Assembly: GCF_964355755.1 (NCBI RefSeq)
Contig: NC_092679.1
Coordinates: 17,963,432 to 18,027,431, forward strand
Direction: 5' to 3'
DNA length: 64,000 bases
DNA from: Antedon mediterranea
Lineage: Eukaryota > Animalia > Echinodermata
Part shown: positions 1 through 64,000 of the stretch, piece by piece
How positions within the stretch are numbered: position 1 is the first letter of the stretch
Layout: every line of letters begins with the position of its first letter
Translations under genes and position numbers: made by a program
The notes under the pieces: model-generated
Database searches by the model: none
The model's input: only the letters and a program-made list of their open reading frames with translations
What the model was told of the DNA's origin: nothing

Positions 1-590
1 TAAAACCAGCATTGAGCGCTGTAATTTTGAAAACATGATTACAATATTTCATGTTCAATTTCATAAATAAAGATATTATTTCAGGCACAATTTATTATTA
101 CAACTGGAACAAAACAAAGTGTCCCCTTAATTTATAAATGTCCCCCGATTATAATAATATATGATTTAATATTAATAACTTTATTTGAAAACGGAAAACT
201 TGATCACTTTAATAATATAGTGTTTTTAATTAGGCTGTTTCAGTAAACAAAACTATATAAAAACAACAAACAATTAAAAGTAAAAGTTAAAAACGAATGC
301 AACTAAAACAATACAAATGTTGAACGGTGTTTACAAATGCAAAGCTAAAACCACAACAAACAAAATGGGGTTGGCTGTAGTGTTAACATATAACTCCCTG
401 TATTGGAGTGCTGAAATATTGTCCCTATTTTGTTTCATGGGAACCGAACATTTCAATACTTTGAGTAGCATGGGCTATTGGATCTGACAACACTTCACTC
501 AAAACGTTTACCTTTAATATTTTAAAGACATTTTAGACAATCATTTTATCCTGTAGAGTTGACCTCATTTGTGTACTTCTCAATTACAGT

Positions 591-1419
591 CCAATAGACA
601 CGTTTCGCGCTCGCGACCAATCAGAAATAGTTGGTATAGATTTGTAAACAAACCGAACACCTCTCGCCTAGTGCGTGTTGAAGCATAGCGAAATGGCGAC
701 TGCCGAGTGCTTTTGTTGCAAGGTGCATCATAAATGTTGTATATGTTGGATAAATCGTGAATTTAACTACACAAAATCACTGAATAATATTCCTGTTTTT
801 AATTTTCAAACACTTGCTGAGTGGTTTGCGTCGGCTCCGAAGGATAGTGGCGCAAAATCTTGGAAATTTTTCAAGGAAAGGTACGTCCACAATGTGCTCG
901 TGTCTCTCCGCCCGCCCGGTGGCGTTGCCTGATGCGGTACTTCGTCTACTCTAGGCCTAGGAGGCTTGGGTGTCTGTTTAAGCGCCGAAGAAAATCACAT
1001 AATACATGGAAGATGCAATAGGAGCATGAAGAAGAATGAAAGATAATAATTAATATATTTACGCAACATTTGTAAATAAAATTAAAAACTAAAAAACAAA
1101 AACAGTTAACATGTATTAAATGCACCGTAATTATATGTCACTTGTGTCAAACCAAATGACAATACATAAATAAAGTCGATGATTCCGAACCAAATGCCCA
1201 AATAATTCTACAGTGAATAAAAAACATAAGTTTAGAAATTAAATAACATCCTTACCATGCCATTCCATCAAAGGCTAGTTTTGACGATTGCTTTTTAAGA
1301 TGATCATCTCTCAGTTCTCCCATGCTTTAACATACCTCTCGCTGTGTTTGTTTACCATTGTATACCCACTAAAAGGTCAAACTGACGGTGACCTCGCGAG
1401 CGCGAAACGTGTCTATTGG
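591..1419. mobile_element. Internally deleted DNA transposon, ISL2EU/PIF-Harbinger-like
   Basis: Perfect 26-bp inverted repeat CCAATAGACACGTTTCGCGCTCGCGA (591-616 / 1394-1419). Can be read as AGAC...GTCT flanked by AT in a CCAATTGG target. Coding remnants KSWKFFKERYVHNV and HIIHGRCNRSMKKNE resemble the start of the accessory (SWIM/YqaJ-type) ORF of such elements (inference). Confidence 0.7.
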
Positions 1420-2890
1420 CTTTTAAACAATGGCTATTTTGACATTATTGATAAATAATATTTCTTTTTTTTGTTAGCTTAGTTAAATAATATTTTGGGC
1501 CTCTTGGACCTATCTTGGTTATTGTCTGTCATGACGGGATTGGGCCATATATATTTATTTATCAAACTATCCCAAACACACAAAAACAATATTACCCCAA
1601 CACTACGCAAACACCTCCCTTCTGACGATAAATAAAATTGATGATGAATTCAAAAGTGGATAGATGGAACGGCAGCCCAAGTGAATGTCACTTCGGCATC
1701 TCATTCAGTTTAACATATTCGCCCCCAATCTACTTCATTAAATTAGATAATTAAAGGTGCTCACTTCAAAACATGAGTTAATAATCACATATCTGCTACA
1801 CATACAAAACAGGAAACAATTATTTTGGTCCCTAGATCCAGATCCCCAGGGGCCTAAATACATGCGATTATTTAACTCCTGTCTTTTTCTTATAAACACC
1901 TGTGAAGTCACATGACCAACACTTAATAGACTGATATTATAAAAATTTGATTGGCAATTTACAGCCAATTTTATGTTATTAATGTGTTTATCAAAGATAT
2001 GATTTTATAATATTAACATGTACAAGAGCTTAGAAATAGACATCTATAGTATTAACATATACTAATGAATTAAAGACTATTTTTGTAGATAAAAAAAGAA
2101 AAAATTTTTTCTTTTTTTATCTTTATTAAAGTGTATATTTTGTTGGATTTATATATTTTATTAAATTTTAGTTTTTTTATTAACTAAATCACACTTTTTA
2201 TATTTCAGAATGTTAAAAATCGTAAAATCCTCCATTTTGACACAAAGATATCAGTGAGAACTCTGCATTGTTGTTTCTGTTATGAAATTTGATAAATGCA
2301 CGACAGACTGTTTGATTGGTATTCTTGTTACATACTTGATTCATTAAAATGCTACTTAACATCTTTGTTGTTTGGAGTACTTAGACGATGTACAATGTAG
2401 ACTTAATTAGGAAGCTGTACTAATTGGCTGATTGCGTACTAAAAACACTGAACATTACATTTCCTTTAGAATAATTATTTCATAAATTGATAATTAGTTT
2501 TAATAATAATTTTATTTTTCAGTTAATGCTCAGATCAGATCACAATATTACATTAGAAATACTGTAGGAGCAATTGTATTTTATTTGTGGAATTAACTAC
2601 TAATCTTTTCATTTTCTGGATGTTTGAAACATAATCACCTATAATTTCTTTGTAATCTGTTTTCACATGCGTGGTGATGTGTATTGTGAATTTGCGCAAT
2701 GCTTCAGGGCAGGATTCCCCTATTTTTGCGTGGTAACTATTGTAGCTTTAGGGACCATATGTCAAATCATTTTACCGCAGTAAATACAATTTCTTTACTA
2801 TTTACGTTACTGCAGTAAAATCATGTAACTGCAGTAGAACTATTGTGTCATGATCTCTTATTACAGGATTAAACTTATTTATTGTTTTAC

Positions 2891-5800
2891 CTTGAGCATG
2901 TTAACGAGATCCATATTTGGCTCTACCGGTGGTTTTATATGCGTTAAACGCATCAGCTCCTCAAACGTAACCGTCAGTTGGGCCATCTTGCGGAAGTTAA
3001 TTTGCGATTTCTCCGTTTTGTCTGGTAGAGCTGTGTGTAATAGTACTAAATCTTTTAAATGTACCCCTGGTAAAAATTAAAAAGTTTTTATCATGAAAAA
3101 TGATTTTGTTTTGGACAATCTCTTATTATCATCATCTGGTAAAGAGCATTACAGGATATATAAATGTCAATCAAAATTTGATCTTAATCATGCCATGAAA
3201 ATATTTTTAATGATTTATAAAAATTTAAAAATTAAAGTAACTCACCTCTGTAGTAATAGTTACCACATATGAAGATTTGGGGAAAAAAGAAAAAAAATTA
3301 CAATTAAAATATGAAAAAAAATTACCATTGACAAACAATGCCATGGTCTATGCATTGCTATTTATCACATACTGACATTGCCAAATTGTCACCTCACATT
3401 GTGTCACTGACACACATTGCACACTATTATATAAAACGATGTTAAATATTAAAATGAAAATCAGGTTCTTTCCTTCTTTCCATTCATGCCTATGCGCACA
3501 TGTTGTTAGTATTACTGTATAGTTTATTTATCAATAACGTATACACAACACGTTGTAGTTCCATAATACATTGTTGGTATCAGGTTTATATTTGTTATTA
3601 ACGTTGACTTGGGGTGGGATGGAATTGTGATATAAGCCCATCTTCTTGAAATTGGAATTGTGTTGGAAGACCTGTTATCAGGTGATTCTGTTAACATTAA
3701 TACAGGTAATTAGCAAATGGCAAAAGAAGTAAGTTTATTTTTATTAACAAATGACAGGTAGCAAAAGGTGTATGTGGATAGTCTGTTTTTAGTGATATAG
3801 GATGCAAATTATAGGGTGGAATGGAATGCAATACAACATTGTACCATATTGAAACAGTTATAAGCCCCATGCTCTTAAAATTGGAATTGTGACAAGTATG
3901 TGTTTTACTCAATGGCCAAAATGATATGGAGTTAAGCTCTGTCTACACTATCAACCTTTATGTGACCAAAAAATGTGATGAGCCCATGACACGATGACAT
4001 CACATCACTTCCATATTAGGGCACATCACACTTTTTTTGTAAAACTAGTTTGATAGTGCAGACAGAGCTTTATCTTTTTGGTGAAGCACTTTTAAGATAA
4101 ATGATTTTAATTTTATCTACAATAAAACTTAATGATGACGTTCAACTAGAAACTCAAAACCAAGAAATCTAACCTCTACAGAATTGTTTATCCAGCCTTA
4201 ATCATTTGATTTACAAATTAAATTTGCAGGCAGAACTTTCTTATTCTATTGCAATAACATATGTAGAAAATACTGAGAAAAACTAATAAGTGTTAGACAT
4301 CACTTGTTAAGCTGTATATGTGTGGAGAAAGTCACCTGTATCAGACGACAGTCATCCACGATTAGCTGGGCCTCTCTACGACACACACCTGTGTCAAATA
4401 CCTGTATTTTGGGCATGCCAAAATACAAACTTGAACTTTTTTGGGGTAGGGGGAGATGTCCTTATGCAGACTGCCTTATGTCCTTTTTATAAGTCTATCT
4501 AAATTCACAGTCAAGTTATCACAATTCATTTTTTCCAAAAAACCATGTCATCAAAACCATTTTTCACTATACTTATATACTATATTTGGCAGGGAGTGAA
4601 GGGGAGGAGGTGGGTGGTGTGAGAGAAAGCAATCTCTATTTTTCTACAAACTACTTGGTATATTTGTATCACTGTGTGTCTGAATACTTACAGAATTGGA
4701 ATTTTGAAACCCTTGGCCTCGTTAAGTGCTTTTCTGTAATTGCTAAAATTAGAAGTTGACGATAACAATTCTGTCATCTCTGTAATAATCTAGACAAGAT
4801 AAAAATAGAGTAATCATCATATATAAGATCCAATGGAAAACAATACATTAGAACGTCTATTATGAGGGATACTTTCAGGATCCAACAAAGTGTAGGGGTG
4901 TCTCTTCAAAAGGTGAAGGGTGTCTCTTCCTGTCATTATTTTCATTGGAATGTATCCCTTTAATAGGGATGTCCCTAAATAGGGGTGTCCCCTGAGTAGG
5001 GATGTCCCTGAACAGGGTTGTCACATGAACAGGGTTGTCCCATGAATAGGGGTGTGATCCCTGAATAGGGGTGTCCCAAAGGAATGGTTCTACTATAAGT
5101 AAAAACTATCGAGTACTCAGTATCCTTTTGTTTTACTGAAATTTATTTCTTGGAAATATCTAACTAGTGTGCATAGGCCTAATAGATGCCAATGACAATC
5201 ATCTAGTGGAACATCTACTGGGGAAATATTGTAATTGTCAACACCCTATTATATGCAGAGGAGACACTAATGAGACACTTTGTAGGGAACCAAAGGTGCC
5301 CTCTTAATAGGGGTTCTAGTGTAAATTAACAAGGATTAAAGAGTAACCTGCATATGCATTAGTACAGAAGAAGGTCCACACCCCCATACCCCTGAAACTC
5401 ACCACCAACCATAAGAAAAACTATTTTATATAAAAAATTTCAATAATGGAGAAATATAAAACAAATTCTCAGATGACTAAGGTGAACCACCTTTATTGCC
5501 TTGCAAAGCTTCCCAATTTGTTTTAAATCTTATATTCAGTCCATCTAAATCCGCTGGAATGTCATAAATTTAACTGTTGCATTATATTTTTGAAAACAGG
5601 TATAACAACTTGATGAAATATGTATTCATATGAATATATAGTGGAAATAATAGTTCTAGATGGATAATGATAATTCTAAAAATATTTAACTTTTTCAAAA
5701 ATAAGTCCATGAATAATTTTGTAAATAATATTATTATTTTTAGGTTTGTGCAATTTATATTTTTGCTTTCTATTGAGTGTCCTTCGATAATTTTGTAAAC

Positions 5801-8800
5801 ATAAAAATATGTTTACAGTCTACAGAATGCTATTTTTACAGTTTCCACAAAAGAATATCTAAAAGCAGCTATTGTCGTAATTTGAACTATTTTTTATAAT
5901 TGCAAATATCACAACCACAGAATTTTGATTGATTTATTTGTAAGCAAACTTTTATTTTTATTCATTGTTTTTGTTTCTTGAATAACTTTATTAAAACTAT
6001 AAATTCATCTCAAATTGTCATGATAGAGTTCGAAATATCTTGTAATTGATAAGCGAAAAATAAAACATAGAAAGACAACATATTATTATATAATTATTAT
6101 TATTAAAAATTATCAAATTAATGTATAGGAAGAACATATAAATTCATTTTATTCATATTATATTGTGTCTGTCCCTGGGTCATTTTGAAACAAGTCCTGA
6201 GAACTTCTAATCATGATTCAAACTAACGGCCTTGGGAAAAACACCAATCTGGTTATTCAAGTGTTGCATCCATTTTGAAATAAAGTTGTTATTATTATTA
6301 TTATATAAACCGATAGAATAATCTTATCCTAATGCATAACAAAATCATTATTATCAAATTTATTATTTTCTGTATATCATCTTCAAATGTGTATATCACA
6401 TATTGTGTTCTATTGGTTAAATAAATGTTATCAAATCAAATCAAATAAAAAAAAACAATAATGACCATTTCAATGCTCTACATACCTTCTGTTTTTCGGG
6501 TGAAATGTGAGAGTTTGTTTGACGTAACCTAGCCAACGAGCTATGACTTAATCCACCAACAACAGCCATTAATGTATTAAAATTGTTCAGTTCTTGTAAT
6601 CTCTGCAAAATTAATTTTTGTAATATTTAAATATAGGAGGACCTAGTTAAGATGGAAGGGCACTCTGTATACCACCTTCTCATTTTCACCCTCTTTTTTT
6701 TTCTTATCATACATTACTTTATACTTCTAATTTTTCGTTTATTTATTTTTAAATTCAGAAAAAACTAATTTCAGAACTCTGAATTGGCTGAAATAACGTC
6801 AAAATTAATTTACTGCAGTAATAGGAGTAACTACATTTTGCAATATTGTATGATTTTTAAATGTAGAAGTTATGAGAGAGTCATTGCAATAAACAGTGTA
6901 AAAGAGTAAAGAAAGATGTAGTTACTGCAGAAAACTGCAGTAGATTAATTTAGAAATGGTCCGTTAGTGCTTTCTAAATGACTGCATTATTTCCTACAAC
7001 ATTTATGAGATGTAAAGCTCTTGGCAGCCCAGTACCTCATGTCACACCCCCACTTTAATACTAAATGCGATGATAGTATTTGATTAATGTATCTGTCATT
7101 GTGTACTTCATTTTGTATTCAAATCTTCTTTAAGTACGCCAATTGATTCAATTTGATTTGCCTTATGATGTCATCATGATTAGGGCTCACATCACAAATA
7201 CATCAGTGTGGGTGGACGAGTGAACTACATACGTTTACTCAGCATCACTACTAATGTGCGGTAATAGATTCTTTAAGGCATCGAATACTAATCAATGAAC
7301 AATATAAGCAGAAGCAAGTAGTAATAGATAAATTGATATGAAATGAGAAATTGTAGACAATTAAAATACTATACACGGCAAATTTCAATCTTGACGGTAA
7401 AAACGTAAAATATATTCATTAAATTAAAATACCAATCATGTTTATTTATAATTTGCAATTTTGGAATTTGTATTTATTTCTTATAGTATAGTACAATAAT
7501 AGGCGGATCCAAGAAGATGGGGACATATTTGGCCTCTGCAGAGCTCCCACTTCTCCCCCACCCCCATCCCCTTCCTACACTCACTATGGACTGAGTGCAG
7601 AATCTGTTTGGGCTTAAGCCTATTCTCATTCCTGGTTATTTTTACATTGATGACCGAATAAATATTATTATTATTATTATAAATATTATTTCAATATCTC
7701 CATAATATGAAAATTATTATAATGTTATGTTCTACAGTTAAATATAGTGTACGGTTCTTATATATAATAAAAAGTATATTATTAATTATTTAAACACTTT
7801 CGAAATCATGTTCTAGATATATATTGCATATAACCTTGGCTCGCAGAATATTCAAATGGGCTCTACAGCAGGTTTTTCAAATTTGTCTTTATAAATGTGG
7901 GCGAACACTTCAAATATGGCACAGGAATAAAAGCATAATCAATTATTTAAGCATAAGGTAATTAATAGGACAAATATTTATTTATTTAGTATCTGCTTTA
8001 AATGCTTTTTACCAACGCATTCACTATGATTTTCATTGACTTTTGTGAAAATTGGGGAAAAAATATGCGCAATGTATTTTTTTTCCCACCTTTCGTAAAA
8101 CCTTGGATTTTTTTTTTCCTCTTTTGTGGTGTAATCTACCACATTTATTCATTTATTCATTCATCATAATTATTACAAATACATATTGACATATTACAAT
8201 CTTTTTTTTCCATTATTTTCTGATTTTTTTGATAATTTTATTAGCACGGTTTACTGGGAATGTTTTACGGTATATGGCCCTTGCCTTCCCCTTAAGATAT
8301 GTGTGATGTATGTATCCATTTCTTTTCATTAATCATTACATTAATGTAATAAAAGTCCTTGTATTATAGATTTATATTTGACTTAATTGGCAAAATGACA
8401 TCATTATGATATTCATAAATCATGGGTTTTCAAAGAATTCCGTCTGTGAATAGATTTAGTAAATAACGATTGACTTAATTGGCTGGTCTTGCGTCAATGT
8501 TACTAAATACTCTACGTCTTAATTAGGAATAATATAATTTCATTTATTTATTCCATTTTAAATTTGATATATGACATCATCAAACCCGTGGTGAATTCAC
8601 ATGTCATGAGAATCGTGTGTGAACAGGACTAAGCATTAATGATTAATTACAGTTCACACATAAGCATCGCTTGTCTGTAACCTTAGGGCATGGGGAGTTT
8701 CGGTCTGGAATTGTTGCCTGAGGTGCGAAAACTGTCAACATAGAAATGAAGCAATGGTGAATTTGTGTAAAAAAATGTATTTTCTAGAATACAGTAGAAC

Positions 8801-11800
8801 CTCTAGTCTATTAAGTGGACACCCTCAGGACCCACCAAAGTGTCCCCTCTGAATACGAGTTAATTTAACCAAATTTACCCTGGTTTTTTTCACAGGAAAG
8901 CGTCCCCTGATTAGGGACGTCCCAAATGAGGGGTCGTACTGTGTAAAGTTCTGTCTATACTATCAAACTAGTTTGACAAAAAAAAAGTATGATGCGCTCA
9001 AATATGGTAGTGATATGCTCATATTTGGTAGTGAGCATAGGTGTTTATATATCGGCACATCACATTTTTTGTCACATAGAGTTTGATAGTTTAGACAGAG
9101 CTTGAGATGAACAATCTCAATAATCGTTCTACATTCTAACTACAATTAACACTCAACATATAAAAAATTGATGACCTCGGCTGAGTCTATGGATTTAACT
9201 AATAATTAATAATAATTATGATAAACGGCATCTGTCTAGTTATTTACAGTTTGTAATCATGACCGGAAAACTTGCAATTGTGGATAGAATTTGCGAGATC
9301 CTACAAGGATCAGCGATCTCACGTCACATGACGTCACAACCACACCTTGGGTAAACGAACACTGTCATATTGCGTGATACAAGCATACCGTGGTCAGGAA
9401 ACAGTTAAAGGTCACGGATCTTGCTAGTTGTACTATCAGTAACAAATCCCTGAATAAATTGCCTTTTATCAGGTATGCAATACGCGGTTTCACGCTTCAG
9501 TGTACAGGTTTAGACTCGATTGCCAGGTGCTTTGCATTACCTGGGGATTTCAGTTAAAACACAGCCAACTACGTATATTACGTTGATAATAATAATAATA
9601 ATAATAATAATAATTGATGTGTTTGGTTAGAATTTAACCTTTTTCATATAACTAGTATGATATACATTTATAATAATTAGATTTAAACTGTTTGACTTTT
9701 GTGAATTTCAATCAGTTTCTGAATTAATAAAAAATAATTGATGACGAAAGTGGTTATCATTTGAAGTAATAGATAACAATATACCTACGTTCCTTATATT
9801 AGATAAATATATAAAATTGTTATTTTGTATATTGTATTAAGCTAGTTTGACAAAAAAAGTGTGGCCGCCAAAATATGGAATCATTGTGTCCATATATGGA
9901 CACATCACAACATAAAATTTGATAGTGTAGACAGAGTTTAAAAGAGGGTTCTAACAAAAACCAGACTGCTTTAAGAAAGGCTGATACCAAATCGATGGAT
10001 TGAAATGACACATTATTATAATGATACACAAAATCCTGATTTAAGAAAAATCTGATAGCACATCAGATTTGAATAAAAAATTACATTTTAAATAGATTAT
10101 TCTAAAATCATAATTCGTATTAATTAGTCCCATATGGTTGACTTATAAATATTCATGAGCGATTAGAAAAGAAGAAGTAAAATCTATTCAAGACTACTTC
10201 AAATTTTCAACTTTAATAGGGTCAACAAGAATTTCCACTACAATTGTAAATACATTTATTTTAGAGAGTATATAAGAAAAATGCAGATGGATTATTAATA
10301 ATAATAATATTTATTTGGTCACCAATGAAAAATAATCAGGATTGAATGTGTTTAAACATGGGAGTAAAGTCACAAATTATGTATGTTTTGTATGCAAATC
10401 CAAAGGCAAATTAATAAAAAAATGTCAATGCTGTGGGTATCAGTGGCTGGATCGCAATGGAGATACAAAAAAAAATCACATGATAAAGCAGACAGAAAAG
10501 TTAGCAGAGCTTTCGGGCAACACTGGTCCTTCATCAGTGTTTTGTATACATATACATTTTCTAAATACAGATTTAAAGTAGTGTGAGGAGTAACAGTAAG
10601 CGAGAAAACCGTTTAGCTTGTCCCACATTGAATCTGTATCTATCATGAGCAAGTTTTCCACTCAAACATCGTTTTCTATGTACTATATATTTAAATTACA
10701 AATGTTGCTATTGTATGTATAGTAAATTAGATGTATAAATCAATAAATGTTATCATGAAAATATATCTAATCTTATACAAATCTTTAATTACAAAAAAAC
10801 ATGTATGAAAAATTGATCACCTTAAGGATATGAACCTGTGACTTTTATTAATAGGGCAAGTGACTAATCTCTTTAACCTTTTTATGATTAAACAGGTCAG
10901 ATATTTTATCGTGTAGTGTATATATGACATTTAACATGAAACATAAGCAGATTTATTACATGATGAACACATGATAAACATTCACCTACTGTACATGATT
11001 TGAACATGTGACCTCTTACTTTTAGGACAGGTGACTAATCTCATAGACCATCATTATGCAGGATATACAGTCTAGATACACTTTATCAGGCATATATTTT
11101 TGTATACATATCGAAAAGCGAGCAACTCTCCAATTACGGGATAGATAAACTTTTTTTATAATTATTGTGATTTAATCCTCTAGTCTTATTAGAGGCTTAG
11201 GAAGTAGTTAAAAGTTTTCACTAGGTTAGAATTGAACTCTGGACATTGAGATTGAAGACAAACATGTTAACCACCAAGCTACAGCTCCACTGTACAACTC
11301 CTATTGACGACCTAACAACATTTTTTATTCACCCTACATGAATCGAACCTCTGACCTTCTGCTTTACAGGACAAGTGACTAATCTAATAGACATCTTTAT
11401 GATTAAGCAGGTTAAGAAGACCAGATACATTTCATTTAAGAAAATGAGGCAATTGACAACATAACAACATTTTGATGACTGATAAATTTCACACTACATA
11501 TGGTTCGGACTGCTGACCTTTTGCTTACAGGACAAGTGACTAACCGCTAGACCACTTTTGGATTGAGCAGTTTATGCATTATATTTTGCAATACTGTATA
11601 TAATACTATTAGGAAAACATAAGTACTGTATTGCGATATTTATTTAATTACCTATAAATGATAAAAGATGGTATATTGAATTTAAATCCTTTATATTAAC
11701 AATAAACAAAAACAAACAAATTTCTTTTACAATTTAAAATGATTTCAAAACTGTATAAAAATTCATCTAAAGTATTTTCAAACAAACAAGCATTTATATT

Positions 11801-14800
11801 TGTTTATTGAAAATATCAGCTTTAAAATGCCTATTCAATTAAGCCTGTTCTAAATCATACAAAACGCTGACGTCACTGACACAGGCCGATATGTTATAAT
11901 GACGTTGATTTCCAACAAAGTGTTGCAACAAATAATATTGTAGATATTCAAAAAAGAAAATACATGAAAAAAACGAAAATGCAGTGATAAGATTGAATAC
12001 AGACGTATTACTATATAATATAGACAATGCCTATCAACAAAAACAGATATGTTTTGTAACCATGTTAAAGGGCCAACTGAAACATGTTTTACGCTCTATA
12101 TATATTTGTATGCTGTTTGATGTTGTTGAATTAAATTGAATTGTCTTTCTCTAGATAAAAAAACGGCAATAAAACCTACTTACAATATGATGAATGAATA
12201 AAATTTTTAAAAAATTTATTTCATCAAATGCCATACAAATAATACAGAGCATAAAAAAGGACCAACCTAGAAGTAAGCTTATCTCAGTTGGCCCTTTAAT
12301 AATAATAATTAATTGAATTTAATAAATTACCATAAGACCGAGTAGGCCAAATGATTACAAATTTGTCAAAAATTAGGGTATTGGATTATATACTCAGATC
12401 ACATTAACATTGGATTTACCAAATCCTTGTGTCTAAATTTAGCCTAAATTTGTGGGTGGGACTATAATCAACCATGGGATTATACTCGGTCACATACAGT
12501 ATATTAAAAATAAACTTTATAAATATAGAAACTAGAGGTATACTTACAACTGCTACATTGACAAATTTCTCCATGACCTCTGCCCTTTGCTTTGGCGTGT
12601 GTCGACTTAGTACCATACATTGAATCCACATGGATAATCCATTGAATAGGCCAACCGAACGTTCCAACTTTACGTTATCCTTCAGCTGACCGCTCAGGGC
12701 ATAGCTTTTAAAATCGCCAAACTAAAACAATAAAGACAAGGCGGATTAACATTAATATGAATATAGCACATAGGTGAAAAAAAAGGTTGAAATAGTGGGA
12801 AGAAGGTATAGAAAATAGACTCACATATGAGATGTTCCTATTCCCAAATAATTGACAAATAAAAAGCTTTTCAGTATTTGAGTATTTTTCAGTAAAGTCA
12901 CAATGGAAAATAGGAAATCCAAATTTCTCATTTACAACAAATTATATTTGTTTTTAATTAATAGCATGTTTAATCAACAAATTTTAATTTCAATATTTGT
13001 AATTTGTATAGTGCAATTACACAGTGACAATACATTTCATTGTAGCTTTGGTGAAATGGAGAACAGAAAAAAAAACATGTTATTATATGTTACTTGTATA
13101 GTTTTGAGTTTCTCCATGCCTAGAATATATATATATATATGTATACATATGTCGTATATATAAATCCAAAGGCAAATTACTGAAAAAAATGACAATGCTG
13201 TGGGTATCAGTGGCTGGATCTCAATGGAGATACAAAAATAAAAAGCAAAAAGCTAAATCAAAACGATAAAGTAAACATATATATAATATACATAAATGAG
13301 AAAATCTATGCTTGGAAAATGTATATATATATCCGTATAAATATGTCGTATATATAATATATATATAAATGAGAATAATCTATGCTTGGAAAATGTATAT
13401 ATACAAATGTCGTATATATAAAAATATACACAAATGAGAAAATAGCTCAGAACCAAAACAAAGGGAATACTTTATTTTACGTAGTTTTGTGCAACTGTAT
13501 CTTTAAAAAAGGTTTAAAGGTCAACGATTCAGATTAACCAATCAACATTCTTGAGTACATACTCAATGTTTTATATTATCCAATCAAAATACATAATGGT
13601 TCTCATCCAAGTCATTATGTTATTGATAGCATCTATATTTGGCAACTATCTATCTTGAATATATTTTTAGATTTAATTGGTAACATCTGACCTAAAATAT
13701 ATAATAATAGATTAAGTTTGCGAGTAGTAAGTCCCTGCAGCTCTAATTCCTCTTTTATTTTTAATTCAAATAAAAAAAGAAATTTATTTTTACCATTAAA
13801 AACAATAAAGCAAAATGAATAGGTAGTTTAGAATCTAAGCTTGACTCAACTACCAACAAGTGATAGCACATACTCTATATAAGTTTTTATGGCGAGCTAA
13901 TTACGCGGAGTGTGGAGCTACTACCTCAGAGTAGGATTATATGAGTGAGGGCTATTTCTCAGGGAGGACTTATATATGTGTGAGCTATTCCTAAGGGTGG
14001 ACTTATACATGAGTGTGGGCTACTCCTCAGGGTGGACTTAACACGAGTGTGGGCTATTCCTCAAGGTAAACTTATACATGAGTATGGGCTATTGCTCAGG
14101 GTGGACTTATACATGAGTGTGCAGTGATGTACAGCCACAAGAAATAAAGTGGTTCGGTTTTCGCAAGAAAAGGGAAACACCTCTGTTAAGCCACTGGGTT
14201 GTCAAATGCATCTGTGAAAAAGTGGTCACTGAAACCTTCCCAACCATACTGGTGGCTACAGCCCTGGTGTGGGCTATTCCTCAGGGTGGACTTATACATG
14301 AGTGTGGGCTATTCCTCAGGGTAGACTTATACATGACTGTGGGCTATTCCTCAGGGTGGACTTATACATGAGTGTGGGCTAGTCCTCAGGGTGGACTTAT
14401 ACATGAGTGTGGGCTATTCCTCAGGGTGGACTTATACATGAGTGTGGGCTATTCCTCAGGGTGGACTTATACATGAGTGTGGGCTATTCCTCAGGGTGGA
14501 CTTATACATGAGTGTGGGCTATTCCTCAGGGTGGACTTATACATGAGTGTGGGCTATTCCTCAGGGTAGACTTATACGCAAGTATGGGCTATTCCGCAAG
14601 GTGGACTTATACATGACTGTGGGCTATTCCTCAGGGTGGACTTATACATGACTGTGGGCTATTCCTCAGGGTGGACTTATACATGAGTGTGGGCTATTCC
14701 TCAGGGTGGACTTATACATGAGTGTGGGCTATTCCTCAGGGTGGACTTATACATGAGTGTGGGCTATTCCTCAGGGTGGACTTATACATGAGTGTAGGCT

Positions 14801-17800
14801 AATACCTCCGAGGATAAACCTATACATTAATAGAGTAGTACTAGTTTATGTTACATTAATGAATTCAATTATTTCCATTGAATAAATATTTATGTTTTTA
14901 TTTCCTATCCGTATAAAAAATCTGTGAAATTAATTACCACTTTTTTAATTCAATCAACTATATTGTAAAAATATATTTTAGATATTAAACTAAATAATTT
15001 TAAAATATCTTGAAAAATTTTCTTATAAAATTTTAATTATTACGATTGTTACAGATATTTTACTTATTTTGGAACCTGATCAATCCAGTACAAAATGGCT
15101 ATAATTGAATAAACATCAGAAGTGATAAAATTTATTATTAATTAACAAGCTATTTTCAAACATGTTTTTACAGCATTCGCCACAATCCAAGTATACGCTG
15201 ATCTGAAGCTGAACTTGGCAATCATGTTCTCGAAGGTGATCAGTCACGCGTGAAGTGTGATCGTTTAATTAAATGCACGCTGAAGAGAACCGACATGTAC
15301 TTAAGAGTCTGCAAACACTTTAAGTGACTGCCATTGTTAAGTCGAGGAATTACGATGCATTGTTATTTTCATCTTGGATTGCGAAACGGAAATAATAACA
15401 GTAATAATAATAATAATTTATAAATAGAGGAAAAATGAGCGCTATAAAAATAGAGAGAGATTATAATATTATACAAATAATGAATGTTTATTAGTCTAAA
15501 TGTAATAGTAGTTCAAACATATCCATATTAGATAGATCATGTATGATTCCACCAAACTTTCTAGGTTAAAATCACGATTGTGAGGCATTTGATAAATAGG
15601 CAAACTGCCTTAAAATATCATGTTTCGAGAAAATAATATCCATACTAGAGCAAAAATCTGTCAAGAAATACATTTTGAATTCTGTGGCTCAAATTATGTA
15701 TGTCTCCTATAGATAGTGGGTCACATACAATGTTTTAAAATCGAAGGTTCTTTGTACGAAATACATTCAATTATGAAATGCAGATGCATTTTATTCTTCA
15801 AATACTTTCAGAAAAACTGAATGTAATACATATACACATAAATCCATATCTGTATTGAACATGCATAACACGTACTAATCACTACTCTGTATGTACACTT
15901 ACATTTAAACGCCGAAATACTTTGTACTCAAGAAAAGTAAGATGATCGGCTAATTCTGTTGGCTCTAAATGATTGAAGACTAAAGATACTTTTCGGTTCC
16001 TTCCACGGAGAGGGTTCCGTACAGATACAACACGCATCCAGTCATATGATGGTCTAAAGAAGTCAGAAATTTTAATTTTACTGGATTAGAAAGTGAGATG
16101 GTACAAGCGATGAAATTAGATGTATCCACCTTTTAGCATCATTCTCACTTAATGGACTCAATGCAAGAACATAAAGGAAGTTGACCAATCACAACACGAT
16201 GGATCATCTGAACTGTCGCTTGTGATTGGTCAATTCACTTGCATTGTGCCTACATCATTGCATTGAGTCCAAGTGGGAAACGTACTTATAGAGTACAAGT
16301 TACCTATGTTGCACTGTGTATACCTTTACTTTTATTTTCTGTGGGACATATAACTTTCATGGGAAGATTTTATTTCTCACCTCACACAAACATTCGGAAT
16401 CACATTCATGTTAACAAACAAGAATGTTTACTTTAAATACTTACAAATTAGAAACATCGACAATAGTTATAAGTTGTGAATTTCCATCTGCGTGTAGGAG
16501 TGTTTGAAATTCTTGCAGTACACCATATAATTTCTTGTCTAAATCAAAATGAACAGGCCAGTTCATTATCCAATACCTGAAGAACAGAATATCATAGTGT
16601 TCTAGTACGTGTTATGTTTGCAGGTTTTAAGGCTATTAAAGTCATTATGTGAAAAAGATTGAAATCACTAATTTCATTTTATTAAAAAGTAGCTTTATTG
16701 TGACAAGGATTGAGAAAAGAGGCCAAAGGCTTCTGTCATCGATTAAGGATTTATAATAAATAATTATTCCAACTTTCACATAAAAATGAAATTTCTGTAG
16801 CTGGTGTGAAGAACAACTTGTTGCCTGATTTTTGCTCCCAAAATTTGGTACATAATTTGGTAATAATTATTGGTCGAAAAATGAAAAATAAAGTTAATGA
16901 CACAAATGTTTTTTCTTCAAGATAGAAACATAAACAGCTTTTATAGATAAAACTCCAATAATAATGGTTAGTTAAATGGTACCCAACTTGTGTGATCTAT
17001 TGAAAGTTTTTGCAAAAACAACACACCACTATAAACATGTTACAAATGTACCTTTATTTTTATATATAATATATATATACATATAAAACAGAGAATTATA
17101 ATAAAAGTGGGACGACCTCACACAAGACAAAAAAAAATTTTTCCACAAACAATTTTTTTTACGCACTATTTTAATCAGGTAGTGCGAATATAACAACCCA
17201 TTATTTTCCTCAAAATCTCATTTTAATATCTTATGTAGAACTTCAGTGTTGGTTTCTGGTTAATACTTTTTCTAGGGAAAATCCACACCCATTGCTTAAG
17301 AGATTACCATAAATTGATGTAGAAGATAGAAGTATAAGTACTGTATTTAAATATTATTTAATTTAATCTTATCAAGGATAACTTGATAAAATTAAGTAGA
17401 TATATATAGAATAGATATGAATATTCCATATCAATTAATGTTTTAATTAATAAATATGAGTATCTATAAAATATAATTAACTATGCTAATTACTTTTATT
17501 ATTGAATTTGAAAGAGAAGTTAATAAAAAATGTATATTTAATATATATCATCGATGAATCTAGAAAACAAAGTTTGGATGGTGAAGAGCAGGAGAACACC
17601 TTTGACCAAGACGCCAAGGGGAGAAAATTAACATTTTTATCCTATATATATAAGAGCATGTATCAGATTTAGTTGTATAACTTACAAAATGCAAAAGTTA
17701 CAAAAGATTGGCTAATAAATAATTAGTATAAAGCAGTTTCAGTTTTCCAGGGCACTATTGGAAAAACCTTGCACCAGTGAGGAGTCATAAATGCATGCTT

Positions 17801-20800
17801 TACAAAATTTCACATATTCACTTTCTCCTTTTTGCTTTTTTTTATTCTAAATTTGATAGTGCCCTTGCAAAATATTTTTTTCAGTACAGCCCTTTCAATA
17901 ACATTAATCATTGCATGATGTCATAATTTGATTATATTAATTAATTTACACAAAGTAGACAATAGCAATAGAATGAATGAAACGAATCTATTTATGGACT
18001 ATTTTGTTCTATGAATATATGCATGCATGTTTTACAATAGAAAAAACTGATCAGAAAATAATTTGTCATCAATTAGGTCGAGACTAGAGTCATTGAAATG
18101 AATACAGATTATCCCATTAGCAAACTACTTCCATTTGATTAACCTATTACGATCAATCTCCAACTTCTAATATTATCGACCATGCTGCAGTAGTTTAAAA
18201 AACGAGGTATGTGTATATTATGTATGTTATGTAATAAGGCAGATTGAATGTAATATTGATTTAGATAAAAACTAAATCTTAGCAAATAATTTTTATTATG
18301 ATATTTTATACAATAACATAATAATGAGTAAAATAGGTTTTTTTTGTTATGTCTGATGTAGTGCATTTCATTTAGTATGACAGGCCTATGTAAACTAAAC
18401 ATATAACAAGATGCAATGGAAATCCTGAACACAGAAAGCTTGTAAATTAAAATCTCACATACTAAACGGGACATTTTGTAAACTCCCAAAATCACTCGGC
18501 TTTTATAAACGTTTATTAGAAAATAACACAATGTATTTGTTACATTTTTCACCCCTAGCTATTCTTTCATTTAATAAATTATCTAGATCTGTATTTTCCA
18601 AAAATGATTGATTTAACCAAAAAAACAAAAATATTGGCGTTTATTTTTAAATAGTGCAATTTTTTTGTTACAATTTTTTCCTTGATTTAAAACAAAATAT
18701 TAGATTTTATAAACCCAGTGTTTACTAATAAATAACACCATTTTTGTTTTTACATTTTCCCCCTTGATTTAAACAAAAATATCGGCTTTTATAAACGTTT
18801 ATTAGTAAATAACACAATTTATTTGTTACATTTTTCACCCTATCGTTGAAATGATTACACGATAACAACCATTCAACATTCATTCTGAACCTTACCTTTT
18901 GTGTATCCCCTCTAATACAGCAGACATATATAGAGTTTGAACAATACCATGAAAGCCCCAGTGGTCTAATGGTTAGGAAATCTGCATATCAAGCAGAAGG
19001 TTCCAGGTTCGAATCCTGGTTTGGGGGACTTTTTCTAATTCTCACAGATTTCCTCATCTTTATCATTCGAAATTAATTAATTAAATTTCAGTATATCACC
19101 GGGCGGTTTAGAATTACTGTTCTATGCCTAATGTGTTATCTGATGAAGGGCTAGTGTTGCCCGAAAGCTCTGCTAACTTTTCTGGATGTTTTACTTATCG
19201 TTTTGATTTAGCCTTTTGCTTTTTTTTTGTATCTCCATTGAGATCCAGCCACTGATACCCACAACATTGTCATTTTTTCAGTAATTTGCCTTTGGATTTA
19301 TATATAAATTAATAATATATTATGTATAATTAAACTAATATGTATATATAAATTATAGTAGTTTATACCTGATAGCATGACATATCCTTCTTCTGTAGCT
19401 AAAAGCCTGACAATCTTCAAACGTTGCATTGTGCATACATGTTGACTTGTTACACTGACTTTTATTGCTGCATTGATACGTAAGAAAGATTAAAGAAAAG
19501 ACAAACAAAATACTGATAAGTTTGAAATATTAATATCATACCATAACGCTCTGTTTTAAAGGCTTTATTTCATCATAGGTTATAATCGCACATTTTTTAG
19601 AAATTTTTTAATTTGTTTTATAAAACACTAGTATTACACATTATGAACAAAACCAACATTCCTCTTTTTGTCAGCCTTAACCATTATTAGATTAAAAACA
19701 AAAATTGTACTTTTTTATCAGGCGGCTTAGAATTTGTTCTGTGTGTTGGTTTATATGTAAAAGTATTGTATCTCTTCGGAGATCTCACTGCATAAATAAA
19801 TATACTGAAAGATGCGGCCGGTTTAGAATTTCTTCTGTGCCTGTTGATTTGTGAAAAAAAAAACTGATATAATCAATTTCATTTAAGGTTTTGGGTGCCG
19901 CTATAAGTTACTGCATTATTTTATAATATTTCAAGATATTATTTTCCAAAATGAAAATTAAGACACGGATAGGAGACTTTCATTTAAAATACTCTATAGG
20001 CAGCATATGTTAGTTCTTTTGAGCACACCAACAACACTGTGCAACAGCAAATCTATAGTAATTTCAATTTAATTAAATTCTAACTAAAACTACTTTTATC
20101 AAATATCTCTGAAAGCTAGATTACATATATCACAACAACACGTGTACTAATGGTTTTTACTCGGGGGCTTAAATAGAAAATAATACATTTATATTTCATT
20201 TTCACAAACTTCTCAGAATATCTGATCGATATGTGGGTGGTGTGAATTTCAATTGTCGGTAATAGATCTAAAATTTAGATTAATAAAAGGTATTTTGAAT
20301 TTGATCTAAAACATTATAAATGTACATACTCGTACCCTAAACTGACTGTAGGATCTTGAGGACGAAACAAGTTTTTCATTAAATTTATCATTTTAAAAAT
20401 CAAACAACTATTTACATACTGTACCTAAAGAGAAAAAAAAGTGATAGTGAATGTCTAAATATGGTAATGATATGACATCATCATCATGTCCAAATATGGT
20501 AATGATATGACATCATCATCATGTCCAAATATGGTAATGATATGACATCATCATCATGTCCAAATATGGTAATGATATGACATCATCATCATGTCCATTA
20601 TATGGTAATGATATGACATTATCATCATGTCCAAATATGGTAATGATATGACATCATCATCATGTCCAAATATGGTACAGTAATGATATGACATCATCAT
20701 CATGTCCATTATATGGTAATGATATGACATCATCATCATGTCCATTATATGGGCAAATGTGATGTGACCATATATGGACACGATGCATGTTATATCACTA

Positions 20801-23800
20801 CCATAATTGGGCACATCACACTTTTTTGTCAAACTAGTTTGATAATGTCAACAGAGCTTTACAGATGAGTTATATACCATACCATCATTTTGAACACAAA
20901 GATGGGATGGCCTTATTATATATATTATATAGTACATCAGAATGGACTTAACCCAAGCACTGAAATCAAATGGCTCATTTTGCATAAAAATTATCAAAAT
21001 TAAATGAACCCACAACTTCCAGATCACTATAGTCTGGCGTTCCTACCTCTAGAGCACCGAGCTTGCGCTGATGGCTAGGGGTTAGATTCGAGCCCAAGTA
21101 AGTAGCGGGTACTGCCCAACAGTATTGACTCAATACCATGATGCAAAACTACTTTACAGTAGCAGGAACGGATTTAAGTGGGTGCTAAACAGGCTTTAGG
21201 CCCCCCCTAAAATTGTACTTTTTTAAATAAAATAATCACTATTTTTATTTTTCTGCATCCTGACGGATGGTTTTATCATTTATGAAATATTTAGCGCCCC
21301 ACCCCCCCTAATCTATAATGCTGGATCCGCCTCTGAGTAGTTACAAACAATTACAATTTCAAAAAGGATATAGATGAAGAAACTGAGTAGCAAGTTCTTC
21401 TGATAGCATAAACCACTCATGCATTAAAAAAAGTACACGTGGGAATGACGATTCCTCGATAACTTGCCCTGCGTCATCTGAAAAATACAACAAAATAAAA
21501 CAAATTAAGTGATAGGACTGTCCGACTTTTTTACAAATTGATAAATAAAATTGAAATCAGACTGGTTAAAATCAACATCACATCCTGTTGCCACCTTCTT
21601 TTGCTTTCAATTTTTTATTATACAGAAATATTTTCGAATAGAAATGTTGACATTCTTTGATTCTCTGATGACATTTTTGATTTGTACATTACATTTTCTT
21701 TTTTCAAACCTTCGTTTCATTGTTATTGATTGTTTCTATCTTTTGTGCTTTTCAAGGAAATAAATGTTTATTTTTATTTGATACATACAGTAGAAATAAA
21801 ACAAATTACCTAAACCCAAAGACTTGATATTATTAAGCATTATTTCAAGAATGTCGTTGAATATATAATTTGAAATTTGTCCTGATTTCTTGCTAAATTG
21901 GGGGTAATTTATTCACATAGTTATTAACAAGCTATTATTAATTATTCCCAGCAGAAACAGGTTATAAATTAATGTAGTGAGAGAATGAGGATAAACTTAT
22001 GTCAGATAAAACAAGATTAAACAATGTGCTACAATTTCAGACTTTAAAGCCAAACTCACCAAACATTTGATCTCAAAATATTAAATTGTTTATATTGTTT
22101 ATTCAATGCAGCTTATTCTTTATTGGTGTATTTCATTATAACTTTGTTTTGTTTTTAATTATTTTGTACTACTTAGTTTTGTTATTTTTGTATTGTATAA
22201 TAATGATGGAGTAAGAACAGTTTTCCTGTTTGGGCTCATGCCTTTTACTTGCTCCTACCAAATAAATATTATTAATATTATAGATAGATGAATATCGAGT
22301 ACGGTTTTTTTTTTCTACACTATCAAAAAAATTTGATGTGCCCATATATGGACATGATGATGTCATCACTACACCATATTTGGGCATATCACTTCTATAT
22401 TTGGGCACATCACATTTTTTGTTGTCAAACTAGTTTGATAGTGTAGACAGATGAAATTTTTAAATGAACATAAACACCTGAACAGCCATTGCTTATGTTG
22501 CGTACAGTATGTGTCAACCATACATAATCAATCTATGGTGATACTATATTGTATGAATGCGCACTCATGTTAACATCGCCAAACCTCTTTATCAATCTAA
22601 CCAGCAATCATCCATTAATTCATTTGACCTCACTAATCTAATCTAAGCATTTTTTCTGTAAACACTAACCATGCTACAGTAGTATTACAATGTTACATTT
22701 GACTTCACTAATCTAATCTAAGCATTTTTTCTGTAAACACTAACCATGCTACAGTAGTATTACAATGGGCCTGTTTCTGCTGCAACTGCTCAAAATACGG
22801 TATAAAAATACGGTATAAAATACGGTATTTTTTATACCGTATTTTTTAGTACCCCGTTTCTGCTAACAATACTTCTTGGGTGGTCGTGTTAAATTTCATC
22901 TTTTTTACCCAAATTGCCATTCATTTATTTGATCGATAACTAAAAGTCGCAATAAAGGAAGTTTTACGTCTCACTTTCAACAGCCGAGCCCTAGTGATAG
23001 AGATGTTGTGAGAGCACAGAAAACATCGTAATGGGGACAATTAATTCGTTCCCTCCCCGAGTTATTGTATTTTGCAATGCTGTACTGCTTTCGCAGGCTC
23101 TTCAGCTTTGAGTTTACTTGCTTTGGAGACAAGTCTATTCCATACTCCTGCTTTATTTTTTTAGAAATGTCTTTATAAATGTGGTTGTCCCTTTTATTAC
23201 CTTTTAGTTGGCCAGACATTTTAGCTTCCCCACACAAATTTATTTAGTAAAACTGTTACGTCTTCGCTCCACATTTTCGTCGAATATATATACACGTGTG
23301 TAAAACAGCTGACAGCGACAGAAAATAAAAACATGAATGTTGACCTTTTGTCATGTAAAAAAAAAATACTTTTTTATTGGCAGCAGAAACGGGTACAAAA
23401 AATACGGTATAAATTTGTAAATACCGTATTTTATCCACAAATTTTGTGGGGAAAATACGGTATACAAAATACGGTATATTTTTTATGAGCGCAGTTTCTG
23501 CTGCCAAAAATATACCGTATATATATGGTATTCAAAAAATACCGTATAATATACGGTATTTAGTTGGCAGCAGAAACAGGGCCAATGTTACATTTGACTT
23601 CACTAATCTAATCTAAGCATTTTTTCTGTAAACACTAACCGTGCTACAGTAGTATTACAATGTTACATACATGAAAAGAAATCAATACAATTATTAGGCT
23701 ATTTTAAGAACCCACATAAAATGTTGAGAAGCTCATGTAAATAATAAACAGTTTGTCATCGACAACGGGGGCAATGGGCTTATGATTATCCCACGAATTT

Positions 23801-25242
23801 TTAACGGGGTATTGCCCTTTCTTTGGGGAGAATACAATATACTTTTGTTAATTTATATGTGTTAAGTTTAACCATTTTTTTTATACTTATCAATATCACT
23901 AGTCAAAGGTTGTAACATGGACGTATACCTCCATAGTTGTAATAAGTCTTAATAGTGAAACATTTAATGATGCTCGTTTTTTTATGCTTGTTTTTTTGTT
24001 GAATGTATTGTTACTGTCTTTCATAAAGCGAAATCATTGTTTTTGTTCATTTATTGGGGGAAAAATGAATATTCAAAGTTTTTTTATTATATTTTATTCA
24101 TCTATATTTGTCATGTTTTTGGGGACAATAGTAATGACCGATTCAATCAATCAATATATAACTTTTGCTTATAACTTTTGCTTATAACCATGTTCATTTG
24201 TAGGCCGTTGCCAATATACAGTAATCTTCCTAAACACTATCTACTACTTTTAATACTTACAATATTATATGTTTTCATCTTTTCCATTGATTGTAAACCT
24301 CTAATTAAGCTTTTCAGTATTTTATTATTCAACTTCTATTTCCAATAATAGTCAATATAAACAATTAATTTTTATTATTATCATTACTGTAAATAATCAT
24401 TGTATATATTTTATAATTAATATTTATATAGGTTTTTTTTTTGTTTTTTTTTGTAAAAATCTACTGTAATATTATACCTTTATTATGGTTATAACAAGTA
24501 CAATTGATTGAATAAAGTTCACATAAAAATATAAATATAAAAAAATATCAAATTTACGAGGCATTCTATATACACTGCATAAATCGGAATACGATTTGAA
24601 AAACTTTGTAATATTTCATCCTGCATAGATATGTTGAATAAATACATAAATGAATAAATAATATTGATAGCTCATCAAAACAAATTAGAACATTTTATTC
24701 ATACTATAGTACTTATTATGAAGGTTAAGATATATCTAACCTATTGACAATAATTCATATAAGCCTTTAGGTTTAAAATAAATCGTTAATAATTATTGTA
24801 TGTAGAGTGAGGCCTATAAAGGTTGACCGTATATTTGTTAATTTCAACCAGCGTATATTAAGGTCTGAATGATGTCAAGGTTTTGGAGTCCTTACACTCA
24901 GTGGCTTAATGCAATGGGCAAAGGCCCCTGGTTTAGCACTCCTAAGAGGCCTCCAGCGCTAGGTAGTTGCATTGGGCTCCTCATGCTCTGGGCCCAAGCG
25001 TTTAGCCAGTGAGGGTGAATATATATTTGCCTAGTGGAAAGCAGGCTTTAATTCCCCTATCTCCGCCTTGTCAAAGTCAACAACTTACCGAAACATTCTA
25101 CACAGAGCTCAGCTAACTTATCAATGGCAGCAACTTTGACAGACAAACCAGGAAAGAGTACCTTATCCTCTTCCATAGACTCACTGTATGTAGATGATGT
25201 TGACAGCTTCTTCCGCCTCGTTATCATGCTATCCAGTGTCAT
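2891..25242 (-). CDS. RASGRP: RAS guanyl-releasing protein (RasGRP/CalDAG-GEF family), 5' part: REM + CDC25 domains; gene continues beyond the left edge of the window
   Basis: Hand-spliced exons (minus): 25242-25089, 21477-21372, 19479-19369, 16576-16445, 16053-15903, 12721-12548, 6602-6486, 4789-4692, 3247-3246, 3066-2891 = 1221 nt, one open frame. Translation includes [130 protein letters not shown], collinear with vertebrate RasGRP1-3. All introns are GT-AG except one AT-AC. The next expected exon (LSLD..TEDEIY) was not found in 1-2890. Confidence 0.95.
3246..3247 (-). CDS. RASGRP: 2-nt micro-exon (AG) of the RasGRP gene
   Basis: Minus strand reads pyrimidine tract TTTTTTTTCTTTTTTCCCC...TACTACAG|AG|GTGAGT. 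Including it joins ATT CT|AG|GG GTA CAT into I-L-G-V-H. Direct splicing 4692->3066 is frameshifted. Confidence 0.8.
3933..4072. mobile_element. ~140-160 bp MITE family with AGCTCTGTCTACACTATCAAAC TIRs (Tourist/Harbinger-like), copy 1
   Basis: TIRs AGCTCTGTCTACACTATCAA...TTGATAGTGCAGACAGAGCT flanked by TTA/TTA. Further copies at 8944-9103, 9842-9941, 20430-20861, 22314-22451, 33645-33682, 45644-45802, 54224-54361, 55321-55346. Confidence 0.85.
4844..5097. mobile_element. Tc1/mariner-pogo-like MITE (TA-CAGTAGAACC...GGTTCTACTG-TA family) with internal ~20-bp CCCTGAATAGGGGTGT repeats
   Basis: Degenerate TIRs. Related copies at 5257-5322, 8790-8943, 25523-25654, 63647-63715. Confidence 0.7.
8790..8943. 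mobile_element. CAGTAGAACC-family MITE copy
   Basis: TACAGTAGAACCTC...GAGGGGTCGTACTG, directly abutting another MITE. Confidence 0.7.
8944..9103. mobile_element. AGCTCTGTCTACAC-TIR MITE copy
   Basis: Same TIRs and internal CAAATATGGTAGTGATATG core. Confidence 0.85.
10396..10541 (-). mobile_element. 3' part of hammerhead-bearing SINE (same family as 18955-19305)
   Basis: Minus strand CTGATGA-AGGAC-CAGTGTT-GCCC-GAAA-GCTC-TGCTAAC...GATCCAGCCACTGATACCCACAGCATTG...TTTGCCTTTGGATTT. Confidence 0.85.
10815..11575 (-). repeat. Degenerate tandem array of tRNA-like units (~165 bp period), plus a different tRNA-SINE head at ~11222-11290
   Basis: Units at ~10817, 10982, 11328, 11489 share GGTCTA..GGTTAGTCACTTGTCCTGTAA..GAAGGTCA.AGGTTCGA (A-box and B-box remnants). 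Confidence 0.6.
13160..13275 (-). mobile_element. Tail fragment of the hammerhead-bearing SINE
   Basis: AAATCCAAAGGCAAATTACTGAAAAAAATGACAATGCTGTGGGTATCAGTGGCTGGATCTCAATGGAGATAC matches the reverse complement of 19195-19300. Confidence 0.85.
13907..14826. repeat. 35-bp minisatellite (~22 units) interrupted by a 145-bp insertion
   Basis: Unit GAGTGTGGGCTATTCCTCAGGGTGGACTTATACAT; 35-bp period visible (TCAGGGTGGA at 14281, 14421, 14701, 14771). Confidence 0.97.
14122..14266. mobile_element. Short hAT-like insertion with 5-bp TSD
   Basis: Ends CAGTGATGTA / TACAGCCCTG; GTGTG duplicated at 14117-14121 and 14267-14271. Confidence 0.75.
18955..19305 (+). mobile_element. tRNA-derived SINE with Penelope-type hammerhead ribozyme in its tail
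   Basis: Head 18955-19028 folds like a tRNA (TGGTCTAATGG A box, TCTGC/GCAGA stem, CCAGG-TTCGAAT-CCTGG T arm; imperfect acceptor and D stems). Hammerhead core at 19140-19170; ends in (TA)n; tail repeated elsewhere in the window. Confidence 0.85.
19134..19177 (+). ncRNA. Minimal type I hammerhead ribozyme motif (probably degenerate)
   Basis: CUGAUGA-A-GGGC-UAGUGUU-GCCC-GAAA-GCUC: conserved core, stem II, palindromic AGCU stem III. Stem I is poorly paired in this copy. Confidence 0.65.
19480..21371 (-). other. U12-type (minor spliceosome) AT-AC intron in RasGRP, 1892 nt
   Basis: 5' site CT|ATATCCTTTT at 21371; branch-like TTTTCTTTAAT at 19499-19489; 3' site TTTCTTAC| at 19480. Splicing gives in-frame H-L-Y-Q. 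Confidence 0.9.
20451..20752. repeat. 35-bp minisatellite (~8.5 units) inside a MITE copy (20430-20861)
   Basis: Unit ATGTCCAAATATGGTAATGATATGACATCATCATC at 20451, 20486, 20521, 20556 etc. Confidence 0.95.
22314..22451. mobile_element. AGCTCTGTCTACAC-TIR MITE copy
   Basis: TCTACACTATCAAA...TTTGATAGTGTAGACAG with the family core. Confidence 0.8.
22621..23665. repeat. Three 75-bp tandem units, the second split by a Harbinger insertion
   Basis: CATTTGACTTCACTAATCTAATCTAAGCATTTTTTCTGTAAACACTAACCATGCTACAGTAGTATTACAATGTTA starting at 22621, 22696, 23591. Confidence 0.92.
22767..23583 (-). mobile_element. Non-autonomous PIF/Harbinger transposon carrying a Myb/SANT (trihelix) ORF remnant
   Basis: TIRs GGGCCTGTTTCTGCTGC / GCAGCAGAAACAGGGCC, AAT TSD confirmed by the uninterrupted tandem units, ATACGGTAT subterminal repeats. 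ORF 22977-23237 ([33 protein letters not shown]...CPHYD) is Myb_DNA-bind_4-like. Confidence 0.88.
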
Positions 25243-26647
25243 GCTCCCTGTTGAAGATTTAAACAATAAATAATTGATTGAGATATTTCAAATCAGAAAC
25301 TCTCACAATTTCTATTTTTTCCAAAAGTCACTAATTTGAACCATGGAGGAATTATGTTTGAACATGGATACAAATTAGGACAACAAATGTAATATATCTA
25401 AAAAATCATGGAATTAATCCTTTAAAATCCTTCCTACCCTCCACCTCCTATCCCCACCCTCCGCGCACCCTCTCTACAATCGCTTGATCATCTGAACCAA
25501 CCTATATTAGGTAATTATGGAATGCAGTAGAACGCTCCACCAAAGAAACACCCCTGTATCAAGTGAGAACAGGGGATCAATATGTGTTTTATAGGCCTAC
25601 AGTCGATACCCTAAAGGATCCCACAGGTGTCCATTTAAACAGAGATCTACTGTATTTAATAATACAACAAAAATATTGTGTGTATAATTATTATTATATT
25701 ATTTTAAATTGAAATTGTTTATGGCATGCTGATCTATGTTTTTATATATTTATATCTGTATTTTATTGTTAACCGTTTTTGATGTTGTATTTTTTTTTAT
25801 TTCAAACCTGCTTTAGTGGCGGTATTCTGTTGGTTTGGATTGAATAAAATAAAATAAAATAAAAATAAAATATTAATAGTACAATGTATTGTAAATAACA
25901 AACAAATATTTTAAATAGGTGAATAATGTCATATCATAGCTGTCTGGTTTTGTTTTTCAGTTTAAAGCTTTCGGTTTCAAGCCTGATTCATGTCAATTAC
26001 ATGGATAATAAGCTTTCAACTAATTACTATGTGAACCTAAAGTAGCAGTCTACACCATCAATATCAATCATATTATAAAACTAGTTTTTTAAAAGAGAGC
26101 AAGTCAAATATTGCTCATACTGAATGCATTTAAAAGAAGGTAGCCTGTACAGTACAGTATATGCTAGCTAAATATACAATTTTAACAGGTGCGAAATTTC
26201 GCAAATAATAATGCAGAAGATAGGACATAACATTACAGTAAGCTCAGCACTTCATTTCACCATTTTTAGGCCATGTGCCCCCCCCCCCCACCCATTTTAA
26301 AATCCTGGATCCACCACTGTTTAATACAAAAATGTAATGCATGATTAGTATAGTATCTATTAACAAAACGTGTAAAATGTTTTGTTGTACATAGTGGGGA
26401 AATCCCTGGGGAAATCCCAAATCTTAAGTATAACTATAAAGTAATCCCACCCTGTAATTTATGTTAAATTCAGACAATTCATTATAATGCACCACAGCCA
26501 ACTTTGGTACTATGCTTACCTATTAGGTTGTATAGTTTAAATAATTTGTTAAACTAATGCCATTTTCACACACCTGCAAGAAGTAACAAGTTGTAACCAG
26601 GTTTGCATAGTGTGAAGATAAAAACACTGACAAGATGCCCCAAGTTG

Positions 26648-27877
26648 CAGACGTTCCAACCCTCCCAATTTATCCGGGAGTCTCCCGAATTTTAACATCA
26701 CCTCCCGGTCTCCCGAATTTTTAATATATCTCCCGATTTCACACATTTCTATAAAATTCAGTAATATTGTATTAAATTATAATCTATCTTCCCACGAAAG
26801 TTAATATTACAAATTAATTTAATCCCACACGTCGTACGTACCACCCCGTATGATACAACGAACATGTAATGTATGTAAAGATTGTATAGCATAGTACAGC
26901 GTACTGTAACTTGTAAGGCGACGTCCTTTGTGTTTACCGACAGTACGCGATTCTTACCTTTAGCGATAAAGCTACAGTATCGCTTTATCAGTAGAGTAGG
27001 CGCACGTGTACTGAAACTTTTTCCTGGTTACAAGTTTGACCTAATTCCCATGCCCAGGGAAGGCATCATCGTCAGTGTAGTAGTAGTAGTAGTACTATGC
27101 GACGTCCTTTGTGTTTACTGACAGTACGCGATGAATCTACAGTATCAGTGGTAGGCGCGCGTGTACTGAAATTGCTAGTTACAAGTTCTTTGACCCAATT
27201 CCAATGCCCATGCATCGATCGTACCATCGTACAGTACTGTATGTATTCTCACTGCGCATGTACCGGAAAAGTACTTGTAGTACTGTATTTTGCGTACATA
27301 CTTTCGCGAATTGCAATCACTCATGAAATTTTCTGGTTTTACAGTATGTCGGAAAAACGTAGTAGCGTAGTTTTAGAGACTAAAGTTGTAACAAGAAAAA
27401 ATATAAAACTAGATTTTCTAATGAATGGAAAAATACGTTTCCGTTTGTTAGTGCGAGTAATCAACACGTTACCGAGAGTGAATACAAATTTTTTTGCACT
27501 ATTTTTAACGTGAATTGTCATGCTCACAGGGAGGAATCAACGATGTTGCTGTACACTCCAGTAAGTTGTTTGTTTTAATTTGTATTTTTGTTAATGAATT
27601 AATACAACTAAATACAGATTTGATTTGTACTGTGAATGGTTTTTTATTTAAGTGTATACAACGAATAAAGTTAGTAAATAAAGTTTGATTTATAATCACC
27701 AAACAAGTTCTTTTCTTTTTGTTTGTATTACTCTGATTTGCAAAGAGCTGTCTTTATATCGTGTTGGTAGTACAGTATACTTTTATTCTTGAACGTTGGT
27801 GGCGACAGACATCACAGTGTTAACATTGGTGGCGGTATATCCTCCCGATTTTTAATTCATTTAGGTTGGAACGTCTG
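26648..27877. mobile_element. hAT-like non-autonomous transposon, apparent 6-bp TSD
   Basis: TIR CAGACGTTCCAACC / GGTTGGAACGTCTG, CTCCCG subterminal repeats, AAGTTG on both flanks; internal duplication 26915-27060 / 27100-27215. Confidence 0.85.
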
Positions 27878-28071
27878 AAGTTGCTACTGCGCATTTGTAA
27901 TTGTTCTGGTATTAAATTGAATCATACATCAAATAGCGCCCAACTATACTTTCTCCCGAGATTTCTCAAGGTTCACATGTATCAAAATGTGTAATTTATA
28001 AGATCAAACTATGTTACAAATTGTAGTAATGTGTGCAGATGTGTAAAGGGTATTATCAATGTACAGTACAA

Positions 28072-28272
28072 CAGGGTATTGCTAAACACCCCGCAAACCC
28101 CCGCAAACCTCCAAAAAAACATAGCAAACCCAATCGAACCAACATTTTTTTACATGGATATACCCAGTGGGTTGTACACTACATGATTCAATCACTTTCA
28201 TGTTGGTTCGATGGGGTTTGCTATGTTTTTTTGGAGGTTTGCGGGGGTTTGCGGGGTGTTTAGCAATACATG
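28072..28272. mobile_element. 201-bp foldback MITE with ~70-bp arms and 5-bp TSD
   Basis: Arms 28076-28145 / 28200-28269 are near-perfect inverted repeats; TACAA on both flanks. Confidence 0.9.
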
Positions 28273-29293
28273 TACAAATACTATACATTTGAAACCCTGA
28301 TTCTGACTCAAAAGTACTATTTCATGTCAAACAGACTTAAACTGTCAATGAACCCATTTAGATTAATTAAAATTGTGATGACGGTGAACAACACATTTAT
28401 TTCTGTCACATACTAAAAAAAAAAACAAAAAACTGCTAGTTTGATATCAGTTTGATAAATCAAAAAACATTAATTACATAAATGATTATTTCTCAAAGCA
28501 AAGGGCACATGGCGGTCAAATAGTAATTAGCAAATTATTTTGAATAGGCATTAGAAATGTAGGTGGCCTAAAGGTTTATAACAAGATCTGTGGTTAAGTG
28601 GGTATTAGATAGCTATCAGTCTGTGGTATGAAATATGTAAGGTCTTCATTTTTGTTTTTCATACTGTTTGATTCAAAATGACCAGATTAATAATGCTTAC
28701 AAAAGTGCATTGAAGAGCCTGCTTATATAATGAATTATCAATATTATTATTGAATACTGTATTTCTTACCCTATGTCAAAATGTATTACTAATATTGTCA
28801 TACTTAATATTATAAACGGTTAATATATAATGATTTAATTAAGTGTTGCAGCCAAATTTATTTAATGCATTGATGACCAGGATTGGATCCAGTATTATAG
28901 AGGGGAGGCTAAAAATTGGGAAGGAAAAATAAAAATAGTCATTATTGTGATTTAAAAAGACATGGCTGTTAAATTTGGGGGGGGGGGGGGGCTAACGCAT
29001 GTTTAGCCCTAGCCTAAATACTGTACGCGCCTGATGACAAGTACAGGTACTTCTTTTTTCATTTATTCATTTATTCACTTATTTCGGACTGTATATCCAT
29101 AGAAAAAATTACATACAGTATTAACAAAAGTTAATCCACAAGATCAATGCTTGTTGGCAATGCTTTTATATATTAGAAACTCCACGGCTGCTCCGCATCA
29201 TTCTGTTGGAAACCGACTTTTAGTTCTAATAGGACGAAAACAATTTTAGACACTATTTTGTTTTTATAATATAATCCCTATTTGTTTTCTTAA

Positions 29294-29631
29294 AGATGTA
29301 TTGTCCCCTAAAAACATGAAAAATAAAGATTAATAAAATCAGATTTTGAATACATTATTTTGTAGTTTTAATAAAGTTAATCACTTCCGTAGGGAAAAAA
29401 CGGAAGAAATTAATGTTTTAACTTATAAAATGACAAAATAAATGGTTAAATTCAAACAAAACCCCATTGGGTGGCAGCCAATGTTACAACTTTTGCTTTA
29501 AATTTCACTTGTTTAGATAAATACATTTTTTTTCTATCAAATTTTTGGTCAAACTATTTAAAGTAACATTAAAATGGTATATTCAAAAAAAAAAATTGAA
29601 AGAATTATTTTCTCAGGGAGACAATACATCT
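29294..29631. mobile_element. Kolobok-like MITE (TTAA-AGATGTATTGTCCCC family)
   Basis: TTAA|AGATGTATTGTCCCC...GGAGACAATACATCT|TTAA. Other copies at 32711-~33020, 40616-40903, ~53270-53494. Confidence 0.8.
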
Positions 29632-30339
29632 TTAATAGGTTAATGTACTGTATGTATAATTAATTATGAAGAACATAATGTATTATGAAACCAGTACTAT
29701 TCATTTGTTGCTTTGTGTCTTAATCATATTATAATGCTATAATCCTATCTTACATAGATAAATAGTAGCAAATACATAAACCATTATTATTATCATGTTG
29801 AGTCGTTCCGCAGAAGAGCTCACAAAAGTAAAGCCATTAGCCTATAACGGCGCGCTTGTGACGTGTTGCAGTGGGTAGTCACTTTAAGTGTAGAATCCTA
29901 TTTTAATACATCGTAGAGGTTGGCACGTGGCCAGAAACATACCTGGGAATATCGACTGTTGCGTAAAATGGTTATTATGAAAACGTTGGCTATGACGTAG
30001 CTGATTTTCCATGTGCTACGTAATGACACTGAAAAAATATATCTTAATTATTTCAATAGTGCAAAGCAATATGGTTCATCTTGGATTACACATTGATTTG
30101 TACATTCATATTTAAGTCCTATTCGTAATTGACATATCAATCATTTGAAATTTAATTGTAACTTTAACGGTGGCGTACAAATAATCCAAAAAAAAAGTTG
30201 ATGAGAGGGAGATGAAGTTAGACAAAAAATAATAATTTAAGATATTTTTTATCAACTTCAACAATTATTTTAATTATTATATTACTATAATCTTTATATC
30301 GGTAAACAAATTTGACATCAACAGTCATGTGTACACATA

Positions 30340-30510
30340 ATATAAATCCAAAGGAAAATTACTGAAAATGACAATGCTGTGGATGTCAGTGGCTGGATCT
30401 CAATGGAGATACAAAATAAAATAAGTAAAAGACTAAATCAAAACGATAAAGTAAAACAGCCAGTCACTGAGATCCAGGCACTGATACCCACAGCATTGTC
30501 ATTTTTTCAT
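30340..30510. mobile_element. Two inverted tail fragments of the hammerhead-bearing SINE
   Basis: 30340-30462 in minus orientation, followed by TGAGATCCAGGCACTGATACCCACAGCATTGTCATTTTTTCA in plus orientation. Confidence 0.75.
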
Positions 30511-30780
30511 TTAATTTAATTTTTTATTTATTCATTTAATATGGTAATACTGCCACAGTTTCAATTGTGTTTTACTACAGGTCTTGTTTAATATGCGAAA
30601 TAAATGAAATCGAAACTTTTCCCTGAAACCAGACTCTGAAAACCGGAAATTCTCAAAAGGAGAATTTGTTACGGTCCAATGGTTCCAAATTTGCTTTTAT
30701 AATTAAAATTCTGATTATAACCAGATTGTGGATAAACAGACAAATTTGCCAAGATTATGGACAAGATCAAGGGTGTCTAA

Positions 30781-31047
30781 GGACCTGTTCAGACATACAG
30801 AGTCATACTTTTGTATCGTACGTGGCGTACAACTCCATAGGTCTGAACCAGAAAAATGTGGGAAACGCATCTAATACGACACTGATCTTTCGTTCGTTAT
30901 GGCAGATCATGGTAAAAGATCAGTGAACGACGCTCTAACCAATCAAATTTACTCCGGCATACCAGCCCAAATCGGTAAGCTTACAATGCTACTTATATGA
31001 TATTGCTTGCGATACAAAAGCATAACTCCATGGATCCGAACATACCC
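30781..31047. mobile_element. Degenerate Harbinger-like MITE
   Basis: TAA|GGACCTGTTCAGAC...ATCCGAACATACCC|TAA; imperfect TIRs. Confidence 0.5.
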
Positions 31048-32180
31048 TAATTTTGGGAGATTTAACACTATAATTTAGTGGTAATAATCTCTTCTTTCGA
31101 GAATTTTGTTTAATTATAAACAGCTAAAATACACTAAAAACACAGAAACCATACAACAAATTATCATTACCTGATGTCATAATTGAGTTATTCCAACATA
31201 TTTTGCTATATTATACTGTACTGAGGCAATTAACAGAGATGAACTAATATTATTATGCACTAACTGTATATACTTAGACAAACCACAAAGATTGAACAGA
31301 TGGTAGAATGAAGAAAATGATGAATAGGGTGAAATAACTAATCCATTGAGTGGCAATACAGGATTTAACAACACCAACGTGCTATAATACCAGGGAAAAA
31401 TGAAAAATGTTAGTACTATAGTATCTAATTAAAAATAAAAATAGTGCGCAAACCACAATGTCGCAGGCAACCAGTAGCTTTTACTCAACCGTTTTTTACC
31501 CTGATTGACCTATCAACCTTTTACACGTCTCTGGTTATTAGGTCATGTTGTTTCTGCTGCAAAAAAATAGCCGGTTATTAACCATGTGAATAAATTAATT
31601 CCAATTTCTTGGTTGCAGAAACAGGACAAATTTTCAGTAACCAGTTGAAATTCGGTGTTATTTAACAAATTATTTCAGTACAACTACAGTATAGCTGCAA
31701 CGCAAAATAACGGTTATTTGATTGACAGTCGCTGACCTTGAGTCAACTACAATGCAGCAACGTTTAAACTGACCGCCCTATTTGCTCTGTCGAGGTTAAC
31801 GGTTAATTTCCGGCGCTAAACAGACCCTTACTCTCTGCACCACCCAACACTCCATATCACGTCCAAACTGCTTCCTTGTATAATAATACAGTAGGATCTA
31901 CTAGTAACTGTATAATAGTGTATAGTATACTATCAACAATTTTCATTTCAGAATATTTTAGTCCTATACAGTAACAGAGCTAAATTACTGTATGACAAGA
32001 CTTATGGAATAAATAGCTGTACTTGTATTATAATATTATAAACAATCATGTGATTGTGGTGTTAAAAAATAACCGAACTACGTTTACTTCCAAATAATGT
32101 ATCACAAAGCTATAACAATTAATTACACAATGAAACACATCTAATGCACAAAAGGAAACCTCTGAGTAAAATAAACATAC

Positions 32181-32214
32181 CTGGCTCTAGCAGAAAAACT
32201 GACTCGGAATTCAT
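32181..32214 (-). CDS. Candidate upstream coding exon of RasGRP (MNSESVFLLEP-G)
   Basis: ATG at 32214 and donor CAG|GTATGT at 32181/32180. Phase 1 matches the acceptor CAACAG|GG AGC ATG at 25247, in frame. No homology support. Confidence 0.4.
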
Positions 32215-34289
32215 TAGCAAAATATTTGTATTAATTCCAGTTTCAACGATAATAGTTTATAGCTTTAGCTTGCTAGCATGTTCTCTACTCACTGTTAGCC
32301 ACCACATAAATGAGGAGAAACTGGCATTTAACAGATCTGATAGTGGTCGTCTCGTGACGATGAAGCAATTAGTTCAACTGAGCTGTTATAAGAGCTGCTT
32401 ATACTATTGTACAGGTATGCTGTATGTCTGTTTCAGCTTCCCGGATTTAACTTTGTCACTCTATACTTCTTTAATTCCTTTAGTAAATATTATACGACCG
32501 CTTTATTTACATGTCGTCCCTGTGGTTTGTTAAATTATTATAATCTTGTATAGTAATTAATTTCAATTATTGATGATGTAAATGTTGATGTACATTTCAT
32601 AAATCAGTACTGTATTATCATAATCATTGTTATTATTATTATTATTAGTTAAATGCGCGGCAATGTTATTTTGATAAAATATACAATATAGTTATTAATT
32701 ATTAATTTAAAGATGTTTTGTCCCCCAAAAAACATGAAAATTAATATTAATAAATCAAACTTTGAATAGGCAATTTCATAGTTTTAATAGTTAGGTAATC
32801 ATTTCCCATAAAAAAAAACAGAAAAAAAAATGTTTTTTATTTATAAAAAGCCAAAATAAACAGTAAAATTCAACCAAAAACCAATTTTCTGACAGACAAT
32901 TGAACAATTTTTTGCTTTAAATACATTTTTTTTTAGGTAAACATTTTTTTGATCAAATTTTTTGTCAAAGTGAATAACAAACATTAAAATTACATATTCA
33001 AAAAATTTTAGAAAAATATATTCAATGGTATTAAATATTAAAATATTAGTAAATTGCTTTGTTTTGTACAAGCCTACACAATTTACAAACATTTATGACT
33101 TTAACTTATTAATATATTTTATAAAAAAAGTCATCAATCAATTTCCTTTAAATTAAAAAACATAATTAAATTTATTGTCAACGTGAATGAAAAACAATCT
33201 TTATACTAATGAAGAATAGGTAACAGGTCAAGAATTAAAAATATATTATGATTGTGTCATGTTTAAAGTAGTTGATCACAATGTTCACACACAGTGTTAT
33301 TTGCCAAGTGAAAATACTAATTAAACAAGTAAACATCGTCTTGATTTATCTAAATACAGACTACCTCAATAACAATATTTGACTGATTCTCAAGAGGGCA
33401 GTAATCACTGTATATATTATGTGTATGATCATACTTGTTTTAGATGGTATAGAATGTTGTAGTAAGTATAGGTGCTCAAAATACATTCTACTTATTAACA
33501 ATTTATTAATTCAGACTCGTTTCACCAATGAGTATATTTCCAGAGACAACCCCCAGCTGAAATGAATACAGCATATAGTAGCATCGAGTTAATATTACTA
33601 TATGAGTTAATAGTCCCCTGTCTTAAATTTCTTCTACATAAATCTAAAGCTCTGTCTACACTATCAAACTAGTGTGACAAAATAGGGTTTTAAGGCTGTA
33701 ATATTAATCTTTTCAACCCTCATTCATTTCACAGGAAAGTTTTTCCTTAAACCGCTAGTCCTCTAGGATAAGCTCACTCATAAACTTTCCACAACTTCAC
33801 AGGACTGTAGGTTGGTAAGGTTTCAAACCTGAATATTCACAGAGGCTTTTGATAACCCAGTGACTTGAAAACAATTGTTTAAACTTTCTTGCAAAAACTG
33901 CACCACTTTATTTCTTGTGGATACATCACTGCTTCAGTATGCTATTCACCTTGTGTACTCTTAAAGTGGGATTCTGGGTTTAAAATTGCTTTTAAATATC
34001 GTTTATTTATTAAATAAAAAATATTATAACAATATAGACATGTCAGAATGAAGAAGTAATAACGAGAAATTAAACAAATTAAATTTCATATACATTTTAG
34101 GGTAAATTCATGGAAAGTCTGTTTTTCAGCAGCTTAGGGAAGCTCATTAATATTCATGAGATATTCACAAAATCACGTCATCAGTGGATTCCAAACTCGC
34201 GACGTCAAGCTTGTACGTTGTGTTCTCTCTCCCCTGTCAAACGACGACCACCTGATCATTGTGAAATACATTTTTTGTAGATTTTCTAA

Positions 34290-35240
34290 GCTAGGCCTAA
34301 AGTGTAATAATAGCAGTAGTAGCATATATTTATTTGACATTTAATGAGATACAAAATTTAGTACAGTTACGAAGTCATAAATTATACTATTTTTATACCT
34401 CGAATAGTACAGATCGTATATCGGCTTCACGTACTAGGCTAGGCCTAGCCTAAATCATTTTATTCATGGGTGAGAGCCATTTCTGACTAGGGATTCCATG
34501 CCACGATGGCTACGTTAAAACATTGGGGCCATCATTCATGGGCCTAGCTAGCTAGCCTATTACTAAATGATTGGCCCATAAATAACAAAACTCAGTGGAT
34601 TCCAAACCCATCCTATCAACCAAACTCCTAAACAATCTAAACCTAAAACGTTCTACAAAAATCGGCTGTAAATATTGAGGCAAAACAAGGTCCGATCGCC
34701 GTCCGCACGTATGGTGTCCCGATCGTCTAATAAGTAGGCCTAAAATAGGCCTAGTTTACTCTCCAAAAAAGCGGATACTGCATCAAGCAAGTAGACCGGT
34801 AGTAGGAATGAGACCTAGCCGATCCGGCCCAGTTAAAAATTGAGCTAGCTAGTGTAGTAGACCCTATGCGAATTGATACTACCAGGCCTTTTACTATAAG
34901 CTACACTAAAATTAGCAATACTTATGTTTACAAAAATTCCAACTCTCTCTCATTCGAGCTATATTATCTATACCATTCCGGTAGGTCGAGTCGACCTTCA
35001 ATCAAATACTGTACATCGTTCATGTTGTGATTATAGACGAGGTATACTCGACCCGACCAGTTTGGTATTGTATACTGTATCTGCTTATCACGTGACGATG
35101 CCAGGCATGGGGCAGAGAGAGCACGTGTATCGTCGTCTCGCTCTCCTCGCTCAGCAGGAATGTATACGTTACGCTTCATTGATTTTGAAGGCTTTCCCTA
35201 AGTCAGTGCGAAAATCGGCAAACGTAAAGTGCAAACTTAT
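34290..35240 (-). promoter_or_regulatory. Probable promoter / first-exon region of RasGRP
   Basis: CpG-richer island with E-boxes (TCACGTGA ~35087, CACGTG ~35122), with a dense TAGGCCTA/GCTAGC cluster on its downstream (minus) side, the same layout as at both SELENOW starts. Confidence 0.45.
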
Positions 35241-37817
35241 CTAATTTTTAACTGTTTTTATGGATTTTCATAGAAAATTTACTTTATAAATGGGAAGACC
35301 GACTAAAATTACATCAGATAAGTATAATTTTACAAAAGTAATTGATATGGTTAATGATAACGAGTCGTCGGAAGATTGACCATTTCACGAATTTCCTATT
35401 CTGTAACCACAGTGTGATTTTGCCGTAGCTGCACTTGTAATCTGGCCTCATTTCACAGCCTTCGTTCTGCTTCACTGGGCGCTTATATAAATTGAAACTT
35501 TTACCGTTCAAGAGACAAACAAATATATTTTACATTTTTTACTATTCATTTTAAACCCGGAACCCCCCTTTAAGTGGTATGTGCGCTATATAAATCCATA
35601 TTATTTTAAAACATAAACATATATGTTCATACATATCTTTTCTTTAAACACATCATCTAGGCACTGGTTACTCACAGAAAATGTTGACCTTGATGTATTT
35701 TGTGAGTGACTACGTACAAGTCAATCTATCAAAATCAAGTTGTATGATTCATTTGGTAATTTCTACTAGGATTCAATTGACCCATTAATTAGCACTATCA
35801 GACTTGTTCAGTCTGCCCTTCCAACACTACGTCATGACATAAAATATCATGCCAACAAAGTTAACCAACCCTGTATAGAATGAGTACACACTATCAGATC
35901 TACTGTACGCCTACGACAGACATCGGGCCAAAAGCCAATGATGTACACCTGTAAAAAAACGTAGCAGGCAGCAGTTTGCCCATTCTAGTATGTCTTGACA
36001 GTCCAATTGTTTGTATAAAACTGCACACCTTATGTATTACAGATGACTAGATACTCCTTACTTATAAAAACAGATGTCATGACAGATATAATCAGGCCAA
36101 TGAAAATAAACATTTATCAAATAACATTTTCTATAAAGATATGGGTGAAAATATAAACCAAAAAAAATGTATTCTAACAGAATGACTCAGTATCTGTACT
36201 TTAATGTTTGGAAATATGTAATAATGTGGATTTTTATTACAAATGAAAGAATATTAATATGTAGAATGTATACAGGACGTTTAATAATGATACTATCTTT
36301 ATTGTTTAGACAAAGCTGGCATCTGCCATACTGTACACCATCAATATCTTTTCCACAACTGCAATGTTACTGTAAAACCAAAATGTGGTAACTCTATTGT
36401 CAGTAACAAAAATTTCTGGTTATGTAAACTTGTTTTAATTTATTAACAATTAATTAATATACATAATAAAACAATTTTATAGATCAATTAACGTCTACTG
36501 CATTACATTATTTCCAGAAATAATAATATATTTATTTCCTCCAAAAAAAAATGCAAATACAATATTAGCGACATTAAGGAGTGTGATCACATAACTAAGG
36601 AACAAGTTCCTATTATTACTGTACCTAAAGGGAAGACTTGTAAAAATAAAGAGAGATACTAATACAGTATTGATTAAATGTATGTTTACATGAAGAAAAT
36701 CAATAGTAAATAAATTATTGCGTTCAGTACATTATTTTTAGACAAGCCTGAGAAGAATAATAATATGATAGGTTTACTGGTTAATGGACGCCAGCAGATT
36801 ACAAAATTTTACCCTATTTCTTGTGCTTCCTATCTAATTAAATTTCTTCAAAAAGCGGTTTTATACAAAGATCACATTGCAGCTAAAATTTGCTCCAAAA
36901 GCGTATATTTGATGCCAGAATCAATTGTTAAACCAGAATTGGTTCTTTTTATGTGGACCCATTTCTACTGGAAACAAAATAGCATTCTTTTCAAATATGA
37001 CGTTGCTCAGCAGAAACAGGTACTAAAAAATAAAACTTGCAGGCTGTTACTAATACTACTACTAACACTATTTCAAACAAAATAAATATATTTTCTAGCA
37101 CTGTTTATACATACTTGTCAATTAAACAGGTATGGTATATACACAACTTGTTGGCTTACTGCGAGTGTCAAAAAGGAAATCGTCTATTCAATGATCCTGT
37201 AGAGGTAACCAACTGTACATTCAATAATGCTGTTGTTACCAGTACATATCTTAAATACTGTAAAGTGCAGTAGCCTACACAAACGTATTGTAATTATGTA
37301 TGCCTTATGAAAATGGACATATAATAAAGTAAATGTTTAACAAAACAAAAATTGATTCTTATATCAAATTTGCTTTAGATCTAATTTCAATCAGAACCAG
37401 ATGTAGAATTATACTTTTGTTTATTCGAATGTACATTCAAATTTAAATTATTCTAGTATTTTGTCAGATTTTGTGTTGAAAAAACTGGGGCAGAACCAAA
37501 GGTCAAGAGAGCATTTATTATTGTGAGAATCATTTTTGTTTTGCTTTGAAAAATTACACAAACAAAATGGTTTTGTTATGTAATGATGAGTGCGACTTTA
37601 TTCCTGGATAAACCTACGATAGCCCATTACATGCTATCCCACGGTTCCCGCAAGTGAAATGGGGCTGGGGCTTGCCCATATGAGGTCATGGTTGGCAGAT
37701 TAGTTCATTATTGCAAATGGGTGTTCAAGAAACATCCTCTTGAGTGCACAGGCTATGGTTGGTTTATCCAGAAAAGCTAGGCTATACTGTAAGCATGAAA
37801 TAGAGTGATTGATATTA

Positions 37818-39074
37818 GGCCAAATAAAAAAATATACTTGTTAAGCGTCACACCCTCATAAATTTTCAGGGGCGGGGGGACGGTTTTTTTCTTTTTTTTT
37901 TTTCTTTTTATAGAGGTATATTTTTGCGCGGTGGACGTTTTTCCCCACTTTTTTTAGGACGAAACGTCAAACTTTTAAAATGCGAAACAGAACAAAATTG
38001 ACTATGTATGAAATATTATTGCTTATGACAAAATTGAGTTTTGTATTGTTTATATCCAGACGTAATTAAAACATTAAATTTAATTGCCACCAAGCGAAAT
38101 TGTAGGCCCTAGGCTAACTAATCCGTCCAAGCTGCTACCCCCACCTCACTCACCGGCCATCCGCCGTCTCTCGCTCGACTCATCTATCCAGGAAATTCCC
38201 TATCGCGAGAAGCATGATTTGGTCTCAATAATACTAAATAGTGGGCTGATTTATAGTTTGAAAACAGCTTACGGCATTTCTTAAGTGAATTTTTATTCAA
38301 CGTATTCATTCTTCTTTGATGAATCCTTTGCCAATTGCTGTGTAAATCAGTATTTAAAGTTGTGATGCAAAAAGTGTATGTAATTATTCCACAGGTAAAC
38401 CAGGCATAAGGAAACCCATCGCCCAACAGGACCTCTTGGTGTGCCGATCTCGAGCGCGAGATCATCGTAAACAAAATTGGTAGAGTCCATTATGTATGGG
38501 GTGTTTCCTATTTACGAACCTATAAAAAAACGCGCTTCGACCACTGTGTAGGCAAAATATTTATTTCGTTAAATCCCTAAATTGATAATCGCGTATTCTG
38601 TAATCACGTGACTGATGATGTAATCCTCAGCGACGTACTAAATGCACATGATTTAATGTGTTGGGGAAAAAGCTTGCTGTTTACCACATTACATGATTCA
38701 CGGTGCTATTGGCGTTTCCTTGACGTAAATCGGCGGCGTGTAAATGAAACAATTGTTTTCACCAAATTGACGTTGTCGACATAGAGCGATCGGCGGCTAG
38801 CGTTGTCTAAGCTAAAAAGTACGTATTTTTCAAAAATTACACTATAGCCTAACAAACATTTGCTAGTTTTGAAATTTTCAAATAGCAATTATGAAGAATC
38901 TACTAGCAAAATGCTAGTTTGCTAGCGTGAATTTCGAGCCCTACTCTGGAGCTGGGCCGGGCCGCTGAACTTTCCGTTGTATATCGATAAAAAAAAAATA
39001 AAAATAAAAAGAGAGGCGGCTGGATAATCAGGAGCGGGCGGTGACGCTTAACAAGTATGTTTTTTTATTTGGCC
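37818..39074. mobile_element. Non-autonomous DNA transposon with TTA TSD (Zator- or Harbinger-like)
   Basis: 34-bp TIR GGCCAAATAAAAAAATATACTTGTTAAGCGTCAC with one mismatch; TTA at 37815-17 and 39075-77; no recognisable transposase. Confidence 0.88.
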
Positions 39075-40615
39075 TTACTAACATTTTTTGTCCACGATTC
39101 CCACAGCTTATACAGTAAGAATGTAAACATTTACCACAGTATCCTTCTATTCAAACCATACAGTTTCTCTTCACTATATAAAAAAATAACTTCTCTTCAA
39201 TTAGCTAAAATGGTACATGCCGCTCTTTGTGAAATTGTTCTCAAAATCTCTTTGGATGATGTTTTCCAACTCTTCCATCTAAAATACACTATCTTATTAT
39301 AGTACATTTGCTACACTCATTCGATTTTATTTATATTACATGCTTGAATTAATTTATTTATTTATTTTATTTAATCGAAACCAACAGCGATAATTACCGC
39401 CACTAACAGGTTTTGATACAAACAAAGCCAGGACTGTTTAAAGCACCTTGATTGGTCCTAACATTGATCAAGGGCTTCTATCGTCCAGTGCCCACCTTGG
39501 GTAGTATACACTGACTTGGAATTAGTATGGGATTTTTTTTTTCTGATCGGTTTCAATTAATCTTTCCTCCACCTGCACACACTTTTACTATGAGAAGCAG
39601 TCATATAGAAAACCGGAAAAAATACTTAAGTAATAAATTGGCTTAAATACACTTGAACATGTCAACGTGTGTTTGCATAATTGGGTAATACTATAGGAGT
39701 AGAGACAATTTTAATTAATAATTATAATGCCACTTTATTAAGTACTAAAAAAACAATTGCTGTCTATTTTTATTCAATTTTTTTTTTGTCAATTTATTCC
39801 TTTTTTTTTAATACAATTGAAATATTAAACTTTAAAGTATGTAACAATTAACTGTGTATAAATTATTATTATTATAAATTAATAAACGTTTTTTAAACTG
39901 TAAAAGTGTACTTTTGGCATTGCACTACATTTAAGTAGAACTCAGAGTGGTGCAAACAACCCTCTTGTTTTAATTATTTCATTTTCTATCAAAAATTATA
40001 AATATAAATATATCTTGAGTGTAAAAGCTGTCTTGTGCGCAGTGAATATTTTCGCAAATGTAGGATTTAGAATTTATCAAATGGTAATTAATAAAAAGCG
40101 CAATGCAATTTTTGTTAAATCTTACTCCAAATCCAGATTATTCGATGTGGTAAAATGGCTAATCAAAAATGTTTAATGAACCTGTTTCCTAAGTCTGTAT
40201 AATGGAGAAATCAGTTTAACACTGTATTAGTTCTATAGGCCCAACTGGAAAATCAGAGTGAACCCAATAATTTGTTTTACCCTTGAAATATATACATTTT
40301 TAGTAAGAATCTTATGCTTTTAATACTCTGAATATATTATGAAAGCAATTGGTACATTTACAGTCTAATTTGAATCCGTTGACCTGGAAACAATTTCAGA
40401 TTTGGAGGAAATTAGAAATTGATGAGCTTTGCGAGTAATACCTGCTCATCTAGGATTCAGCTGTAGAAATCGTTCACCAATCAACATACAGTACCTACAA
40501 GGATACATATATTTTAGATTGTTTCTCGCTTTTTTTTTTATCGATGACTTTAGTACAATAATACAATATTATGCTCAAACCACTTTCGACTTCACCAAAA
40601 AATACAATTATTTAA

Positions 40616-40903
40616 AGATATATTGTCCCCGCAAAACATGAAAAATTAATAAAATCAGACTTTAAATAGGCTATTTTGCAGTTTTAATAAAGTCATTCAC
40701 TTCTATAAAAAAAATTAAAAAAAATAATGATTTCACTTATAAAAAGACAAAAGAAAGATTTAATTTTTGTTTTGAATTACATTTTTTTCAGGTAAATATT
40801 TTTTTTTAATCCAGTTTTTATTCAAAGTGGATAACTATTATGTGACATAAAAATTGCATATTCAACATTTTTTTAAATATTTGTTCAAGGGGACAATACA
40901 TCT
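40616..40903. mobile_element. Kolobok-like MITE copy
   Basis: TTAA|AGATATATTGTCCCC...GGGGACAATACATCT|TTAA. Confidence 0.82.
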
Positions 40904-41249
40904 TTAAATAACAATTGGGCGGTGAATGATGTATTAACAATGCTACAGTAGTGAATATGATTATGACAGTAATTCTGGACTACCATTCCATTTTTCTCTT
41001 CAAGCCAACATTTCCACCTAAACTATTGGCATAACATTTTTCCATGTCAAAGCTTTAGTAATAAACCTAAAGTAGAAATATTCTTTGATAACTGTTTTAA
41101 ATACTGGTCACTAATTAGACACAATTCAACTAGTACTTGAGCCAGGAATAGAAATTTGATGACTGTACCCTTTGTATGTAGGTGTACTGTACAGTATTTA
41201 CATCCGGGTCCATAAAACATTTGCCTTTCAAGTGTTGCCCAAGAATATA

Positions 41250-41834
41250 GTCGTGAGGTGGTTTCCCGATTAATCGTACGATCGAACCGGTACTGGGTAT
41301 GATCAACTAGCGTTCGTGTTCCCACCTAATCATCCATTCATAGAAGTACTGATGAAGATATCAATCTGTGGCGACAATAGAATGGACCCGAGACCTGGCT
41401 ATCTTCGACTTTTAAATAATAGAAAGTTTAGAAAAATGTTTTTGTTAGACTAGAAATATACATTGTATGTATATAGAAAAATTGTTGTAGTTTTCAAAAT
41501 TACATTGTATAAGTTGCGATGTGAAAAACTGTTATTTGATCGTTAGTTGTCATGTACATGAAGCAAAAATATAAATATAATAAAATAAAATAAAATAAAA
41601 ATCGTTAGTAAAACTTTTAAAAAGAGTAAAGATATAAGGAAGAAAAACAAAGAGATCATGGAGCGGCTGTACCAGAATATACAACACTAAGTATTGTAAA
41701 GTTAAAAACTAAAAATTTAGGCGATCTTGTCAAAGGTCAAGCGCCTTCAGCCTGCCACGTTTCGATATTCAATATTGAACTTGATACCCAGTACCGTTTT
41801 GATCGTACGATTAATCGGGAAACCACCTCACGAC
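41250..41834. mobile_element. Non-autonomous DNA element with ~50-bp TIRs, superfamily uncertain
   Basis: GTCGTGAGGTGGTTTCCCGATTAATCGTACGATC..CGGTACTGGGTAT inverted at 41781-41834; AATATA on both flanks. Confidence 0.85.
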
Positions 41835-42419
41835 AATATACCGTAGTATGAATTTCATAATTTGCCTAATTTTCTTTTGAAGGTTTTGATTACTAAACAA
41901 ATGTCGTGGCACGTTGAACCATCTGTACCCTACACATTCTCCACTTTATTGATTCCGTCACATCCTGGTCTAAACTGAAATCGACAGGAAACTACATTGA
42001 ACGAGATCTCATTCTCAGGGTCAACGTTTCATCACGATCTGCTTTTAGTAGACCCCTTTATTTAATTCTGGTAAAATGTTGTAAATATATTTTTAAAAAG
42101 TAAATAGATAAATTTGTTATATTCTTTTTTTTTCTTTATTTTTCTTGAACATTTGTTTTGATATACAGTATATAAAAAACATATGAGTACAAAGTATTCT
42201 TTAAGAAGAATTTCTATTAGTAAAGTAAAAAGAACATTATTATTAATATGGGCTGTAGATGAGTACTTGTCTCACTAGGACCCCGGACAAAACCCCAAAA
42301 CAATCATTGAATCAATTAAAAATAATTACTGTACTTAAAAGCAGTGTTAATATGTTGGATACAGTACAGTATCTAAGTATGGATAATAAGGCCATATCCA
42401 ATACGAGCATACACATACC

Positions 42420-42668
42420 TTTTTTTGACAACTAAAAATAATGTTAGCCTACATACTGTAAAATGAAATTATTATTTATTAAGTTTAAATATTAAAATCT
42501 ACCAACACTAAAAATTTACTTTTTAATTTATATAAAAACCTTTTGTTGGCAACTAAAAATGTTAGCATAAATACTGTAAAATGAATTTTTTTTTTTTTGC
42601 AAATGTGACAAAGTGTAAATATTAAAATCTACCAACACTAAAAATTAACTTTTAAATTTATATAAAAA
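42420..42668. repeat. Tandem duplication of ~125 bp
   Basis: CAACTAAAAAT..GTTAGC..ATACTGTAAAATGAA..AAATATTAAAATCTACCAACACTAAAAATT present twice. Confidence 0.8.
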
Positions 42669-45643
42669 AACAGGATACTTTAATCAAATTGAACTTCCTG
42701 CATGAAAAACAAATGTTTTTCTCTCAGATATACTTTAAATAGCAAAACAATCTCCTGTCATTATTGCCCAACCACTTTCAATATTCTCTTTGTTCTTTTA
42801 TTGGAATTTAATTTTTTAAACCATGCAATCAATATTAATCTTCAATTACCACTTTTCATAATGTATACACTTTGTTCAAACAAAGTTTGTTTTTTTTTAA
42901 AGTACAGTAAAACAGTTTTTTAATATTCCCTAAATTAAATTTTTAAATCTAAAATTTTTTTAAATACATTTCTACAGTACATTTAAAATCATACTGTTCA
43001 TATGATTGATCAAACCACAGAGGTAATTCCTAAATGATTAAACCTATACAAAGTTATTGTATCATATTTTTATGCCAGTTTTCATTAATTATTTGAATCA
43101 TTTAATATTGTCATTTTTAATTTTTAAACACAAGTTTTTATCTATAGGTAAAAGCACAAAACAAAGGATTTTTTTTATTCCGTTTCAATATGAAAACATA
43201 TTTTGAAAGCAGATTTTCATTAAATCTGAAATTTATTCAAATTCATCTTTCATACAACATACGTAAACACAATACAAAATGTGTCAATTTAACTTTCAAA
43301 TAATTTGATAAAGTAAAGTTTTTACAAGTTCAAATATTGCAAAAATGAAAGTATTAAAATTATCAAAAACAAACACATTGCTACATACAATAAGAATCTT
43401 GACAAAGTAAATAAATTGCAATATCTAAAAAATGAAAAAAAAAAATGTATAGATTTTGTCTAGAGGGGTCAAAATGGGGTCAAAGAGTGGTCAAAAGGGG
43501 TAAAATTGGCTAGTGACAACATTGTCTAGTAGTAGAATCCGTTTGGGAAAGGCGTCAGAGAATTGATTAATTTTTAAAAAGACAATTAAAAGTAGCTAAA
43601 CAAGCACAATCTGCGCAAACCCAACCTATTTAACAACCCTGTCGCAGTACTGTACTGTAAATGTTCTTCTTTTTATGTTTTATTAAAGACAAACTCTACA
43701 GCTCAGTTTATAAATAATGTTAAATTTGTCACTTTCAAAGTAACTTTATGTTTAAAACCATGTTTGGTGGTAATGTTATTCACAGGTTTTTTTAGGAAAT
43801 AATATTTAGACTGGCTTTATTATTGATTGAGTGAGACTGGGTCAAACTGGGTAATGATGAGGATTTGTATTAGTATTTAACCTTTCATCTTTCAAACTCT
43901 CTCTAGTCTACAACCTTAATATATTTTACTCAACAGATAAGTAACATGGAAGAACTGTCAATTGGCTTTAAATGCCCATGGACATACCGGTACAGTAGCT
44001 GTGCTGGATTTTTTTTCCACCAAGTTCAAAGTTTATTTCTAGGCCTTTGGTCCAGTCATTTATTTTAACTTTATACAGTAGGCCATAGTATATCACCTAT
44101 AAAGTCTCATTTCACACTAATGTAAAGCTGCTTATTTTCAAAATATGCCTCAAACAGTTGGATATATGGAAGTTGTATTATTGGGTCTCAGACATATTTA
44201 ATCATTAAATATAATGATTTATTTAATTTATTTTTTTATTATATACTATACTAGTATTATTTTACCAAATTATTTAAATCTCAGATAATTTTTTTTTTTT
44301 TTTATTTGAAACAAATTACATTGTGTTGGGATAAATGAAATACAATTTTAATTAAGGGAAGTGCTCATTTAAATATTTTTTTTAAAAAAACAAGATATTT
44401 GAAATTGTTGTGATGCATTTACAGTATTTACATTTTTTTGTCTGTAGAAAGACATTGGTCCCTACAGTGGTTATTTTAAAGGACTGGTTCCTTGTTACAT
44501 ATTGTACTGCCTAAACCATAGTAGCTTTGTTGTTATTAAAATACAGTATATTTACAATGATATTTATTCTTACTAAATGTACTCTGTAATGGAAATAAAG
44601 GTGAGTGTATCTCACAAGACAAAAAAAAACTGTCTAATCAGGGAGGTACAAAAATATACCTCCCTGGTGTAACAAAATTCAATAAAAAAATGTTTTTAAT
44701 ACCTATGAATCTTTTGAATGAATAAAGCATACTTACAATTAAAATTCAAAAGGTAGATGTGTCTACTAATCCAGGGACAATTAAAGAATACTAAAAATAA
44801 GTCAATGTCTGATCAGTCTCTACGTGGTTTAATGTGTAAAGATGAAAAAAGTTTACAGTATATTTAATATTTGAGGTATAGCTATTACAGGAAATGCCAA
44901 GGATGTAACTGACGTAAATTGGTTTAAGGTGTAAAGATGAAAATACAATAAGGTCTATAAGTATTAATACTAAGTAGATATAGCCTTAACCTGTCAATGT
45001 CTTTATAGCTAAACAGGAACTACCATACAGGATTTAAACAATGTGCCTTTAAGGTTTGAACAACAAAGAATACTTGACTTTAAAGATATCTATCTAGCCA
45101 ATCAAACCACAACAGTTGTTCTATTCAGTTGGTTTATTGATCATTCTTTAATTTTGTCTTATTAAAGTTAAGGAGCTCTCTGTTTAAGGATTTTTAAAAG
45201 TGTGGTATACACGATAATTAAGTTTAAACATTACATCATAGTTTTATTCAACTGTTGTACATTTCAAAATGATTGTGGAAATGTAACAACCACATTATCA
45301 AATGTGAAGATGACGGTCTGTGTATTTATAATTAATTATGTCACTATTATTATCAATTTTTTTTGCACAAAAACAAATATTACAAAATGGTGGCCCAATG
45401 GTCCAAAATGAATGTAACATAACAACCTATGTAACAATATAAATATCTCAATACTATACGTTGAATATAATAATTGATATTTTGGCTTAATAAGTGAAAG
45501 ATGGCTACATAAATTGTATTGTATTAATGTCTTGACTTGACTGTGGAAAGGATTTAACTTTGCTCTACCTCATCATAGTTCACCCCCCCCCCCCCCAACA
45601 CCAAACAACAACACCCAACAAATACCCACCACCATTAACATTG

Positions 45644-45802
45644 TAAAGCTCTGTCTACACTAACAAACAAAATAGTTTTGATGCGCCTAAATATGGTGAT
45701 ATATGGCCAAATATGGTAGTGATATGACATCATCATGTCCATATATTTAGGCACATCACATTGTTTTGTCACATCATGTTTGATATAGCAAACAGAGCTT
45801 TA
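45644..45802. mobile_element. AGCTCTGTCTACAC-TIR MITE copy
   Basis: TAAAGCTCTGTCTACAC...CAGAGCTTTA with the family core. Confidence 0.85.
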
Positions 45803-46447
45803 CGACAGAAACTAAGTGGCCTGGTTGGCAAACCAATGATGCGCAGTATCAAGTTCATAGCATAGGCGGTTACAAAAATGAGTTCCTTTTTCAGAAATAG
45901 ACAATTAGTAACAAAGAATGTCCAAAATTGGCAGGAAATTTATAATTAATGTTTCCTTTCATACTCATTGTGAGGGAATAATGCTATAATACTGCATCCC
46001 TTATTCCAGACAGTTTTATATTGTACTGGTAGTCATTGTTTAAATACTGTTGAATATTTTTCAAAGAATGGCAAAAATATGTAAACAATGGCCAATATAA
46101 TATCTCAGCTACATCTTGCTTTACTTGGTGAGAGCTACCATCAACATTTTAATTGATTTATTTTTCAAACAAATGTGAACAAAATGGATAAAAATTGTAA
46201 ATATAGTTTAATTTAATAATCAGACTAATCTCAATATATTGCAAATGCTTGAAACTGCCATTAACTGTTGAATAAATGTTTACAAAAGAGGAGTATGATA
46301 GGCCTACCAGGTGTTCAACAAATTCAGGAAATGTGTTTATACCATAGTATTGTCTGTCTCAGTTAGAGGAGGCATGGAGTGGGCTACTTATTATTTTCTG
46401 AATACTGATGTTATAAATAACTAAGCTACAGCAAACATGTTTAATTA

Positions 46448-47120
46448 CCGTACTGACGCGGGTATAAGCCCACCCCCCTCGAACATGAAATCACGTCAAG
46501 TTTGGGGGGTGGGCTTATACCCGAGGATCCAAAAATGCAGATCGTCAAAAACAGCACATGTACTGTACACTGTGTATTCCACCATGCAAGCGAGCGCCCT
46601 CACGTGTACGACGTTGCCTCTAAATACACGAGGTGTAGAGTGTCGGAAAATTAAGTTTATAGTTCGTGTAATTTATCGTAGAATATCTTATTTTAAAAAT
46701 CAATTTAACAAGAATTTATCAAGCAGAAAAGCAAGTATACAATGTTCGTTAAATAGAAATGTACCAAAGAAATTTAATAAGCTTGTTTATGGCAGCCGAT
46801 ACCAAATAGTGGTTTTCCGTTTTGGCGACTTGTAGCGTCGTGTGTGAAGCGATCTTCGACCGCGATGGAGTGTAAACAAAACAGGACCGCTAGGCCTCAT
46901 TATGGCCTAGCGTATATTAGCCTAGCTTGGTTATGATCAAAGGTAGGTGTATTCGGTGTATGGACGTCGCCAAATACAAAATAATGTATTACGACACACA
47001 CTGTAGATCTTCGAATTAATCGGTGGGCTTATACCCGAGTGCCTCATTTTTCATGAAAATTAGTCAAAAGTCGGGGGTGGGCTTATACCCGAGTATGGGC
47101 TTATACCCGCGTCAGTACGG
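46448..47120. mobile_element. Non-autonomous pogo/Tigger-like (Tc1/mariner) transposon
   Basis: Perfect 25-bp TIR CCGTACTGACGCGGGTATAAGCCCA, TA TSD, GGTGGGCTTATACCCGAG subterminal repeats. Confidence 0.92.
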
Positions 47121-47519
47121 TACAATCAAAATGCTGAAATATAAAGCATATAATAAGTAAGCACTTGATAATTAATAAGTAACTTTATGCAATCAGTGTA
47201 TCGTCTGAAAAACAGCTGGTGGTGGAAAGTCAACAACCTTTAATTTCAGAGGTTCAAAATTCTTTTAAAAGTGTTGACAGAGAATCATCTTCCTTTCTAT
47301 TGTGTCTACAAAATCGATTCGACAACATCGACGAGGTCAAGTCACAGAAAATGTTGAACTTTAAATATATTTATTAAGAACTCAATTAAATTTAGGCCCA
47401 GTTTTAAGCCCTAATCTCAAGGACAACCAGCAGCTCAGCATATTATACCTCGACACTCTGTATCAATCAAAGCCAATGTGATCGATTCCTACCTTTTAAA
47501 ACGTGAGAATAGGCTCTGG

Positions 47520-48101
47520 TCCCGGCCCAGGTACTTACTTAAGTAGGCGAGAGCCTAGCTAGGGCCTAGCTAGGCTAAATAAAAAACAACCTGTTGATGT
47601 ATGTTGAAAACTGTAGAGTTATTATACTTACGTCTCCTAAACATCTTGGCGGTTTCTGTCCACACAACTATTGCAAGTATATTATGTTCCCATTGTATAT
47701 TTAGATAGACAAATAATAATCTTTCTTGTTGTTGATGTTTTGTATTCCGACCTGCCAAGTGATGAACTGAAGGAAATTTGTTTTCCCCTCGCTTTGCCAT
47801 GTGTTGTCTGCTCTCGTTGTTAGTTCGTTGATTGTTGAAGGAAATTGGTATTATAGAGGGCGGACTGTACTTTTTATATTATTTCATTGTGACAAGGGGG
47901 ATGCTGGCATATCTAAAGTTATCTTTGTCTAATAAAAAAATAAAACACAAATGGTAATTTAAAATTTGCATTTTATTGAGCCAAGTTGAATGACAGAAAA
48001 CAACAGAAGTAATGCATACGCGGTTTACTAGGCTGCTACATCAGGATCACTTAGTTCACGAGTTCCATTTGCGCATGGGATTATTCCATTATTTCAACAA
48101 A
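47520..48101. promoter_or_regulatory. Probable bidirectional promoter (GH1 gene to the right, unidentified spliced transcript to the left)
   Basis: Plus-strand donor CAAA|GTAAGT at 48102 pairs with the acceptor at 48902. Minus-strand GCCAAG-ATG TTT AGG AGA C|GTAAGT at 47644-47632. TAGAGGGCG motif at 47854; GCCTAG cluster at 47550-47578. Confidence 0.5.
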
Positions 48102-48534
48102 GTAAGTTACATTTTTGTGTGTAGATAAATAGAATGTTCAAATATTTATATACTACGGAGATTGCTTTTGTTATCACATAGTATTAATATCCAGAGATGA
48201 TAACATTATATGATACAAAATGAATACCACCCACATCATTTTGTGGGAAACACTTTTTATCTCTTAATATACCTACACTGACTATGTAATTCGTTAGCTT
48301 CTTCAACCTAGTTTTGTCGTCGGTAAACATCACGCATTAACACACATCATTTAAAATGCGTGTACAGACATTGATGAAAATGGAACGGCTTTTAATAAGC
48401 TTATATTATATGTCACCTAAACTTGTTAAGATTTTAAAGATGCCAACTAGTTTGATCAACCACATGCCGACTGTAAACGCATGAAGAGAGGCGAATAACA
48501 TGTCAAGTGGGGAGGGGAAATCGGCCTGACTATC

Positions 48535-48680
48535 CATACACAACGCAAGGACGTAACGCAACGTAAGCGATTTGACCAATCATAAGCAAAGGGTTATTCG
48601 AACAGTGGCTTTTCATTGGTCAACTCGCTTGCCTTGCGTGTACGTCTTTGCGTTGCGTCTCTAGTGGGAACTACGTTTTT
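48535..48680. mobile_element. MITE family with GACCAATCA...TGATTGGTC core (second copy 16135-16290)
   Basis: Shared ACGCAAG..TTGACCAATCA...ATTGGTCAA..GCGTT..AGTGGGAA layout in both copies. Confidence 0.6.
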
Positions 48681-48918
48681 GTAAGAAGTGGTATAAATGG
48701 TGCCAGTGAAATCAGCTTATCAGTTAAATTGTGTGTAAACACTGCCTTAACAGATATGACGTATCGTTATCTCTTGATTATGACCTGTGGTATGCAAGGA
48801 AACACTAACGGAACAAGTTCGGCACACCTACAAAACCACTGTTTTCTTTCCATATGGACGGATATATAGCAGTAAGCCTATATTAGTAGATTCCATTTCA
48901 AGGTTTACCTGTTTAAAA

Positions 48919-50911
48919 ATGGATGGTGGGCCGAAATGGATTACTATTTTCTTGTTATTGTTGAACATTTTTTTATACGGAGAAGGAGTATTTGTGTACC
49001 CAGAGGTGTTTAACGACACGGAGCGGGATTCTTTCGTGGTAGGAGAGTTTCCTAAGAGTTTCATGTGGGGCGTAGCCTCGTCTGCATATCAGGTTGAAGG
49101 GGCGTGGAACGAAGGCGGGAAAGGAGAGAGCATCTGGGACACTTTTACACACAAATGGATGCAGGAAAATAGTGACGTTGGCTGTAACGCGTACCACAAT
49201 ATTGACAGAGATATACGACTAATAAAGAAGATGGGATTGACTCACTATAAATTTTCGATGTCCTGGAGTCGTTTGATACCCAGTGGTAAAATCGTGGATA
49301 GTATAAACATACCAGGTGTCAATTATTATAATTATTTGATAGACGGTTTAATAGAGGCGAATATTACTCCTATTGTTACATTGTACCATTGGGACCTACC
49401 ACAGGCACTTGAGGATGATGGAGGTTGGCTAAATAACCAAACGATATCTGATTTCTTGGACTTTGCTGTTGTTTGTTTTCAAAATTACGCCGACCGAGTT
49501 CCGTACTGGATTACTTTCGACAACCCATATAAGTTCTGCGTTCATGGATACGGTAATGGCAGCCTAGCTCCTGGTACTGGTGATCCAGGAACCGGGCCGT
49601 ATGTATGCGCGAATAATGTAATACGGGCTCATGCCTTAGTTTATCGCATGTATTATAATAACAATTTTCGCACCAGTGTGAACGGAAGTATAGGAATCAG
49701 TCTAGATTGCGATTGGTACGAACCCAGAGATTCGCTGAATAGCTTTGACCTCGCGGCAGCCGAGAAGGCGCGTAAATTTCGCACCGGTTGGTTTGCGCAT
49801 CCGATATTTATGGATGGAGATTATCCAAGGACTATGAAGATAAACATTAAGGAGCGGAGTCTCCAGCAAGGATATAACATCTCAAGGCTTCCAGAGTTTA
49901 CGGAAGATCAAAAGGAAACGATTGCCAAAACGAGCGATTTCCTTGGCATGAGTCATTACACAACGAAACTTGTTTCGTCGCCGACATCTTCAGGTGATGT
50001 CACAGTACCTTCATGGGCGACTGATGTTAACTTTCAGGAGTCAGTGAATGCTTCCTGGCCGACATCTGCACACCCATCTGACAGAGTTGTGCCATGGGGG
50101 ATTCGTAAAGCTTTGACATGGATTAAGAGCGAATACAATGATCCAACCGTTCTGATTACGGGCAATGGAATTGCCACGTCTGGTCAGGCCGAGGATGCTG
50201 ATCGAGTGAAATATATCAAGGCTTATACAAACGAAATTTTGAAAGGTAATGTTAATTTCTAACACTTTGAACTAGGACTAAACGAGTAGTGTAGCCTATA
50301 TTAGATGATCCAAATTTTTGTTCTTTTTTCACAATCTACCGATTTATCACCAGATTCTGTGTATTGTATCTCTCCACATACGGTATGTCATTCTGTCTAA
50401 ATCTGTAGTGTACCACATCCGTGTAAAGTATTGTTGAATACATTCGCCAAATAGTGTATACATTGTGTAGTATCATTATCACATTCGTTTCTCCTCGTTT
50501 TCCACCGCTCTGACCATGTTTCATGTATTTTATTTATTTTAATACGTTCTCCATACTTTACTTCCATGATGATACTTAGTGTAGAAGAATGCACAGTTTG
50601 CATCAAAATATGTAAAAACCTATTTTCAATTTACAGCAATAAATGAAGATGGGGTAAACGTCATTGGTTATACAACAACCTTAATGGACAGCTTTGAATG
50701 GGACTTGGGATTCAGCTTGAAATACGGTTTACATAGTGTTGATTTTAACGACATCCATCGGCGACGAACTCCTCGACTGTCTTCGACATATTACGCTCAA
50801 CTTGCCGAAGAAAACGGCTTCACGACGAACAAGGCACCGTCACAAGCGATTAGTGAAACATTAATATTAGGCCTATTTGTAATTATTAGTTATTTATGCA
50901 TAAATCTATGA
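48919..50911 (+). CDS. Glycoside hydrolase family 1 (lactase-phlorizin hydrolase/Klotho/LCTL-like) single-domain protein, predicted secreted and membrane-anchored, catalytically inactive, 533 aa
   Basis: Coding exons 48919-50245 (donor AAAG|GTAAT) and 50637-50911 (acceptor TTTACAG|). GH1 motifs FMWGVASSAYQVEG, YKFSMSWSRL, TLYHWDLPQ, MDSFEW. N-terminal hydrophobic signal WITIFLLLLNIFLYGEG; C-terminal hydrophobic ILGLFVIISYLCINL. NEP->DNP and ENG->GNG. Probable 5' UTR intron 48102-48902; AATAAA at 51123. Confidence 0.93.
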
Positions 50912-51162
50912 TTCATGACTAGTTAGAAATTCAAAGAAAATGATTAAAAGTATTTAAAGTTTCCAGTGCACACGTCAGTTAAAACAAAGTTGCCGCGTGC
51001 GTACAAAAACCGTCACCTGCAAACATCGTTCGACGGCATGCGTCTGTCATAGATGACGTATAATGTAAAGTTTCAAGTCAATTATAAGCCTAATCGTACT
51101 ATTCAAACCGTGCCCTGGTATGAATAAAATTCGACATTTTGTATGTAAAAAACATCTTATTA

Positions 51163-52437
51163 TGGGTGTTCATCCCTTACACGTCACGGGTGCTTATCCC
51201 TTACACGTCACGGGTGCTTATTCCTTACGCGTCACGGGTGCTTATCCATTACACGTCACGGGTGCATATCCTTTCCGATCCCCGTCATGGGTGTTTATCC
51301 CTTCCACGTCACGGGTGCCTTACACGTCACGGATGCTTAATTATCTCTTACACGTCATGAATGCTTATCCCTTACACGTCACGGGTAATCTCTTACACGT
51401 TACGGGTGCTATCCGGCCCTTACCCGTCACAGGGCCGTAGCCAGGATCTGTCAAGGGGGGGTTCGGACACTAAAGCATGCTATATAACCAATGAGCAAAA
51501 AGATCGTACTTTTTTCCTCCTCCTCAAACACGTCGATAATTTAAATGACGATAACTATTTGTTGCCGTATGTTAGATGCGCGTGCTCTGTGCGGAACCGC
51601 CGATTGTTTGATCATTTACTTCGTATTTTGTTTTGCGTTCAAGTTCAATGCGAACGTATATCTACAGCCCCGAAAAAAGCACACTGGGTGAAGGCAAATG
51701 CTATTTGCTAGCTCTATCTATAATATTTATTTACAGCAATTTGTTGAGGAATAAAAATATGTAAATAGGTGATATTGATACATTTTAGTACGTATCGGCG
51801 TGGTCTAGAAAAAAATAATCGGATGCCATAATGTGAACTACAGTACTTGATACCATAGATATTATAGTGTAAAATATTAATATTCACTATAATCCTCTAT
51901 GATACATTATACTTCATAGTCACACATAAATACTGATGTACGTCGGAAGGCTATATACTTTATGCATGCTGCCTGACTGCCAGTGATCTAAACAATTATA
52001 GGTACGCAGTTGTCTGGCGGTGTCCTTTGTACGAATCGTTCGTGCGCCAGCTCGCTATGAGACGCGTCAATATCATGTTACATGCAGGGACCAAACATTT
52101 ATTTTTCAGGTTAAAATCGGCAATTCATTTGCAGCTTTTAGAAATTTACAGACACGTATCACTAGTTGACGCTCATACAGAGAAGAAGGTTCACGAACAA
52201 GTTTACGAATTTTTCAATTTACAAACAACTTTCTGTACTGTGGGGCACGTATTTGGAGGATTTTTGGAGATGAGGGTGAGGTATTGGGCATGTTGGGGAT
52301 GGGGGTTCGCAGTTGGTTAAGGGGGGTTCGCTATAAAGGGGGGTTCGCCCGAACCATAAACCCCCCCTCCCCCCTGGCTACGGGCCTGCGTCACGGGCGT
52401 TTATCCATTACACGTTCACGGACGTTTATCCGTCATG
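51163..52437. repeat. 24-bp minisatellite (TTATCCCTTACACGTCACGGGTGC) split by a 959-bp transposon
   Basis: About 11 units at 51163-51429 and about 2 more at 52389-52437. Confidence 0.9.
51430..52388. mobile_element. hAT-like non-autonomous transposon with 5-bp TSD
   Basis: TIR CAGGGCCGTAGCCAGG / CCTGGCTACGGGCCTG; CGTCA duplicated at 51425-29 and 52389-93. Confidence 0.9.
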
Positions 52438-54223
52438 ATTCCATTAATGTATTAACAGCGACTGTACATAGGAATGTTTCTAGTGTTTACCATGGTTGGT
52501 TCTACCATGTATTAATATTTTTCAGTATAAAAGCCCCTATATTGTTATCATGTTTTTTAAACACAGTCATGTTGCACCTATTCAAATATCAGACTGATTT
52601 AAATATCAGACTATTTTTAAAACACGATAATACGCGAAATATTTACCTGCACAAATATATTTTGAATGATTTATAAATCGCTAACTTGGGAGTTAATAGC
52701 ACAAATATTCTATTATAGAGTTGTACCGAATGTTGAAAATGCAAATGGCTATCAATCAAAGACTAATTTTCTTTTCACATTATTGTCAGTATTAGATTGC
52801 AGGGTTTTTCAGCTGCAATCTTTTCCTTTCAAATTTATATTATATATAGCATATATGTTCTGTATATTGGCGAAATAAATGATATGATATGATATATAAT
52901 AGCCATTGTATTCGATAGAATATTGATAGATTCTGCACCATTAATATATATGTATATATATATCCATTGTATTTGGTAAAATATTAATTTTACTAAAGAT
53001 GAATCACATGGCTGAACACTACCGAGGCAATCTAACAATATGATGCTGAGCTCCGGAAATCAAAGGGTTTATATGTGGCTGCGACATGATCAGTTTCACA
53101 CATACATAGTACAGTACTGTTTGGAATGGTATTTGTCGCAGCCAGACATATATAGTATAAAGCTTTGTACAGCATTTTTTTGTTATATTCTCGTTTTTTC
53201 ATGTTTTGTATTTTATCTGATATTTGTGTTGAATATGCAATTTTAAAGTCGCACAATAGTTTTTCACTCACCAAAAATTGGATCGGAAAAACAATTATTT
53301 ACCTAAAAAACTGAAATTTAAAACAAAAAATAGTCTTTCAGACCATGGGTTTTTGGTTAGCTTTAACTGTTTGTTTTGTCTTTTTTATAAGTGAAATCCT
53401 AATTTTTTTCCAATGGAAGTGAATAACTTAATTAAAACTGCAAAATGGCCTATTGAAAGTCTGATTTTATACATCTTACGGGGACAATAGAGCTTTAACC
53501 AAGATTTCTATTTATTTTATTTTTGATGTAATAAAGACAAATGCAATAGGCCCTATGTATTGTTTCATTTTTTATTGTAAGATAGAGCCCTAAAAATAAA
53601 TACAAAATATAAATACAGTACAATTAATGGTAGGCAGACCTGAATTAATTTTAACATTTTATATAAAATGGAAGTGCATATGATCTTTGGTAGATTGTCA
53701 ACATAAAATATTAAAATATATTTGAATCTTAATATTTATTAACACGTTTGGGTTAAGTATGTATCGATATCTCTGTAAGTAACCGGCCTAAATACACCTT
53801 ATTTACGAGCAGCTCTTATCTTTTTTTGTTGTTTTTAGTTTCATGGTTGCATTTCTCATGGTTTTCACAAGTGCCTTGAGCACTTTGTGGATATGTGCGC
53901 TCTATAAATCTTATTATTATTATCTTATCATTTACGGTAGTCAAATATGTAAACTAATATGTTAGGAGATAACATGTAATATAGGTATTATTTTTATTTG
54001 ATGCTAATACTTGGGAAAAGTTTGGACAGGACTTTTAGGCCTACTAACTCAATACTGTATATATATAAACAAAATAAATAAATGGTTGTGTGTAGTTTAC
54101 ACAATTGAGAAAATAAATAAAGTAGTAGTTCAATTGAATTGAAAATAGTGTTTATATTCCAAGTAATAAAAATAAAAACCGCAACCTTATTTAAGAATCT
54201 TAATACAGTACAGTACAAAAGAA

Positions 54224-54361
54224 CTGTCTACTCTATCAAACTAATTTGACAAAGAAAGTGTGATGTGCCCAAATATGGTAGTGATATGACATCATCGTGT
54301 CCATATATCAGCACATCACATTTTTCTGTCACATAAAGTTTGATAGTGTAGATAGTGCTTA
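54224..54361. mobile_element. AGCTCTGTCTACAC-TIR MITE copy abutting the conserved 3' UTR of SELENOW copy A
   Basis: Family TIRs and core. Homology between the two SELENOW 3' UTRs stops at 54366. Confidence 0.85.
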
Positions 54362-54401
54362 AGGCATGAAGCTAATGGCGATGACCTAATTCAACCAAAC
54401 T

Positions 54402-54470
54402 GACTCGTCTCATCAGGATGTGACCTAGTCTTGTGAACTTTTGAATCACGTCTATCATACAGAGAAAGTC
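54402..54470 (-). promoter_or_regulatory. Type II SECIS element of SELENOW copy A, in non-coding exon 6 (starts 54497; 3' UTR intron 54847-54498)
   Basis: GACUUUCUC-UGU-AUGAU-AGACGUGAUUC-AAA-AGUU-CACAA-GACU-AGGUCACAUCC-UGAU-GAGACGAGUC: AUGA/GA quartet, 11-nt helix II arm, AAA bulge, apical mini-helix. Confidence 0.93.
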
Positions 54471-54877
54471 CGATTGCATTCCATCTTGGCTGTTTAACTG
54501 AAAATAAACAAAATATATACTGTAATGCAACGTTCATAAAAACTTTTTGAAGGATTTTCAAAATTTGAATACACAATTTTATATTTTACATTTGTTTTGT
54601 TTATATATGTAGGCAAATTTCCAAAGATAACCATAAGCAAATTCCTTCACTATCCTTCTTAAAGGTAAAGGTAATCCTTTTCACAAGAGAAACATATACA
54701 AAAGATGATCTACATATGTCTTATTACAAGTCTCAATAGAAAAAATCCGGACACATGAGGACTTAAACCCCGGACCCTTGGATTGGTAGCCAAGTATCAC
54801 AACTCCATTCCTCTACTCAACTATTATCAATGTAAATATTAACAAACCTTCATGTTTCTGATACAGACATTGAGGGC

Positions 54878-57800
54878 TCACTTCAGAGCCGCATCAATTG
54901 CATCAGTGATCTTCTTTAACTTGGCGGCGCTGTCAATGTAACCATCTCCATTCTGTAACAATGAAAATTAATTAACAACTCATCAAGTGTTTTGGAATTA
55001 AGCTTCCAGGATTTTTAGATTTTTAATTACAAACCTAAAAATAACTTGGCCATCAATCAAAATAGGCTCTGATGTAGACTTAACACTAACAGTCATTTTA
55101 GATTCATCTCATTTACAATTCATAAATGTCCATATTCCAAAAACTACAAATAGACATTGGCCTAATCAACAAAAATAACAAACAAGCTTAGAAGCACTGT
55201 GAAATAAGCGCTATATAAAATATTATATTCAACAAAAATAGCAGACAAAAGGCAATCCCTCATGAAGACAAAATGGGGCTTGTTACACAACATAGAGAAA
55301 AGTCAAAACATTAAAGAAAAACTTTAATAGTGTAGACAGAGCTTTAGACAGCTACGCAGTAATGCATCATTAATTCTAAACAAATTATTTTCAATATGAA
55401 TATTTTGCTTACTTAACGTAACCTTGAGTATAATCTAGTGCTTTAAAGCTCAGGTACAAGCATGAATTTTAAATATAATATCTCGTTACTTGTACATAAA
55501 TCAAATATTTGTAACAGAAATCAAGACAAAAAAACATGAATTTTCCTTAATATGGTCAAAATACAAAATTTGGCAAAATTCTGCCATAAAAACCAGGAAG
55601 ACCTTTTTTCAGTAGTTAGGTAGTTAACCTAATGGAACAACATGTCTGGTGACTCCCTAGAAGGTGAAAAAAGATGGTGGATATATAGTGGATAATTTCT
55701 GCTATAGCATGAAAATAAAATTATGAAGTTGAATAAAAATACCAGAAATGTAAATTTCAGGTTTTATTACCTATATTTAGTCATCTGATAACATTTTTTA
55801 CCACACCGTTCAGTTTTCATAGCTTTTTAAAATGCCTCTATTTACAAAATTTGTGTACAAAAGAATAGAGATTTTACTGTGTAATTTGAACTATCCCCCC
55901 ACTGATAAGAAAGTGCTTATTTTCAACAAGCTTGTGTAACACAAATAAAATCCCAAAAATTATGAAACATAGGGGAAACTATAGATCGATAATTATTGGA
56001 ATGTATGATCAATAGAAATTTTTTGCCCGCACCTGGCCTTTAAAGACCCCTTCCCTGCAATTGGACGTTTTTTTGGAAAATAATACATATATATCACTTT
56101 AAAAACATTAAACCATGTCATTCCTTGTCTTAAATGTACGTTTTATGGTAAATTATGATAAAAAGTGAGAAACAATGCACTACCTAAGTAGCTCGCGGCG
56201 ATCGACCTCTCGTGGACGGTCTTAGGCCTAGCCTAGCTAGGCTTAGTTTTGTAGGCCTAGCTGGTAAACATCGGTAACGTACAAACATCATACGCTAGCT
56301 ATATACCTAGCCTGACGTTGTATAGTTGCTGCATTAATTGTCTTTCTATTTTTGCCAGACTCTGTTGATACAAATTGGGGAAAACCCGGTATTTTCGCTG
56401 AAAAGTTAGGAGTCTTCCATTTGTTTTGTCCTCACGATCAATCGAAAAGTGGGCGAATTACAGGTGAAAAACAAAAATATCAATCCGCGCGCAATGCATT
56501 TTGGGATTTATAGCGGGCCGCTATAATTATTAGAATCGACTTATTTCTCACATTTTTAACCGTTTAAAGACGAAAAAAGTTATCGCAATAGGACCATATA
56601 GTATTATTTTTACATTAAATATAGTTTGTGATCTTAAATTAGATCTAAAAAACGTAGGGAAGGGGGCTTTAAATAAACTTTTATTGATGAATGACTTTGT
56701 ACAAATACTTTTTGAATCCTTTATAATTTTGTTTACAACCATACATATCTAAAACCAATTGAACATTTTTAATTTGAGTTACCAATATATTCTTTGGTAA
56801 GAGGTAGAAAATGATTGATCTTTATTTCAAGGAGTATATTAAAAATAATCAAATCTCATAATTTCTAGACAGTAAACACCATTCATTATTAAAAGCGCTA
56901 CTTCACACAAGGCAATCTAACAGGACACTGAGCTCGCCTTGCCAAGATAGAAATTCGTAACAGTCCCTTGATCTTAGGTCTGGCTGCGACAAATACCAAC
57001 AGCACTGTACTACAGTATGTACATATTCTAAGGCCCGTATGTGGAAGTGATCATGTTGCACCCACAGGTAAACCCTTTGATCTCTGGAGTTCAGTATCCT
57101 GTTGTTGGTAAGTTGGCTTATATTAAGTTAACTTTAATTCTATGAGACACATAACATGTATTCCAATATATATACAAATCAGTTTTTTTTTCATGCTTAC
57201 CTTTTTGGAATGGACAAGTTTATCGTTGACATACACCTCCAAGTACCCGGTGATACCTGGTGTGCTTTCACCTTCCTAAAATAAGACAGGGTTCAATTAA
57301 TATCAAAGTTAATTAATTACATAATCATAGCCTTTTTACTTTATCATGCGAGAAAAATACATTTATTATTTTTTTAAACAAAGACATTTATTTAATTTTT
57401 TTTTTCAAATATTAAGACCACAATGGGCTCAGTTTACAGATTAGTCCATTAAAGGGATATTTTTTTAATCTTAGCTCTAAATCAGGAGAGCAAGGGCTAT
57501 TATCAGTTTATCTATTGTAGGTACGTTGAGTACAAAATAAATCTTGAATTGTTATGTTTATTTTCATATTCTATAGTACTTACCATAGCAACTTCATCGC
57601 CATAATCGTCCTCAAGCTCATTACGAAGCTTGTGGTACTAAGAAAATAGAATTATAGTTTTAAGTACTAATGTCGAGCATTTAAGACAGAGGTTTTATCA
57701 AAATAATGACCAGCTTGTTTGATATTTTATCACTGCTTTGTATCATTTTTATCTGTATTTTTATGTTATTTTCATTGTAGATATTGTCATATTTGGAGAT

Positions 57801-59073
57801 TAATTAGTCATAAATTCACTTTCCAAAAAGACTTATTCCTAGTTACTGTATCTTATCTGTCACTTCTTCTTAACTAAGCCTTTGGCACCCACACAAAATT
57901 GCTGTAGTACAGGTACTATATGGATGTTTAGCTTTTGGAATGTTGGCTAGTACTTACCTTGGAACCGTACCCTCACCCACCACTGAAAAAAAAAAAAATA
58001 TTAATTTTCAATTTTGTATACTTTTATACTTTTGCTGCAGAGTGAAGTCAACAAAAAATGTTTAAAGTGACCGCCAGTTCCTCTCTCTACATACCAGTAT
58101 CCGTCTCCAGTACATCAATGTTTGCGAGAGCTGGCCTTCCTTGTTTTGCAAATCCATGTTTTGGAGAGAGGAACTGGCTGTCACAATGGCAGATAGTAAT
58201 ATAAATTTGGATATGTCCAGGACTAAGTAAGTAACTAAAGTAATATATTGATTTATTATTATCACATGCTATTATATTCTGCTTTAAATAAGTGAAGATT
58301 AAAAATAAGGAAATTAATAGAAAATGCAATGACAATAATGTACAATGTCTCTGTCTGAATCTAATCAGTTACACTGTCTACAGTACAGACCCATTGTAAA
58401 GACATGCATGTTAAAATTGTAAGTCAATAATCTGCTTATTTATATAACCCTGTGCTGTGTTATTGATCAAACTTACAAGGTCTCTTCACAACAGACCCTA
58501 CCTGTCCTTACAAAACTACTGTTATACCAGCAGGAGAAATAGTGACAAAATGAAAAACAATGGGTATTCAAAACAACATACTACTAAAGTATTCATACTA
58601 TACTATATAGCCTAGTAGGTATAGTCTATAGGCCTAGTATTACTAGCCTAGGCTTAGACTAAATACTTTTAACTTTTTTTAGTCAATAACATTCAACATT
58701 AGCCTTATTTATTAAGATGAACAATAATAGAATAGGCCTAGGCCTAGTGACAGAATAAGTGATACATGTTAATGATGATTAAAATCATCTTCCCAGCTAC
58801 TTGGACTAGGCCATGGCATGGCATGACTAGTTACTCCCATGATGACTAGGTAGGCTAAACAACCTCGGCTGGGCCTTGGTATTACTAGCCTATATTAGTA
58901 TTATTAAGCTAGCCTATTAAGCAGAGCATGCAATGCCTCTCCCCCCAAAAAAACAAAAGCATAGTTTTATGGCATAGAAGCTAGCTTAGTAAATCAAGCA
59001 ATTACGGAATATAAAAGAAGCGCCAAAGTAAGTTATAGTCTCACCAGTATATCACTTTAACTACAACAGGCAT
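54878..59073 (-). CDS. SELENOW: Selenoprotein W, copy A (85 aa; Sec TGA at 57975-57973; TGA stop)
   Basis: Exons 59073-59045, 57982-57958, 57637-57584, 57275-57201, 54952-54878, all GT-AG. Protein MPVVVKVIYCGGUGYGSKYHKLRNELEDDYGDEVAMEGESTPGITGYLEVYVNDKLVHSKKNGDGYIDSAAKLKKITDAIDAALK. Has CxxU and the G-x-(F/L)EV...HSKK.GDG motifs of the Rdx/SelW family, with a SECIS downstream. Confidence 0.96.
55447..56039. mobile_element. Older Kolobok-like element in SELENOW-A intron 4
   Basis: TTAA|AGCTCAGGTAC...GCACCTGGCCT|TTAA; imperfect TIRs. Confidence 0.55.
56044..56668. mobile_element. Kolobok-like element in SELENOW-A intron 4
   Basis: TTAA|AGACCCCTTCCCTGC...GTAGGGAAGGGGGCT|TTAA. Confidence 0.8.
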
Positions 59074-59320
59074 GATGGTGATTTTAAGCTGAAATTAGGT
59101 ATGTGCTGTAAGACGTCCAAATACCTGCCCTGGGGGATTGTTGAATGATGGTGTTTTTATTTACGAAAAACGTCGTGGTGTGTGTGCATTGGACTGTGAA
59201 GAAATCTATGAATTAATAGAGGGCGGTGATTAACAAAGAGAAAGACGCGGATGTAAAAATGGTCATAATTCAATTCTTCTATATTTTTGTTTTCCGCTTA
59301 CCGTTACCGCCCATCTGTGT

Positions 59321-59455
59321 AAATAAATTGGCCTTTAGACCTACTGCCTCAAAATTAAAAACTACGATTTTGTGTTTACATCAAATATTTAAATAAATTG
59401 GCCTTTAGACCTACTGCCTCAAAATAAAAAACTACGATTCGATCAAATATTTAAC
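59321..59455. repeat. 70-bp tandem duplication upstream of SELENOW-A
   Basis: AAATAAATTGGCCTTTAGACCTACTGCCTCAAAAT.AAAAACTACGATT at 59321 and 59391. Confidence 0.9.
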
Positions 59456-59824
59456 ATTTATTTCATATTCTCAGGCTTTTTAATAATCCGTAATACTGTA
59501 CTATGGCATGACGCTTATATTTATAACGATGACCTAAAAGATGATGCTGACATGATACAGCAATATGGATCTCTGAGTATAAAAGCAAATTCTATTGCTA
59601 GGAAGTTTAAATGCATGTTTAAATATGTATTGTGAAGTACCAACGCAGAGTCAACCACTCCAATATCCTGGTTATGTGCATTCTGATGCAAACTGGGGAT
59701 ATTTACTCTGAGAGATTTAATGTACACGTATTACCAGTTTTTGTGGTCCATGACCTTTGGTTTTATTATTGTTTTATTATGTTATTACAGTATGTATATT
59801 AGTTAAGAGCTTTGTATGTAATAC

Positions 59825-59852
59825 CGTGGAGGTATTTATTTTTTCCTCCATG
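59825..59852. mobile_element. 28-bp palindromic insertion with 7-bp TSD (putative P-element footprint)
   Basis: GTAATAC-CGTGGAGGTATTTATTTTTTCCTCCATG-GTAATAC. Relatives at 23916-23935 and 44639-44666. Confidence 0.7.
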
Positions 59853-59937
59853 GTAATACTGTGTATATACATTTAATTATGAAATAAAGAACAATGAATG
59901 AATGAAGCTAATGGCGATGACCTAATTCAACCAAACT

Positions 59938-60006
59938 GACTCGTCTCATCAGGATGTGACCTAGTCTTGTGAACTTTTGAATCACGTCTATCATACAGAG
60001 AAAGTC
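59938..60006 (-). promoter_or_regulatory. Type II SECIS element of SELENOW copy B (exon 6 starts 60033; 3' UTR intron 60190-60034)
   Basis: Identical in sequence to the copy A SECIS. Confidence 0.93.
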
Positions 60007-60220
60007 TGATTACATTCCATCTTGGCTGTTTAACTGAAAATAAACAAAATATATACTGTAATGCAACATTCATAAAAACTTTGTGCTGTAAAGGCTTTCA
60101 AATTATGCACATATATAAATTAATTCAAATAAAAAATACACAATTTTGTATATTACTACAGAACTATTATCAATGTAAAAATTAACAAACCTTCATGTTT
60201 CTGATACAGACATTGAGGGC

Positions 60221-62240
60221 TTACTTCAGAGCCGCATCAATTGCATCAGTGATCTTCTTTAACTTGGCGGCGCTGTCAATGTAACCATCTCCATTCTGCA
60301 ACAAAATTAATGATTAACAACTCATCCAGGACATATTTTTAATTACATCAGGGCTTATATTAAGAACTTCAATTGTATGATACACTTAACATTTCTTCCT
60401 GTCTAAAACAGGGTATATTTTTTCCATGTTTACCTTTTTGGAATGGATCAGTTTACCGTTGACGGACACCTCCAAGTACCCGGTGATACCTGGTAGGCTT
60501 TCACCTTCCTAAAATAAGATAGAAGTTAAATAATAACAAAATAAACTCAAGGTAATTTAATGGCCTTTTTCACTGAACGATGTGATCTGGTATTGTCATC
60601 TTTAACATTGGATCAATATAGCATTTTTGTTATATTCATTAGGTTTTTTTTGTAATAAGAATGGAATTGATGGATTCATTTATTTAATCATTTAATTCAA
60701 ACATCAGATTGTAAGCATGTGTGTATGCATGCCCGGTGTATAAGTAAATTTCCTTACTTGTCCCTACTTCTAACAAACAACAAACAAAATAATACATTAC
60801 AGGCATGAATTGAGGCAGTCTTTGGTGGATTAGTCCATTATGGTAAAGGGGCATTCAATTTTTGTTTAGTTCTAAATCAGGGAGCAAGGGCTACTATAGG
60901 TTTATCCAGGTAAGCCAGGCACATGAATGATTGTATTTCTGCACCTTATAGTACAGTACTTACCATAGTAACCTCATCTCCATATTGGTCCTCAAGCTCA
61001 CAGCGAAGCTTTTGGTACTAACAAGAAAATAGAATAGCTTTTAGTACCGACTGATATAGAAAGCTTGAAGGCTAAGGCTGTTAATGCTGGATTTTATCAA
61101 GTTTAAGTTAATGCCAAGATGTTTCTTAAAAATACATTACTAGGTCTAGTGTAATTGTATAGTTTTTACCTAAATTTTAATTCTCTGTCATAAATTTACT
61201 TTTTCTAAGAGCTATTTCCTAGTACCTGTTATTGTTAATGGTCTGTCACTTTTTCTAACACGCTTCATCACCCACACACAAATTTGTTGTAGATAGCTTC
61301 AGGTACTGTACATGGATGTTTAGTTTTTTATGCTTGTCAAGTTTATACTTACCCTAGGACCGTACCCTCACCCACCACTGAAAAAAACAAGAAAAAACAC
61401 ATTAATGAGTTAATTTTTGTAAGGAATTACATGTACATCTGAAATTATAATTGAATGGATTGGAAAATGTCTTGAAAAGTATCCAGTCAAGCTGATTAAT
61501 ACATCATCTCTGATTTAATTAAATGCACTGTCTCAGTAGGTCTACTACTACTAACTCAAACTGTCTTGCAAGTCATTCAATTTCCTGTTTGTTTAAACTC
61601 GTCACTTGAATACAAATCCTCTCAACCTGTAAGCTAACAAACACACTATAATAATTACTATATAGTTATAAAAACAACTACCAAAGTAAGAGATGAAAAA
61701 TAAATGAATACTACAAATAGAAATGTGTTATAATAATACAATCATTGTGTATATGCATGTGGCAGGTTGGTTTATTCGAGGAAATAAATAAAGGCCCCGG
61801 AGGCGTTTATTCAAGGAAATAGAGGCCCCGTTTATTTGAGGTAGGCATTTATTCAAAGCAGTCGTTTATTCAAATAAAATACGCCACAGTATCCACTCTA
61901 TCTATCTACTAAAACTAGTTTACCAATAATTTCTGCACCAACTTATCTAGGCTACTACTATTGATTTAATCTCATTTCATTCATGTCCCAACACAATTAA
62001 AAAAGAAAGGTCCTTGTTCTGAAAATGGATGCTCCTCCTCCTATCTTAACATCTATTCCAAAATGTAAATATGGATGGCTCAAGCTATGCATGACCAGCC
62101 TAGGCCTAGCTAGCCCTAGCTAGAGTATAACTATTACTATTACTATTAGTAAATAGTTTAGGTACTTCACTGTAGGTATAGCCTAGATAGTAAAATACAG
62201 TATATTCTTACCAGTACAACACTTTAACTGCGATTGGCAT
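60221..62240 (-). CDS. SELENOW: Selenoprotein W, copy B (85 aa; Sec TGA at 61370-61368; TAA stop)
   Basis: Exons 62240-62212, 61377-61353, 61017-60964, 60508-60434, 60295-60221. Protein MPIAVKVLYCGGUGYGPRYQKLRCELEDQYGDEVTMEGESLPGITGYLEVSVNGKLIHSKKNGDGYIDSAAKLKKITDAIDAALK. Confidence 0.96.
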
Positions 62241-64000
62241 GGTTATTTTGAGACAGTTCTATTTGAAGGTGCTGTAATGTGTATTGTTGCTGCAAACGTC
62301 CGCTTGGCTGGGCCAAGCATACATAAATAAATAAACGTTAAAATCAAAAACGTGGTGTGTGCAATGGACCGTGAAAACTATGAAATTATTATAGGGGGCG
62401 CCTCGGTCGTAAGGTAAAAAAACCGCGCGAAACAGGCAAACAGTTCGTTCAGGCCAATTCAGTAAATATGTGTACATAATATGTATATTAATAGGGTCTC
62501 AAAGATTCATTCTTGCGAATTCAATAATAGATTTTGTACAATAATAAATAGGTTTTTTTCCAGCCAGGCTAACTGGAGCCTACCATACCACCAGCAGTGT
62601 AGTAGTACCATCAAGATGAAGTAATCTTTTTGGCAGTGTTTTATAATACAGATCAGGAGAAGAAGCAGATAATCCAGTTAGGCCTACTAGGGCTACTGGT
62701 AATAATAATGGTATTTATTACTTTATTAGATTTTAAATGTTACTGCAATAATTATTGGTAATGGAGTATCATCGGGAGTATCATACATTCTCTTAGTCTA
62801 TTCAGAAGTCATTATAACAAACTAATCCTCTTTACAGTATTTAAGTCCTAAAACTGGCCTGTATTCTTTATATTCTTTACATATTTTATTCTCTGTTGTG
62901 TATATTATGTATTGTACTGCCCTCTGTTGTTGCAAAAACTGCTTTTATATTTTCAGAAAAAAAAAGAAATTATATTAATAATGACTGGCAAAAAATGCAA
63001 CATCAGGATCCTTGTAAATAATGGTTGTTTCGCTGAATATTAATTTATTAGGACTTAATAAATCAAATTAGACGTTCCTAAAAATTAACGTGTTAGTTGA
63101 CAACCCATAAAACCAGTTCAACAAGTTATTATTAATAAACGATAAAAGAATCGTTGCTTTTCAGAACTTTGGTATAGCTTCCATTGAGACTAAAGCACTA
63201 GATAAAACATGTCAAATTGATTTAGTGCTCGAAAACTGAGCAAAAAACACATTTTCCTGAAAATAATAGATGTGGTCTGTTATAAAATGAAATAATAAAA
63301 AAAACATTGAGGAAGAGATATCTTGAAAATTGTGGATGTTATTATGTGCAAACAAAAACATACATATTTTTATTTGTTTTTGTCATTTTTAAATTCGTTA
63401 TGTACAAAGAAAATAAAAGAAATTGTCCTTGTCATACAAACATTTTTTCAAGTGTGAACTATTTATATAGTGAATGCTCCAACACTGAGGAGTATATTAT
63501 GACAATAAAAGAGCTTAATATAGTAGATTTAGAGAAAGACTGGCGATACCATACAATTGTATCATGTTATGAAATGTACAAACATGTTTTTCCGATTGAG
63601 ACTAGAAATAGAACAAGAAAAGATACAGAGGAAGTTAAAAAAGAAATACAGTAGAACCACCCCTATAAGGGGATAACTCGTTAAAAAGTAGGCCTTGCCT
63701 TAATAGGGTTGTCTATGGATAGTGGGTTGCTGCTGGTTAATAGTTATATTCCTCTTGTGTGTTTTCCAATTCTACTGTATAAATAAACAAAATCACAAAA
63801 TCGTTTGAGCACAAATTGTTTGGATAACTGTGCCTTATGATATGATTGTTTATGATAAGTTATTCAAGAACCAATGCACAAAACATTTAATTGTTTTTTA
63901 CAGACACTCTCCTGCAACTGTGATAAAAATAATTATTGGTGGTTTGAATGTGCTCCTGTCTTACGATCTTCCCAAGATCTAAGTAAGAGGTCTTATTACA

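Follow-up and report, generated by a model that had tools for sequence, protein, structure and literature searches.

A probable obligatory two-nucleotide exon in the RasGRP gene of the feather star Antedon mediterranea

The window, a 64,000-nucleotide stretch of the genome of the feather star Antedon mediterranea (NC_092679.1), carries codons 1-420 of a RasGRP gene on its minus strand, from 32214 to 2891. The product is a RefSeq protein, XP_071963091.1 (P0001), whose source label is RasGRP3-like. Pfam finds in it the combination of REM, RasGEF (residues 214-389), EF-hand and C1 domains by which the RasGRP family is recognised, its best PDB match is human RasGRP1 (E 3e-167), and the motif IPILGVHLKDL is identical in that human protein; the gene is the crinoid RasGRP. 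Eight upstream coding exons are spread over 6486..32214 (32214-32181, 25247-25089, 21477-21372, 19479-19369, 16576-16445, 16053-15903, 12721-12548 and 6602-6486). They are followed by exon A (4692..4789, 98 nt, residues 329-361) and exon C (2891..3066, 176 nt, residues 362-420), the peptide of the latter having 100% identity to P0001. When the dinucleotide AG at 3247-3246 is counted as an exon, eleven exons reproduce 420 of the 420 residues. The same match requires intron 3 (19480..21371) to be of the U12 type, AT-AC, with ATATCCTTT as donor and an AC acceptor; U12 introns are reported in mouse Rasgrp3 and human RASGRP4 (PMC5224493, PMC1557818).

High-copy short repeats are present in the introns of the gene at 3932-4073, 8944-9103 and 13183-13277, the first of them with 52-nt inverted arms and MITE-like. 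Two 14-nt intronic words, at 3650-3663 and 3879-3892, are 93-100% alike and resemble the end of exon A (4694-4707), a resemblance that is probably chance or a small repeat. Elsewhere in the window, a 490-codon open frame on the plus strand (48784-50259) and a downstream piece (50585-50908) look by their motifs like a family 1 glycoside hydrolase, which we presume them to encode, and short minus-strand frames at 60508-60389 and 57637-57515 are what we take to be exons of a selenoprotein W-like gene.

The junction of interest is that between exons A and C. Exon A closes at 4692 with ATT CT|GTAAGT and exon C starts at 3066 directly after CAG, just as a first-pass annotation of the sequence had placed them. 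That annotation also held that the two cannot be joined directly and that two additional bases, AG, give L-G-V-H with no insertion or deletion, and both statements are borne out. Direct joining shifts the frame and brings in a stop at codon 384, with 106 nt of exon C still to follow; with AG in place the frame is that of all 420 residues of P0001. The two bases complete Leu361-Gly362 within the RasGEF domain, as the third base of the first codon and the first base of the second. Taken as an exon at 3246..3247, a status that is inferred, the AG would separate an upstream intron of 1444 nt (3248..4691, GT-AG, phase 2) from a downstream intron of 179 nt (3067..3245, GT-AG, phase 1). Retention of either intron leads to a stop at codon 362 or 366.

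Five sequencing runs cover this stretch, none of them on record as RNA, and the RNA evidence is a single contig from one run (X1). It is spliced, 2467 nt long with a depth of 12.9, and it aligns to 2888-3068 with 0 differences. Behind 3068 its loose end is identical at every position to window 4692-4721, where exon A ends, so the message carries exactly AG between the CT of exon A and the GG of exon C, which is the junction that had been predicted for the mature mRNA. This one contig thus shows spliced RNA with bases that lie between exons A and C. A further contig of the same run, over the site itself (3116-3366), is unspliced on both sides; its depth is 6.7 as against 3.2-5.4 for seven other intronic pieces, a measure by which parts of the gene cannot be ranked. 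Among the contigs, which drop rare forms, there were no splicing intermediates, lariats, or skipped or half-spliced forms.

Some other routes to an intact frame were considered and set aside. An intron with TA..CA ends, giving CTG GGG and hence also Leu-Gly, is excluded by the loose end of the spliced contig, and the same contig rules out, for this transcript, a longer frame-restoring exon between A and C. The frame could also be restored from a weak donor within exon A, at the cost of six residues, which both the contig and P0001 retain.

Were two bases simply missing from the assembly at the start of exon C, no micro-exon would be called for, and the first-pass annotation had asked for raw sequence at 3064-3067 for that reason. 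Contigs of three DNA runs (X2, X3, X4) span 2700-3333; they have no listed indel at 3064-3067, where no bases are missing, and match the window across 3064-3069. (At some point of 2700-3333, X3 has a single 1-letter gap that is not itemised; X2 and X4 have none.) The three runs are of one sample, possibly the assembly's own source, and this counts on the side of an error. However, the locus L001, from another species, has the same shifted acceptor, and an assembly error is extremely unlikely.

On the minus strand the site reads CAG at 3250-3248, AG at 3247-3246 and GTGAGT from 3245. It had been described as lying some 180 nt into the intron, which is right for the distance to exon C (179 nt) but not for that from exon A (1444 nt). 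The pyrimidine tract said to precede the AG is likewise there, though it does not run up to it: the tract, rich in T, extends from about −75 to about −25 relative to the putative exon and so ends approximately 25 nt before the AG. Predicted branch-point-like words are near −57 and −65. The acceptor region (3248..3345) is a 98-nt AG-free zone, the longest among the gene's 10 acceptors, and its pyrimidine share of 0.70 is joint-highest among them; the acceptor of exon C, with 0.50, has the lowest. Chance expectations for the splice words were taken from Markov models. A bare AG-AG-GT is unremarkable, with 0.2-1.4 expected per intron and 2 found in the intron between A and C. The full consensus YAG-AG-GTRAGT, on the other hand, is expected only 0.001-0.008 times per 1625 nt, and YAG-AG-GTRAG has a single occurrence in 128 kb (both strands). 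A filter keeps one of the 23 YAG-N(0-5)-GTRAG sites in the window, a result that is descriptive only, the cut-offs having been chosen after the values were seen. The AG at 3247-3246 thus has the canonical AG and GT flanks, and the strong, above-chance signals, by which an ultra-short (<3 nt) micro-exon may be recognised. No trace of duplication between the two acceptors (the 3248 and 3067 sides) was found, and the fold is unremarkable (z 1.06).

A 2-nt exon at 3247-3246 is very probably the source of the AG between exons A and C, and is the best explanation because its sites are canonical, its full consensus is rare by chance and its acceptor signals are the best in the gene. The sole other AG-AG-GT in the intron, at 4174..4175 (word 4179-4172, TAG-AG-GTTAGA), also has canonical dinucleotides and could in principle have supplied the two bases. 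But there the pyrimidine share is 0.50, the AG-free zone is 19 nt and the donor, GTTAGA, is without the RAG consensus; sites of such quality are expected 0.1-0.8 times by chance, and derivation of the bases from this weak site is most improbable.

A rival of a different kind dispenses with any micro-exon. One non-canonical GT..CC intron from 4691 to 3069 would leave the genomic AG at 3068-3067 attached to exon C, the site at 3247 being a coincidence. The mature RNA would be identical to that from a 2-nt exon, the spliced contig does align contiguously to 3068, and the ancestral exon boundary would stay. The ambiguity extends beyond the crinoid: exon C is preceded by AG, or by two bases compatible with AG, in all echinoderm-like sequences, and an intron with GT..(C/A)C ends therefore gives the same message there. 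Since no splicing intermediate of a 2-nt exon was seen, that exon is not proven against this reading. Calls of 1-2 nt exons are described as the chief false positives in the account of MicroExonator, and animal micro-exon pipelines drop or omit exons of <3 nt as unreliable (PMC7821500). Nevertheless, CC departs from AG at both bases. According to a Drosophila study, GT-CC and GT-AC account for 0 of FlyBase's 79 non-canonical introns among about 60,000, and the non-canonical introns other than AT-AC are all one base off GT-AG (PMC4528330). The CC would, moreover, have to outcompete a perfect CAG two bases away; the consensus site at 3247, with its expectation of 0.001-0.008, would be left unexplained; and L001 would require GT..AC in a U2 context. 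The single non-canonical intron is accordingly regarded as improbable, and the 2-nt exon is retained as the preferred reading.

Comparison with other animals suggests that the acceptor of exon C is itself displaced. The residue before the Gly is shown by 104 short proteins (<=200 residues). Sixty-seven of them, mostly vertebrate-like ORFs with no intron here, read through the motif; the other 37, short ORFs from genomic sequence, are interrupted just ahead of the Gly, with R in 27, S in 8, P in 1 and T in 1. R or S, found in 35 of these, is what would be expected from an acceptor AG placed immediately ahead of the third Leu-codon base, with S ambiguous. For P0201 (P-G) and P0202 (T-G) this older acceptor is impossible and the shifted acceptor fits. 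Metagenome sequence provided 48 loci, with the start of exon C shown in 44 and not in 4. At the older acceptor, two bases upstream, there is an AG in 43 of the 44 informative loci; in 10 of the 43 the exon itself begins with AG, and the 43 outgroup loci are redundant, comprising 20 distinct peptides. Wherever both exons are visible (18 of 18 loci), there is a YT|GT donor at the same position and splicing is direct and in frame; the donor position of the crinoid's 1444-nt intron is thus one that other invertebrates have too. The exception among the 44 is L001, with AG only at the shifted position (ACAG|GT GTG). The shifted acceptor hence fits 3 of 3 echinoderm-like genomic sequences (L001, P0201, P0202) and the older one is absent from them. 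In a tree of 47 rows and 58 columns, whose bootstrap had not settled and from which L043 was omitted as too short, these three fall, together with the sea star Acanthaster, within the echinoderm clade (95/82 and 93/85). On this sequence comparison, the shifted acceptor is likely common to at least the crinoids and the sea-star branch of the echinoderms, and the position of the downstream intron (3067..3245) is likely echinoderm-specific.

Full-length echinoderm proteins have no indel at the motif. The GenBank models P0004 and P0058 of the sea cucumber Apostichopus begin five residues before the motif's Val, likely an annotation failure at this same junction. In L001 there is no AG-NG-GT site in the 526 nt upstream of the exon, which is the extent of the contig, and its intron has no clear homology to that of the crinoid. 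L001 does have, at 262-299, a pyrimidine tract ending TTAG|GTATTT, an acceptor and a donor with nothing between them, some 230 nt ahead of the shifted acceptor (the crinoid 2-nt exon is at 179 nt); this may be chance, a remnant of zero length or an error in the contig. In L043 (6035-6295), a CT|GTAAG donor is accompanied by an exon starting AG GG, likely the state before the gain, and there is an apparent further intron inside exon C. Echinoderm exon-A ends were sought among 50% representatives; of 22 matches 12 were read, and none of the 12 was an echinoderm genomic ORF. The prokaryote genomes and viral contigs scanned contained no RasGRP locus; two short bacterial matches, L049 and L050, were left out.

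Exons below 3 nt have precedents, those of 1 nt being known already in plants and fungi; the feather-star case would add an animal member. For Arabidopsis APC11, substitution experiments established a 1-nt exon (PMC4674806), and a conserved 1-nt exon is reported for plant VPS55 (PMC8831610). These share with the present case a frame-essential exon of <3 nt, missed by predictors, between canonical AG and GT with a GTRAGT donor; they are conserved across a lineage, as the feather-star exon may be. The feather-star exon differs from them in its 2 nt, its location in an animal nuclear gene and, relative to APC11 with its proof by substitution, its inferred status. For Fusarium CYP621A, a 1-nt exon has been inferred (PMC12940212), as here from a phase mismatch in a conserved motif at a glycine codon with spliced reads as the only confirmation. 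The Fusarium site has been aligned in many genomes, whereas the present evidence is one genome and a shifted acceptor in three sequences; unlike in Fusarium, outgroups here display the older single intron. The same source attributes exons of 2-5 bp in Arabidopsis, Drosophila and humans to an older study (PMC12940212).

The nearest animal system is human MPC1, with a constitutive 4-nt micro-exon and branch points at −64 and −68. HeLa minigenes with its exon cut to 2, 1 or 0 nt are reported to be spliced in two steps with two lariats, and the group concerned reports that it could find no naturally occurring exon of 1 nt in the human genome (PMC9929638). Both MPC1 and the feather-star case are animal micro-exons whose length is not a multiple of 3, with distant branch points (in the crinoid, predicted branch-like words), but the natural length in MPC1 is 4 nt and its 2-nt form is engineered. 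Likeness to the neural class is more limited. Neural micro-exons regulated by SRRM3/4 are of 3-27 nt with a pyrimidine tract set back from the AG. Small size and the set-back tract are shared; the feather-star exon is distinguished by being 2 nt long, frame-obligatory and not a multiple of 3. It falls outside the frame-neutral, multiple-of-3 class, its skipping giving the stop at codon 384, and it is without the TGC word, a motif of the SRRM3/4 type, which is absent from the 25 nt before the AG acceptor. In the main text of papers that were mostly open access, we found no account of a RasGRP micro-exon or of an echinoderm 2-nt exon.

How would such an exon be spliced? With two bases between them, acceptor and donor cannot be used at the same time; one of the two flanking GT-AG introns would hence have to go first, and a constitutive exon at 3247-3246 is predicted to be included by their successive removal. 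If the 179-nt intron went first, an exon of 178 nt, as in other invertebrates, would be rebuilt; if the 1444-nt intron did, exon A plus AG would be left with a consensus AG|GTGAGT donor. Either order would leave an ordinary exon, and neither is ranked above the other. Inclusion every time would be favoured by a strong acceptor ahead of the AG, a weak one at exon C and a short downstream intron (179 nt).

The first-pass annotation had gone on to propose an on/off splicing switch, with skipping or recursive splicing at a zero-length GAG|GT site destroying the exchange factor. That skipping would be destructive is supported by translation: with the stop at codon 384 the protein would lose the last part of its RasGEF domain together with the EF-hands and C1. 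Such damage shows the exon to be required, not to be regulated. A switch, in which a real 2-nt exon is left out in certain tissues or stages, whether directly or via GAG|GT, and the message sent to decay, would come on top of the 2-nt exon and would not compete with it. Since the stop leaves 106 nt of exon C behind it, the 50-55 nt rule predicts decay, which would hide the skipped form; plant VPS55 is reported to occur with and without its 1-nt exon (PMC8831610). Yet the one RNA contig has the included form only (weak evidence, contigs dropping rare forms), the strong acceptor of the exon and the weak one downstream favour inclusion, and the closest precedents, APC11 and MPC1, are described as constitutive (PMC4674806, PMC9929638). 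The idea of a switch is left unsupported, and regulation of this kind is unlikely. The zero-length site fares no better: AG remains in the spliced contig and GAG is a second AG, two bases behind a CAG, though a minor zero-length route may exist alongside AG inclusion. By its anatomy and these closest precedents, the exon is most likely constitutive.

From the older acceptor in 43 of 44 loci and the shifted one in all three echinoderm-like sequences, the exon likely arose early in echinoderms. The comparison of loci, together with the tree, gives the pattern of a near intron pair, with the older position in outgroups and the newer in the echinoderm clade. In such pairs, old and new positions are a few bases apart in orthologs and the new one marks a clade; the method assumes that coexistence in one gene is very unlikely (PMC2891723). 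Here both introns are apparently present in one gene, 2 nt apart, a coexistence that depends on the micro-exon being real. The origin that we favour, with moderate confidence, is the gain of a new intron within the old exon, at AG|G and two bases from its start, early in echinoderms, with both introns kept. The alternative, a two-base slip of the acceptor after which a cryptic exon rescued the frame, as proposed for Fusarium (PMC12940212), is possible but on the doubtful side. That a natural, obligatory 2-nt exon was made by near-intron gain and has been kept across echinoderm classes since their common ancestor is, as a whole, given slightly better than even chances.

The RasGRP protein itself is unaltered by the 2-nt exon. 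A frame-essential exon of this length would lie in a single conserved signalling gene, backed by spliced RNA and with a likely phylum-wide distribution, and sea urchin and sea star embryos can be injected, so that a test is feasible there. If true, it would be a clean natural test of the animal spliceosome with donor and acceptor two bases apart, and a counter-example to the mutual exclusion of near intron pairs. One route to apparent intron sliding by 2 nt would be shown, and an exon made by near-intron gain would be a frozen intermediate of that apparent sliding.

Follow-up and report, generated by a model that had tools for sequence, protein, structure and literature searches.

A tRNA-headed repeat beside a Penelope-type minimal hammerhead in the crinoid Antedon mediterranea: a probable one-off junction of two high-copy families

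Penelope-like elements (PLEs) carry minimal hammerhead ribozymes marked by an extra base after A9, a G10.1-C11.1 pair and a palindrome replacing stem III, and most of these motifs, according to the available text of the same study, are single and tied to truncated PLEs (PMC4209133). A head-to-head layout of insertions is known for PLEs (PMC3846280, PMC8557442), and the promoter of a rotifer pLTR is laid out as TATATATA-20 bp-TCACT, where TCACT is an initiator-like motif (PMC3846280). The purified Poseidon protein was reported to cut AT-rich DNA and to start reverse transcription internally, ribozyme cleavage not being needed (PMC11167929). The combination of a tRNA with a type I hammerhead in a short stretch, which is also the arrangement of the locus considered here, is described for SM-alpha and non-LTR retrozymes (PMC4918200, PMC7229834, PMC8490949, bioRxiv 10.64898/2026.07.22.740005), and mobilisation of retrozymes by PLEs has been both proposed (PMC7229834) and argued (bioRxiv 10.64898/2026.07.22.740005). 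Small-RNA-derived LTR elements, the topic of PMC10886601, have, as far as the available text goes, no bearing on crinoid repeats. Our literature search retrieved no paper that describes the crinoid repeats treated below or a SINE of tRNA origin ending in a Penelope tail; such entries may exist in Repbase or in supplementary files.

The locus lies in a window of 64,000 bases (GC ~30%) from the crinoid Antedon mediterranea, where a first-pass annotation had described a single SINE with a tRNA head and a Penelope-type hammerhead tail. Our analysis points to a different structure, probably two distinct high-copy repeats that met once, one SINE-like (18933-19137) and the other likely a solo pLTR stub (19140-19305). 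The tRNA-like head itself was recovered at 18955-19027 on the forward strand by Rfam (tRNA, 44.2 bits, E 4e-6), with A-box and B-box motifs and the anticodon ATC assigned by ARAGORN; 18 of 21 cloverleaf pairs are kept in the window copy and all 21 form with family-majority letters. The head may resemble eukaryotic tRNA-Arg. The start formerly placed at 18955 is right for the tRNA-like region but not for the repeat: contig depth jumps at 18933-18936, the window copy begins at 18933 with a remnant of a 5' leader (18933-18954, +), and the family continues for another 16-22 nt upstream that are missing in the window copy. Loose contig ends before 18933 agree across three runs (agreement 0.73-0.77), and the leader motif upstream of this position has no occurrence within the 64-kb window. 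Conserved sequence of the head family thus reaches at least 38 nt upstream of the tRNA, and the repeat does not begin at the tRNA start.

Directly after the tRNA-like region stands a Pol III terminator-like T5 run (19030-19034, +), present also in the loose-end consensus of run X6, followed by the body and 3' end of the family (19035-19139, +). Only 2 nt of the TA run are left in the window copy; other head copies proceed into (TA)n and then into unique flank. Two stretches near 19720-19850, earlier called middle-part fragments of the composite, are instead 3' ends of the head family, at 19717-19757 (+; a weak match alone, E 0.064) and 19813-19855 (+; E 0.002), neither with a hammerhead after it. 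Contigs of four runs indicate a dispersed, high-copy family with a simple-repeat 3' end. As in tRNA-derived SINEs (SINE2), a tRNA-like head with A and B boxes is joined to an unrelated body and a simple-repeat 3' end, copy number is high and 5'-truncated 3' fragments occur; unlike in SINE2, the tRNA is preceded by a conserved leader (38 nt or more) and followed at once by a T5 run. With these two features the family resembles a captured tRNA gene with its flanks more than a textbook SINE head.

The second part of the locus opens with a minimal type I hammerhead core at 19140-19170 (+), which reads CUGAUGA-A-GGGC/GCCC-GAAA-GCUC, confirming the core elements given in the first-pass annotation, and has its predicted cut after 19170. 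It agrees with the CUGANGA, GAAA and NUH requirements, has an extra A after A9, a G10.1-C11.1 pair and a stem II of 4 bp, and carries a palindromic AGCU in place of stem III (15.2-16.2 position), so that a stem III could form in a dimer; the constrained active dimer has an energy of -18.9 kcal/mol vs. -22.1 for a non-active dimer fold. The suggestion that stem I would pair as NGCA/UGCN applies to the family and not to this copy. In contigs of other copies that extend to 19140, the core is preceded by ...TCACTTGCA, which gives a family stem I of GCA/UGC, 3 bp long. In the window copy GUGUUAU lies opposite UGCUAAC, no pairing is possible between the two, and stem I is absent. The 19140 copy is therefore predicted not to cleave, and intact family copies are predicted to cleave only as dimers, through AGCU/AGCU. 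A descriptor of the core with a 4-bp stem II matched once in the window, where 300 shuffles gave 0.087 sites on average, so that the motif by itself exceeds chance only modestly; the repetition of the motif, together with the family-wide stem I, indicates that the hammerhead is real. No Rfam hammerhead family matched at E up to 1. Some Rfam miRNA matches were rejected, as they lay within tandem or AT-rich repeats and scored below gathering thresholds.

The core is followed by a T-rich tail (19171-19305, +) with T4-T9 runs throughout, ending in GGATT(TA)n. Further copies confirm those previously reported. A stand-alone hammerhead unit at 10394-10537 (-) has no head and is bounded by a 10-bp target-site duplication (TSD); the copy shares 79% identity over 169 columns with the main one and was missed by the descriptor because one stem II pair is broken (GGAC/GCCC). 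A 5'-truncated tail copy (13155-13275, -) sits in a TA run with a 9-bp TA-rich repeat on both sides, and two 5'-truncated tail copies form a head-to-head pair (30340-30463, -, and 30465-30531, +). The 3' end is common to all window copies whereas the 5' ends differ, and the targets are AT-rich, as seen in the TSD around 10394-10537 and the TA runs at 13275. The hammerhead unit, in short, is found both as a solitary insertion with a TSD and as a head-to-head pair. The tail motif had no matches in GTDB and none in viral contigs. Several contigs of all four runs hold a tandem duplication of ~63 nt of the tail (19220-19283), with a short GCTTA-type linker, and the duplicated segment ends in a splice-acceptor-like TTTTTTCAG.

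The extra base after A9, the G10.1-C11.1 pair and the palindrome replacing stem III bear out the assignment to a Penelope-type minimal type I hammerhead. These features and the core itself are shared with the pLTR hammerheads of EN+ PLEs as described in the available part of PMC4209133, as are the occurrence of dispersed single copies and perhaps, at family level, the short stem I; the crinoid unit differs in its 4-bp stem II and in the lack of stem I at 19140. The family stem I of 3 bp is shorter than the 4-5 bp reported for PLE minimal hammerheads, and the 4-bp stem II is short against the 7-8 bp given for min-HHRs of schistosomes. With Penelope/Poseidon and Neptune insertions, as far as they are described in PMC3846280, PMC8557442 and PMC11167929, the unit has in common a fixed 3' end, a head-to-head 5'-truncated pair, a TSD of ~10 bp, AT/TA-rich targets and a start at an initiator-like TCACT. 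Unlike in those elements, no ATG or ORF start was seen in the crinoid tail. TA targeting would suit the Neptune clade. The tail layout is presumably also akin to Neptune ends. Judged from these sequence features, the hammerhead unit is likely a solo pLTR stub of a Penelope-like element. The window holds no PLE remnant detectable by tblastn with 120 PLE-like proteins (nothing at E<0.05), and an autonomous PLE sharing the tail, which the first-pass annotation led one to expect, did not emerge, no crinoid Penelope ORF with this tail being found in the window or in the 35 metagenome loci described below. A crinoid protein combining RT and GIY-YIG is available from Anneissia japonica (P0133) and is a relative of the PLE proteins of the metagenome loci.

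These 35 loci (L001-L035) were obtained by a pattern scan of metagenomes for this core in combination with GCA/UGC and AGCU. No crinoid locus is among them, and none matches the crinoid head or tail (blastn, E<1e-3). The majority (28/35) represent one Penelope/Poseidon-type family of another marine animal. Several loci, L030-L032 among them, appear to be chance matches to prokaryotic sequence. The hammerhead adjoins RT/GIY-YIG-type ORFs in four of the 35, lying ~55 nt before the ORF start in L011, after the C-terminus of the PLE ORF in L015 and L016, and inverted beside the RT in L007. When loci of the 28-member family were compared with the reference L001, leaving out three cut by contig ends, 17 of the 24 with at least 45 nt upstream diverged from it within 5-15 nt of stem I, some loci being the same site resampled. 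The divergence point falls ~25-35 nt after TATAAAA, the distance at which transcription would be expected to begin. In L024 (110-1382) and L034 (37-2501) the hammerhead is followed by a charged ORF of 325-326 aa with no Pfam match, an arrangement repeated in tandem at 1355 bp in L034; this ORF is possibly the first one of a PLE-related element.

The linkage of head and hammerhead across copies was followed in Logan contigs. Four of 24 listed runs were used on 18860-19400 (6139, 16339, 12673, and 2453 contigs), runs X1 and X3 being one sample, and the junction was examined on 19085-19200 in four runs (1130 + 2236 + 43 + 6 = 3415 contigs). Contig depth rises ~10,000-fold between ~18933 and 19310, with summed values in X1 of ~1e5-7e5 inside the repeat vs. 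10-20 on the flanks. Depth shows a high copy number of both parts and permits no count, as short contigs overlap. The complete joint tables of the 3415 contigs hold no joint from head to hammerhead across 19137-19140. Two of the 30 longest pieces listed cross the junction, neither with the bridging 31 letters on both sides. The first (58 nt) is identical to the window and of single-copy depth, and is the window locus itself; the second (84 nt, 8 gaps), from run X5 (organism B), is also of single-copy depth, and because X5 covers the 3' flank of the locus it may represent the orthologous site. In X1, (TA)n follows 19137 in the 51 contigs that exit the head, and ...TCACTTGCA precedes the core in the 80 that enter the hammerhead, both groups with a median loose length of 255 and an agreement of ~0.52, which marks the flanks as unrelated. 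Hammerhead copies begin at the initiator-like TCACT after unrelated flanks, and at least 90 nt of upstream sequence without a head is present in 14 of 26 hammerhead-side pieces listed. In the low-depth run X14, none of six records was linked and two had non-TA letters before TCACTTGC. A piece spanning both parts was absent among the 32 longest listed on 18860-19400. Within the window, a head is present for one of two hammerheads and a hammerhead for one of three head 3' ends. The two families have separate ends in readable copies, and the claim that head and tail form one linked SINE unit fails for every copy that can be read through. The further claim of a SINE family mobilised by Penelope machinery is thereby left unsupported, with the reservation that in X3 and X5 most head-exiting contigs end within the TA run (median 17-19 letters), so that young copies with long TA tracts are unread.

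We therefore consider the one-off junction the best explanation of the locus. Under such a scenario, Penelope RNA would start at the initiator-like TCACT just before stem I, and the Penelope reverse transcriptase, acting where GIY-YIG has cut AT-rich DNA, would start internally, ~130 nt downstream of the ribozyme. Copying back to the RNA 5' end would then yield stubs of 175 bp, one of which, ~10 nt short, may have been inserted in the TA tail of a SINE or have joined SINE RNA by a template jump. The whole composite is flanked by the 7-bp repeat ATATATA and, as this duplication is itself a TA run, nested insertion and template jump are indistinguishable. Some observations speak against a one-off junction. 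The summed depth of head and hammerhead stands at ~1:1 to 1:3 in all four runs (221k vs. 260k in X1), as linkage would give, although depth is not copy number; the junction-crossing piece of X5 is a further point, as are the conserved leader and the T5 run, untypical of a simple SINE, the short stem II, the X3 and X5 contigs that end within the TA run, and the failure to find an attached crinoid Penelope ORF or, in the window, a PLE remnant.

Part of these observations would find a place in a single master element of the form leader-tRNA-body-(TA)n-hammerhead-tail, either a tRNA-headed pLTR with a Pol III-type promoter or a SINE borrowing Penelope enzymes. Hammerhead-only copies would then result from 5' truncation, head-only copies from internal priming at (UA)n, and at the window locus the complete element would be preserved but for a short deletion. 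Other complete copies would escape detection, since contigs built from k-mers are interrupted by long TA runs, as those of X3 and X5 are. The depth ratio of head to hammerhead near 1:1, with the highest values in the tail, and the conserved leader upstream of the tRNA are in line with this, and the rotifer pLTR promoter mentioned above, in the part of PMC3846280 that describes it, offers a parallel layout. Nevertheless, we regard a single master as unlikely: besides the missing joint in 3415 contigs and the six unlinked records of X14, old diverged copies assemble across one part or the other and never across both, and upstream of TCACTTGCA the consensus departs from a clean TA repeat (agreement 0.52-0.53).

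A more restricted form of linkage, in which one template jump fused a SINE with a pLTR stub and Penelope enzymes copied the fusion a few times, would make the locus a member of a small chimeric subfamily. We hold this for improbable. The ATATATA around the composite would suit it, but a flanking repeat that is a TA run is uninformative; the gapped X5 piece might be a second member, but has single-copy depth and may be the orthologous site; and a Pol III transcript would be terminated at the T5, T9, and T6 runs, short of the tail. The least credible reading, to which we give very little weight, is a non-LTR retrozyme like Schistosoma SM-alpha, with tandem tRNA-hammerhead units that would be cleaved into monomers and closed into circles. 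Hammerhead repeats containing a tRNA are indeed known in schistosomes (PMC4918200, PMC8490949), and contigs that return from tail to core exist (19305 to 19140 in X3; 19190 to 19140 in X5). However, these tandem joints occur in single contigs only and there is no array at the locus; the copies are scattered single units, each ending in (TA)n followed by unique flank. In the available descriptions, SM-alpha and the retrozymes are built of a single repeating unit, often in tandem, whose ribozyme is canonical (PMC4918200, PMC8490949), unlike the crinoid copies, which are separate where readable and whose ribozyme is minimal.

The window also contains genes and other repeats. A glycoside hydrolase family 1 gene is located at 48784-50911 (+), its GH1 frame (48916-50250) having 100% identity with an Antedon mediterranea protein, and a RasGEF-domain exon at 12416-12718 (-). 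Decayed tRNA-like or SINE-head-like stretches, three or four in tandem, lie at 10990-11575 (-) and belong to a family distinct from the head at 18955. Two mutually unrelated 35-bp tandem arrays were found at 13908-14827 (~6+15 copies) and 20451-20752 (8 copies); related to the latter is a dispersed repeat family of 110-170 bp with at least eight copies (54218-54380, 3932-4072, 8945-9111, 9826-9941, 20755-20863, 22324-22451, 33621-33688, and 45642-45820). Long palindromes, possibly MITE-like, occur at 28076-28269, 23374-23577, and 40608-40911.

Should a hidden master exist after all, Penelope enzymes would have a SINE-like parasite, a kind of element of which our literature search showed none beyond SM-alpha and the retrozymes. 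With the locus read as a one-off junction, two undescribed-looking crinoid repeat families of known kinds are added, which in itself matters little, and a warning follows, namely that a tRNA head beside a Penelope hammerhead can be a nested insertion at a shared TA target. The 5' ends of the stubs pile up at an initiator-like site, which in the second animal lies ~25-35 nt past the TATA motif, and this suggests that solo hammerhead stubs were copied from the 5' end of the Penelope transcript.

Follow-up and report, generated by a model that had tools for sequence, protein, structure and literature searches.

The window, a stretch of 64,000 nucleotides of Antedon mediterranea DNA, carries on its plus strand a two-exon gene at 48919-50911 for a protein of glycoside hydrolase family 1 (GH1). 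In the list of open reading frames, the uninterrupted genomic frame (48919-50262) encodes only 447 amino acids, and removal of an intron at 50246-50636 gives a 533-amino-acid protein with its stop at 50911. This spliced product is identical to XP_071962606.1 (P0001) of Antedon mediterranea, which the database names myrosinase 1-like, and the intact 533-amino-acid frame reported in an earlier note on this DNA holds, given that splicing. Coding exon 1 (48919-50245, plus strand) comprises residues 1 to 442 and one further base, taking in the predicted signal peptide and the greater part of the GH1 barrel (Pfam PF00232, E 9.4e-123); the intron is 391 nt long, runs from GT to AG and follows the codons for LK; coding exon 2 (50637-50911, plus strand) supplies the end of the barrel, the C-terminal anchor signal and the stop (Pfam E 8.2e-13). 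The profile matches on both exons, together with a TIM-barrel model, place the protein in GH1 family PF00232 with one GH1 domain, and no second GH1 was found in the 64-kb window. Eight chosen database reading frames of other animal GH1s stop a few residues past E[AV]LKG, which is the same intron point. Other splice acceptors tried for the gene gave ends that were shorter or not GH1.

Evidence of transcription comes from one contig of run X1, presumably an RNA run, that joins 50243 to 50635 and so skips the intron, while the remaining runs read through it. Since this joint is what splicing gives, the gene is transcribed, as that single intron-skipping contig attests. An X1 contig runs unbroken from a likely 5' untranslated region (48821-48918, plus strand) into exon 1. 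The spliced contig covers codon 415 and the Trp deletion described below, with no difference listed there, and an X1 contig equals the window over codon 202 (49371-49673, 0 other letters). At codons 202 and 415 no difference is listed in the contigs of four runs from two samples. X1 derives from a second sample and study and is thus an independent check, while S2 may be the sample behind the assembly of the window. Because the X1 contigs carry them, the changes at the catalytic site are not an assembly error.

The remainder of the window holds several other features. A multi-exon RasGEF-domain gene, which we presume to be RasGRP-like, occupies 2879-25287 on the minus strand; PF00617 is matched by three of its exons, near 2.9, 6.5 and 12.5 kb, one of them below the curated cut-off, and more exons are likely near 15.9, 21.4 and 25.1 kb, where there is no Pfam match. 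Inside its span, on the minus strand, lies a Myb/SANT-like fragment (22980-23243; PF13837, E 2e-12) that is probably a transposon remnant. An element of 677 bp at 46446-47122 with perfect 27-nt terminal inverted repeats looks like a MITE. A short inverted-repeat element at 48541-48670 (arms 48556-48587 and 48608-48639) stands 250 nt upstream of the GH1-like start codon, and summed contig depth there is over a thousand times that of the flanks, indicating a high-copy repeat. Downstream, a 24-nt tandem repeat (51157-51440) that varies in length between samples is covered by an X1 contig and is possibly 3' untranslated region, and a high-copy 964-bp segment (51425-52388) is skipped by X4 and X5 contigs, marking a polymorphic insertion.

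The catalytic site of the protein departs from that of an active retaining GH1, which has an acid/base Glu on strand 4 and a nucleophile Glu on strand 7. WITFDNPY begins at residue 197 and ITGNG at residue 413, so numbered that N202 (AAC, 49522-49524) and G415 (GGC, 50161-50163) align, as counted from the alignments, to E675 and E885 of domain 2 of the Aplysia enzyme akuBGL; these are the catalytic pair of that domain (PMC10619976). Both Glu are thus absent, as the earlier note had read from the two motifs. At the acid/base site, D201 and N202 (49519-49524, plus strand) replace N-E, and D201 is polymorphic with Asn: G>A at 49519 in run X5 gives D201N, an allele that reads NNP, and X4 contigs break at that base. 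A third motif, GYTTTLMD, begins at residue 453 (50666-50689, plus strand) and is one residue short of the family motif; the loss of its conserved Trp, also noticed earlier, can now be refined to a one-codon deletion relative to the Anneissia orthologue, which reads GYTVWSLMD, so that the glycone-platform Trp is deleted in Antedon only. K111 (49249-49251, plus strand) replaces a family Arg that is 96% conserved, and a second allele encodes Thr. The -1 sugar site of GH1 comprises eight listed residues, and retaining GH1 enzymes require the nucleophile (PMC6522968). Mapped by hand onto that list, the Antedon reference allele keeps 5/8 and Anneissia 6/8, the full site of an active GH1 being broken in Antedon by the Trp deletion. 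With both Glu lost, the single-domain protein is very probably catalytically dead, as had been proposed.

The fold around this site appears sound. The predicted structure is a confident barrel (pLDDT 92.0, pTM 0.90), and its best structural match is akuBGL (PDB 8IN1; Z 59.6, rmsd 1.1 A over 473 residues); no Klotho chains were among the structural matches listed, which is no evidence either way. The first loop is of the enzyme type, spanning 62 residues against 70 to 72 in KL2/KLB2, with enzyme motifs kept. We take this first loop to be what forms the receptor-binding arm in KL2. That arm is placed at residues 530-578 of Klotho (PMC10942382), and the Antedon loop is 8 to 10 residues shorter than its counterpart in KL2/KLB2.

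Hydropathy finds hydrophobic segments at residues 7-21 and 517-531, the latter followed by two residues only. The first accords with a predicted signal peptide of about residues 1-23 (48919-48987, plus strand), its cleavage site set by eye from homologue N-termini, and the second belongs to a C-terminus (50828-50908, plus strand) that resembles a GPI signal, with a possible omega site near N507 picked by eye, a polar spacer, the hydrophobic stretch and no cytosolic tail. By hydropathy and by eye alone, the whole GPI pattern fits. The two hydrophobic segments behind the signal peptide and tail-less terminus described before are therefore confirmed by hydropathy, and the transcribed protein is likely GPI-anchored at the cell surface, the location that the earlier note had given it. 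Two residues after the hydrophobic segment are not the type I helix and cytosolic tail characteristic of Klotho and LCTL. A tail-less hydrophobic C-terminus is present in all 10 of the active ambulacrarian paralogues chosen for this check and absent from other ambulacrarian GH1s, such as P0006 and P0021. Because active paralogues have the same C-terminus, we read the anchor as inherited and as no sign of a receptor role.

Within the searches made, the gene was seen in two species only. Its sole orthologue found is P0002 of Anneissia japonica (67% identity; next matches at most 49%); no further crinoid orthologue appeared among the matches listed in a search of representative proteins, nor in the best 120 of 1082 matches to shorter proteins (top 50% identity). 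P0002 reads WITFNEPY, ILITGNG and GYTVWSLMD: it keeps the acid/base Glu and has G415, S345, S387 and Y472 as Antedon does. Against a reference of 133 columns that are at least 85% conserved across 80 other GH1s, 9/133 are changed in both crinoids (including N345S, W387S, E415G and F472Y), eight in Antedon alone (including R111K, N201D, E202N and the Trp deletion) and five in Anneissia alone (including His to Asn). Because the orthologue keeps the acid/base Glu and has the same Gly, parsimony suggests that the nucleophile was lost before Antedon and Anneissia split and the acid/base residue later, in the Antedon line. Of the two substitutions whose conservation the earlier note had thought telling, G415 is thus common to both crinoids, and N202 is confined to Antedon. 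Klotho KL1 is in the opposite state, with N239 in place of the acid/base residue and the nucleophile E414 kept (PMC10942382), whereas the nucleophile is lost in both crinoids. We consider the DNP match to KL1 convergent, because DNP is Antedon-specific, D201 is not fixed and the order of loss is opposite to that of KL1. DNP is found too in a beetle GH1 and in the N-terminal domain of a shark lactase.

Constraint was gauged at the amino-acid level between these two species, which the tree sets 0.48 changes per column apart. They differ at 13/133 conserved and 131/331 other columns (p 5e-11); for ten control pairs, the differences at conserved columns number 3 to 11 of about 130. The excess of crinoid differences at conserved columns lies in the pocket. 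Using a list of 15 pocket columns that we chose ourselves, partly from recall and after the motifs had been seen, Antedon is changed at 9/15 pocket against 8/118 scaffold columns (Fisher p 3e-6) and Anneissia at 5/15 against 9/118 (p 0.01), with 7/118 scaffold columns differing between the two. A decayed pocket in a conserved scaffold indicates that a protein without its nucleophile was kept folded for a long time, and the confident barrel model agrees with this. One stretch, residues 206-235 (49534-49623, plus strand), a loop past the acid/base strand that may form part of the pocket entrance, departs from the orthologue at 2 sites where 9.5 would be expected (z -3.3, simulated p 0.023), a weak signal given that 13 control pairs span -1.9 to -4.35.

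Variation within Antedon gives another picture of the present. In a variant table read in all but five rows, eight of the ten coding changes listed for this gene alone are missense and two silent (pN/pS 1.09), one variant lying at a depth under 5; within sample S2 the count is 5 to 2 (pN/pS 0.68). Eight missense of ten has a probability of 0.005 if pN/pS is 0.15 and of 0.63 if it is 1; for S2 only, P is 0.06. X4 carries an in-frame 6-bp deletion near the stop, and no stop or frameshift is listed in the four runs. Antedon has more unique changes than Anneissia against 10/10 outgroups tried (chi2 above 3.8 in 3/10), and losses at non-pocket conserved columns number three specific to Antedon and four specific to Anneissia. 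The polymorphism hints at relaxed constraint in present-day Antedon.

To place the gene among GH1s we compared domains by BLAST and by trees. After the orthologue, active hemichordate and echinoderm GH1s with both Glu come first (478 and 475 bits), then LCT, LCTL and GBA3 domains (391-439 bits), KL1 (360) and KL2 (249). In three careful trees of 67, 36 and 30 rows that we selected, the crinoid pair is fully supported (100/100) and falls outside the fully supported KL1, KL2, LCTL and LCT II clades; GBA3 is a two-row clade in two of these trees. In the mixture-model tree among them, the pair has a weakly supported place beside active ambulacrarian GH1s (59/55, 64/75). In a phylogeny of the kind that the earlier note had envisaged, with KL1/KL2, LCTL, LCT and GBA3, the pair is thus not nested within Klotho, LCTL or lactase, whereas AU tests reject none of the sister positions (KL1/KLB1 p 0.27, LCTL 0.15, KL2 0.37, lactase domain II 0.34). 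Quick trees of the pair disagree with one another, and groupings with LCT II/III and KL1 (SH-aLRT 95) and with insects vanished in the careful trees. A grouping with the clade of P0025 arose where a constrained tree beat a poor quick search, and the careful free tree is without it. Also dropped was the idea that the crinoids and Saccoglossus P0257 belong to one ancient ambulacrarian clade of dead GH1s, as P0257 nests with active hemichordate GH1s (100/100).

Taken alone, the trees weakly allow a distant kinship with Klotho, LCTL or lactase. The Klotho/LCTL relationship first put forward is not supported, in that the orthologue combines NEP with a Gly nucleophile, DNP occurs elsewhere and the anchor is common to active paralogues; the other branch of that proposal, a convergent pseudoenzyme, is supported by the probable surface anchor, the conserved scaffold and the transcript. 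We infer that the gene descends from an ordinary anchored echinoderm or hemichordate beta-glycosidase. Among such active ambulacrarian GH1s (P0006, P0008, P0009, P0010, P0013 and P0025) are the best sequence matches, most with a signal peptide and a GPI-like tail, and they differ from the Antedon protein in having both Glu and the full sugar site intact. No paper on a crinoid GH1 was found in the literature searched, from which subscription journals were mostly missing.

Loss of catalytic Glu is widespread in the family. Of 687 GH1 domains cut from search matches, a set heavy in vertebrate lactases and with some odd gene models among them, both Glu are kept in 439, only the nucleophile is missing in 114 (102 as Gly), only the acid/base in 67 and both in 31, with 36 unresolved. 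The 67-row tree, whose rows were picked so that such cases were represented, requires a minimum of 8 changes for the double-loss state, which is seen in cypriniform lctla and in beetle, hemichordate and mollusc GH1s. Judged from these sequences, double loss of the catalytic pair recurs in animal GH1s and is not unique to Antedon, which we regard as another non-catalytic animal GH1, convergent on Klotho, LCTL and the lactase pro-domains.

The comparisons with these systems are instructive. Cypriniform lctla, like the Antedon protein, is a single extracellular GH1 domain without either Glu, and its motifs WITFNNPW and IY[VI]TGNG (13/15 listed cluster members) approach the motif pair of the Antedon N201 allele; the single GH1 ectodomain is a trait of LCTL at large. 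LCTL and lctla differ in being type I membrane proteins whose cytosolic end is basic, the nucleophile is retained in most LCTL, and their clade is fully supported (100/100) with the crinoids outside. Alpha- and beta-Klotho have the same non-catalytic fold, KL1 with DNP as in Antedon and KL2, with Glu kept and the nucleophile lost, as in Anneissia. Klotho differs in its two tandem domains, where Antedon has one, its transmembrane helix and tail, the KL2 receptor-binding arm and the one Glu kept per domain (PMC10942382); on this last point the earlier note was right, yet double loss has a precedent in lctla. Domain II of lactase-phlorizin hydrolase resembles the Anneissia protein, with a Glu acid/base and TGNG or AGNG at the nucleophile site, and differs as part of a four-domain precursor from which it is cleaved off and in which it acts in cis, whereas the Antedon gene stands alone. 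Domain 1 of akuBGL is an invertebrate GH1 domain that proved inactive when tested, as the Antedon protein very probably is, but one fused to an active domain and with its nucleophile kept. Single-domain GH1s without both Glu occur in Diabrotica (XP_028127908.1), Saccoglossus (XP_077868286.1) and Haliotis (XP_046380555.2), and the first resembles Antedon further in its DNP, signal peptide and hydrophobic C-terminus; each, however, groups with the GH1s of its own lineage and not with the crinoids. No functional study of these three was found in the literature searched. Leaf-beetle GH1s (P0329, P0345, P0321, P0352 and P0327) are without one Glu or the pair, and several of them have Thr-rich stalks and hydrophobic C-termini. 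Lymnaea P0245 (QIJ96588.1), called 'klotho' by one source, keeps both Glu in its second domain, like akuBGL.

With confidence only a little better than even, we favor the explanation that the Antedon protein is an intact GH1 without catalytic Glu, maintained as a non-catalytic surface binder that uses the former pocket and its entrance loops; as part of this reading, the gene is likely a maintained pseudoenzyme. The steps would be secretion, GPI anchoring, no hydrolysis and binding without cutting. In the crinoid ancestor, the nucleophile Glu would have become Gly with most of the sugar site kept, a configuration in which a glycoside would be bound but left uncut, and the ancestral ligand would most likely have been a glycan or glycoside. 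By analogy, the Anneissia state resembles rice BGlu1 E386G, mutants of which, by their entry titles, have cellotetraose-bound structures (3scw, 3scv and 4qlj). Later losses in the Antedon line would have removed the platform Trp and the Arg along with the acid/base Glu, making binding there more dependent on the rim and less so on the deep sugar site. With 5/8 sugar-site residues kept and the Trp platform lost, Antedon is less likely to have a strong lectin role; tight sugar binding there is made less likely by the missing Trp and by the polymorphic residues 111 and 201. Counting against a maintained binder are the pN/pS in Antedon, which fits weak current constraint, and the occurrence of the gene in two species only within the searches made. 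It may be that the gene had its role in the crinoid ancestor and that the Antedon copy, now under relaxed selection, is beginning to decay, an unlikely reading in our judgment. In its favor, the missense excess is improbable under a pN/pS of 0.15, X4 has its deletion, and Antedon exceeds Anneissia in unique changes with every outgroup. Yet the transcript is spliced, the four runs list no stop or frameshift, the non-pocket losses are 3 against 4, and the counts are small, with one thinly covered variant and an S2-only P of 0.06.

It is improbable that the protein helps an active GH1 paralogue to fold or traffic, doing in trans what the inactive lactase pro-region does in cis. The lactase profragment is described as an intramolecular chaperone (PMC6412902), the Anneissia combination of a kept Glu and a Gly nucleophile equals that of domain II of shark and coelacanth lactase, and P0002 and the active P0025 are probably neighbors, with accessions seven apart and the same longest contig of 2,810,392 bases; but the window has no second GH1, the Antedon protein has its own anchor signal, and the two domains of akuBGL are reported barely to touch (PMC10619976). 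We see little prospect for a Klotho/LCTL relative, or a convergent co-receptor, working with an FGF receptor. The sister positions left by the AU tests and the quick-tree grouping with LCT II/III and KL1 would suit it, as would the rescue of C. elegans klo-1/klo-2 mutants by human KLB (PMC5623842). That grouping vanished, however, the order of loss is opposite to that of KL1 and LCTL, there is one domain and no cytosolic tail, and with an enzyme-type first loop no receptor-binding arm is apparent. To our knowledge, endocrine FGFs are specific to vertebrates, which also counts against a co-receptor. Highly improbable, finally, is weak or atypical activity through, for example, an external nucleophile or D201 standing in. 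Formate or azide can rescue nucleophile mutants, which can also serve as glycosynthases (PMC6151457), and weak Klotho activity has been reported (PMC10942382); here, though, the Arg, the Asn and the Trp have been lost along with both Glu, D201 is not fixed, and domain 1 of akuBGL, in which Asp takes the place of one Glu, is inactive as a recombinant protein in its published description (PMC10619976).

A bolder idea, which we think has only a slim chance of being right, is that animal GH1s repeatedly become surface receptors by the same short path and that Antedon has independently evolved a Klotho-like co-receptor, with a peptide or growth factor taking the place of sugar in the emptied pocket. 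If true, feather stars would catch that path in two steps, the nucleophile going before the acid/base and Trp, and a peptide ligand or receptor partner, if found, would raise the importance of the protein greatly. The Antedon and Anneissia pair, with the segregating D/N allele, offers natural steps on the way from enzyme to pseudoenzyme, each open to assay. The recurrence of double loss, zebrafish lctla included, means that in invertebrates a Klotho-like motif says little about kinship with Klotho. In lctla itself, a case from a model organism, the losses also look stepwise, as knifefish P0105 keeps the nucleophile and the cypriniform cluster (P0070; P0514-P0527) lacks both Glu. Four shark lactases (P0150, P0151, P0153 and P0207) have Gly at the nucleophile of domain III as well, so their phlorizin site may be inactive.
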